DNA from: Nemertoderma westbladi
Taxonomy: Eukaryota; Animalia; Xenacoelomorpha
NCBI GenBank assembly: GCA_032718475.1
Contig: JAUCBJ010005152.1
Coordinates: forward strand, 1 to 51,445
Length of the DNA stretch: 51,445 bases
Direction: 5' to 3'
This document shows positions 1 to 51,445 of the stretch, piece after piece (within the stretch, counting starts at the first letter, position 1; every line of letters starts with the position of its first letter). The notes beneath the pieces are model-generated. The model worked only from the letters and a program-made list of their open reading frames with translations, was not told where the DNA came from and made no database searches. A program made the position numbers and the translations under genes.

Positions 1-4
1 CCTT

Positions 5-850
5 TGCTACGTACTGTGTACGTAGTTGGGTTCCTTTCCATTGAACAACTTTGCTTACCAAATCACAGTTAATATGTTATCAGATTTTAATTACCCAAAG
101 TGGACTGCAGCACACTTTATCTGTAATTAAAATTTATTCAGATGGCCCGCCAACTAACATATTCAGAGTAAACTTGGCACAGAATGTACTTTCTTGTTAG
201 TTGGGCTTTCCCTATTGAATAACATTACTAGGCCATCTCTCGCCATTTTTCATGAGCGCCTGCTGGTGTTTTTATAATTTCGAAGATATGTGTTCGACCT
301 TTGAGTTCAAGCCACAGTGACCATCTATAGCTGTTTTTACAGTAATAGATTAATTAATGGGCCTACTTGTGAGAGATACAGTATGTCATAACGCTGCTTG
401 CTATTAAATGTACAGTATATTAATTAATTGATTCCCTTCTACAGACAGAGGATTACAGTAAGTGCTACTCTACTAATAAATGATAATTTGAAGAGATGTG
501 TTGACCTTTAAACCATCCATTGATAGTGCTACTGTAGTAGCTTTTAGCTTGTCGAGAGATAAATCACCACAACAACAACAACAAGAAGGAGAACAAGAAT
601 TACATTTTTTTGAGGGTCCCTCTTACATACAAGCACTTCCTACCTCTAGAGAGGCGGGCAGATCCATTGCTACATACAGTACATACTGTATGTAAGTAGT
701 TGGGTACCTCTCCATTGAATAACTTTCCTTACTAAAATCACAGTTAATATGTTATCAGATTTTATTTAACCCAAGTGTACTGCAGCACACTGTAATAAAA
801 ATTCATTCAGATGGCCCGCCCACCTCTCTCCATTTTTCATGAGCGCCAGC
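5..850. repeat. Local diverged direct duplication (about 5-260 repeated at about 685-850)
   Basis: GTAGTTGGGT..CCATTGAA..AACTTT..AAATCACAGTTAATATGTTATCAGATTTTA..CTGCAGCACAC..ATTCAGATGGCCCGCC and CCATTTTTCATGAGCGCC occur in both blocks in the same order. Confidence 0.75.
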
Positions 851-1030
851 TCACAAAAAAATCCAGCTTCACACTACAGCTGAGCAACAGGTATGAGGTT
901 CTTGCCTCTGAGGCAGCAGATCACAGCGAGTGCTATACTGCCTTCACAGAAGCAGTTAAGTTAGCAGCTGCAGAAACAGTTCCTGTAGGCCTATACCCTC
1001 GAAATCAAAGTGGGCCTTCCAACCATTGAG
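850..1030 (+). mobile_element. Short RTE-like LINE ORF2 fragment (endonuclease-RT linker)
   Basis: FTLQLSNRYEVL...YTAFTEAVKLAAAETVP resembles the F.L.L.NRF..L linker of RTE-clade ORF2; recognised by eye only. Confidence 0.45.
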
Positions 1031-2373
1031 GCGATCAGCTGGTGATTTTGCCTTAACCTTGGTGGTTGTGGTTGGTTGGCTATTCCGCCCAGTAAGCAAG
1101 TTGATCGATTTCCTGTTTATTAGTTGACGGGTCTTACCAACCCACTCTTGATCAACTAAATAATGAATAGACTACTGACGCTGATCGGGCCTGATCGGGA
1201 TCTGTCCTACTGCGCTGACAGCTACAGGTAGTACCGCATTACTGCCATAGTGGAAGCAGGATTTGGCCTGACCTGACCCAATGCGCAAAAAAAGCGCCCA
1301 AACAATCAATTTACCAAAATTTGGCACCCGTCGAAAAAGAAAGTTGGAAATTTCTAGCTTATTTTATATGAATTCCATCTATTTGCGAACACCAAAATAC
1401 CGGTGTAAATCATAAACAGATGTTACAAATGTTAGCGCATTTGATAAAAAATATGTTCTTTCAATCTCAATTTCATATATTGTGACTCCTTGCTGATTAT
1501 GCTGAAAACCCATGCAGAGAAGTTCTAACTTTCCGGTCTGATACAGTGAACGGAATGGCGCTGGTATACCTTCAACGAAGGGCCGCTCAATGTATCTATT
1601 TATTTCCCCTTTCTTCCCTTTCATGTATTGATTTGCTCTATATTTCACTTAGTTCAATACGGTATTTGATCATCTATTATATTTAACTGAGATGTAGTAC
1701 CGAGTGGGTGTGGCAACACAGTATAACAAGCAAATGTCTGACTAATTAATTATGTAAGGACTCAAGTCTGGCAATTGTGTTTCCCTTTAGAGGAAACGTA
1801 TTGTGACAAGTCTTTAGTCTAATTATATTGATATAGCTACCGTATTCAATTTGTGACAACTCTCAATCGTGATATAGTTAATAATAAGAGCTTTGCTTAC
1901 AATAATGGTCTGAAATATCGTCATACATTGATTATTTGTTAAGTTAGAGGTACGACGGCACACATAAATCTGATGCAATTGTCCAGATTATCACTGATAC
2001 TTAATTATAGTGACCCACCTGGTTGTGGCGCGTGTAAAACTTTCTTGATTCCGTAATATCGGCGATATAGTAAGCAAATAATAACAACAAATTGAGTTTA
2101 CTAGGAGAATATCAAATATAACAACAGGTAAATATAATTCAATTATTAACAATGAATTTTAGAGTAATAAGAAATAGTGGACATAATATGGACATGTAAT
2201 AATTTCCAGTCATCAAAAATCTGACCAGCAGTAAAACTCTGCATGGGAGATGTAATTTCACAGCAGCATAACCATGTACTGAGTGAGTAAGGCATCCAAC
2301 TAACTGAACCTATACATCAGATTAACCATAATGGAATAACACAGCCAATGGGGCATTATTACAGGTAGAATGT

Positions 2374-3565
2374 TGTTCGCGCTTTTAGACCTTTAGCAGT
2401 TTAACCTGCCAATTTTAGGTGTCTTCTAGGTTATAAATCGACTTTAGCCTATAACAAGTATTTGATACACATAAAATTACATTAGCCGTAGCCAGCCTAT
2501 GCGCGACCATTCACCCACGGTTAAGGGAGACTGGATTCGGATGCTCTGACCTTATTGCGGTGTAGACTTACTGTACTATTCGATTGATCGTTAATATAAT
2601 ATCTGACAAATATTATTCACTTTCGGGAAATATTAACAGTTCCTTTAGGACGTGGCGCTCTAAGTATGTAAACAGAGTTATGACTTACACTAAACACAAC
2701 GGGATGGCTAATGATTTTCGTATAAAGCGCATTCTTTAGGAAATGCTTTGTTATCTATCACATTCATGCACAATACCGCACACTGCTGCACACTGATCTG
2801 CCGACCTTAACTAATTTTAGTCATATATAAGGAGAACAGCAACTGACACATGTAGGGTCTATGAAATAGCATTCAATTCACTCCAAAACCACTATAATGT
2901 AAGTCGCAATTGCTACAGGTAACCGGTCTCTCTAACCTTCAGTATATCAAGAAGATTGGGGTTTTATGATTATTTATCGATATTCTCCAAATATAACAAC
3001 ATATCCATCAACTTCTAACAATTAATAACCGACAGTAAATAGCAGTCAAATAATGCGGTGAAAGGTATGTATAGTATGATATGATTTACTGTGATATGTT
3101 ATGCGATTTGTATGATAACAGTTATACGTTTCTATAATCAAAGCCGTTCTAAAGTTTGGCTAAAGTCTGAAACACAGAATAATTCCAAAGCCGATGTTCT
3201 GGGCTCAGGAAAAAAGGTAAACAAAGACCATAATGCATTGCGCGATCTTCCGTAGGCTTCTGTACAAGATAAAATGAAAATCGCTCTGATTGGTCGAGCG
3301 AGCCGAACAAAGAAAGCCAAAAAGCTCCACATCGACATATCAGCTGATAGATGTCGTCATCTGAACTACACTGTATTAAGAGTATTTTGGCGTATTGCGG
3401 CATAAAATGGCTTATTATGTCCGCTAAAGTACACATACAGAAAAATTGCTTTTTATGTCCACTAAAACACCTACACAGTAAGAAAACAGCTTTTTATGTC
3501 CGCTAAAACACCTACAGAGTACTTTGCGGGGAAAATGACTAGCTAGATCCGCAAAAGCCTTTACA
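2374..3565 (-). repeat. 3' LTR of the Bel/Pao element (1192 bp)
   Basis: Colinear with 20394-21585 at constant offset 18020; about 15 substitutions and no indels counted by eye; reads TGTAAAGG...GCGAACA on the minus strand. Confidence 0.96.
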
Positions 3566-3573
3566 CCGCTCCC
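3566..3573 (-). promoter_or_regulatory. Short polypurine tract (GGGAGCGG) abutting the 3' LTR
   Basis: Purine-rich 8-mer directly before the TG of the 3' LTR on the coding strand; short and interrupted by one C. Confidence 0.55.
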
Positions 3574-3643
3574 AGAAAATGGGATTTAATTCTATAAAAT
3601 ATAAAAAATCACAGTTTCTAAAATATAAAAATACTCTAAACAG

Positions 3644-6600
3644 TTAGTCTTTCTTGCGCGGACGGCGTTTACGCAGTTTTTTGAGGCTAGCAAGAGTCCT
3701 TTTCTCTTTGGGGCGAGCCACTTTACTAGGAGGGCTATAACTCCTGGGTGAAGGGTGCAATACAATTGCATCGGAAGGTTTAGGATTACGGTCGGTGTAT
3801 CCGCCGGTCGAGGTACCTGGTTGATCGATATCAACCTCAGTGGAGCGAGGTCTAACGGCCTTTAGAGCGCGTTTTAGGACAGCAGCTCCTACTGGTCCCT
3901 GACGAGTCGTCTGAACGATAGCGGTAGGTGGACCGTGAGTAGTGAGAAACTTCCTCGGTTTAATGGTTCTTTCCAACTCGCGTTCTCGGGCTCGATATTC
4001 GTAGGGCCGTCGATGCACTTCCTGTAACTCTGGATGCGAGTTGATGAACAAATCGCCATACTCCGGGTCTTGATGGATGAAGTTGATCAAGTTATAGGAA
4101 TTAATATCGTTAGGATTAACGTTCCTGAGATATTTACGAACAAATTTGGTTGAAATACACTCACCAACACGCTTCATTAGTTCGTAACTCGGTGTGCGTG
4201 ATTTTTGTTCAACAGACGCGAATAGATAAGGATGGAACGCATAAACTCCTTCGTAGGCGCGTCCAGGGTAATAACGATGGCGTGACTCACAATGTAAATC
4301 CGCATTCGCTTCCCAAGCTCGGATGTAGCGTAGTGTAATCATTTCATCTACGCTTTCCAGATCGCGGTTAAAAGGGCAATCAAAACTGGCATGTCCTTTA
4401 ATTTGACAATGATGGCATTGAGTCATAAATTGGGGGCAGACTGCGAAAATGTGCAAGTTATTGAGTCTGCAATACGCACAATAGATCTCCATCACTGGTT
4501 GTTCATGGAAATAGGAGCAGGGTACGTCTGAGTCCATGGGGGTGAGATGGTCTCTCGATGCGCATAATCAGCAACGTTTTCGAGAAACATAGTTGGCATG
4601 CCGATAATCGTATGCGGTGAGACATTGTGGACCTTGATACCATTCCAAGACGTAGTCGTCGCTGCTCCGGGGCGCTGTAGGCTGAATCTCCTCGGATTCT
4701 AAGCATATTGGTTCGTCTTCCAATTGCATAGCTGAGGTAGGTGCGGCTGTCTCCTCAAGCGAACCCACTGTCTGAACTTCCACGATAGAATAACCCGTGG
4801 GTATTCGAGGTATTTGTATAACAGAGGAATGTAAGTTCTGTATACAAACGTCCTTGAAAATGGTGAATCCAGCGCTGTCTAACTTCTCAGCAGCTGAGTC
4901 TCTTAGGCTGAGCTTAGTCAGAGCGCGGTCCTTGAACTGACTATCAACGTTACGGAACGGAGTCAGAAAGCACCTGAAGCATTCGAAGCGGATGAATATA
5001 TTGTGTTCATCTAGCTTGGCGAGTTTGGTTCCAAGTATTAAGGGATGGGCGCGTATAGTACGACTGCACACATCGGCTAGCCAACCGGCAAGTGTGGCGT
5101 TTTCAAAGATCATGTATATAGCTAAGGAGGGACGAAGTGGAACACTCATGAAGCTATACACGACACCAGGTGCGGTCAATGGTCCATCAAAGTATAATCG
5201 AGAATAATGATCTCCATATACTTGTTGATAGTTGATAGGGTTTCCGACCTTGAAATTCCATCCATATTCTTGAAAGGCAAGATGTCCGATGGAAGTTCGT
5301 TGTACTTTAGTGATACCGCTGGGCGTATTGGCATACATAGTGCGGAAGAAACCTCGGCCTTCTGCCCAGGGAGCGATCAGCTGAGTATCTACGAAAGGAT
5401 ATGGGATATTCTCCATGTTCCTAAAGTCGTTTTGGAGATCTCCATAAACAGCTTAGCAGATTTTAAGGATTCTTTCGTTAAACAACATCTCGAGCACGGG
5501 CTGGGGTAACATCGATCCATCGATACCTATGGCCGGTTTACGCTCGGTGTCAGTGACATAACGCTGCGCGAGTTCGAATTGTCCATGTCGGAGTTTCTTT
5601 TGTATCTCGGTGAGGGTCTCAAAAGAATAATCAATCACGTCGGAACATGCTCGAGTAAATACGTGGGTAGAACCAGCTAGTCCTCGTATATGTATCATGC
5701 GCGTAGTTCCCAGTTCTCCAACCGGAAGGCTACCTTCGTTATCGTAAGTGACAACTCCATACATCTCTATAACGTTAAGAGTTTCGTTCCACTCTTTAGT
5801 GGCGTTTTCTAGGGTCATTTCCACTGGATGCCACAAGGTGGTGCATTCGCTAGCGTTAGGTAGATCTCTATACTTCAAATACTGTGTAGTATATGTTTCT
5901 ACATCTCCATATCGTTGTATTCTCTCCTCCTCGAATAACACGTCAAGATTCCAGTGGACTAATCGAGTTTTCATAAATCCATCGAGATTATACGGAGGTA
6001 TTATATCTTTCTCTATTCTGGAAACATTATAGGGTTTTCGGAATGAGTTTACTTTCACTAACTGATCCAGATGTTTCTGCAGTTGTTTGAGTTCGACAAG
6101 ATCGAGAGGATTTATTAGTGGTAGAAACCTTAGACTATGTGTAGGATCTTCCGGTTTTACCATGTAATGTTGAGTTAGATTGACATAATAAGGGTGATCT
6201 TTGATCCCATAAAACGAGTTCGGTAAAGGTCTAGCGCATATGTTGACCTCGTGTACCATACGACAGACAAGATCAGCTCTATTGTCCGGAGGTTCTACGA
6301 GTATACCATCGACACGAGCGGCCTCGATTGGCGGACGTTGTAACATAGGAGTGTCAGCGATAAGATCCCGAGATCTTAGGTTGATATCAACCGGTTGAGG
6401 TTGTGCCGTGGCAAAGAGTTTGTCTCTGAAATGGGGAACCATTGAAGGATGAATGATGGTTTTAGAATAGAGATCAGTCATAAGGATTTGAGCTTCTGGC
6501 TGGGCTAAAGCTGCTTCTTCTCTCTCATCCATTTCTATGTGTTTCTCCTCGAGCTGATTTTCCTCCGCTTGTAGTTGTAAACGCTCGTCTAGGAACTCTT

Positions 6601-7884
6601 GTAGAGAATAGGTTCGTCCAAGTTCGATGTCTTCCTCGAGGTTCTGGATTTCTCGGTCGAACTGGGGTAAAGCTAATTCTTTCACCGCTTGGACTTGTTG
6701 CTGCAATTTGCGTTTCTCTAAACAATCGTAGGTTCCTTTTCCGATCTTCTGCCGAATAGCGTCTAACGCGTTTCGTACAATGCTCTCCTCGACTTCGGTA
6801 ACGGGGTTAAACCGGGACGATTGTACGGGTTGAACGGCGATATTAGATGCCCGCGTCCCAATCCGGCTAGGTAGGAAGGGCGAATATCTAGTGAGCCCAC
6901 TACCGGAGTGCCACCGATTAATTGTTCGGGTAACACAAGATCTTTAAATAGTGAGTACAGTTCAGGGGGATCCGTTATACTATTAGGATCAAGCGTTTGA
7001 GGTCTCACTAAGGAATGAGGAGGTCTGACCGAGTATTCCGGAACTCTGATCATGGGTTTATTTAAGGATCGTTTGAGTCGAGCGAGCGTAGGTGATACGT
7101 CGAACAGGTTTCGTTCGAAACTCCCATAAGTATATCGTGTAAAACTGTGTTTAGCGCAACGTCTCCGCGGATGTTTATGTCTTTCCGTTTGCTGATTGGG
7201 TCTAGGGCATTCGTCGCAGTAATACCAAAGATGCATGTCCTGCAGGGGAAACGCGGGTGATCGTTCTCCAGTTTTACAATATTCCTCCATCTGTTCGAAG
7301 CTATCTGGGACGACAGGTAGCGGTCGATCGGCGGTAAGATACATCATAGTGAAATAGAGCCGTTTGAGTTCTATCATAGGGTCATGATGTATACCTTGAG
7401 GATATCGAGTTTCTAGATTTTGTTGACTGGCAATATTGAGATATGTTTCTCTCAAGAATTCCAGATAATCGTTGAAGTCACTGCGTTTATCTGGCTCTTC
7501 AACGTCTTCTCTTTCGAGTTGGTTTCGAATAGAATTATCGTGTTCTATTCTCGGTTTATCGTTCCAACTCCGCTGGGTATGAAATTTAAATAAAACCATT
7601 TCCCTTTCGGTGTCTACATCGTCCGTATCGTGTAAATCGATAGGATGGCCAGTAGTTAAGAAGTCCATATACGTACCATTACGATGCGTATAGCGAGCGG
7701 TGAATTTTCTATAGTCCAATTCACGCGTAAGTTGTTCCTGGGACATTGGCGGTTTGTTATAATGACCATCGTCCTCCGTAGGAGTTGGACTAGCGTCGCC
7801 GCGTATCAAGCTATCAACAAACGCTTGTAAAGGTAGAGTATATCGCTCCCTGATACCAAGATCATCTTCTATCAACTCAGTCAT
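3644..7884 (-). pseudogene. Accessory ORF of the Bel/Pao element (~1400 codons reconstructed): unknown N-terminus, DEDDy 3'-5' exonuclease, CCHC knuckles, basic tail
   Basis: ORFs 5453-6706, 4568-5416 and 3644-4537 are in one frame separated only by single stops (TAA 5453-5455, TGA 4568-4570); that frame stays open to 6943, overlapping ORF 6763-7884 in the -1 frame. ExoI VVTYDNEG, ExoII LPQPVLEMLFNERILKIC*AVYGD..FVDTQ, ExoIII PLRPSLAIYMIFE; CHHCQIKGHASFDC knuckle. Confidence 0.8.
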
Positions 7885-7959
7885 AGCTGCTATATGAGTT
7901 TATCAATATTATAATGAGTTTATAATTAGGCTAGCGGGCGTCGCTGCCTACCCCTCACG

Positions 7960-8083
7960 GCCCCCGGACAGCGCAAGATCCTCAGCGCCGATGTACCGTC
8001 GTCGCTGTGTTTTTCGCCAAAGTAGTAGCTACACAACGACAACGATAACCAGCGCGAGTCACTCCACTGTCCGTCCCAAGGGC
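7960..8083 (-). other. Long GC-rich RNA stem-loop just upstream of the accessory ORF start
   Basis: CGGACAG (7965-7971) pairs with CTGTCCG (8067-8073); 7981-8010 pairs with 8031-8058 around a 20-nt loop; the non-Watson-Crick positions in the inner stem are C:A on plus, i.e. G-U on minus. Confidence 0.7.
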
Positions 8084-8708
8084 TAAGATTTACTTCAGGT
8101 TCTTACTGCAGAGGTAGGGCTACTTTCACAATTGCGACTCGCTACTGTAAACACACTTTAGTAGTAACATTCACCTATAAACGCACAAATTCCACACAAC
8201 TGTCACAAATTGTACACATTCGGGCCATTTGTCCGTTAGTCAAGTGCCTTCCAGAATGCCACGTTATTATTATGTATCCTTGGATACTATCAGTGTGCTA
8301 TTTATTCCCTATGCTATTCAATGGGGCAAGCTTTCTATTGTTCTTTTAACTCGCTTCTAATTCTAGCGTGGTTGTTGCTATGGTGACATTATGGAAAGCT
8401 AGCGGTAGAATTAGGGTAATTCCCATGCATACAGATCTGGGATGCTATTTAATAGTAATTCTTTAATTGTCAATATCCCCTTTATACATGATTTTATGAA
8501 TTTTATCGGCTATTGACTATATATTGGAGATTCTCGCACACTAATACACTTAGTAGGGTGAATCTCTGCTCCCATGATTTATTAATTAATGAATTTTGGG
8601 AATATTATAAATTGTATAAAATAACAATTTATCAAGTTCATTAAAAGAGATGAATTTAAATTTATTCCCGTAAATTTTATTATTTATCCTTAAAACAGAC
8701 ATAATTTT

Positions 8709-9068
8709 ATTCCAGAGCATGTCTGGGGACTAGAATCCTTAATTCTAGGAAATTTGTCCTTTTAAGAGTATCGGTAAGTGCTACGATATCTTAATAGACT
8801 AGAATTTTAAAGGATCTAAAATTTTACAGATTTTAATTTATAGATTTTCTAGAGTTAACTTGTAAGTAGTTACTCTATTGTATCTATTTGACAGATTTTA
8901 TAAATATTAATAGTTAATATTTAAGATGGGCACTGGTTTATTCCAGAACATGTCTGGGGACGTTAACCATTGATTCTAGAATTTTGTCTTTTAAGTATAT
9001 CAGTGGGTGCCGCGATATCTTAATCGACTAGAATTACAGATGGTCAAAGGGTTTAACAGATTTATTTT
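8709..9068. repeat. Diverged ~130-bp direct repeat pair in the pol/accessory-ORF spacer
   Basis: TTCCAGA(G/A)CATGTCTGGGGAC...ATTCTAG...TTTGTC.TTTTAAG...CGATATCTTAAT.GACTAGAATT at about 8709-8840 and 8939-9068. Confidence 0.75.
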
Positions 9069-9590
9069 GCGTTTTACGCTACTGTTAAAGGGACATCACG
9101 CTACTATATGTATTATTTAATATACGGTATGAGAGCAATATTGCAAGAAGCAATGTCAGTAAGAAGAGGCAAGTCGTTTCCAAGGTCTACCCAGAGCTTG
9201 GTTTAGCCGAGACACGAGGATCTGAATTTTGCATTCCTAATACTCTACTTACCAATAATACTTGAATATAGTAGGAGCTTTATTGTACTTTAATAAGTAT
9301 GGACATTTCATCTTACTGTAGTCAAGTATTTATAATATGATACGGACAGTAAGGAAAGAGAAAAAGAATTATTTCTCGCCGTCGCACTAAATATATAATA
9401 TAATATAAGTAAGTAAGTAATAAACGCTAATATATATTGCACTAATCTACTAAATAATCGCTAAAATAACAATCTACTAAATAAAATTAAAGAAAACGAT
9501 TATAATAAAATTACATAATAATACATACATAAATATAAAAATAATAAAAATATATGAAATAATATAGTCACACACCCACTCCAGACGCTG

Positions 9591-12500
9591 TCACGTTGGG
9601 GAGACCCTGGATGTTGGTCGGATTTGGGAGGTGGTCGTGGGAAGAGTATCTTGCATTCCATAGTTTCCGGAGAGTTCTCTGTCTCTTTCCAGTAAACATA
9701 AACGACCAACTGGGCGATTGAGCTGCTGCGTCTCGAAGACAATTCCCAGTTTCTTAAAGATACGTCGCATGACGACGAGTTCTACCGATCGCACCAAACC
9801 GTCATCTGAGATATGAGTCTCGATGATACGACCTGTCTGCCACCGCTTACGTGGAAGATCTGACTCCACAATAAGGACCATGTCTCCTGCGCTGACGTTT
9901 TCTTGCTGCGCAAACCACTTAGTTCGAAGTTGTAGCGTAGGCAGATAATGTTTTTCGAAATGGTCAGCGAAACGACGGGATAACAACTGCATAAGTTGCC
10001 AAGTTTGCCGGCAGTATTCGTCCCCGTCCGTGATTTCCGATCGTGGGAGCATGGCTACAGGTTTCTTCAGTAGGAAGTGCGCGGGTATTAGCGCTTCCAG
10101 GGAATCGGGACTCGATGAGACTGGCATAAGCGGTCTCTCGTTGAGATAGGCGGCGATTTCCTCCATTAACTTCCGCAAAAGTTCGTCGGTGAGATACGCG
10201 CGGCACGGCACTATAAAGTGAAATGCGGTCTTCACGCTCCTGATTAATCTCTCCCAACTTCCTCCCCACCAAGGGGCGTCGGCGGCGTTGAAGGTCCAGC
10301 TAGACGCTGTTACCCTTAGCTGATCGTCCACCTGTCTTTGGTTCCAATCTTTGACGTAAGCCTTGATTTCATTGTTGGCACCAATGAAGTTCGTTCCCTT
10401 ATCAGATCTCATCGTGTTACTAGTTCCAAAGCGAGCGATCTGTCGGCGTAAGCTCAGTATGAAGCTGTTGGTAGATAGATCATTCACCATATCGAGATGG
10501 ATAGCTCTACAAGTCATACAGACAAAGATGAGACACCATCTCTTGACTATAGTCCTAGCACGATATACTTCAATAGGGCCAAATAAATCCACACCGGTAT
10601 TTGTGAAGGGTGGTTCATAGAAGCTTACTCGTTCCCTAGGTAATTCTGCCTCTCGCTGTGTTAAAGGCCTACTGAATGCTTTCCTACAGGGTATGCAGTT
10701 CCTAAGAACTTGGTTCAGAGCTCTACGGGGTTTATGAAAATAATAGCGAGTTCGAATTTCGCTAAGAACTCATTCTCTACCAGCATGATAAAGCTTACTG
10801 TGAACATCTACAATCATCTTGATTTGTATTTCAAGATTTCTAATGAGTATGGGAAACTTAGTGTCAAAGGATAATGGAGCATTAGTTAGTATTCCTCCAA
10901 CGCGTATTAACCCATCTATCATTGTGCTAGAGAAACGATCCCTTAAGCGCATCTGTGGATTTCTCAACAACAGGAAATATTTATCAGAATCCTCATAGCA
11001 TTGCAGGAGTCTCAGTATCTGCTTATTGGTTTCTTCATGCTCCTGGTAACTGATCTTCTCCTTCAGAAATCTGTCTGATATCTTGTATTTGGGAAGATAT
11101 TTAACAACATGTACCTGCGCAGATGTCAGTGGAGCGGTATCACTAGTGGTCTTCGTCCTGGCGTAGTGATGATGAAAACATCGCTTTAAATATGTAACGG
11201 CCTTACAGAGCCGATTCCAGGAACTATAGTGATGTATCGCTCTCTGCAGGAGGGGTGAGAGTCCCTGCGAGACGTCTGGTGTTCCAGATTTCCAATCTCT
11301 CTCTCTGATTTCCACAACAGACTTATTTGTGGCTGGGGTTTTTGGATCCAAAGCGTCGTCTCCGGAAGTGTGTAGTACAGACAGATCTATCACGGGTTTA
11401 AATAACTTCGATTTACTCGCTCGGGTTTTAGGTTTGACTTTCTCCGCTCCCTTGGCTTGTCTAATCTCTGCCGTGGTAAGATGAGGAGGCCATTCATCCT
11501 CTTCTTTGCTTAGGAAGTCGGGTCCACCTAACCAATCTGGAGTATCTAAACTCCGAGCAATCAATATAACTGGGCTAATAAATCCCAATGGATCGAAATA
11601 AGTGCTCAGGATACTTAGACAAATCCATTTAGTCCGAACTGGATTATCTCGCTGTTTTAGCTGGAAAAACAGGATATCTCTCTCTGTGTCCCATTTCAAA
11701 CCAAGCGTCTTGGTTTCTGGAAGATCGTCCTTGATTAGGTCTAGATCTTTAACTCCTCGGTCTTCTACCGGGATCGATTCCAGAAACTCACGGGAGTTGC
11801 TGGTGAATTTAGTTAATCGAAATCCACCTCTTTTCAAGCACTCTACCGTTCCTTTGGCAACATCAATGGCTTCTTCCACCGATGGGAGGGACTATAAATT
11901 GAAGTCCATGTATATATCCCATTTGATGTTGTCGATAACCTCTTTGGAGAAGGCGTCCCGGTTGTCATCAGCAGTGGTACGCACTACTGAGCAGGCGTTT
12001 GAAGGGCTCGAGATGATCCCAAAAGCCTGGATGGTCATCCAGTACTCCACCGGTTTCTGGTTGAGGTCTCCTTCAGGCCACCACAGAAATCGTAGGCTGT
12101 CTCGATCCCTATCCACCGCCTTAACTTGTAAGAGCATGCCTTCTATATCGGAGGCGAAAGCGATCGAATATTGTCGTAATCTTAAGAGTATTCCCAACAA
12201 GGATTGGAGTAAGTTGGGTCCCGGCAACAACTCGGAGTTAAGGGATTGGCCCATGTAGAGGGCGGAGCCGTCAAATACTACCCGGACTTCGTTGGGTTTA
12301 CCGGGTTTGGGAACGTAATGATGTGTTAGATAGTACGTTCTCTCAGTTATGGGTGTTTCTTCCGGTACTCGCTCCGCATATCCCTTGTCAATGAATTTCT
12401 TCAACTGGGTCTTGTACATCTCCTTAGCTGAAGCATTTGCCATAAGGCGTTTATGTAGTTGCGCAATTCTCTTCTCCGCCAAGAGTCGGTTGTTTATAAA

Positions 12501-15500
12501 ATTGGGTTCTCGCCGTCGGAAAGGCAGACCAATCTCATATCTACCTTGATCTTTAAGAAAACGTGTAGTTGTTTCCTGTATCTGCTTGGCTCTTTCTTCT
12601 TCTACCGATAGGGCCTTATCGTAGGAATTGGGCTCTACAGCCTCTTGAGTAAAGAATCGTACGGCGTGTTCATCACGAGTCTTCGCGTTGTAGCGATCTA
12701 TCACTTCATTCAGTTCGTCGTTGTAATCGACTTGTCCCGCTGGATGAATGAGGTGACATAAGTTCACTTGGTTTTGCCAAGTTTCATTTTCCGTAAGGAG
12801 GTCGATGGTATTCTCCTCATCGAATAGTTGGTGGATATCGTCATTATCTGAGGAGTATGGTGTTCCCTCAGGTGGGTTGTCTCCCTCACTGGTCTCCTCT
12901 TCCCCTGGTAGACTCGTTCTTTGGGTAGCCTTTCCATGAAAGTTCTATGGGAAGGTCCAGTAAAGTACCAACCTACTCTAGTTCTTCCCGCATAGGTTTG
13001 TAATGGTTGCGGTTGAGCAGGCCGTTTCTCCAATGTCTCAAGCGCCTCATGCGCATTTTGGCCGATGAGTATTTGTACTCCAGTGTAGTCTGTGTTGAAT
13101 CTAGGTATCTTATGCTGTTGGGTGAAATCGTCCTCATCCCAGTTATAAGGTTCCACTTGGCTGGTAGCGAAGTTCTTTATCGCCACCATTTTTACTGACC
13201 TTATGCTGTGTTCTCCTAGTTCATCCTGGGGGGTGGACAACGCGCCTACATAGTAATCTGTAGTTACTGTAGATTTCCAAACCTGCATAATTCCTGAAAG
13301 GTTCAACTTAGTTCGGAACTTGGGTTGTCCAGCAAAGATGTCTTCGGCTAGTTCTTTGTCGATGAATGCTCCTGTGCTGCCGGAGTCAAGGAGGGCGTTC
13401 ACTATATAGCTCTTTTCTGACCCGTGGACTCTCAACTGCACTACGGGAAATTCTCGGATTCCTACGTTGGAAGTTGGTGCTTTCCAAGATGGTTGTCAGT
13501 CAGGAATAGTTAGGGGGAGCTCACTATCGGTTTCCTTCTCATACGTAAGTGCTCGATACACTGCGGTATTTATTAGGTAACAGGATTCGTTTTCGTCGGA
13601 GAATTCATCCGTATAGAATCCTTCCATCTCAGAACTTTGGTCAGTGTCGTTCACATCACTGAATTGGACATGTAGTTCGGACTCACTTACCTGACTCGGG
13701 CTGTTTCTTTCGAATTCAGTGTGCCTCAAGATATGATGTTTCGCGCCGCACTTAGCACACCTTGCTTCGGAGTAACAGGTTCGCAGTTAGTGTCCTTGTC
13801 TGAGGCAATTATAACACAACCGCTTATTCCACATGACTTCACGTCTATCTATTAGGGATTTCTTTAGGAATTCATCACACACACTTAAACAGTGGGGCCC
13901 GTCGCACAGCACACATTTTGGTTTGATGTTACTTACCTTACCTTGGGTAACGTTGTGCACACTCGTTCTTTCCTCGGGCTTTCTTCCATGAACTCTCTTA
14001 GGAGACGTAGGAAGAGTTTTTCTTACCTGTTCTCTCATGTCACTGGTTCGAGACTTGAATTTACTTACGTCTTTAGGCGCTTTGTTGACATAGTAAGATC
14101 TTTCAGTGTCTTTCCCGCTGTCCTCCTCTTGGGAGGCCTGGCTTTCGCCGTCATCTGTATAACACGCTGGTGTTACCTTTCTCCTAGAAACGGTTTTCTC
14201 ACTTACCTTATTTTCCGGCGTCTTCTCTCTGGACTGCTTTAGGAGCTGTAATTTTACCTCTCCATCTAAGAATGACATGAGATCAGCCATGGTAGGGTCT
14301 CTCCGTTGTTGTTCCATCATATATAACACTTTCTTGTCCCAGCGTGTACCTACTCCACCCTTTGGTAAAGTAGATGCTACGGCTCCAATATCCATAGAAC
14401 TCTGATATTCATGAGACTTACCTAGCCAATCTAATTGTCTACAGATCTCCTGAATCTCATCGGAAAACTCTATAATCCCGCTGCTAATGAACTTTCGGGG
14501 CGCTACCAATTTTGCATACAAATACCTAGCTATGTTATTCCTATTACCATACCTGATGTTTAGTGTATTCCAAACTTGTCTTAATCCATCTGGATGTCCA
14601 ATAAACTTTAACGCCATTAACTTGGGAGGTCCTTCCAAACACTCGATGAGGAATCTATGTTTCTCTCCATTAGATAGTACAGAGTTCTGTATGTTATCTT
14701 TGTAATATTCATTAAAAGGTAACCATTTCATCTCATCTCCATTGAACTTGACGATCTCTCCCACCTTTACCGCTTGACGGGCTTCGGTTCTAGCCATTTG
14801 ACGCGTAAAACTTTCTTGGGCCATCGTATTATTTAATATCGAGTTATCGGTATATAAATTTCTCGGATTATTATCAGGTCTATATGGAATATCATTGTCA
14901 ACAGGTTTATAATTACCTTTAATAGGGTTTACTATAGTAGTTTCTACTTCACTAGCAGTATAGATGCGTGTAGGCTCCACACCTTGCGCATGAAATACTT
15001 CAGACCTAACAGGTTGACACATTGTTACAGGGGGTGTTGGTATACCCTTTTTTAGATTTACTAACTTATCGCGTTCTAACGTGATACTCTGCTGCACTTC
15101 CTGCAATTCTAACCTACTCTCTCTTACTGTTCCCCTTAACTGTTGAACAGTCCCCTCCAACTCTCGGACCTGCTGGGAGGAGCGTGCCTGATTCTAATCC
15201 ATCTGCCTGAGGAGAATATCCATCCCCCGCCATCGTTCATCCACCCACTCGACCGCCGAAGCGGGAGCCGCCAACATAGTAGCGGGTAGACGAGGGACGA
15301 CGGGTGACAAATTGTTAATGTCTCGCTCGGCGTCCAGGACCGGAGTTGACTGAGGAACTGTCCCACTGGATACAGGTAGTTTAGTACTGTGCAAAGGGAA
15401 TTTAGAGTTAGGTTCTGGAAGTACAGGGGTCTCTATCACAGAAGGGGTGGCTTCGAGAACAGGCCTAATTATTTCAGGCTCATCTACTATAGTAGGGAGT

Positions 15501-17209
15501 CTTTCTACTCTAATAATTTGGTCTGTGGGTTCTGTACTACCTAAGTCTGTGCTAGCTAGTTGCCTTCTCACAGCTGGGGGCAAATTAGGCAATTTCTGAC
15601 GGTGGGGCGTTCTTCTATGCCTACTGGAACGAGATCTATTTCCTCCGCCTTCAGGATCTGTTGTATCGCCTTCATCAGATGATGTAAATCCCTGTCTTTT
15701 GGGAGTAGATCGACTTATCATCTGCCACTGACTAGCTGTTCTCTGTTTATCTATGTAGTCTTGCTTCTCTTGAAGATTTTCCAACTCTAGTTGGGTGGTC
15801 TCTTCAGACGCCCTCCGTTCTGCTTCTGCCACTGCTACCTTTCTTTCCGCTTCGGCCGCTTTTCTTTCCGCTTCGGCCGCTGCCATTACCGCTTTTCTTT
15901 CCACTTCGGCCGCTTTTCTTTCCACTTCGGCCGCTTTTCTTTCCGCTTCTGCCGCTGCCATTGCCGCTTTCCTTTCCACTTCTGCTGCCTTTCTTTCCGC
16001 TTCTGCCTCTGCCGCTGCCGCTGCTGCTGTCTTTCTGTCTTCTATACATTTTTTCTTTACTTGTTCTTCTTGAACCCTAGCGATACGGCTGCTTTCATCA
16101 AATTTAGCTTGGTTCGCAGCTAACATTTCCGCATCTATTGCGTCCAACACAAACTTGGCTCCTTCACTATTAGGACGAAGTCCAGCCAGCTGTCTCCTCA
16201 ACTCTTCGTCACCTAGAAATCGTTGATAGTCTGACAGATAGATGTCAATAGCGTCCTTCTTCTGAGGTTTCTCTGCTGTCACTTCGCTTTCCACTTGAGA
16301 AAAGGTAGCGTCTGTTGATTCTCCGTGGGTTGAGCGCTCAGCCAGCTGAAATTTCCATTGGGTCGTTCCTTGAACCTTGAGACTCACCCGTTGGAACCAA
16401 GTCTTGACGGCAACTTGCAACGATGTGTCTTGGGTTCTCTTTGAAGCTTCCTCAAAGGCTGATAGGAGTAGTCTGATTCTTAGGATTCTTACTCGAACTT
16501 GATAAAGCAGCTCTCCCTGCTCTTGAGGTCCTTGATGTTGATGAAACAGTTGTTCCTCTAATCGCTCCAAAGAGCTGAAGAATCCCTGTACATATCCTGC
16601 TGCCGACCTCTTCCACACAGCTGGATCACTAGTGTCTTTTGTCACTCCCATCCTGTATAAGTCCTCCCAGGCAGCTTCCGATAAGTTAAACGGGAGTCCG
16701 GGTCCGGGGAAGTTCCATTGCGTCTCGACAATAGACTTCAGTTCCTCCCTTGTGTATCCCGCATAACTGTCCTTGGTCGATCGCTTACTTCTCGCCCAAT
16801 CGATTTGGTGTTCCTCCACCGCAATCAATACCCTAGTGAGTACGGCTGCAGGAAGAATGAGATGGGGATCCGAATAAACCGCATCTGCCATCTTTGCTCC
16901 GCGTTCGGGTGTCAGCTCTACAGTATTTGAACTACTGGAGCTATCGGGCCGCTGAGAAATAAGTTCTCGGCTCGGGTATTGCTGCTGTTTAACAGCTGCT
17001 TCTTGGTCTCGCTTGACTTGAGCCCGAGTGCCTATGATAGACCTACGGTGTTTGACTAGCCTAGGGTCTGATACTACTACTGGAGGGATGACCTTTCTTA
17101 CAGTAGGAGGGGAGTTGAACTTCGGTCTCAAACGTTCCGCACTCCTATCTGGGTCACAGATGGTTGTATCTAGGAGACTGTCTGACAGGTTTTGCTTTAG
17201 GTCAGACAT
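9591..17209 (-). pseudogene. gag-pol: Bel/Pao gag-pol polyprotein, disrupted (5 in-frame stops, 1 frameshift, RNase H region deleted)
   Basis: ATG at 17209; in-frame stops at 15194, 13787, 13496, 11892 and 10770; frameshift near 12770-12850. Gag knuckles CVLCDGPHCLSVC, CYNCLRQGH*LRTC, CAKCGAKHHILRH; protease LLDSGST; RT RVVFDGS, LLPGPNL, SDIEGMLLQV, FGIISSP, with YMDF in place of YxDD; integrase H-H-CIPC, GVDLFGP, RSDKGTNF, WERLIRSVK. Confidence 0.93.
15815..16030 (-). repeat. Coding tandem repeat (21-nt core) in gag giving (AAEAERK/AAEVERK)n
   Basis: Repeated GCTTTTCTTTCC(G/A)CTTCGGCC on plus; reading frame preserved throughout; Ala/Glu/Arg/Lys-rich helical pattern. Confidence 0.85.
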
Positions 17210-17339
17210 GTTTGTTTGTACAGTTGTATGCCTACTGCTATAATTACAGTTAAAGCAAGTCTAGTAATTCAGTATCAACTGTTAGCCTAGTAATTAATTA
17301 CCGATATCGTTACTCTATGTAACGTGATATATATACAAT

Positions 17340-17605
17340 ATATTAGAATACCGGTATACACTTATAGTATATATAAGTATTATTACGGATAGGATATTAG
17401 GGATCGTCACAGAATACCGGTATATAATTTCAGCGCAAATATATAGATATATAATAAGCCTAACGTGAATACCGGTATACAGCTTACACTTATAGTATAT
17501 ATAAGTATAATTATAGACTAGAATTAATTACAGAATACCGGTATATATTTTCAGCTTAAATTTATAGAAATAAATATAATAAGCCTATCGTAAATAACGG
17601 TACGT
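17340..17605. repeat. Degenerate tandem repeats in the 5' leader of the Bel/Pao element
   Basis: GAATACCGGTATA recurs at ~60-bp spacing with alternating CACTTATAGTATATATAAGTAT and TTTCAGC..AAAT..ATAATAAGCCTA blocks (~120-bp dimer). Confidence 0.7.
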
Positions 17606-19068
17606 CAATTATTTTTAAAATAATTGAATTTCTGAATTTTAGGGTTACTTAGTTACTTTACTTTACTTTATTACTGTTATTTAAGCAGTAGTCCAACTGA
17701 TATTAAGACCTAATTGTTGTATGACAGGCCTACTATTTTATAAATCGGTTTGAGTTGATTTATAATATATATATACCCGTTTAATGGGTTTTTTGACAAT
17801 ATTTGAAATAAATGTTATTATTTCTGATAAGGTAAGGAGTCACTTCACAGAAGCTGAATGCTCTCAGTGTAGTGCTACTTATTGGACACTAAAACAAATA
17901 ATTCTAATTTACTAAGTTACTTATTACTACAAATTACGTACAATTACGGGGTGAGATTACAATCTCTAAATAAACACAAAAAATTACACGTACAATTTTT
18001 AGGGATAATTTTACAAGAAATCTACAAACCAGCCTAACAAGGAGTTAGAATTTCTGGTTATTACAAACGGACAGGATACTTCGGTATTTGAAAATAATAA
18101 AGCAGTAGTAAATATATTGCGTTGTCTAGATAGGAAAATACCACCGTCTGACGAGTTATAGTCTCTAGCTTTACAGCTCTATAAGTACTACGTTATGTAC
18201 CCGGAGTGTTCCTACCTAGAAGTTAATTACTGCAGCCAACCATAGCTAACGTGCCTATTAACCACTTTACAACACAAATATACTGCCTACACACTAATTA
18301 CCTTCGGAAAGCACTGTACACTAAACCCTAAATTAAGTACAAGTACTTATACAACAAATAACCAGCAGTTAAAAATACTTGTACAGCTAAAAGAACCACG
18401 GTATCTGCCGGAGTGACCAGAGCATAAAATTTACCTACGCCAAACAGCCCTGATGTAGTACCGGGGTTAATTTAACTATATCGGTATGTATAACAAGCAC
18501 AATTACTGTAGGAATAAACTTGGGGTTGTGTATGTTGCGAATAATCGCATAAACTCTGAATAATAAATATTACGCTACCCGTACAGACTACACAAACAAA
18601 ATACAGACCAAACGCTGGCAGACTACTATCAAGCCTAAATAAACCACAGTATATGCAGACTCCGAAATGGTTAGTTAGTATGCATTCTAACCGAGTAGTA
18701 CGACTTATTCTTTCGGGGGGGGGGGGGGGATTTACCTTACAGCACTGGATGCCCCCATGTTCCTAACTAGTACTTTATCGGACATACACTCTACACACAC
18801 TGCAATCTCTTCAGACTTAACAACAGCCAGACAACAATCCAGCCTACAAATTATTTGTACAATCTGAGCAGGCTTACACGCCTTCTGCTCAATATTAACT
18901 TACAGATAAATAAAACTGACAGAAATAAGTAAAATCCCAATAAAAAACCAGGGCTGCAGTCCCTGATTAAATATCAAGACCTACCGGTATATAATTATCA
19001 CAATCGAATAATACTGATGTACCTGTACTGCGGTAAGTACCGGTTCGGGTGGTTAGGTAGTTAGGCCT

Positions 19069-20318
19069 TGTACGCGCTTTTGAAGACCTTTAGCAGTTTA
19101 ACCTGCCAAAATTTATATGTCTTTTGGTTTATAAATAGACTTTAGAAGTTGACAAATATTTAATACCAATAAACACAACATTAGCAGAAGCCAGCCTAGT
19201 GCGCGTCCATTCACCCGCTGGATATACCCGGGAGACTGGATTCTGAGGGCTTAGATTATTATTGCAGTGTAAGCTTACTGTATTATTCGATTGATCGTTA
19301 ATAAATAATTTCTGACTAATATTATTCACTTTCAGGAAATATTAACAGTTCCTTTAGGATGTGGCGCTCTATCTAGGTAAACAGAGATATGACTTATACT
19401 AATCACAACGGTAAGTAGGTAAGGCTTATGATTCACGTATGAGGCGCATTCTTTAGGAAATGCTTAGTTATCAATCACAATCAGGCACACTACCGGTAAC
19501 ACACAATACTGCTCACTAATTTGCCGACCGTCAATGAATTTTATCATATATAAAGAGAACAGCAACGGACTCATGTAGTGCTTATCAAATAGCATTAAAT
19601 TCACTACAAACCACAACAATATAAGTCGCAATCGCTATATATAACCCGTCTCTCTAACCTGTAGTGTATCAAGAAAATTGGGAAATTTGGGTTCTTTATA
19701 AATGTTCTCCAAATAATATTCAACCAACTAATACAAAATATGACAACAGTAAAAAGCATTAAGACGGTAGGTTAAGATATGATATGACAAGATGTGACAA
19801 GACTGCACTGATAACAGTTATACGCTCTATAATTTAAGCCTACTAATGTTTCTTCTAAAGTATGAAACGAATTGACTCTAGAGCCGGTGTTCCTGGCCTA
19901 GATAGCAACAACACAACGGTATCCCAAAAAACAGTAAGACTGAACACTCCTAGTATGTTCGGCCGAATATCTCCACATCGACAGAAAAAATCGCTCTGAT
20001 TGGCTTAAGCTAAACAAAGAACTACGTGTCCAATGGCCGTTTCCATGTCAGCAACCAGCTGTTAGATGTCATAATCTGAATCATCAACTCTAAGCTGTGT
20101 AAAGGTATTTGGTGCATTGCAGGTTTTTTGCCTTACCATGTCCGCCAAAACACGTATATAGAAGAATGACTTTTATGTCCGTTAAAACACCTATAACGGT
20201 ACCTTGCGGGCGAGGGGAATATATATATAGTTAGAGAGTCTTTTAGAGTATTCCAGCGCCTGGGGGAAACTGGATTGCGAAGCAAAAGGGCCAGTTATAT
20301 CCCACAGAAGCTTTTACA
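19069..20318 (-). mobile_element. Solo LTR of a related subfamily nested in the leader of the Bel/Pao element
   Basis: TG...CA ends; own 5-bp TSD GGCCT (19064-19068, 20319-20323); colinear but clearly diverged similarity to the host LTRs (e.g. GACCTTTAGCAGTTTAACCTGCCAA, GAAATATTAACAGTTCCTTTAGGA, AAAATCGCTCTGATTGG). Confidence 0.92.
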
Positions 20319-20382
20319 GGCCTACTGGTTACCGGTCGACCGGTACTTTTGCCTTTATTGCCTACGTTGCAATAAAGAAAGA

Positions 20383-20393
20383 ATAACTGTTAT
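20383..20393 (-). promoter_or_regulatory. Candidate non-tRNA primer-binding site (ATAACAGTTAT)
   Basis: Abuts the 5' LTR; no TGG start; exact reverse complement of minus-strand ATAACTGTTAT inside the LTR (21135-21145). Confidence 0.45.
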
Positions 20394-21585
20394 TGTTCGC
20401 GCTTTTAGACCTTTAGCAGTTTAACCTGCCAATTTTAGGTGTCTTCTAGGTTATAAATCGACTTTAGCCTATAACAAGTATTTGATACACATAAAATTAC
20501 ATTAGCCGAAGCCAGCCTATGCGCGACCATTCACCCACGGTTAAGGGAGACTGGATTCGGATGCTCTGACCTTATTGCGGTGTAGACTTACTGTACTATT
20601 CGATTGATCATTAATATAATATCTGACAAATATTATTCACTTTCGGGAAATATTAACAGTTCCTTTAGGACGTGGTGCTCTAAGTATGTAAACAGAGTTA
20701 TGACTTACACTAAACACAACGGGATGGCTAATGATTTTCGTATAAAGCGCATTCTTTAGGAAATGCTTTGTTATCTATCACATTCAAGCACACTACCGCA
20801 CACTGCTGCACACTGATCTGCTGACCTTCACTAATTTTAGTCATATATAAGGAGAACAGCAACTGACACATGTAGGGTCTATGAAATAGCATTAAATTCA
20901 CTCCAAAACCACTATAATGTAAGTCGCAATTGCTACAGGTAACCGGTCTCTCTAACCTTCAGTATATCAAGAAGATTGGGGTTTTATGATTATTTATCGA
21001 TATTCTCCAAATATAACAACATATCCATCAACTTCTAACAATTAATAACCGACAGTAAATAGCAGTAAAATAATGCGGTGAAAGGTATGTATAGTATGAT
21101 ATGATTTACTGTGATATGTTATGCGATTTGTATGATAACAGTTATACGTTTCTATAATCAAAGCCGTTCTAATGTTTGGCTAAAGTCTGAAACACAGAAT
21201 AATTCCGAAGCCGATGTTCTGGGCTCAGGAAAAAAGGTAAACAAAGACTATAATGCATTGCGCGATCTTCCGTAGGCTTCTGTACAAGATGAAATGAAAA
21301 TCGCTCTGATTGGTCGAGCGAGCCGAACAAAGAAAGCCAAAAAGCTCCACATCGACATATCAGCTGATAGATGTCGTCATCTGAACTACACTGTATTAAG
21401 AGTATTTTGGCGTATTGCGGCATAAAATGGCTTGTTATGTCCGCTAAAGTACACATACAGAAAAATTGCTTTTTATGTCCACTAAAACACCTACACAGTA
21501 AGAAAACGGCTTTTTATGTCCGCTAAAACACCTACAGAGTACTTTGCGGGGAAAATGACTAGCTAGATCCGCAAAAGCCTTTACA
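20394..21585 (-). repeat. 5' LTR of the Bel/Pao element (1192 bp)
   Basis: Near-identical to 2374-3565; upstream of gag on the minus strand; followed by TSD AATGT. Confidence 0.96.
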
Positions 21586-23309
21586 AATGTGTATATAATG
21601 GCACTAGATGGTGTCAAAACCCTTAGTAAAGCATCGTCCAACCTAAATGGTCAACATTATACCGCAACCAACTTTATCAATAAAATATGGTGTTTTGAGC
21701 TAAAAATCGGTAAAATAAGTATTCCATAAAGGCAAAATTCATGCATGCATCAACAACAAATCATATTTCATGAAATGTAGTTTTCAAAAAGACATCTCAA
21801 ATGCCAAGTCGCAATCTCCAATGCTCAAATGCCAAAAGTGCCACAAGTAGGATTACAAAATAGTGCAGTACAGTCCATATCTCATTCTAGATACCGTTTC
21901 TCAAACTGGGTACCTTTTCTCTTACCTCACTCTTACTAACTCAAACCTGTCTGGTTTACTCAAACCCAACTCAAACTCGCGTAACCACCCACTGTGCACT
22001 GTGTAGCATTCATACAACAAGCTGTCTGTGTTTAATGGCCCACTCGCTTCTGTTATACTCTGCCTACGGGTTTGATGGTCTCCTGCTGTTATAACATTCC
22101 CTAAACTTGATTTGTTTGTGTGTAATTAACTCCAGTAGACAGTGAGAATTAAGTTGCAGACTCAGTGACTCAATTTATTTTTAAATTTCAGAATAAAAAA
22201 AATATATGCTAAATTATAAACTGACGATTTATTAATTTTTTATTACATTTATTAAGTATGTATGACTCATAACATATTAACGTTATTTTACATTAAAATA
22301 TAACCATATAATATAACCAACCAATTTTATAAATTTATTTTAATGTCGCGTATATTTCGCTAATGTTTCTAATGTTTAACTTTAATGTTTTACTAATGTT
22401 TAATTCTCTATTACATCGTCAACACAATTATTCGCAATACATCTGGGTGTGGGTATACCGGGCAAAGGGGCCAGAGAAACGAAACCTCTGTAATTATAGA
22501 CAGGGCCATATTTATGGGAGGGGGGGGGGGGGGGGGGGGTGTTGCGAGGTCTAATTCTTAATTAACCAGTAGATTTTTAAACTGATATGTCTTGTAAGGC
22601 ACCAAATTGACATCAAACAGACAGATAACAGAGCAACAATTTCCCACAACAATATGATCCCAGAATTAAAACTTTCTCTACAAACAGACCGAGCCAGTGT
22701 GGTTTAGTTAACAACATACATTTAGTAAAGCCCACAAAGGAACTGCGTGATTGACATGTCTTTTATGAGACACACGCCAAGCCGGCCTGCCCAGCTTACC
22801 GGCCGGCCAAACATCAGACAGAGGCCCCTTCCCCATGTGGTGCCTCACTACTCAACCAGAGTAATTATCCATCCCGTACAGGAAGAGTAATGCTGAGTAT
22901 GGCACAGTTGGAAGTCAACCTAACTCAAACCATGGCGCCAGACTCTAGTTTGAGTTAGATTGAGCTGGCTGCATCTTTCTGATTTCTCAACTCTTACCCC
23001 AGTCTTACCTACTGAAATTCTCCGTTGACTATCATTAGTAAAAGGTTTGAGAAATGATACCCAGTTTGAGAAATAATATTCAGAATGAGATAGGGACTGT
23101 ATGGTTGTAGGAGTATAAGTCCTTTCGTCTTGTATTGAACTAATAATAATGTATTGTTGGTGGAGTTTCTTCAAAGAAGCCGAACTTCCCCACTGGGCCG
23201 TTGATGTATTTGAATTTTGAACGTTTAGTAGAAGGTATAAAATATGGTTGCGACTCCCATGTTTGTAGGAGTATAAGTATCGGGAGAATAAATGGAAAAA
23301 TTATGTTGC

Positions 23310-23363
23310 GCTTCTTAAAAGTTAATTTGTTATCATCGGATAACAAATTAACTTTTAAGAAGC
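23310..23363. repeat. Perfect 25-bp inverted repeat with 4-nt loop
   Basis: GCTTCTTAAAAGTTAATTTGTTATC-ATCG-GATAACAAATTAACTTTTAAGAAGC. Confidence 0.9.
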
Positions 23364-23399
23364 TAAATTAATTAATCAAAAACTAAAGGTAAGAATTTA

Positions 23400-26300
23400 C
23401 ATACTGTTTTGTACATTTAGGTTCGCCGTCGTCGTTTTCTACTGTCGTCGTCTGAGTAACACTTGTCAATGTGATTGTCTGAGTTACATTTGTCAATGTG
23501 ATTGTCTGAGTTACATTTGCCGTTGTGTTCAACTGTGTTGCCCTTGCCGCAGTGTTCATCTGAGTTGTACTTCCCATTGTGTTCGTCTGAGTTACACTTG
23601 TCAATGTGATTGTCTGAGTTACATTTGCTGTTGTGTTAATCTGTGGTGCCCTTGCCGCAGTGTTCACCTGATATGTACTTGCCATTGTGTTCGTCTGAGT
23701 TACACTTGCCAATGTGATTGTCGGAGTTACATTTGTCATGCGATAGTCTGAGTTACATTTGCCATTGTGTTTATCTGTGTTGCCTTTGCCGCAGTGTTCA
23801 TCTGAGTTGTACTTACCATTGTGTTCGTCTGAGTAACACTTGTCAATGTGATTGTCTGAGTTACATTTGTCATGTGATAGTCTGAGTTACATTATTGTCA
23901 TTTGATAGTCTGAGTTACATTTTTATTGTCATTTGATAGTCTGAGTTACATTTGCCGTTGTGTTCATCTGTGTTGCCCTTGCCGCAGTGTTCATCTGAGT
24001 TGTACTTTCCATTGTGTTCGTCTGAGTTACATTTGCCAATGTGATTGTCTGAGTTACATTTGTCAATGTGATTGTCTGAGTTACATTTGCCGTTGTGTTC
24101 ATTTGTGTTGTCCTTGCCGCGGTGTTCATCTGAGTTTTACTTGCCATTGCGTTCGACCGAGTAACACTTGCCAATGTGATTGCCTGAGTTACATTTGTCA
24201 ATGTGATTATCTGAGTTACATTTGCCGTTGTGTTCATCTGTGTTGCCCTTGCGGCAGTGTTAATCTGAGATGTACTTGCCATTGTGTTCATCTAAGTTAC
24301 ACTTGTCAATGTGATTGTCAGAGTTACATTTGCCGTTGTGTTCAACTGTGTTGCCCTTGCCGCAGTGTTCATCTGAGTTGTACTTGCCATTGTGTTCGTC
24401 TGAGTAACACTTGCCAATGTGATTGTCTGAGTTAAATTTGTCAATGTGATTGTCTGAGTTACATTTAACGTTGTGTTCATCTGTGTTGCCCTTGCCGCAG
24501 TGTTCATCTGAGTTGTACTTGCCATTGTGTTCGTCTGAGTAACACTTGCCAATGTGATTGTCTGAGTTACATTTGCCGTTGTGTTCATCTGTGTTGCCCT
24601 TGCCGCAGTGTTCATCTGAGTTGTACTTGCCATTGTGTTCGTCTGAGTAACACTTGCCATTGTGTTGGTCTGAGTTACATTTGTCATGTGATAGTCTGAG
24701 TTACACTTGCCAATGTGATTGTCTGAGTTACATTTGCCGTTGTGTTCATCTGTGTTGCCCTTGCCGCAGTGTTCATATGAGTTGTACTTGCCATTGTGTT
24801 CCTATGAGTTACACTTGCCAATGTGATTGTCTGAGTTACATTTGCCGTGCGATAGTCTGAGTTACATTTAACGTTGTGTTCATCTGTGTTGCCCTTGCCG
24901 CAGTGTTCATATGAGTTGTACTTGCCATTGTGTTCCTATGAGTTACACTTGCCAATGCGATTGTCTGAATTACATTTGCCGTTGTGTTCATCTGAGTTGC
25001 ACTTGACATTGTGTTTGTCTGAGTTACACTTGTCAATGTGATTGTCTGAGTTACATTTGCCGTTGTGTTTATCTGTGTTGCCCTTGCCGCAGTGTTCATA
25101 TGAGTTGTACTTGCCATTGTGTTCGTCTGAGTTACATTTGCCAATGTGGTGTTCGGACACTTCCCCCCCCCCCCCCCGGATACTTCCCCCCCGGACAGTT
25201 CCCCCCCGCTCAAGTAGGACACTTCCCCCCCGGACACTTCCCCCCCAGACACTTCCCCCCCGCGGACACTTCCCCCCCGACTGTTCTTAACTTCGCACAT
25301 TCGTATTTTTCATTTTGTAAGGTAAACGGACCGCTTGTATCCAGATAAGTTGTATCCAATTTTCCTTTCGTAGCTCAGAAAGTGATCTTTTGCATCCCGA
25401 TTTTACATTTTATATCCAAGTTTTATTTATGGGTTTTATCAATGCAATTACATCGTATTGTTTGCTAATCTTTAAACAATTAATTATATTAGATGACCTA
25501 TAAATTCCATCCCCGGAATGATATACTGTTTTTATTAACTATAGAATTATAATAATTAATTGTTTTAATTATAGGTATTATTATGTAATAGTCTTCTTCA
25601 AATTGTAGCAGATGGGGATGAATATTATTGTTGCAATCAAAATTATACCTCTCTATGGTAAAATCGACATGCGTCGACCTGTATTCTGTGTTCAGCATTG
25701 CATATTGATATACATATTACTACTATACATACTATATAGATATTATACACACTACATATTAAATTTCCTGGTTACTTGCAATATTTATAATAGGATTTTG
25801 TTGAATTATATAATATTGTAGTAATTTATATATTAAATTGGTTAACATTCAATACAGCTCCTACTTTAGGCTTAGTCAATTTATTATCTGATGATACAAA
25901 CATGAATTAATTATTTCAAAGTGGTCTTAAGTCTTTCACCACGGGCACTCAGGGAAATGCCGGGGTCTGGGGGCAATAACCCCCAAGAAAAGAAGCGGGG
26001 GTTTGGGGGCGGCAATTCCCAAGATAAGAAGTGGGGGTTTGGGGGCGGTAGCCCCCAACAAAAGAAGCGGGAGTTTGGGGGCGGCAGGCCCCAATTAAAA
26101 TAAATTAAAAGAATTAAAGGAATTAAAAGAAAAATAAACAAAATTTGACTATAAAAATGTTTCTTTTATAATTTTGAAAAAACTTGTCTAGATACAACTT
26201 GTCCTGTAACCATCTTTAACTTTTGTTTATTGCTTTGATGCACCCAGATTAATTTTAACACTTTAACTGGGGGGGAAGTGTCCGGGGGGCAAGTGTCCGG

Positions 26301-26619
26301 GGGGGGGGGGGAAGTGTCCGGGGGGGGAAGTGTCCTACTTGGGCGGGGGGAAGTGTCCGGGGGGGGAAGTGTCCTAGATCCTCCAATGTGATTGTCTGAG
26401 TAAAATTTCTCAATGTGATTGTCTGAGTTACACTTGCCAATGTGATTGTCTGAGTTACATTTGCCAATGTGATAGTCTGAGTTACATTTGCCGTTGTGTT
26501 CATCTGAGTTACACTTGTCATTGTGTTCATCTAAGTTACACTTGTCAATGTGATAGTCTGCGTTGCACTTATTGTCATTTTGTTAGCCTTAGCAATTGGA
26601 GTTTACTGAGAATCGTATC
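23400..26619 (-). pseudogene. Thr-rich mucin-like 27-bp tandem array (9-aa units), disrupted and split by a MITE
   Basis: Units ANVTQTITL, ASVTQTNTM, ASTTQMNTA, ARATQMNTT with many NxT sequons at about 23450-25147 and 26382-26580; candidate acceptor TTTAG before 26619; TAA soon after it, internal TAG codons and several 26-bp units break the frame. The repeat is certain; coding origin is inferred. Confidence 0.6.
25148..26381. mobile_element. Non-autonomous Mutator/foldback-like element with subterminal GGACACTTCCCCCCC arrays
   Basis: Inverted arrays at 25155-25280 and 26268-26374; ends GGTGTTCGGACAC / GTGTCCTAGATCC; flanks TGCCAATGT and TCCAATGT (9-bp TSD with one base lost); the 27-bp array resumes on both sides. 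Confidence 0.82.
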
Positions 26620-26826
26620 CTAAATCAGAACTATAATTTAAGTATAATTATAATTAAATTATAATACAAATAAAATTAGAATCATAAGTAGGCCTATATC
26701 TATAATGAATGGTGTATGCCTATAAAGATTTGATAAAAACAATTGAATTTTAAACAATTAAATTTTCACTAATTCATAATTTACATCTCATTATTTACAG
26801 GAAAACAGAAAGAAAGGATAACGAGG

Positions 26827-26887
26827 ATGACGAAATTGGTAATAATCGCGGTGCTACTGTATGTTGCTTGTGCAACGGCTAATTCAG
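26827..26887 (+). CDS. Signal-peptide coding exon of a secreted host protein (MTKLVIIAVLLYVACATANS, phase-1 donor)
   Basis: Acceptor TTATTTACAG ending at 26800, ATG at 26827, basic-hydrophobic-small residue pattern, donor CAG|GTAATA at 26888. Confidence 0.65.
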
Positions 26888-26961
26888 GTAATATGACAGT
26901 TGCGGATATTTGTTTCGAATAAATGAGATTGGGATCCATTTGTTACACTATGTTACACGAA

Positions 26962-28089
26962 GTGGGGCCTTCGCGCAGCACGTGAAATGAGTTAATGCTA
27001 AGTATCAACTCGAAAGGATTATAAAAACATAGGAGAAGATTTTCCCGGAAAACGTTAACCCTCTAGCGGGAGACTGGGTAACTGAAGAAGGAAGGATTAG
27101 TTTCCCTACAAAGCCACAGCCTATGGTCTATTACATATCTACCAAGTTTCCGATTGACGGATCATAAATAACGAAATGTTGGAAGGTTTTCACTTTCATA
27201 CATTTAGCCCTCTAGCGGCATATTAAAGAACTACGGATCGATCACCTTCCTCACAAAGACGAGGCATGTGGTCTAGTACATACCGGTACTGTATATTCCA
27301 AAATTCAGCTTAAATAGATTAAGATCAAGGAATTCGCGAAGGTTATCACTTTCCTACATTTCGCCCTCTAGCGGCAGACTCGAAAACTCCGGACCGATTA
27401 CTGTCCACACAAAGACTTAGGATGTCTTCTAGTACATATATGACAAGTTTCAGCGTAATCAGATCATAAACAACTAAATGGAAGAATAATTTCACATTCG
27501 GGACATTTCGCCCTCTAGCGGCAGACTGGAGAACTGCAGACAGATTAGCCTCCTTTGAAATTTACAGCTAATGGTCTAGTACATACTTCCCAAGTTTCAG
27601 CTTAAACGGATTAAAAGCAAAGAAATGGGTGGCCATTTAATGTTTAGACATGTGGCCCTCTAGCGGGAGACTGGAAAACTTCGGACCGATTACAATCCAC
27701 ACAAAGACTCAGGATGTCACCTAGTACATATATGACAAGTTTCAGCGTAATCAGATCATAAACAACTAAATGGAAGAATAATTTCACATTCGGGACATTT
27801 CGCCCTCTAGCGGCAGACTGGAGAACTGCAGACAGATTAGCCTCCTTTGAAATTTACAGCTAATGGTCTAGTACATACTTCCCAAGTTTCAGCTTAAACG
27901 GATTAAAAGCAAAGAAATGGGTGGCCATTTAATGTTTAGACATGTGGCCCTCTAGCGGGAGACCATTGCACTGATGGTGTCTGAAAGTCTCTTAAAAATC
28001 TCAACTTTTGCTCATATTGATACCTACAAATTTTCAACTTGGCAGCTTTAAATCCGACAAAGTTATTAGCATGTCAAAATCGTAACGAC

Positions 28090-28121
<32 letters not shown>

Positions 28122-28224
28122 CAACGACGACGACGACGACGACGACAACTATTTGCATAAATTGACCCACCCCCTAACAGTGTCAATTCGCTAAGGCTCC
28201 GCCAACTTCGTGGCTCACCCCACA
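26962..28224 (-). mobile_element. Helentron-associated (HINE/DINE-1-like) element with central ~120-bp tandem repeats and (ACG)n microsatellite
   Basis: Short inverted ends GTGGGG / CCCCAC; CCCTCTAGCGG..GGTCTAGTACATA..CAAGTTTCAGC units about every 120-150 bp from 27058 to 27960, including a near-exact ~300-bp duplication; (ACG)n at 28085-28147; terminus CTTCGTGGCTC.CCCCACA shared with copies at 41033, 44818 and 50378. Confidence 0.65.
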
Positions 28225-28289
28225 CCCTTTATCACTACAGGTTAATAAGTCATTACCGATTTGTACGCTTGGTGGCGCTAACTGATTCA

Positions 28290-28391
28290 TATGAGTCATC
28301 CATCAGCTGGTTTGCAACTAGCCTTTCAGTCAACTTAGATAAGTATATTAGATTCGAAACTGGTCTAAAGTTCTTTAATAGGGTTGTCCTT
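28290..28391 (-). mobile_element. CR1/L2-type LINE RT fragment
   Basis: LKNFRPVSNLIYLSKLTERLVANQL matches the NYRPxSxL..LSK..E non-LTR RT motif. Confidence 0.7.
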
Positions 28392-28794
28392 GGATACCGG
28401 AGGCGCGGGAGGGTTGCCCGTGGAAACCGGATGCGCGTGTGCGTTGCCCATGGAAACCAGAGGCGCGGGAGGGTTGTCCGTGGAAACCGGAGGCGCGGGA
28501 GGATTGCCCATAGAAACCGGAGGCGTGGGAGGGTTGTCCATAGAAACCGGAGGCGCGGGAGGGTTACTCGTGGAAACGGAGGCGCGGGAGGGTTTCCCGT
28601 GGAAACCGGAGTCGCGGGTGCGTTGTCCATGGAAACCATAGGCGCGGGAGGGTTACTCGTGGAAACGGAGGCGCGAGAGGGTTGCCCGTGGAAACCGGAG
28701 TCGCGGGTGCGTTGTCCATGGAAACCAGAGGCGCGGGAGGGTTGCCCATGGAAACCGGAGGCGTGGGAGGGTTGCCCGTGGAAACCGGAGGCGC
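28392..28794. repeat. GC-rich 30-bp minisatellite (about 13 units)
   Basis: GGAAACCGGAGGCGCGGGAGGGTTGCCCGT and variants in tandem; explains the overlapping ORFs on both strands. Confidence 0.92.
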
Positions 28795-29149
28795 AATTAT
28801 ATCTGGTTATATATATATATGATTATTTCTATCAATTTCTTTCCGAAATAATCGTAAGATCCGGATTTATTATTGTTTTGTAAATCTCAAATTTTGTTCG
28901 TGTTTGAGGTTTATTTATTACACGAATCTTCACTGATTCAATAGAAAAATCATTAATGTTGATTGTAATTGAATTTTGTAGTAACTTAAGACACAGTTAT
29001 GGGTTTCACCCAGACCGTTGACCAGACCTCAGACCTTCACTAAGACCGTTTTCATGTTCCCGTCCTCACTAAAAGGTCCACCGAGATAAATATATTCAGT
29101 ACAATGTAAAATAGTCGTTTCCCTCGCTGAAATCGGTTTTCGATCACCT

Positions 29150-31480
29150 TCGTTACCACTGATAACAAAAAATTTCGTCTTTTTTTATTGATAACCATTC
29201 CAAATTATCTATAGTACTGGTCCACTATTAAAAACTTTTTCACACATGCTTCGCGCGTAGTCGAAAGTACCACTGAGTCATCCATTAACAGGAGAACTTG
29301 TAGCACACCTAAATACCCATCAGTTGCAAAAGCCGATTTTATTTTCAGTACAAGAAAGTTTAAATATAAGCAAAAGAAAGTTACACTTGTCGGGGCACCT
29401 TGTCTAACCCCCACCATAGAGATAATTATAGCATCCCCTAAAATATTTTTCGTACAATTATGCATAGCTTTAACAGCATAAATCATTTTTCTACCGCAAC
29501 CTGACTTCGTAAACATTCTAATATTTTCATTCTAGGTTCTAGATCGTATGCTTTACGGAAATCAATAAAAATAATGAAAAGTTAAAATCGTTTCCTAACT
29601 GCTAAATCAATCAAAAGCCTTAGCGTGACTATTTGCTCACTACAACCCCTATTCTATTTACCACCTGCTTGTCAACTAGGGGCCGTCCAAGTATGACGTC
29701 TGCACTTTTCCCCAAAATGTTGACCCCCTCCCTCCCCTAAATCAGATATCATCAGATAGGCATTGACCCCCCCCCCCCCCCTAAATCAGATTAAAAAAAA
29801 TTTCGCGTCCTAATCACTGAAACATGGTGACTGGTAACTGAAACAGAAGGTCGTGGTGACTGGTAACTGAAACAGAAGGTCCTGCTATGGGCCTTCGGGG
29901 GCTTCGAACAATTAAAATAGGCAAGCTATTTACTCTTCTGCTATATCTCTTCTAGCACCTATAAATTAACATGCTGACGTCAGATTTTGGCTGACCCCCT
30001 CCCCTCCCCTCATCAGCACGTCATCAGATTTTCCCAACCCCCCTCCCCCCCCTAAAGTGCTGACGTCATACTTGGACGGCCCCCTATCAACATTAAACCA
30101 TTGTTTTAAACGTGTATTAATCAAGTGGTCATATAACTTTCCAAGAGATTTTAGAATACTAAAATACCCCGGTAATTATTAGTAGACATACAGCACCCAG
30201 ACAGACTTATATAGCGAAATTAGTTTGCTACAACACCAATTTGTTGGGTACCATAAAGTATTTTGAAATACTAAATTTAAAATTGCCAGCAAGAATAACA
30301 ACCAAGTTCCAGGCAATTTTCCGATCAGACCATACTGGAAGCAACGAAAGATTTATTTACTTTCACATCTGCTAGTGTTTCTGCTAATTCGGCTTCGGTG
30401 AAGTCATCATCCAGGCTGGGTATATATGGCGCGGAATCCAGATGGCAGTTTGGATCTAGCAAGTGCTCGGGTTCCGTATTCAATAACTCCTCGAAATGGC
30501 TTTGAAATTGGATATCTGAAGGTCGTTGTCGTGTGTCTGCCAGTGCATCCATATTAATTTGGCCCTTCCATTTTATTGCAGTCCAAATCTTTTTTGCGTC
30601 ATTTTCAGATAATAAACTCTCCCACCGTGAGAACTGGCTAGTCTGGCTAGTATTACAATGGGTAATTTTATTTGTCTTCTTAGATGACTTCACACACTCA
30701 GATACACTTTTGTTAAATTCGTTAACCATAGTTTCCTTCCAGTTCCAATAAAGTTTTCCCAACATTGAGGCTAGACAAATCTCCCATTCTAGAGTTCAGA
30801 TCTCTGCATAAGACAATATTGTCAGATTCTAATAACTTCGCCTGCAGGTGTGCAAAGTATTTTACATCAAAACATGGCGATGGATTGGGAGTATGTATAC
30901 CCCACCAAGCACGCAGTTTGGAAGACATCCGAGTTTTAAAAGTATGAACCCCTCGTTTGAGTATTCTAACCAAGTGATATCATTCTCTAATCCATTCTTC
31001 ACGAAGAGAGCTTCTCCTCCCCGCTTAGAGTTCGATGCTAAGTTCGAGACACATTTGAACCCCGGTAGAAACAGTTTCTTTGAAGTCTTAGTTTCAAACA
31101 CAAACACTATTTCATACTCACCAAAATACTATGTCATACTCACATACACCACAAGAGTTCACAAGCCTGTAAAAGTCTGTTTCCAATACTGTGTCCCACG
31201 TTGTGCTAGAGAGGGATGCCATTGAATCTATCAATGACAACTTTGTCTCTCAGAAGTACACGAGTCCGGTAGTCGAGCTTTATCTCGCATCCCTGACTTT
31301 CCGGTCTTCTCGTTCCTCTTTTTCACAGTTTCTTAGGTGACCCATCTCTTTCCGTACAGTTGGGTGAACGTCCTCTTGTTTACATATACTCGGTTCCATG
31401 GTCAGCGACTTTCTTTAGATTCCTTGCATAATCTAGTATCTGGTTCCGAACTTTAACTTTATCTGCGAGATCTGAAGTTT
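29150..31480 (-). mobile_element. Degraded LINE (ORF1 tail, APE endonuclease, RT), internally deleted
   Basis: APE-like FVFETK..., KRGGEALFVK, VLGGVYI, IVLCRDLNSRMG; RT RGCSEQIVTLRLLID, FIDFRKAYD, GVRQGAPTS, LLLMDDSVVL; many frameshifts and stops. Confidence 0.85.
29679..30083. mobile_element. PIF/Harbinger-like MITE inserted in the LINE
   Basis: TIR GGGGCCGTCCAAGTATGACGTC(T/A)GCACTTT and its inverse at 30053-30083; 3-bp TSD CTA (29676-29678, 30084-30086). Confidence 0.85.
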
Positions 31481-32196
31481 GTTAATTTGTGTGTCGCTCA
31501 AGACCCGTGCCTCTTCTATGGTAGTTCCCCCTCCCCATTGGTTTACCGGGGGCGTCGTCATAATAAATACCCCTTCCGCCTTCAGTTTTTTAGTTTATAC
31601 TCCTTGCGGGCAGTTTGGTAAGGTGCTGCACAATATGGCACTACAAGCAGTATCAGTACCCAGTACGGCAGTACACAGCACAGGGTTCACCGAAGTATCG
31701 GGTTGCAGTCAATCTGTTTGAGTTGACATTTCCTCACCATAACTACGACATGTTCGAGCAAGGGCGTACCGAAGGGGGTGGTAGTGGTGGTATTTACCAC
31801 CCCTATAAAAATTCAACATATACTGTATATATTCATCAATTAAATATTATTGGTGTTATGGGTTATTGTGAGAGTTCACCCCAGGTCCCGGGATTCAGGG
31901 TCGATATGGTTTGTCGTAAATATACAATTTCTTAAAGTTACAGACTTTATTTTCATTTGCTAAAAGTATCAGCGACAATACATACGGAAATACTACATAA
32001 ATACAAAAACAAAACCTACACCAACCCACAACCTCGGACTCTACACTCTCGATACGTTACTGCCTATATCAAACCCCGTGCACAGAGCTCCAAATAGATG
32101 TAAACCACAGCTGTTTTACCTGTTAAGTGAATACAGGCTGTTAGCGGTAAGCCTAACAATAGGCTGTTAAGTGAATACAGGCTGTTAGCGGTAAGC

Positions 32197-33840
32197 CTAA
32201 CAATAGAGTGACACATTTCCATCTGGGTCCACAATAGAGCTCTGCACAATATCCCAAATCAACTCAACCAATATCCCCAGGATGAGGCAGCCTATGAGAC
32301 GTACTATCACATCTCCCCCCTCCTTAAAAAGTATCGTCCTCGAGCTATCATACCCCCTATCCTGCAATTTGATTGTGAGATGCATATCAGGCCTATCTGT
32401 GTTTGGTGCTGAATACATAGTTTGACCTTGTGTGTGTTGTTGTCCATACGAGTTGTTGTTTGTATTAGATGCACGGGGTTGCATACAGTTACGGCTTAAG
32501 TGCCCCACCCGTCCACAATTATAGCAGTCTCGAGTCTCACTCTGATATTGCTGATAAGGCTGTCGGTTGTACGTTTGATTAACTGCATTGCGTGGGTACC
32601 AGTACGATCTGTCGTTGGTTCTAGAATCTGGCATGTCTTGTCTAAATGGGTTGGTGTTATTATACCTAGGTTGAGGGTCACTAATTGAACTACGTTTTGG
32701 TGCAGTTTGTAACTCAGTTAACTGTTTCTGTAGTTTAACTAATTCTGCTTCAAGATATGAATTATTATTGTTATTATTATTACCTGTTGGGGTAGACTTA
32801 ATGTCAGATCGTGGGTTAAAAGTCTCCCTGTTATTGTCACGTTGTTGCAAGTCCCTAGTATTCTTATTCGTCCAATAATTATTGCCAACAGGGATACATG
32901 TCTCGGTTTTATTTCCCCACCCAGTAGAACCCAAATTTGATTCTTGGAGAAGATACAGTTCTTCGCGTTTTGCACGTCGAACTGCTTCTTCGAAACATTT
33001 TGGCTCAGTAAGTCTAATATTTCTGACTAAATCGGGAGATATTCCTCGAAAAAACATCGGTAAAAGTAATTTTTCCCTCTCTTCGATAGCCATAGATGGA
33101 AATGACTGCTGCCCCAACCTATGTAAATCTGTAGCATAATCACCAACACTTTCCCCTACTCTCTGTCTACGATCTAGCAAACAATTATATAAAAAGGCCG
33201 TGTCTTGTGGGCCAAACTTTGCACGTAATGCGGTACAAATTTCCAAAAAATTTTCCTGGTCATCGGTAGAAAGTTCATCTAATACACGTGCTGCTGCACC
33301 TACAATATAAATTGGGACAATCTTACCAAGCATTTCATTAGTCCACTCACGGAGTTTTGCAATCCTGTTGACCGACTTGATCCATGCATCAACATCCCCA
33401 GTCCCATCAAAAGAATCCGGTTCTTTACGAATTCCATCAGCCATCATTGAGTTTGTCGGTGGGTTCGTTGGCGGGTTCGAAGTCGAGTTCGTTGGCGGGT
33501 TCTTTGGCGGGTTCGAAGTCGAGTTCGTTGGCGGGTTCGAAGTCGAGTTCGTTGGCGGGTTCGAAGTCGAGTTCGTTGGCGGGTTCTTTGGCGGGTTCGA
33601 AGTCGAAACGTTTGTTGGATCCAGCGTTGAATACACGATGGCGTCGAGATTCTCATGGAGAACAGCAGATCGCGAATGTAAATGACTTTCAGTTTGTAGT
33701 GAATTAGATCGAGCACGTTGAATTCTTCGGGTCCTCGAATCGCTAGGAAGTTTGAGACTTGCCGAATTAGCGCGACTACGAGTGTTAACGTTAGCTTTCA
33801 AAGATACTTTAGCTTTTGGTATTCGTGTTGAGGTTGACAT
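32197..33840 (-). CDS. gag: Retrotransposon Gag (capsid + CCHC knuckle), running through the PPT into the 3' LTR
   Basis: Uninterrupted ORF; PDSFDGTGDVDAW, RRQRVGESVGDYATDL (major-homology-like), CYNCGRVGHLSRNC; ends with pol-terminus-like RTILFKEGGDV. First ATG 33840, alternative 33447; TNSTSNPP 24-bp repeats at about 33455-33605. Confidence 0.88.
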   Translation of the reverse strand: MSTSTRIPKAKVSLKANVNTRSRANSASLKLPSDSRTRRIQRARSNSLQTESHLHSRSAVLHENLDAIVYSTLDPTNVSTSNPPKNPPTNSTSNPPTNSTSNPPTNSTSNPPKNPPTNSTSNPPTNPPTNSMMADGIRKEPDSFDGTGDVDAWIKSVNRIAKLREWTNEMLGKIVPIYIVGAAARVLDELSTDDQENFLEICTALRAKFGPQDTAFLYNCLLDRRQRVGESVGDYATDLHRLGQQSFPSMAIEEREKLLLPMFFRGISPDLVRNIRLTEPKCFEEAVRRAKREELYLLQESNLGSTGWGNKTETCIPVGNNYWTNKNTRDLQQRDNNRETFNPRSDIKSTPTGNNNNNNNSYLEAELVKLQKQLTELQTAPKRSSISDPQPRYNNTNPFRQDMPDSRTNDRSYWYPRNAVNQTYNRQPYQQYQSETRDCYNCGRVGHLSRNCMQPRASNTNNNSYGQQHTQGQTMYSAPNTDRPDMHLTIKLQDRGYDSSRTILFKEGGDVIVRLIGCLILGILVELIWDIVQSSIVDPDGNVSLYC

Positions 33841-33872
33841 CCAAGGAACGGTAGCCGCTTGTCGATAAACAC

Positions 33873-33890
33873 CTCCCGGACGGGCCCCCA
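33873..33890 (-). promoter_or_regulatory. tRNA-Pro primer-binding site
   Basis: TGGGGGCCCGTCCGGGAG, 2 nt after the 5' LTR; 16/18 match to the canonical Pro PBS TGGGGGCTCGTCCGGGAT. Confidence 0.88.
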
Positions 33891-34485
33891 CATGTGAGAG
33901 TTCACCCCAGGTCCCGGGATTCAGGGTCGATATGGTTTGTCGTAATTATACAATTTCTTAAAGTTACAGACTTTATTTTCATTTGCTAAAAGTATCAGCG
34001 ACAATACATACGGAAATACTACATAAATACAAAAACAAAACCTACACCAACCCACAACCTCGGACTCTACACTCTCGATACGGTACTGCCTATATCAAAC
34101 CCCGTGCACAGAGCTCCAAATAGATGTAAACCACAGCTGTTTTACCTGTTAAGTGAATACAGGCTGTTAGCGGTAAGCCTAACAATAGGCTGTTAAGTGA
34201 ATACAGGCTGTTAGCGGTAAGCCTAACAATAGAGTGACACATTTCCATCTGGGTCCACAATAGAGCTCTGCACAATATCCCAAATCAACTCAACCAATAT
34301 CCCCAGGATGAGGCAGCCTATGAGACGTACTATCACATCTCCCCCCTCCTTAAAAAGTATCGTCCTCGAGCTATCATACCCCCTATCCTGCAATTTGATT
34401 GTGAGATGCATATGAGGAGGCCATGAGGAGGTAAATTGCGGACATACAAGGTATCAGATAGTATTTTTAGGTCTATCTTTTACCT

Positions 34486-34556
34486 GGGCCGCTAGATGAA
34501 TGGTCAGAGCGTTAGACTTCAAACCCGGAGGTCACCAGTTCGATCCCACCTGGACC
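34486..34556 (+). mobile_element. tRNA-derived SINE head or tRNA pseudogene
   Basis: A-box-like TAGATGAATGG and B-box GTTCGATCC at tRNA spacing; stems pair poorly, so not called a functional tRNA. Confidence 0.55.
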
Positions 34557-35341
34557 TCATTGCCGACTTTGCAAAAGCTGTGCCCAACAAAAAGTTATAA
34601 TTATGTCAATGATTAAATATATCATTGAGATCCTGACACCTATGATTTTAAAACTTTGATTCACATATCCGCTGTTTATTGTTGGCTGAAAACGAAATGC
34701 AGAAATGGGCTTCAATAAATGAGATACATACCGGTACAATATATTAGCACATTTTCAGGTTCCATGCTTCTTCTTTAAACATTACCGGTACTCTGCCGTA
34801 CTGGGTCGACATATTTTCCTTTTCTATTTATTGTTATTATAATTATTAAACAAACGCAGGTTTGTATTTTTGAGTATGCATGTGTGATGCCCTGAAAGTT
34901 TCGTTTTAATATACCTATTTCTATACGTTTATTTGCTTTTACTTAGCCTATACATTTTTTCTTAATTTACATATTGCTTAATTATATTTAATTCAATTCT
35001 GACTCTTTTTATTAATAAAATAACGATCAAAGTATAAAAAGAAACAGCAAACAACAGAAGTAAAATCAATATCATATAAAGAGTGAGAAGACCATCCAGG
35101 CATAGCACTTATGGAGGCCGCGTTGTTTTTTTTACATAATAGCGTATTTTTTTACACAGTAATAACCAAAAACGAAACTGTTGCCACATGTAATTAATGT
35201 AAATCAACACTTTTAAAATTACAACGAAAAAAAAGCACCATAGTATATTAATTAATATTATAATATAAGATAAATCAATGTAGGAGGCCTCTGCAAAAAG
35301 ACTATCTTTATCTATCTTATTCTATATTAAAAAAATTTCAG

Positions 35342-35620
35342 CTACAGTAACTGTACTGACACACACTTGATATTATTTCTTACAAAAATTGCCACGCCAC
35401 TTCCACGCGTGGTTCTGTTATTGTGAAATACTGCAAAACTATTACTAGTAAAATTATTGCATGCACAAGAGAGCATTTGATCTGCCACAGTTTCATTCAA
35501 CCACGTCTCTGTCACCCCTATAATATCGCAATATGTATCGCACATATAATATTGATAAAATCTGTTAATTTATTCCATAATGAGCTGCTATTAAAAATAC
35601 AGCATTGTATTAACAATTGA
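35342..35620 (-). mobile_element. CR1-like LINE APE endonuclease fragment
   Basis: FNSSSLWNKL then, after a frameshift, DIIGVTETWLN...RTTRGSGVAIFVR. Confidence 0.8.
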
Positions 35621-38600
35621 TATTGAATATGTGAATTTGGCTTCTCCCGTCGAGTCAGATCGAGCCGAGCCGAGCCTAATCGAGCCAAACCGAGCCGATC
35701 AAGCCAAGTCGAACTAAATCGTGCCCAATCGTGCAAGACCGAGCCGAGCTCGTTGTCTCTTTTATTTGAAATAAAAAGTCGGTTCCTTATCGGGCCGCTA
35801 GGCCCGTCACTAGTAAAGCTACTATTCTGAAACTTTAACACAATTATCTGTGATCTTTTATATACTATGAACACGGAGTATAGATAGCTTCATAAACCGT
35901 TTGTTCGAAAAATATGGCACTTTTGAGCAGGTCGGTTTTTTTTTCAAAAATTGTATAAATTTTGAGGCATTTATATGTAAATTAGCTCACATTTAAGGAT
36001 CTGTAAAACCACCTGCATTGAAGTTCTTGGTCCAAGACATTGGTAAAATGGAGCTAGATATGTAGGCTATCTTCTATGAATATTTTAGCACAAAAGTATT
36101 GTTTTTTAAATATTTATGGGGGTTTTAGTATTTCCGGGCTATATTTTGGGATTGAAATATTTTGTAATAGACAGAGTATAGAGTTACAAAACCGGGTCTA
36201 GAAGATCCAAACGGCCATGTTTTACAAAACCAACGATAGAGGTTGTAGTCCTAAAGCTGCTGAACATTTTGGTATATGTTTGATGGCAATTGAGTAAAAA
36301 ATAAATAGTAGCAGGGAATTTAGTGATGAAAAAAGTCAAAATCGACAAACTGATAAAAAGGTTGTTTTATACAGAGAGTCATAAATATCAGCAATATAAA
36401 TATGTTGTTGAAAAGAGCAGTTTTGAGGTAAAAAGTGTGGGCTTAGTGCAAAGATATAATATTTCTGATCTAAATTTGGACTTGCTGAGAAAGTAATGTA
36501 CTCCGATAGGATAACAGTCTTGGAAATAAGCACTTTTTGTCACAAATTTTATTTTACCCAAATTCAATTATGCTGTCCGAGAGTTTTAGGTTTTGCAGGA
36601 ATTGCACATAAAATGCCATCGAATGCAAAATTCAATAAACGAGGGCAGAACATCTGAATTTCGGTTAAATTAAATTAGTGACAAGAAGTTATTTCTGACA
36701 CGTTTTTTTTTATAAACAACTATTTTATCTACAACTAATTTATCCTCTTTTTTTTATCTATTAGGGCCTATATTTATAAAACTCGTTTCCAGTAAAAAAA
36801 ATTAGTTTCGCACTACCATATCTCCTCGCCATACATTTACTATGTACAGTATTTCCAGTATGTCACCACGTCATTATTTGGTTGTTCTAGAAAGTTTAAG
36901 AGCCTAACTACAAATAATTTTCCACAAATAAATAAATTTAAATTCTCCATTCTGCCAAGTTCATAATTAGCACTTTAAAGTTTTACTGCCCATGTTTTAT
37001 TATTTCCCTGCCATCAGGTCTCGAACTAATAACACAGCACCCTGTCGGTCGACTGGATAGAATTTTGCACTTTCTATCACAAATTTAGGGATAGAAAGTA
37101 GTCGAAAGATGCACTTTCTTGCTCTGTTTTCTACAAATTTTAGTGAGAAAAAATGTGGACTTTTCAGATAAAATTATTTTTTTCACATGAATGACACACT
37201 GGCTGAGAAAAAATGGCCCGAATTTTCGGCTGGCCCTAAGGCACGTGCCTTATATGCCTTAAGGTTAATCCGGCACTGCAGTTAAGATATTAAAGGAGTC
37301 GCGCAGGGTGATGTGGTGAGGTTGCAGTGGTTGCCAGAAGCAATGGGAGACTCAGGCTGGTTACCCGTAGCAACCCGATTCAATGGAATGGCAGCACCGG
37401 AACTTCCAGTCTGTTTTCGATACGATTTAAGTCGAGACGATTCAAGTATAGAACCGCGGTTTATTACCCAATGTATATCCAGGTAGGCTGCTTGGAATCG
37501 CCGACGCTCTACACGTAACTGTAACCGGTTTTCTTCTGGCTTATAGTCTGTGGATATATATAGTTTGTTATCGTACAGCCTGGCCGCGTGCTCTTCGTAG
37601 CAAGGCTGCACGTTTTTCCAGCGGTAGAGAAACTATAAGTGGTTTGGTTGGATTTCACTGAGGACCTTTCGTAGATATGTCTTCCTGAGACTCTTGGATG
37701 TCTAGAGAAGCAACAATGTCTATTATAAGTTGTTTATCGTCTTTGATAGGGAATTAACCTTTTATTATGATATTGGATTTGTGTTTGTTGTGCTCTGCCT
37801 CTTCTTGTTTTGTGAGATGAAGCGGTAGACATTTTTATCTTCTTGTTTAATCTGTTTCGTTAGTGGCGTAAGATTGGCAGTATTTTTCGAAGCTTTGACT
37901 TTGGAAGAGTAGGATACTTTGGTCTATTCGCCACCATTATCCACTGCTGCGTCTAACGTTTCATTACGCGCATAGTCTTTAACATTTGTAATGTTTATTT
38001 CGAGTTCTTGCAATTTCTTTTCAGTTTTTTTATTATTTATTATCGATTGCATCCAATTGTTGCTGGAGTTCAAGAATTTTATCATCAAATCTTGTTTCAC
38101 TCTCATCGAAGACATTTAGACATTTGCCAATATACCGGCCACAGTAGAAATTGACGTGGCCAAAATCAGTTCCTCTTGAGGCAATAGAAATCATTGCAAC
38201 ATAACAACTAGTGCCGGAACAACCAACCTTTGATTTCCATTTGTCCGTCGTCCCTCGACACTGTTTGATGAGGGGCGACGGTCCTGGGATTTGTTGCGTA
38301 TTCCTGCTGGCCCCACCGTGGATACATTATTTGAATGACCCATGCCGCCTGTAAGCGTTTGGTGAAGGGAGGTACCAATAGAAACTCCGCCTCCGGACAG
38401 ATTTACTTGTCCACTCGAACTTGAACGCGACATTGGTTGTTTGTAGTCAATAATATTTGCAGTCTTTGAACTATAAACTCTGTTACAATGTAGATTATAA
38501 TCTTATAAATAATTATAATTGTAAACCTTATCGTAGTGGTTTTATAAAGTAGTGTACACGTTCGTGGGGCCTTCGCGCAGCACGAGGTCCAGTTATGAGA

Positions 38601-39538
38601 TACAAATTAAAATTAAGCGACTGTATCACAAAATCAGGTTTTGAGAAATTTACCCACACCACCAATCAATCAAAGAAAGGGGGACAGTACGTGTTCACCC
38701 CTTTTACTTCCCCCCCCCCCCCCCCCCCCACCCTTCTCAACCACCAATACATAACCGTGACATCTACCACCCACGGAAGGGTAGAACGAACTTATTTCCA
38801 ATCGCACGTTAAATATGCAAAGCCAGGTGGTGTATATGAATATAATCAACGCCGTACTCGTCTTAATTATTATAAGCGTCGTTCAATCGTTGCGCTCGTC
38901 CAGAGTAAGTCCCCCCCCCCCCCCCCCCCCCCCCCCCTATCAGAAAGATTTACTCAACAAAAAATAGTGTAAATAAATAAACAACTACAAGGATAAGAGG
39001 TCATGTGTAGGAAAGCTAATCAGACGATACCTTTACTAATATATTGAGCTGCATTGATCTATACATAGTAATGTTGGGTGATGGGGGGGGGGGGGGGGGG
39101 GAGGGGTAGGGGGTGTCTGGGTGGGTTGTTAGTATTAGGGTGCACAATATCGACGCACGCGCAGGAATGTGTTGATGTTTAATAGCACCGCATTCCCGCG
39201 TTAGAAAGCATCCCCAATTGGAATAAATAAATAAATTAAACGCGTTTCGTTATGTTCCTCGACTTATATTATTCTCTCCACGGACGAGTTATTAGCTGCT
39301 AGACAGGTAGACCTAGTCCCCCACAACAACGGTCATACCTTCAATCAATCAATCAATTGAGCTCATATGAGCTCGTATATTAGTTTTATTTATAAATTGA
39401 AATCTCACGAATTAAAAGGCCTATTAGCTGATTAGTGAACTATCATATGTTAGACCATATATATATATTATATATTGGACCTTATCAAAATAGCGGTTGT
39501 ACTGGGGCGGTATATGTTGTTCTCTAACCCACTGCAAG

Positions 39539-39833
39539 CGCATTTGAGGGGCCGGTATGTTTTAATAACTTCTGGTACAACGGGATGCAGTATTACAGCG
39601 CCAAGTAGATTTAATCTGATCAGAATATTCCGGACGCTAAGTTCATGTCATTCCCGATAAGTCGGGACTTTACAAAACTCGTGGATAAAACCGCGTGTAG
39701 CAGAGAGCAGATAAATTGGGTTGAATTGCAAAACAGAATAATATGGAACTGTAAGTGGAACTGCGGCGATTTGGGTTTTTTTGTTATGGTGAATAGTCAG
39801 CCTGTCCGCGATATGTTCAGCTGCCCTTTTTAA
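39539..39833 (+). pseudogene. Possible decayed terminal exon (Cys/Trp-containing, unknown family)
   Basis: After a pyrimidine-rich stretch ending AG, one frame reads AFEGPVCFNNFWYNGMQYYSAK*I*SDQ...WNCKWNCGDLG...FSCPF*; two internal stops; no family recognised. Confidence 0.3.
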
Positions 39834-40774
39834 TGGGTTGCAGGTACAAATGAAATACACATTGCAGTTACTAAAATAAAAGTGGCGCATATTATTGTAC
39901 ATTTACAACAACAATTATATAAATGCAATATGCCTGATCCCTATTAATGTACTTTGTACCGCCAATTCTGTAATTCAATAACGCAAAGCCGCATTTACTG
40001 TACAGCAGCACGTAATATATTTGATACTTATTATACTAACTAAACTAACAAACCGCAAGGCCTACTTACCGAAATAAATTAACTTTCAGTTAAATACAAT
40101 ATACTTGTTTGCTCTGTAAAAATTTTAATTAAAAACAATCCTGCCATTTAATATACCTAATTAGCATGGTTGCGTAAGCAGTATGAATTGGAATGAAATT
40201 GTGAAATAATTTATTTAAACTATTATGTACATTTAGATTAAATAATAATACAGTAAGTTGGCCTACAGAAATAAACATTGATATTCGGAACAGTAAAACA
40301 ATTATTTATTTCATTCATTCAACTAACCAGAGAGACTCATAGCTCCAGTGAATATTAACATCCCGACGTTACTTTAGTAATAATATTAATGTCATTGAAC
40401 CCGATACACACACACCTCCAATCAGCCAGTTCAATGGAGAGTGAGTGAATGGATGGCTACTAGCAGCAGCAGCAGTCTGCCTCTTACAAGCAAGGCTGAC
40501 TGAATACCTCAAGTGTTGCTGGGAATCAAGCCAACTTGGATGTTAACCAATAAATGAGCAGTATTTAATGAGAATACATTTTTTATGCCGGTTTAATTAC
40601 TTTAGATCAATTAAAGACACGATTATTAAAGCAAATCACTTGAACTAATTAAAAACTATAATAGAATGGAGTATGCGGATTACATCTGTATATTTTTTAA
40701 GTATAATTATTGAAGTCTTATACTGTAAAACAATTAATTTCCTTTAAAAGGCAGGTTGAAAATGGTGTTTTTAC

Positions 40775-41033
40775 CGTAATCAACTTAATTAACTAATTAA
40801 CTGCTATTATCTTAGCTTCTCGAAGGCCACACGGAAATTCTACTTGGAAAATTTCTAAACTTTTGCCATACAACATGTGTACCAAGTTTGGATAGATTTC
40901 ATCAAAGATTGGCCGAGTTATTAACGTTTAAAATTGAACACGACAGAACGACAGAACGACAGAACGACAGAACGACAGGTTGATTAATGGTACCACTACG
41001 CTAAGGCTCACTCACTTCGTGGCTCGCCCCACA
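40775..41033 (-). mobile_element. Short HINE/DINE-1-like element with (ACGACAGA)n
   Basis: Terminus CTAAGGCTC..CTTCGTGGCTCGCCCCACA, octamer repeats at 40940-40978, ACCAAGTTT..CCGAGTTATTA core shared with the copy ending at 50378. Confidence 0.65.
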
Positions 41034-42453
41034 ATCTCTAAGGCCTGAAAGTTATTTGTTAATTGTTATTTTTTAAACAGCTTCATAATGTAACTCCTCC
41101 AGTAAAGGTCACTAGAGGGATATCTTTCGTCAGGTGGGTGAGATAATCGAAAAACCCTTTACGATTCTTAGGTGATTCCCTAGTAGAATGCCTACCTCCC
41201 TTCCCACTTGACTTCCGGTTTCGCTCAGGGAACCTGGTGTCTCCGGTTAACCAGTGGCCGGTCGAGGATATGCGGTAGACCCCGAATCAGTGTAGCAAAT
41301 AAGAGGGATCAGTTTGACTTATAATATAATTGGCATTTTACTAGTTAATAGCTAATATCTCTCACCAATAATAGCTATTGCATAATGCACGTAAGGTGCG
41401 AATGAACGTAATACCAATAACACAATAATAATCTATAATAAATTAATATCCCCCAAATTGAACCTCACATTTTTGTGTCTCTGAACCCTAAGATTTGGTG
41501 AAAATCTTTTTTTGTGCTACTAAACATCGTCTGGACTGTATAAGAATAACCAAACCTAATATTTTCAACAAACAAACATTCTTCTGAACAAATTTTGCCT
41601 CAAATGCTCTGGAGCCTTTTTAGATCAAAAAGGCACCAAAAATGGTTTTTTTTTGGGCCTTTTTGATATAAAAAGGCCCCAGGGCATTTCCACCCAAATT
41701 TGTTCCGAAGAAATATGGAGAAAGGTATTCTTAACAAGTGTACAAAATTTCAACTCATTTCAGATAAAATTGGCAGAGAAATAGCCCTTTTCATGAAAAA
41801 CCGTCATATAGATGTCTTTTATATAAATACATAATAAACAGTAACCCCATAGATGGAAACTACATAAAATTTCAAACTGAAATTGTTTATTACATTATTT
41901 TATAGTTGTTCAATGTAAACCCTGTAAGCGATAACCAAGTATTAAATAAAAATACGTGACTATTTATTCAAATCTACTAAATATTCAAATTCTACATATT
42001 GTTATTGTTGGAGTAGGGCCTGTATTTATTCACCTAGAATCTTATAAGTCTATAAGTTATGAATAATTTAACTTTTAATCCGAATAATTTAACTTTTTTT
42101 CTTTACTAAAGTTCCAGAAGGAATATTAAATGTTTCTGCAGCGTCATATAAACAGATAACTAGTAAAACAACGTTTTAGCAATTTACCGTGAGAGCCTTT
42201 TTATGAAAAGGGCCCCGTACAATTGTAAATTATAGTGCTGTTCTAAGGCTTTTCAAAAATCAGACTAGCTCTTAAGTTTTGGGTAATGACTTGAATTTGA
42301 GAAAACTGCTTGCAGATTTGAAATCTACATTAAATTCGGTACTTGATAGAATAAAAAAAGTTTTTTGTCAATTTCCAATATAGGGGGGTGCTACCCCCTC
42401 CCCCCCTTATGTTGTTCGAGTATGAAATATATAACGAAAACTTATAATTTTAG

Positions 42454-42567
42454 AATGCGCGGATTCCAATGATGGATGCCCCGGTTGGGCGGCAGCAGGT
42501 GAATGTGGATCCAATGCGGTCTGGATGCTCCCCAACTGCCAACTCTCCTGTAACCAGTGCAACCCAG
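42454..42567 (+). CDS. ShK (ShKT) domain exon, phase 1-1
   Basis: After TTTTAG: (E)CADSNDGCPGWAAAGECGSNAVWMLPNCQLSCNQCNP, six Cys with the C.D...C..WA..GEC..N..WM...C..SC..C ShK pattern; the phase-1 donor reads GC (CAG|GCTGGT). Confidence 0.88.
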
Positions 42568-42580
42568 GCTGGTTTCGTGT

Positions 42581-42790
42581 GAAGTTAGGACAATTCGTAC
42601 GCGGAAAATTCGTACCGGACAATTCGTACCCGGAAAAATCGTACCCGAAATTTTTTTATGATGAGTACGAATTGTCCGGTACGAATTGTCCGGGTAGGAA
42701 TTGTCCGGGTACGAATTGTCCGGGTAGGAATTGTCCGGGTAGGAATTGTCCGGGTGTAGGAATTGTCCGGGTACGAATTGTCCAGAAACC
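42581..42790. mobile_element. Small Mutator/foldback-like MITE with GGACAATTCGTACCC arrays
   Basis: Inverted 15-bp unit arrays; ends GAAGTTAGGACAATTCG / CGAATTGTCCAGAAACC; imperfect 9-bp flanks GTTTCGTGT vs GCCCCGTGT. Confidence 0.7.
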
Positions 42791-43133
42791 GCCCCGTGTG
42801 TATCGTAGCAGCTTTATTTACTTTTATCAAAGTCCTGGCACGTGAGTAAAGTCTCTATTATTCGTGGTATTTTCTCCCGACTCTACTTCCATCATTAAAA
42901 CAACCTATACTCTATTGTAAAGTAAAGCAGCAGAATAAAATTATGAGAGCGCGTGCCTCTTTATGTAAAGGTCCGAAATGGGCGCATTTGGGGTGATAAC
43001 CCAATAATGTTAAAGTCAACGTTACAGTAGATTGCGCTTTTTGTTGATGACGCACTATTGGACCAATCGAGGCATTGATTGTTTGGTGTTTTTTCTTTTT
43101 CCTATTTATATCGATAAGTCATTAAATTATTAT

Positions 43134-44255
43134 GGAAGCAGGACAATTCGGTCCGGACAATTCGGTCCCGGACAATTCGGTCCCGGACAATTCGGTCCCA
43201 TTAATTTGGCGTTTTGGGACCGAATTGTCCGGGACCGAATTGTCCGGATACTGACTAGGACAATTCGGTCCCAAAACATGCATATTACTGGGACCGAATT
43301 GTCCGGGACCGAATTGTCCGGGACCGAATTGTCCGGGACCGAATTGTCCAGACCGAATTGTCCGGGACCAAATTTAATTGGTACTATATAATGGTGAATG
43401 TTCTAGAACCTTAATATATATTATTATATGGTAGCTAGTGTTTTTTTTACTAGCTAGTATTTTTTTAAAAATAAGAAAAATTTACTTTTTTTTGGTAACA
43501 TTATTAGTTATGGTAGCTATGGTGTTTTATTGAGCTTGTGAATTATTTACTAGCTAGTCTAGTAATAGTATGTATTTAAAATGTTTAAAACTGATTTTTT
43601 TTTATATATTGCGTAAGTATACTGTATGTGTTGTTGGTTGGTTAACAAGCCTAAATTATTATCTTAGATAATAGCTGGATCTCATTCAGGGACTGTTATA
43701 ATATCTTCAATATTGTTGGTAATTAATATAATCAGCAACAGTTTAGGCCTAATTCTGAAATATCAATGTTTTCACAAGTGTTTTATAATTTCAAGGAAAT
43801 GCTAGCTAGTAAAAAAAAACACTAGCTACACCTTAATAAATAATATATAATAATGTTCTCGAACACTTACCAATAACAAAAATAAAAAAAATACAGTATT
43901 TTTAAAATTTCAAAAAATTCTAGCAAGTAAATAACACTAGCTACCATAACAAATATCTCTACTAATGTTCTATAACATTCACCAATATCAAAAAAGCACT
44001 AAAAAGTTGCTATCAGGAACCGGACAATTCGGTCCCGGACAATTCGGTCCCGGACAATTCGGTCCCGGACAATTCGGTCCTAGGACAATTCGGTCCTAAG
44101 ACAATTCCGTCCCGGACAATTCGGTCCCGGACAATTCGGTCCCATTTATTTAGTGTTTTGGGACCGAATTGTCCGGGACCGAATTGTCCGGGACCGAATT
44201 GTCCGGACCGAATTGTCCGGGACCGAATTGTCCGGGACCGAATTGTACTACATCC
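43134..44255. mobile_element. Non-autonomous Mutator/foldback-like element with GGACAATTCGGTCCC arrays
   Basis: Perfect 9-bp TSD AATTATTAT (43125-43133, 44256-44264); 15-bp unit arrays in both orientations at each end; the AT-rich interior is also partly inverted (TGTTCTAGAAC..GTAGCTAGTG vs CACTAGCTAC..GTTCT..AACA). Confidence 0.9.
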
Positions 44256-44325
44256 AATTATTATTAATAATAATAATTAGAAAACAATCTGATAATCAAA
44301 TGAATTTATTGTTATTATTTACTAG

Positions 44326-44699
44326 TCTCTGATCGCATTGCCGCCAACGAAAAAATGTACAGTGGTGATTATCGCGTCTCTCCCAACGGTGAATTCAAGT
44401 TGACATACCAAGACGACGGTAATCTCGTTCTCAGATGCGGAAGTACAGCTCTCTGCTCTGGTCAACTAACACCGCAAACACTGATTCTTTCGTTCATTTG
44501 GAGGGAGACGACTGCAACTTCGCAATTCGGCCAAATGGTATTGCGATATTTCCTGTTTGGGCAACTAATGCTTTTCGTCTTTTTGGCTCATGCCAGAATC
44601 CGAGAGCGGTTGTGCAAGTCGATGGCAATTTCGTTGTCTATAATGAAGACACAGACGTAGTTTGGGCAAGCAACACTGTCGATCGTGCATCCAATCTAT
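44326..44699 (+). pseudogene. Bulb-type (GNA-related, B-lectin) mannose-binding lectin exon, frameshifted
   Basis: Acceptor ACTAG, donor T|GTAAGT; SPNGEFKLTYQDDGNLVL, LWSTNT, VWATN, VVQVDGNFVVY, VVWASNT (QxDxNxVxY sites). Removing one copy of CTCTG CTCTG (44451-44460) restores a single frame. Confidence 0.88.
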
Positions 44700-44817
44700 G
44701 TAAGTTACTACCGTTACACATTATTACAGGAACACAACGTAACTAGGTAGTCTCTAGTTTTACTTATACATTATGTAAATACAATAACATCAACAAACAA
44801 TGTATATGTATAGGTAT

Positions 44818-45060
44818 TGTAGGGCGAGCCACGAAGTAATGAGAACCTTAGCGTAGGGGTACCATTAATCAACTTGTAGATCTGTATATCCGAATATTTT
44901 AACGTCAATAACTCAACCAATCCTTCTTGGTGTAATCTAACCTAACTCGGTACACATGTACTTTAGCGAAAGTTTAGAAATTTTACAAATATAATTTACA
45001 TGTGGCCTTCAAAAAGCTAAGATAAAAGCAGTTAATTAGTTAATTATGTTAATTTCAGTA
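44818..45060 (+). mobile_element. Short HINE/DINE-1-like element, inverted relative to 40775-41033
   Basis: TGTAGGGCGAGCCACGAAG..CCTTAGCGTAG.GGTACCATTAATCAAC through AGCTAAGATAA.AGCAGTTAATTAGTTAATTA is a diverged reverse complement of 40783-41033. Confidence 0.7.
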
Positions 45061-45245
45061 ATTATGTAGTGATCATTCCATTCTGTCCAGTCCACCTCAC
45101 CACTCGAGCAATGGTGTTATTGCCTTAAACAAAATCGCCTCCGCTTTGCAGGACATTGCTTTCGCCGTGAGGACCAGCCAGTGCATAATCTTGTACTTTG
45201 GCAGCCTCATGGAGTGAATAAGCATGGTAGACAGCCCATGACTTT

Positions 45246-47178
45246 TGTAAAGTCCTGTAGTATACCGCCTACCGAATCCTAGTAACGAAATGCCTTATTG
45301 TAGAATCCAGCAGTGTATACGGGGGGTTCGTACAGTATCTGCCAATAAATCCCAGTCCAGGGTGTCTAAATAAACAGATACCAAGTACACAAACTACTAC
45401 TGGCGAGGAACGGAGCCTGATGTCTCTTCTAATACTTGGGCGAATCAATTGCCCGGGCTAACTAGACAAACAGGATGCCTGGCCTCTAACCGGTGAGGCA
45501 GATGTACAGTCTACAGATACAGACCAAACTCATGGGAAAACAATCCCCGCATAGCGAATTCTAACTACCGCTAATGGACCTAAATACTGTAAACTTGCCG
45601 CGGTGTGATTTATATGGGTATAATACGAGCTAGCGGGTCAACGGACAAGCGTAAGAAACAATACTGCTGACAGAAAAAGCAGTCAAAAGGGTGCCTGGGA
45701 ACAAAACAATACCTCTACAAACTATCTTAACGCGCGCGTGTGTGTGTGTGTTGCGATAAAACAAATTTGGTGTACCATTGTTAGACTAGGTTTTGGTGAT
45801 TTTAACAAAAATAACAATACCGGGCGCTAGCTACTTGAATAAGCTAGTCACGCGTTGTAGGTGTAATACTTACAAACTGACTTCAAACGGGCTCTCTCCT
45901 CCTATATTCATAACTCGGCCGGGCAATTACGGTGTTAGTAACTACGCCCGTGATCGGCACTGATACCAGATTCTGATTGCGAGATAAGGAAATAGGGTGT
46001 TAATTTACTACCGTACGTCTAGCTGATCTGGTATGTAATTGATTCTAGAATTTTGTTACCGTGGTGGTATGCAGTAAATACCTATCAGTACGTGTCAAGG
46101 GCACGGTAGAACGTTAGTAAACCTCCCTTAGCCAAAATGCGTGCCAGTAGCAGAAAGCTGCCCCCTTGCCTGAGCGAATACTTTGGACTCAGACAGATCA
46201 GTCAAACTGCAAGGTCTACAGGGCTAACCGGTACTGTACCGCTAGTACGGCAAATCACCAAATTATAGAGCGCGCTATTTGCACCTAGCGTACTTGCGCG
46301 TACTAACAAACAGCATCAGCTCGCAACTATAAGAGATACAGGTTAACCGAGGGGTTTCTGTCCGAATCTGAGGTATTTGGTCCTACACTTTTACGGCGTC
46401 CCAGGACGGCGTCACGCTTCACCCTGATCTAAGGACTTACGGCGGGCAAAGGCGTCGAACAAAATCGTACCTCCTCTAACATGGGTGTTCTCAGGCAATC
46501 GGGCCATGCTTCCAAATGGGCGTGGGCGAAGATAGTGCGGGTTCCCTATGCGTCGTGGACATCCCTTCCCCTTGCGTTGCTTTGGCCTAAAGGTTTAGGC
46601 AACCATTCCCCGAAGCGTTTGGCTGTTCGAGATAGATACACTAAAAACTACATGTTCAGAGTTTGCAGTATATTTTTAACGTAAAATGACAAAATGATTT
46701 ATCAAACTAAACTAAACTTCATAAATCAGAATAACAAAGTAACATGTTGTGTGACACTGATAGGGTAAGATTATAATTTTATTATAATAACCGAAGGGCA
46801 AACGACACCTTATATAGGAAATCCTAAGCATAGAATCGCACTAGAACATTCTACCACATTCCATGGGCTCACATTGTTCCAATAAATCATCAAATGCCCT
46901 ACGATTGGCCCAACTAATCAGTTCATGTGTTGTACGCACTCCATTGGCTTATTCAACTTAACGAAACGGAAAATAAATTGCATAAAATATAAATTTTTAC
47001 CGACCCAAATTCGAACTCTCGACCTACCTAAAGTGTAACCTGCGCGCTAACCTATTAACCACTGCGCCAGTAGCAACCCATGCCAAATTATAATTAGAAT
47101 AGGTAATATGCAAATTTATAGCAAACTGTAAAGTAATACCAATTACAAATAGCTACGTAGTAGTGAAATAATCCCACA
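45246..47178. mobile_element. Probable solo LTR (1933 bp)
   Basis: Starts TGTAAAG, ends CCCACA, flanked by 5-bp TSD ACTTT (45241-45245, 47179-47183); empty site visible in the paralogous LINE copy; no long ORF. Confidence 0.85.
47000..47079 (-). other. tRNA-like Pol III promoter sequence inside the solo LTR
   Basis: Minus strand TGGCGCAGTGG (A box) ... GAGTTCGAATT (B box-like); acceptor stem not convincing. Confidence 0.5.
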
Positions 47179-47719
47179 ACTTTCTTGAGACGCATCTTAA
47201 AGGACACTGGCCTTGAAGATGCGGATGATTTAGCAAATGTCATGGGTGATAGGGAGTTGTGGCGGCGCAATTTTGTCAACAAGCCGGCACAGCATTTTTA
47301 AAAATGCAGCTGCAATGCAGCATGCCGATCCTAGTAGTAGTTATTGCCTTTTGTTTGAGAACTTATATCAACTCAAAACGATTCGCTATATATCATATTA
47401 TTTGTAGTGTCGACCTCTGCGTCTTACGCAGGTTCGCTCAGGTCTCGAAGAAGGGTCCTGCTGTTGCCGATCGAGTGTGTGGTTTGGAGATCTGAGTATG
47501 GGTTGATCTGATGTATGGGTCGTATTGGTACTAACACACATTCATCTGTTCCATATAACAAACTATGCATTGTTCATTCATACTGGTTTGCATAGCTGAA
47601 ACACACACACCCTCTCTCTTTAATTAATCACTCATGCCATATTATACGCCTCTCAATCTCCAATATTGTTAAAGCTTCTGGGGCTTAAAATGCACATTTT
47701 AGTGGCAATAAGCTAGTCT

Positions 47720-49880
47720 ACAGCTTCTACTAAATAAAGTGGAGAGGGCTGCTAAGGAGGTTGGATTGCATATAAATGCTACCAAGACCGAATTCATGAC
47801 CTTTAATGTTGATGGAAACTTGACAACCATTGACAATAATCAACTAAGGAAGTTTAACGACTTCCAGTACCTTGGATCATGGATAGAGAGTAGCAAAAAG
47901 GACATAGAAGTTAGGAAAGCAAAGGCTTGGGTGCTCTATCAAAAATGGATACCATCTGGAAATCATATCACTCCAGGCACCTGAAGACTAAGTTCTTTCG
48001 AGCCACAGTGGAAAGTGTATTTTTATAATGACCTCTACAAGGCGCAGAAAGAGTCCCGACTCAAACACTACAGCGGCCAAGAATGCAGTTAAGGCTGCAT
48101 CTAGGTCCCTGAACAGGCAGTACTCTGTTAATTTACAGGAGCTAATAAACCAACAGGTTGATGCCATCAATGATGCTCACGACAGCAGGAAATCATCCCA
48201 GGCACGGAAAACGATCAACATCCTTACTGGGTGGAAACGCCAACCAACCACCAAGGTCAAGGCAGAATCACCAGCTGATCGCCTCAATGGTTGGAACGCC
48301 CACTTTGAATAGCTCCTCAATAATGACAGATCAATAATGACATTAAGACCAATCGTGCCAGTGGAGTAGATGGTGTCCCCCCCTGAAGTCTTTAAAATAC
48401 CTGAGTGTTTAAAACTCATCTATCCCAACATAGTAGACATGTACAGAACAACAAGAGTCCCGCAAGAAATGAAAACCATTAAGTTGGTGCCAGTTCCCAA
48501 GAAGAGCAACCTAACACTCTATGGTTCTTTTCGGGGAATCTCATTGATTTCGATTGCTGCAAAGCTTTACAATAGAATTCTATTAAATCGCATCAGGGAT
48601 CCCATTGAGAGATTACTCCGTGGAAATCAGAATGGGTTCCGTACAGGTGTGGGACCATGGAGCCCATTTTGGCACTTAGAAGGATAATTGAAGAGTTATC
48701 AAAGAAGAAAGACAGGCTGTTATGTTTGTTGATTTCTTCAAGGCCTTTGCTTCAGTCTCTCGCTCACGTATGTTCAGCATACTTTCATTATATGGGATTC
48801 CTGATGAAATTATTGCAGCAATCGGATCAGTATACGAAAGTTCGACAACATTTGTGTCTACTGTTGACGGTGACACAGAACCATTTGAAGTGTTATGGGG
48901 CGTCCTCCAGGGAGACACACTTGCGCCATTCTTGCACTTAATTGTGGTTGACTATGTTCTACGCATGTCCATAGATCATCATAATGATGATGGGGTGATG
49001 GTAAATCCACCTACTGGCTCCAGAAGTCGAGGAAATCCTGTCCTATCTGTAGTACCTATCTGATCTAGACTTTGCTGATGACTTAGGAGTACTCTCAGAA
49101 TCACTAGAGGAAGCCCAACGGCTTCTCAGCTCATTAGAGCAGGCTGCTTCTAGTGTTAGTCTTTTTATTAACTATAAAAAGACAAAAATTTTCACAGTTA
49201 ACTTTGAAAGTCCTCAACAAGTCTCTGATCGGATGAGAATAAGCTCAAAGGATGGTAGGCTTGAGCATGTGGACGACTTCTGTTACCTGGATCATGAATC
49301 AGGACGTCAGGTAAAGACCTTCCAATACGTAAGGGAAAGGCATGGGCAGCCTTGAATAGGCTTTCCAGGACTTGGAAGTCAAATAAAATTAATCGGAAAC
49401 TTAAGGTCCGATTATTTAGAGCAGCAGTAGTTCCAGTACTCCTCTATGGGAGTCCATGCTGGGCTCTAACTGCTGAGTACACCAAATCTCTGCATGGCAC
49501 ATTCACAAGAATGCTACGCCGTGTTCACTGTGTCAATTACAATGAACAAATCTCCAACCAGACAATATATAACATTGGATGTGTCTCCTTGATTCCCCCA
49601 ATCTTGACACCAGAACAAAGCCGCCTCATGACCAACCACTGAAGAACCAACCAGTGCATAATCAATCTTGTGCTTTGGCAGCCTCATGGAGTGAATAAGC
49701 ATGGTGGACAGCCCATGACTTTCTTGAGACGCATCTTAAAGGACACTGGCCTTGAAAATGCGGATGATCTAGCAAATGTCATGGGTGATAGGGAGTTGTA
49801 GCGGCACAATTTTGTCGACAAGCCGGCACAGCATTCTTAAAAATGCAGCTGCAATGCAGCATGCCAATCCTAGTAGTAGT
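47720..49880 (+). mobile_element. RTE-like LINE ORF2 remnants (two adjoining pieces)
   Basis: 47720-48025: GLHINATKTEFM, DFQYLGSWI, IEVRKAKAW; 48028-49880: PVPKK, FRGISLISIAAKLYN, QNGFR, FVDFFKAF, GVLQGDTLAPFL, DFADDL, LLYGS; multiple stops and frameshifts. Confidence 0.9.
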
Positions 49881-50099
49881 AGAATTAATTGTGAAGAGAT
49901 GGACAGTTACTGGAACAGTGCCGTTGGGTGGAATGGGTCAAGGGTAGTGTACCACTGGCTTACCGCTTCAGTAACTCTAGTAGTTTACCGCTCACGCACT
50001 TACATGCACTTACACTTACATGCTTACCATTTGTACTATGAAATCCGGTATATATATATACCCTGTTGCAACGAAATATAGATGTTTTGGAAATTCTCG

Positions 50100-50273
50100 A
50101 AATTCCACCTTCATTGTAATTTTAACTGCCACTTCAAAAGCCCTTATGTTCACTAGCCGCAATTTAACAAAATAACTTTCGTTTATTCTCACCTACGTAC
50201 CTATTACATATTACGTACATATTCGTACCTACCAAGTTTCGTTTAATTTCATTAAGGAATAACCGAGTTATTA

Positions 50274-50308
<35 letters not shown>

Positions 50309-50378
50309 TACGACGACAGACAACTCGATAATGGCACCCATATGATAAGGCTTCGCTTACTTCGTGGCTCGCCCCACA
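50100..50378 (-). mobile_element. Short HINE/DINE-1-like element with (GAC)n
   Basis: ACCAAGTTT..CCGAGTTATTA core, (GAC)n at 50277-50318, terminus TAAGGCT..CTTCGTGGCTCGCCCCACA. Confidence 0.65.
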
Positions 50379-51445
50379 AAGTTTACTCTATTATAGTTCC
50401 TCGTGATTCATTTACCTATTATCATCTAAATCAGTACCAAAAACACTTTCCCAAGGGATAATATTTACAAATCAGCTAAAGGTGGAGGGGGGGGGGGGGG
50501 GGGGGGGGGTGGGTGTAGGGTCCGTGGTCCACCTCGTCATGGTCCTCATGAGGCCACGCTGCTGACCAGGATTATAATAATAATTAATTAAACTATGAGA
50601 TTCTCCAGTTATTCACAATAACAGCAAGTTCTCATGCTGCGTTGGAACGATGCTTTTAATCTTTGATATGATTCGTTTATTACAACATATAGGAATAACC
50701 AACCAGCTCACCGAATATAACTGAAGTTTATATTCAATTATTGAATATAAATGAATGAATATTATTATGAATAAATTTGAGTTTTATGAAAATGAATTTA
50801 AATTAATTAATTATGAATTCAAAGCGATACGTAGATTTGTTAAATTGTAATTCAATGTCATTGAGTCAATAACTTGGAATTCGTTACCAGGTGGCCCTTA
50901 TTTAGGAGGCTGTATGTATCGTTTTGTATTCAATTATCTCATTCAACTGTCGCATCGTAATGAAAGAATTTCATTTGAACGACCGGGCGTAAATCCCAGT
51001 TCAATGATTGGGTGCAATCTTCGCCCGCTAGAAACTTTCGCCCACATGAAATATTTCCATGCGTACAATTTTCACCCCCTATTTATCGAATGAGGGAAAG
51101 GAGCAGCTTACAGTGTCATGTAATTCTAACCAAAACAATAAACGAGAATAAGAGCACAGAAAACATTTGACTTATTACTATTACAAATTCGGCCACATAA
51201 TAACTTACTTTAGTTATAACTATGTATCGGGCAGCGAAGGCCACTGTCCTGGTCATTCACAGCGCTTTTGTTTTGGTCACAGCACTTTGTGTTGTCCTTC
51301 ACATTGAATTTCCAAGGTGTATAAGCTGTCAGTTACTGGTGTGTATTGTTTAATGTCTCGTATATTTAATTATACAGTCATATTCACCAATATTAAAATA
51401 GTATATATTGCAGAAGAATTACATATTACTGTAACACCATCTAGT

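Follow-up and report, generated by a model that had tools for sequence, protein, structure and literature searches.

Known systems and the window element

Exonuclease third genes in LTR retrotransposons have already been published. In Juno, Vesta and the Terminons of bdelloid rotifers, an RNase D-like DEDDy gene is located 3' of pol, in the env position, and PMC5408684 describes ORF3 products with conserved catalytic residues (motif DEED), no transmembrane segment and no coiled-coil domains, and does not contain the term CCHC. The element presented here, identified in a window of 51,445 nucleotides from Nemertoderma westbladi (the window being the whole stretch of DNA that was analysed), very probably harbours a gene of the same kind in the same position. 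As far as the two can be compared by description, its host is a Bel/Pao retrotransposon, its motif reads D-E-D-E, and its protein of about 1,410 residues, unlike the rotifer ORF3s, also has a basic tail, a part that resembles a coiled coil, and CCHC knuckles. Within their genome, rotifer copies evolved nearly neutrally according to that report, whereas the window family is under purifying selection.

With regard to BEL/Pao elements, the survey PMC3118150 describes the gag-PR-RT-RH-IN order, the DUF1759, Peptidase_A17 and DUF5641 domains, TG...CA LTRs and a 5-bp duplication, all of which are found here, but a usual length of 4.2-10 kb, compared with 19.2 kb for the window element. Such third genes as are known, few in number, code for env glycoproteins, and the word exonuclease does not occur in that survey. 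According to PMC3985635, Peptidase_A17 is the Bel/Pao RNase H. Another likeness concerns Tf1, Tj1 and sushi, in which the primer-binding position is complementary to the element's own LTR and not to a tRNA; PMC4600332 and PMC6317226 assign this self-priming to Ty3/gypsy and some plant copia lineages, and mention no accessory nuclease.

The enzymes of the PF01612 family (RNase D, Rrp6, Nibbler, WRN and Egalitarian) share with the window protein the ExoI DxE, the ExoII D followed by DTQ and a candidate ExoIII PL....Y, RNase D being the closest by sequence. The window protein differs from them by scores below curated cut-offs, the Glu in ExoIII, insertions, the absence of a detected HRDC domain and the fusion to knuckles. 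Rrp6 itself works with the knuckle protein Air2.

Architecture of the element and of its third gene

As judged from its LTRs, 5-bp target duplication, domain order and marker domains, the element is a Bel/Pao LTR retrotransposon (Table 1), of 18.0 kb when the nested solo LTR is subtracted. The two LTRs share 98.7% identity (15 differences, no gaps, K2P 0.013). In gag-pol, the Pfam matches to DUF1759 (E 1.1e-10) and DUF5641 (E 9.4e-21) are both above cut-offs, those to the Asp protease (0.0054), integrase H2C2 (0.0062) and Peptidase_A17 (E 0.026) are weaker, and the RT, which has no Pfam match in the window, was identified by eye. The spacer between integrase and third gene is presumed to act as a putative promoter or splice acceptor.

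Table 1. Coordinates of the element's features in the window
Feature	Position	Strand	Remarks
Target-site duplication ACATT	21586..21590	(-)	5 bp; second copy 2369-2373
5' LTR	20394..21585	(-)	1192 bp, TG...CA
LTR 11-mer, candidate self-primer	21135..21145	(-)	in 3' LTR: 3115-3125
Primer-binding position	20383..20393	(-)	11 nt, near-palindromic; exact reverse complement of LTR 11-mer
Solo LTR, related subfamily	19068..20318	(-)	nested in 5' leader; own 5-bp duplication AGGCC
gag-pol (Gag DUF1759, protease, RT, RNase H, integrase)	9591..17209	(-)	several stops and frame changes
AT-rich spacer, integrase to third gene	7885..9590	(-)	1.7 kb
Third gene	3644..7884	(-)	ATG 7884 to stop 3644; about 1,413 codons; 3 breaks in window copy
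Overlap with frame change	6763..6943	(-)	
E/Q-rich stretch	6500..6706	(-)	coiled-coil-like by eye
Putative RNase D-like DEDDy domain	5030..5800	(-)	
In-frame stop TAA	5453..5455	(-)	private to window copy
Three Cys/His clusters	4376..4582	(-)	last is a canonical CCHC zinc knuckle
Basic C-terminal tail	3650..3682	(-)	like a nuclear localisation signal by eye
Purine-rich tract	3566..3576	(-)	short, ahead of 3' LTR
3' LTR	2374..3565	(-)	

Two features of the leader were overlooked in the preliminary description. One is the solo LTR, identical to the element LTR at 912 of 1142 aligned bases; a tandem LTR was ruled out by its own duplication. The other is the self-complementary primer site. The LTR 11-mer lies inside a 15-nt run identical in the 80%-identical solo LTR, and its 11-nt complementarity is reached by none of 1000 shuffled LTRs and by 2 of 875 other non-coding starts. 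No tRNA-type primer site was found, with TGG, absent from the first 75 nt, as the sole criterion, and the locus shows the Tf1-type combination of a site complementary to its own LTR without a tRNA site. In comparison with Tf1-type elements, the candidate 11-mer is near-palindromic, and since it also overlaps a TATAA, it may be a repeated DNA motif.

The third gene was proposed to result from rejoining four minus-strand ORFs into about 1400 codons, which is confirmed. The stop-to-stop frames span 6763-7899, 5453-6943, 4568-5452 and 3644-4567. The last three have a common frame and are separated by the single stops TAA 5453-5455 and TGA 4568-4570, while the first is read in another frame and partly coincides with the second. 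Followed in the sense of the element, the gene stops 78 nt short of the 3' LTR. None of the four pieces has a transmembrane segment (highest 19-residue hydropathy, 1.31) and no signal peptide is visible by eye; the earlier view that this is not an env gene is borne out, and an env glycoprotein identity was rejected. Almost certainly, the third gene is a genuine gene of this Bel/Pao family.

The RNase D-like domain and the zinc knuckles

The Asp, Glu, Asp, Tyr and Glu residues named earlier are all present at the coordinates given: ExoI contains D 5741-5743 and E 5735-5737, ExoII D 5438-5440 followed by DTQ, and ExoIII, preceded by PL, Y 5114-5116 and E 5102-5104 (all minus strand). The last acid is Glu instead of Asp (YxxxE), and an insertion of about 30 residues is present between ExoI and ExoII. 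The motif spacing, formerly given as evidence for a DEDDy domain, is weak alone, the pattern being matched by 71 of 5000 shuffles; the exonuclease assignment is supported by homology, both to a protein designated P0002 and to the RNase D profile.

P0002 is the sole relative among 1.84 billion proteins (representatives), with an E value of 3.4e-5. It displays the same order as the third gene product, namely exonuclease, linker and CCHC knuckles, and 63 of 239 aligned columns are identical (26%), including all five catalytic residues, compared with 10 out of 24 acidic positions that the window protein has in the alignment. The Asp-to-Glu change in ExoIII, not noticed earlier, is common to both proteins. 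Its significant homology to PF01612 members extends from ExoI to ExoII, and 25 of 30 ESM Atlas neighbours of P0002 are PF01612-set clusters. Word-seeded protein searches yielded no relative at 605-1925 aa or below 605 aa, P0002 as query retrieved only itself, and a DNA scan revealed no related locus in metagenome, viral or prokaryote contigs. Phage and plasmid matches were discarded as noise.

The PF01612 check suggested for the window protein gave no Pfam exonuclease match, even with stops read through, and P0002 scores 11.9 bits against the curated cut-off of 23.6. Pfam and PDB sequence searches with the window domain found no exonuclease, a PHROGs search nothing useful, and no HRDC domain was detected. 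In NCBIfam, RNase D provided the sole matches of the window protein (E 0.0035 and 0.031; 16.7 bits). The RNase D profile scores 20.3 bits on the window domain, versus at most 3.2 in 300 shuffles, and hhalign gave 93% for the ExoII segment against RNase D and 0.2% for the reversed alignment, the significant similarity covering about 47 residues around ExoII. Among the profiles built, which are all bacterial, that of RNase D is the only one to score the window domain; those of short bacterial PF01612 proteins (two groups) and Pol I gave -1.9 bits, 0.5 bits (equalled by 3 of 300 shuffles) and no score. A two-sequence profile used in a blind search of 301 genomes returned 14 matches, of which 11 were RNase D.

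In multiple alignments with the family, ExoI is in register in 18 of 20 settings, ExoII in 20 of 20 and ExoIII in Y/D register in 6 of 20, ExoI and ExoIII of the window protein being placed by alignment only. The predicted ExoI DxE and ExoII D fall in DEDDy register. An unbiased two-sequence fold reached a pLDDT of 32, whereas the alignment-fed fold (pLDDT 64) matches RNase D with an E value of 4.2e-4 and a TM of 0.48, a circular result given that the family alignment was chosen; its neighbours include Nibbler and Egalitarian, with the same circularity. Taken as a whole, a DEDDy fold is very likely present in the third gene product, and the domain is probably active as a nuclease because the five catalytic positions are kept at 26% identity.

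The C-terminal CCHC knuckles had also gone unnoticed. The first Cys/His cluster is interrupted by the stop 4568-4570, and the region resembles retroviral nucleocapsid and Air2 (E 0.064 for the latter). Matches from an Atlas search with it, all below 0.9, are leads only.

Other copies and the possible role of the protein

Other copies are known through short contigs from sequencing runs, not through a whole genome. At the stop 5453-5455, all depth differs from the window copy in four of four runs (48, 33, 4 and 2 contigs), and the frame change is absent from the three listed contigs that span it (runs X3 and X4), which differ in length; the stop 4568-4570 has no entry among the best 40 of 1583 differences. 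Since neither the stop at 5453 nor the frame change recurs in other copies, a point that the preliminary description wished to see verified, these breaks look like decay of the window copy. A selection test had likewise been suggested. In 33 variant rows, which are the best-supported ones and not a random sample, differences common to copies comprise 18 synonymous versus 3 non-synonymous changes, and those private to the window copy 2 versus 10 (Fisher p 1.6e-4), showing that the third gene is under purifying selection among copies. Within 4700-6300, 10 of 10 listed contig pieces are gap-free at 80-87% identity, compared with 0 of 3 in the spacer. The family is very abundant, and depth, which does not equate to copy number, is very high over the whole stretch. 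A variant without 4722-7521, exonuclease included, accounts for 2918 of 2953 of the depth there in run X4 (one contig) and is also found in run X5, possibly an RNA run (one contig); the exonuclease domain is therefore dispensable in cis.

As the best of the readings, we tentatively propose that the RNase D-like and CCHC protein of about 1,410 residues encoded by the third gene works in trans and shortens the element's own RNA in the 3'-to-5' direction, a target that is possible rather than probable. In the weakest steps of this scheme, the knuckles would grip element RNA and the nuclease would trim its 3' end back to a duplex. The likeliest duplex would be the 11 bp formed by LTR-derived RNA on the primer-binding position, and trimming would complete a tRNA-independent primer. 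In Tf1-type self-priming, the cut is made by RNase H. Against the scheme, PMC4600332 and PMC6317226 describe this type of self-priming without a gene of the present kind. The tie between protein and primer consists in their co-residence in one element alone. It seems unlikely that this Bel/Pao family has given up tRNA priming and supplies a machine of its own for primer maturation, in which the knuckles would anneal an LTR-derived RNA to the primer site and the RNase D-like domain would trim it to the 11-bp duplex.

Judged nearly as likely as trimming of own RNA, if still doubtful, is a protein translated from its own message and directed by its basic tail to the nucleus or nuage, where it would trim or destroy host piRNAs or siRNAs and let the family reach high copy number. 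The basic tail, the 1.7-kb spacer setting the gene apart and the very high depth (again distinct from copy number) are consistent with such counter-silencing, and variants with the internal deletion propagate in its absence, which is what one would expect if the domain acts in trans. A silencing role has been raised for the rotifer DEDDy ORF3s in PMC5408684, but the same paper reports no clear copy-number link in rotifers, and the Nibbler, Egalitarian and EXD-type matches come solely from the circular, alignment-fed model. That model also lists Egalitarian in favour of a catalytically weak or dead adaptor, Egalitarian- or EXD1-like, whose fold and knuckles would bind element RNA and whose coiled-coil-like part would couple binding to transport or germ-line targeting. 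The ExoIII Glu in both homologs, the 30-residue insertion and the large non-enzymatic regions point the same way. Dead exonuclease derivatives, however, are usually without catalytic residues, and here all five positions are identical against 10 of 24 acidic residues overall, making an adaptor rather improbable.

Least probable of all is a passenger, whether a host gene fragment, a nested element without benefit or a non-exonuclease domain. Deletion variants do thrive without the domain, no contig of other copies joins the gene to pol (the compared stretch ends at 9400), and P0002, the sole homolog, is known as a protein without genomic context. Such a passenger is nevertheless difficult to reconcile with purifying selection, with depth continuous over spacer, gene and 3' end in 30 of 30 bins across four runs, or with a gene that lies in the element's sense so close to the 3' LTR, has no further piece elsewhere in the window and is flanked by none of the top 20 direct and 25 inverted repeats listed.

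Why 3'-5' exonucleases occur in several unrelated retroelements has been a question since the rotifer report. Rotifer elements are rare and show no selection signal, whereas the window family is abundant and its gene is under purifying selection; together, the deletion variants and a candidate substrate, the self-complementary primer site, make this question testable. The protein family is almost missing from databases, with one relative among 1.84 billion representatives. Surveys that set an upper bound of 15 kb (PMC3118150) would poorly serve a Bel/Pao element of 18 kb. Were the reading of a self-encoded primer-maturation machine true, no other retroelement would be known to devote a nuclease to the production of its primer, and a function would be supplied for the exonuclease third genes of retrotransposons.

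Element architecture and primer site

The element carrying the third gene has two LTRs differing at 15 positions without gaps, and ACATT is found on each of its outer flanks. Its gag-pol matched DUF1759 (E 1.1e-10), DUF5641 (E 9.4e-21) and, weakly, protease, Peptidase_A17 and the integrase zinc finger; it is interrupted by several stops, so that the window copy of the element is dead. The gag region upstream of the protease frame spans ~1,140 codons, and gag also harbours an Ala/Glu/Arg-rich repeat. Some 75 bp past the 5' LTR, the leader has been invaded by a solo LTR of a related subfamily; after subtracting it, the element measures 18.0 kb, whereas the usual Bel/Pao length is 4.2-10 kb in the available text of PMC3118150.

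No TGG occurs within 75 nt past the 5' LTR. The first 11 nt there are the exact reverse complement of a segment inside the LTR, a complementarity reached by 0/1000 shuffled LTRs and 2/875 other non-coding starts. This LTR 11-mer is near-palindromic, overlaps TATAA and falls in a 15-nt run common to the 5' LTR and the solo LTR. The available text on the self-primed Tf1 and Tj1 (PMC4600332, PMC6317226) describes a primer site complementary to the element itself, the same arrangement as seen here at the DNA level. The window element may be self-primed.

Features of the element and other repeats in the window
Feature	Position	Strand	Description
LTR retrotransposon (host of third gene)	2374-21585	-	Paired LTRs and target duplication
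LTRs	2374-3565 and 20394-21585	-	1192 bp each, TG start, CA end
gag-pol	17209-9591	-	Bel/Pao marker domains, order gag-PR-RT-RH-IN
gag repeat	15800-16050		AEAERK units
Third gene	7884-3644	-	ATG to stop, ~1,413 codons
Solo LTR in 5' leader	19068-20318	-	Own 5-bp AGGCC duplication; subfamily 80% identical
Primer-binding position	20383-20393	-	Complementary to LTR 21135-21145 (read 21145-21135)
27-bp repeat array	23300-25150		Minus-strand long open frames of 9-residue units
Tandem arrays	27182-27963 and 28338-28823		Units of ~146 bp and ~30 bp, respectively
Small young LTR element	31867-34417		525-bp repeats 2026 apart, sharing 99.4% identity; a single frame, beginning inside repeat, is gag-like (Retrotrans_gag E 2e-4; CCHC); without pol
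Three 15-bp repeat clusters as inverted arms	42588-44290		Within larger inverted repeats 40771-40934 and 44896-45061; together look like nested DNA-transposon ends

Selection on the third gene and decay of this copy

The preliminary description had rejoined four frames, across two stops and one frame change, into one gene with five exonuclease residues, and all of these were recovered at its positions. Its view that the gene is not env also holds, because no piece has a transmembrane segment. Three public runs of organism A and one of organism B supplied contigs, which were aligned to 3566-9400; 30/30 bins are covered in each run. At the TAA stop (5453-5455), the entire depth differs from the window in 4/4 runs (48, 33, 4 and 2 contigs), and the frame change (within 6763-6943) is absent from all three listed contigs aligning across it, where lengths differ. 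The TGA stop (4568-4570) has no row among the best 40 of 1583 differing places.

Among these best 40, 34 lie inside the third gene, and excluding the six outside and the stop codon left 33. Differences common to only some copies comprise 18 synonymous and three non-synonymous changes, against two and ten for those private to the window copy, i.e., with at least 97% of depth differing from it (Fisher p 1.6e-4, for rows that are the best supported and neither random nor independent). Considering the 32 listed contig pieces of about 56,000, 10/10 inside 4700-6300 are gap-free (3,276 bases, 80-87% identity), as are 0/3 in the spacer. From the absence of the TAA stop and frame change elsewhere, the substitution pattern and the gap-free pieces, it follows that selection maintains the third gene within the family and that the window copy has decayed; the frames thus belong to one real gene.

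The exonuclease-like domain and the knuckles

The selected gene encodes a DEDDy-like domain and knuckles. Its product comprises, in order, 370 residues with no match in a Pfam domain search, an E/Q-rich stretch, the nuclease domain, a linker, three Cys/His clusters, the last being a canonical CCHC knuckle, and a basic tail. The bare DEDDy spacing, also matched by 71/5000 shuffles of the domain, is suggestive and insufficient by itself. Two word-seeded protein searches found no relative of the protein; when all 1.84 billion representatives were searched exhaustively, one emerged, P0002 (648 aa, E 3.4e-5), a singleton and unnamed protein from a 9449-nt ENA contig. It carries an intact DEDDy-like domain, a low-complexity linker and three CCHC knuckles, in the same order as the third-gene protein. 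Pairwise alignment places GVVTYDNE with GILSIDVE, GDL with ADL, VDTQ with LDTQ and YMIFEN with YIYCEN; D, E, D, Y and E are the same in both, and 63/239 columns are identical overall. For the P0002 knuckles, matches were to retroviral nucleocapsid (E 1e-4) and, at a weak level, to Air2, as would be expected of any CCHC pair.

With regard to the family, RNase D provided the sole NCBIfam matches of the window protein (E 0.0035 and 0.031) and 11 of the 14 matches of a two-sequence profile in 301 bacterial genomes. An RNase D profile of 25 sequences scored 20.3 bits on the window domain (maximum 3.2 in 300 shuffles), and hhalign against RNase D gave 93% (reversed control 0.2%). These four tests are not mutually independent, because all rest on the same ~47 residues around ExoII. 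P0002 aligned with the family profile from ExoI through ExoII, and 25 of its 30 ESM Atlas neighbours belong to the PF01612 set (score 0.94; 34% of the cluster's members carry the family). A two-sequence fold prediction failed (pLDDT 32). A second, from 27 bacterial family members chosen for giving the expected ExoIII register, reached pLDDT 64; with this pre-selected input, RNase D was the sole match below 0.001 among 164 (E 4.2e-4), and Nibbler, Egalitarian, EXD2 and WRN were also matched. This model indicates compatibility with a DEDDy fold, nothing more. The initial DEDDy call is supported by the P0002 residues and the RNase D matches, and ExoI and ExoII were in register in 18/20 and 20/20 multiple-alignment settings; against it, Pfam and PDB sequence searches gave no exonuclease match for the window domain, and ExoIII, placed by the pairwise match with P0002, ends in E, not D, and was in register in 6/20.

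Possible function and relation to other elements

One contig in each of two public runs (X4 and X5) joins 4721 to 7522, a form accounting for 2918 of 2953 depth in X4; frame arithmetic suggests that the junction leaves the N-terminus and the knuckle region in one reading frame. The form may be either a deletion or a state predating capture of the domain. This form counts against the middle of the third gene being needed in cis. Further forms without the middle were seen at 3806-6532 and 3993-6543.

Judging from its sequence, the protein is probably an active 3'-5' nuclease, which we infer to work in trans; a catalytically dead adaptor appears unlikely, and a gene that is a passenger very unlikely. 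With regard to the target, we tentatively propose the element's own RNA, onto which the knuckles would guide the nuclease, and in which a 3' end would be trimmed as far as a duplex, most obviously that of the primer; such a putative role is plausible, if somewhat short of probable. Counter-silencing, another putative function, is only slightly less likely, and the basic tail and family abundance fit it equally well as they fit trimming of the element's own RNA.

An exonuclease domain was reportedly noted by Malik et al. in 2000 in a nematode Cer-type Bel/Pao element; if this is right, the Bel/Pao setting of the third gene is not the first. As in the window element, a DEDDy third gene is present in the Juno and Vesta LTR elements and Terminons of rotifers, according to the available text of PMC5408684, PMC6431247 and PMC5718144. 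In literature comprising largely open-access main texts, including PMC11662393, PMC3985635, PMC3118150, PMC13524379 and PMC554778, we found neither a Bel/Pao element with a DEDDy third gene nor an exonuclease-knuckle third gene. DEDDy third genes were already known in other LTR elements, and what is new here is the exonuclease-knuckle form in Bel/Pao: a large accessory gene that selection maintains in an abundant family of oversized elements, whose reality as a gene is well supported and whose function is predicted.

Follow-up and report, generated by a model that had tools for sequence, protein, structure and literature searches.

Anatomy of the element

The window, that is, the whole 51,445-nt stretch of DNA that was analysed, carries on its minus strand an LTR retrotransposon with a total length of 19212 bp, or 17957 bp without an LTR that is nested in its leader (Table 1). 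Its two LTRs are 98.7% identical, and a boundary that lengthens the LTR by one base and leaves a 4-bp duplication (CATT) is equally good, LTR identity reaching 20393. When pol was read through with X at its stops, 1068 homologues were retrieved at E ≤1e-10, the best of them 30-44% identical, and the domains found on these homologues were Peptidase_A17, RVT_1, Integrase_H2C2, rve and DUF5641. An earlier note on this DNA had placed the element in Bel/Pao, and we assign it to the same superfamily because the gag frame holds DUF1759, pol closes with DUF5641 and the homologues carry the domains just listed; the Bel/Pao gag and pol domains are present, in the order PR-RT-RH-IN. Judged by Pfam and by the domains of the homologues, the polymerase is not of the chromovirus type of Ty3/gypsy and lies outside the Tf1/sushi group. 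The copy in the window is, by its predicted reading frames, defective, since pol contains in-frame stops and reads YMDF followed by a stop at the position of the RT YxDD motif. Extra open frames lie before gag and after pol, and a search of the ESM Atlas with the two extra frames gave no usable match.

According to the ICTV profile of the Belpaoviridae, members of this family are primed by a host tRNA (Arg or Gly), their genomes measure 4.2-10 kb and their LTRs 0.2-1.2 kb (PMC8742986). The window element resembles them in its gag with DUF1759, in its pol with Pao peptidase, RT, integrase and DUF5641, in its LTRs and in the purine-rich tract before the 3' LTR, but differs in having no TGG site, in its extra open frames and in its size of 19.2 kb (17.96 kb without the nested LTR); with or without that LTR (19212 or 17957 bp) it exceeds the size range of the profile, and its 1192-nt LTR is at the upper limit. 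A primer site for the 3' end of tRNA-Arg or tRNA-Gly is lacking, the leader being free of TGG over its first 188 bases (75 before the nested solo LTR and 113 after it), which bears out the earlier claim that no TGG-type tRNA site follows the 5' LTR. A neighbouring LTR element on the minus strand (31867-34418) carries, 2 nt beyond its LTR, a TGG-type site that we take to resemble a tRNA-Pro site, and ordinary tRNA sites are therefore recognisable in this genome; no tRNA was found within the window.

The solo LTR is inserted 70 nt into the leader, belongs to a sister family and is 77% identical to positions 393-1192 of the window LTR. It had been described as a diverged solo LTR, and with its own AGGCC duplication it proves to be a genuine nested insertion. 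In contigs of two DNA runs (X2 and X4), 19061/2 is linked directly to 20317/8, which corresponds to the empty site, and sibling copies without the nested solo LTR therefore exist. Between the 5' LTR and this insertion the leader holds a hairpin, the stem of which is retained in contig variants with different loops. In one contig of a further run (X5), each arm of the hairpin is short by one base (loose ends). Rfam models gave no match at E ≤1 over 18900-21700.

Table 1. Coordinates of the element and of the motifs discussed in the text
Feature	Position	Strand	Description and basis
5' LTR	20394..21585	minus	1192 nt, TGT...ACA; offset comparison and BLAST against the 3' copy
3' LTR	2374..3565	minus	1192 nt, TGT...ACA; offset comparison and BLAST
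Target-site duplication ACATT	21586..21590; second copy 2369-2373	minus	Flank sequences
Purine-rich run GGGAGCGG	3573-3566	minus	Directly precedes the 3' LTR
gag	15193-13790	minus	DUF1759 (Pfam)
pol	13495-9594	minus	DUF5641; weak Peptidase_A17 and Integrase_H2C2
Nested solo LTR	19069..20318	minus	Sister family; duplication AGGCC at 20323-20319 and 19068-19064
Leader hairpin	20353..20377	minus	9-bp stem, 7-nt loop, AATAAA in the 3' arm; minimum-free-energy fold
Perfect 14-nt palindrome ACCGGTCGACCGGT	20331..20344	minus	Leader
Post-LTR 11-mer, sense ATAACAGTTAT	20383..20393	minus	Predicted primer-binding site
LTR 11-mer, sense ATAACTGTTAT	21135..21145	minus	Candidate self-primer
16-nt island CGTATAACTGTTATCA	21133..21148	minus	Holds the LTR 11-mer; identical in the sister solo LTR
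CCAAT-box-like block CCAATCAGAGCGATTT	21298..21313	minus	Conserved in both LTR families
TATATAT box	20843..20849	minus	Conserved in both LTR families; putative alternative promoter
Second LTR site AACTGTTA	20654..20661	minus	Complementary to post-LTR positions 2-9

Two complementary 11-mers

The post-LTR 11-mer abuts the 5' LTR at offset 0 and is the exact reverse complement of 21145-21135 inside that LTR, the pairing being limited to 11 nt by a mismatch at either end (T21146 against T20382, C21134 against A20394). The LTR 11-mer ATAACTGTTAT is present, intact, at 3125-3115 in the 3' LTR and at 19821-19811 in the nested solo LTR; in these respects the description given in the earlier note was accurate. 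The LTR block lies 440 nt into the 1192-nt LTR and 752 nt from its partner, and the duplex energy of the two 11-mers is -10.1 kcal/mol. T21135 pairs with A20393, and the first base to be copied would be 20394, the last of the LTR; the predicted geometry of the pair thereby fits priming at that base.

We propose that the two 11-mers may be a self-primer and its binding site, which is the most likely single mechanism in our assessment and which we nonetheless hold tentatively, at somewhat below an even chance. We infer a transcript start at or upstream of 21145 (a start at exactly 21145 is not required), duplex formation, cutting and extension: the element's RNA would supply its own primer, its LTR block pairing with the post-LTR block, and the RNase H of the element would cleave behind 21135 to release a 3' end from which minus-strand synthesis would proceed, beginning at 20394, as in fission-yeast Tf1/Tf2. 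Of the reading put forward in the earlier note, the Bel/Pao assignment, the missing tRNA site, a complementarity beyond chance and the conserved LTR block all stand, whereas no promoter motif is suitably placed for a start at 21145. Speaking against self-priming are a conserved promoter-like pair downstream of the block, variation in the post-LTR block, the near-palindromy of the motif, the 752-nt gap and the defective state that the frames of this copy suggest.

To assess the contribution of chance, the LTR was subjected to 20000 dinucleotide shuffles and scored for a complement of at least 11 nt to the post-LTR bases. Such a complement appeared in 18 shuffles at offset 0 and in 76 at offsets 0-5; the complementarity goes beyond chance and is unlikely to be purely accidental. 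A chance recurrence of an AT-rich near-palindrome, unrelated to priming, is one of the explanations to be weighed, and we give it a slim prospect: very many windows were examined, so that a 1-in-1000 event is expected somewhere, but 18 of 20000 shuffles at offset 0 and the position of the LTR block inside a 16-nt conserved island count against it. The motif statistics within the window point in both directions. AACTGTTA is mildly enriched, with 8 matches compared to 3.2 expected (2 of 100 shuffles reach 8), as a chance recurrence would have it, and where the duplex of this copy extends imperfectly, the leader positions involved are variant in 81-83% of the family depth; on the other side, the pattern ATAACNGTTAT has 4 matches in the window against 0.11 expected, a count reached in none of 100 shuffles, though three of the four are homologous LTR copies.

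The motif had been called near-palindromic, and this was confirmed: the 11-mer is self-complementary as 5+1+5, and the two blocks are therefore also direct repeats of each other at 10 of 11 positions. Given this near-palindromy and the resulting 10/11 direct repeat, two blocks of this appearance would also be expected of RNA kissing or of a protein that binds to both.

The post-LTR bases also have a shorter complement elsewhere in the LTR. AACTGTTA at 20661-20654 lies within a 25-nt exact run, the second longest, that is common to the sister LTR. Self-priming from this second site would place the LTR end at 20393, with a 4-bp duplication, and it finds agreement in the conservation of its 8-nt complement within the 25-nt run identical in the sister LTR, in the LTR identity that extends to 20393, and in the location of AACTGTTA downstream of the TATA box, by which it would be included in a TATA-driven RNA. 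Complements of at least 8 nt at offsets 0-5 are, however, found in ~15% of shuffles (2992/20000), the predicted pair probability is about 0.02, and a variant at post-LTR position 8, described below, reduces the pairing to 6 bp, and so we consider priming from the second site highly improbable.

Candidate promoters and variation within the family

When aligned with the sister solo LTR, the window LTR proves weakly conserved over its first half, at 22-78% identity per 40 columns, and the two longest exact runs in that half are the CCAAT-containing block and the CGTATAACTGTTATCA island that holds the LTR 11-mer. The stretch after the LTR block (about 21133-21090) is the least conserved of the LTR, with a local depth of only ~400-500 in X1; such low conservation is unexpected for R-U5. 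Cover by the X5 run, guessed to be RNA, is thin or absent at 21062-21343 and 19746-19933, and these gaps in cover carry no weight here.

By inspection of its sequence motifs, the LTR offers three candidate promoters. The first is the CCAAT block at 21313, with a weak TATA-like or initiator-like stretch ~60 nt downstream. The second is a TATA-like ATTATAG, which begins just 13 nt upstream of 21145. The third is the perfectly conserved TATATAT box at 20849, preceded by ~120 well-conserved bases and followed about 30-35 nt downstream by TCAGT (20816-20812), the pair lying about 330 nt downstream of the LTR block. We infer that TATATAT/TCAGT acts as a promoter, and by general consensus rules it is presumably the best of the three. 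A start from TATATAT would leave the LTR block out of the RNA 5' end and keep it only in the 3' U3. The proposed transcription start at 21145 found no support in a suitably placed promoter motif, ATTATAG beginning only 13 nt upstream, and the bases around this position (ACGTATAAC) do not fit the initiator consensus. The two caveats that accompanied the proposal were both correct, namely that no TATA box lies ~30 nt upstream of 21145 and that a TATATA further downstream is an alternative: TATATAT at 20849-20843 is conserved in both LTR families.

RNA folding was sensitive to the start chosen. The predicted pair probability of the two blocks was 0.68-0.999 for an RNA starting at 21145 and 0.59-0.75 for one starting at 21180, and it fell to 0.01-0.02 for starts at 21225 or 21251; in the fold of the TATA-driven RNA, the post-LTR block was unpaired. 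This last fold would also suit a long-range contact between the 5' and 3' ends of the RNA, in which transcription would start after TATATAT, the U3 block would pair with the leader, the ends would thereby meet for reverse transcription and another primer would be used, the post-LTR block being free to pair. The TATATAT/TCAGT pair downstream of the block, the high conservation from there to the LTR end and the retention of the block in the 3' LTR agree with such a contact. It also has precedents in Ty1 (CYC5/CYC3) and Ty3 (the two-part primer site), in which one of two short complementary blocks of the same RNA adjoins the primer site, the other lies in U3 or the 3' untranslated region, and tRNA-iMet is still used. 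Unlike Ty1 and Ty3, the window element has no tRNA site, and its block occupies the primer position itself; abutting U5 there, it would need to serve two partners. An end-to-end contact moreover names no primer, and the position-8 variant weakens its pairing as well, and we regard it as improbable.

As for self-priming, a downstream TATA box alone would not contradict it, by analogy with Tf2, because Tf2 also has a second, downstream start site, the RNA from which lacks the self-primer and is not reverse transcribable (PMC5341516); a pair of promoters within or close to a single LTR thus has a precedent.

Over two DNA runs, the depths of short contigs add up to ~1.1 million where the LTR ends and to ~45,000 over the leader, as against 28.9 for a unique flank; these sums are not copy numbers. 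No dominant alternative continuation past the LTR end was seen among the loose ends listed (agreement 0.38-0.57). Given this and the high leader depth, the block belongs to the multiplied family, and the leader with the post-LTR block appears to be the family's own. An exact 26-base pattern of the LTR end had no match in metagenome, viral and genome contigs, and a search of viral contigs with the integrase protein retrieved no relative. In this copy the duplex can be lengthened imperfectly by 6 bp, but we do not regard this as a trait of the family, since the leader positions concerned differ, as given above, in most of the family depth.

Within the post-LTR block, variation at sense positions 1-7 accounts for no more than 6% of the family depth, minor variants of ~5-6% occurring at sense positions 1, 5 and 10. 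Position 8 (20386 A>T on the plus strand) is variant in 50-59% of the depth, that is, in 28827 of 57913 in X1 and in 33752 of 56837 in X2. In organism-B contigs, position 9 differs in one and position 11 in another. If the LTR block is fixed, half of the family would have just 7+3 paired bases, while covariation of the LTR with post-LTR position 8 would strongly support the pairing.

This pattern bears on a further explanation, according to which the post-LTR block binds a host primer such as a tRNA half, an internal piece of a tRNA or a different small RNA, the LTR block serves as a U3 regulatory or protein-binding palindrome, and the match between them comes from palindromy plus chance. We consider this unlikely, though a contender to be taken seriously. 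That just positions 1-7 are near-invariant is what a short binding site would show, but a variant at half frequency at position 8 is hard to reconcile with a fixed host primer. The LTR island, situated between the TATA-like ATTATAG and a TCA, resembles a promoter-proximal site, and both blocks are 5+1+5 near-palindromes that are 10/11 identical as direct repeats, in keeping with a palindromic protein site; left as coincidences are the exact abutment and the complementary centre base, for which the shuffle test gave about 0.001. Furthermore, an AT-rich 3' end such as ...AACUGUUAU is, to our knowledge, unlike that of a nuclear tRNA, which counts against a host tRNA as the primer.

Known self-priming systems and other Bel/Pao families

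The self-primer duplex of Tf1 has 11 bp. The likeness of the window element to Tf1 lies in an 11-bp duplex and in the 3' end of the LTR block facing the first post-LTR base, and it shares with Tf1/Tf2/Tj1 and the Tf1/sushi group the lack of a tRNA site and a short 5' LTR block complementary to the bases right after the LTR. Self-priming has been described for Tf1/Tf2/Tj1, and it is implicated in hosts as far as the vertebrates (PMC4600332, PMC5341516). The differences are considerable: the window element has a Bel/Pao polymerase, and its block is near-palindromic and lies 440 nt into the LTR, 752 nt from its partner, whereas in Tf1 the block is at the mapped RNA 5' end, near the site.

In plants, self-primers have been predicted for the Tcn1 (gypsy) and TAR (copia) lineages, the criterion being a complementarity of at least 10 bp whose start lies 0-5 bp past the 5' LTR (PMC6317226). 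The 11-mer pair of the window, with 11 nt at offset 0, is of the kind that this same computational criterion selects, though the element comes from another superfamily and its host from another kingdom. By LTR shuffles, the false-positive rate of the criterion is ~1.4% (288/20000) at this LTR length.

A search confined to a library of open-access papers found no paper proposing self-priming in Bel/Pao, for which it would be new. On Bel/Pao primer sites, passages of PMC13524379 (on gypsy errantiviruses), PMC3286476, PMC8220671 and PMC5443660 held nothing useful, and PMC3118150 and PMC12440569 contained no mention. If self-priming is true of the window family, the Tf1 mechanism would extend to a third superfamily, and all three superfamilies of LTR retrotransposons would have escaped dependence on host tRNAs. 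Defences that work via tRNA fragments would then no longer reach the family, and self-priming would explain primer sites of these elements being missed by annotation pipelines that seek tRNA-complementary sites.

For comparison with other families, the window Pol was aligned with 25 homologues, by which 77 metagenomic loci were retrieved, and the 5' LTR end was fixed in seven families via self-repeats or sibling loci. Four of the seven have TG...CA-type ends or a target duplication, and the ends of the other three (L026/L028, L047/L051 and L049/L054) are less certain. A TGG at offsets 0-5 was found in none of the seven, including the three with less certain ends. Since it is missing from all of them, absence of a tRNA-type site is not unusual here and by itself is not evidence for self-priming, and the result suggests that Bel/Pao priming is poorly understood in general. 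In the shuffle test, six of the seven also lacked a significant self-complement; with no TGG and so few self-complements, non-canonical primers seem common in Bel/Pao. Both counts favour priming of the window element by a host RNA, as do the half-tRNA primers known in copia-type elements (PMC6317226).

The remaining family (L059/L060) comprises an intact element with a single gag-pol frame of 2150 aa and all Bel/Pao domains, its LTR ends being fixed by two insertions. Its post-LTR GTAAAAACT is complementary over 9 nt, at offset 0, to AGTTTTTAC at LTR position 357/456, a complement that arose in 31 of 5000 shuffles at offset 0 and in 123 of 5000 at offsets 0-5. The block begins with the A of an initiator motif, TCAGTT, and ATTAAA follows after 13 nt; the block lies ~100 nt before the LTR end, so that the layout is compact and Tf1-like but the complement is 9 bp as against 10 or more. 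A comparable complement in a family unrelated to that of the window speaks for self-priming, but one family in seven is marginal on its own. The sisters of L059/L060, L050/L055, had no complement of at least 9 nt, and none of the 77 loci resembles the window LTR at the DNA level.

FastTree, run on 53 Pol rows, put the window on a long branch with five other loci (L022, L053, L070, L064 and L072). In a blind inverted-repeat scan, these five, the LTR ends of which were not fixed, gave matches of at most 12 nt only, none of which follows a CA end or falls outside probable coding sequence. The same tree separates the window from L059/L060, and if both families self-prime, the trait would consequently not be inherited from a common ancestor. 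We therefore entertain, as a real possibility that stops short of being probable, that self-priming in Bel/Pao arose at least twice, once in the giant, abundant family of the window and once in the compact L059/L060 family.

Primer sites in other Bel/Pao families

Among the metagenomic Bel/Pao loci retrieved with the window's Pol, the 5′ LTR end could be resolved in seven families (L018/L019, L023, L026/L028, L031, L047/L051, L049/L054 and L059/L060, paired numbers denoting one family), and in none of the seven did a TGG lie within 5 nt after the LTR, the LTR ends of L026/L028, L047/L051 and L049/L054 being less certain than the other four. TTCGAA-like stretches were seen right after the LTR in several of these families. 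In a further locus, L050 (region 430-520), a CCAAT...TATATAAG stretch lies outside the repeat, and the repeat common to the 3′ end starts directly after it.

In the intact family L059/L060, which the Pol tree places as unrelated to the family of the main element, LTR positions 357-365 are complementary to the 9 bases that follow the 5′ LTR. The first base of this LTR block is the A of TCAGTT, an ATTAAA lies downstream and ~100 nt are left to the LTR end; the block is a candidate for a compact self-primer.

Size, leader and additional frames of the main element

The main element (2374-21585) spans 19.2 kb, or 17.96 kb once the nested LTR is subtracted, and is about twice as large as the size stated for Bel/Pao. 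Two additional stretches of open frame flank gag and pol, and since neither matched anything in Pfam or Atlas, they may represent an env-like or other captured gene. Seventeen nt upstream of the 688-aa frame, at 17277-17284, there is an additional copy of the 8-mer, TAACAGTT in element sense, the 8-mer being the second LTR site complementary to the bases after the LTR.

The leader directly following the 11-mer (the post-LTR block of the candidate self-primer pair) carries a hairpin whose stem is retained in the variant contigs, one of which has one base missing from each arm. The adjoining palindrome could be a dimerisation site.

Other features of the window

The gag-like frame of a second, small LTR element (Retrotrans_gag, zinc knuckle) is its only one and extends into both LTRs; its TGG-type primer site lies 2 nt beyond the 5′ LTR.

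Coordinates of the features described (window positions unless a locus is named)
Feature	Position	Strand	Remark
688-aa open frame	17260-15197	minus	in phase, upstream of gag
Open frames, ~4.2 kb, stop-interrupted	7899-3647	minus	downstream of pol
9-bp hairpin, AATAAA within 3′ arm	20331-20377 region		leader
Perfect 14-nt palindrome ACCGGTCGACCGGT	within 20331-20377		adjoins hairpin
Tandem array, period 27 nt	23328-25140		just past main element's 5′ LTR
Tandem array, period ~147/292 nt	27182-27939		just past main element's 5′ LTR
Tandem array, period ~30 nt	28338-28823		just past main element's 5′ LTR
Small LTR element, ~2.55 kb	31867-34418	minus	LTRs 526 nt
Open frame with ShK-like domain	42435-42845		E 1.3e-7
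Short reverse-transcriptase fragment (RVT_1)	48692-49063		E 2.4e-5
Intact metagenomic Bel/Pao family	L059 1-7204; L060 1728-8656
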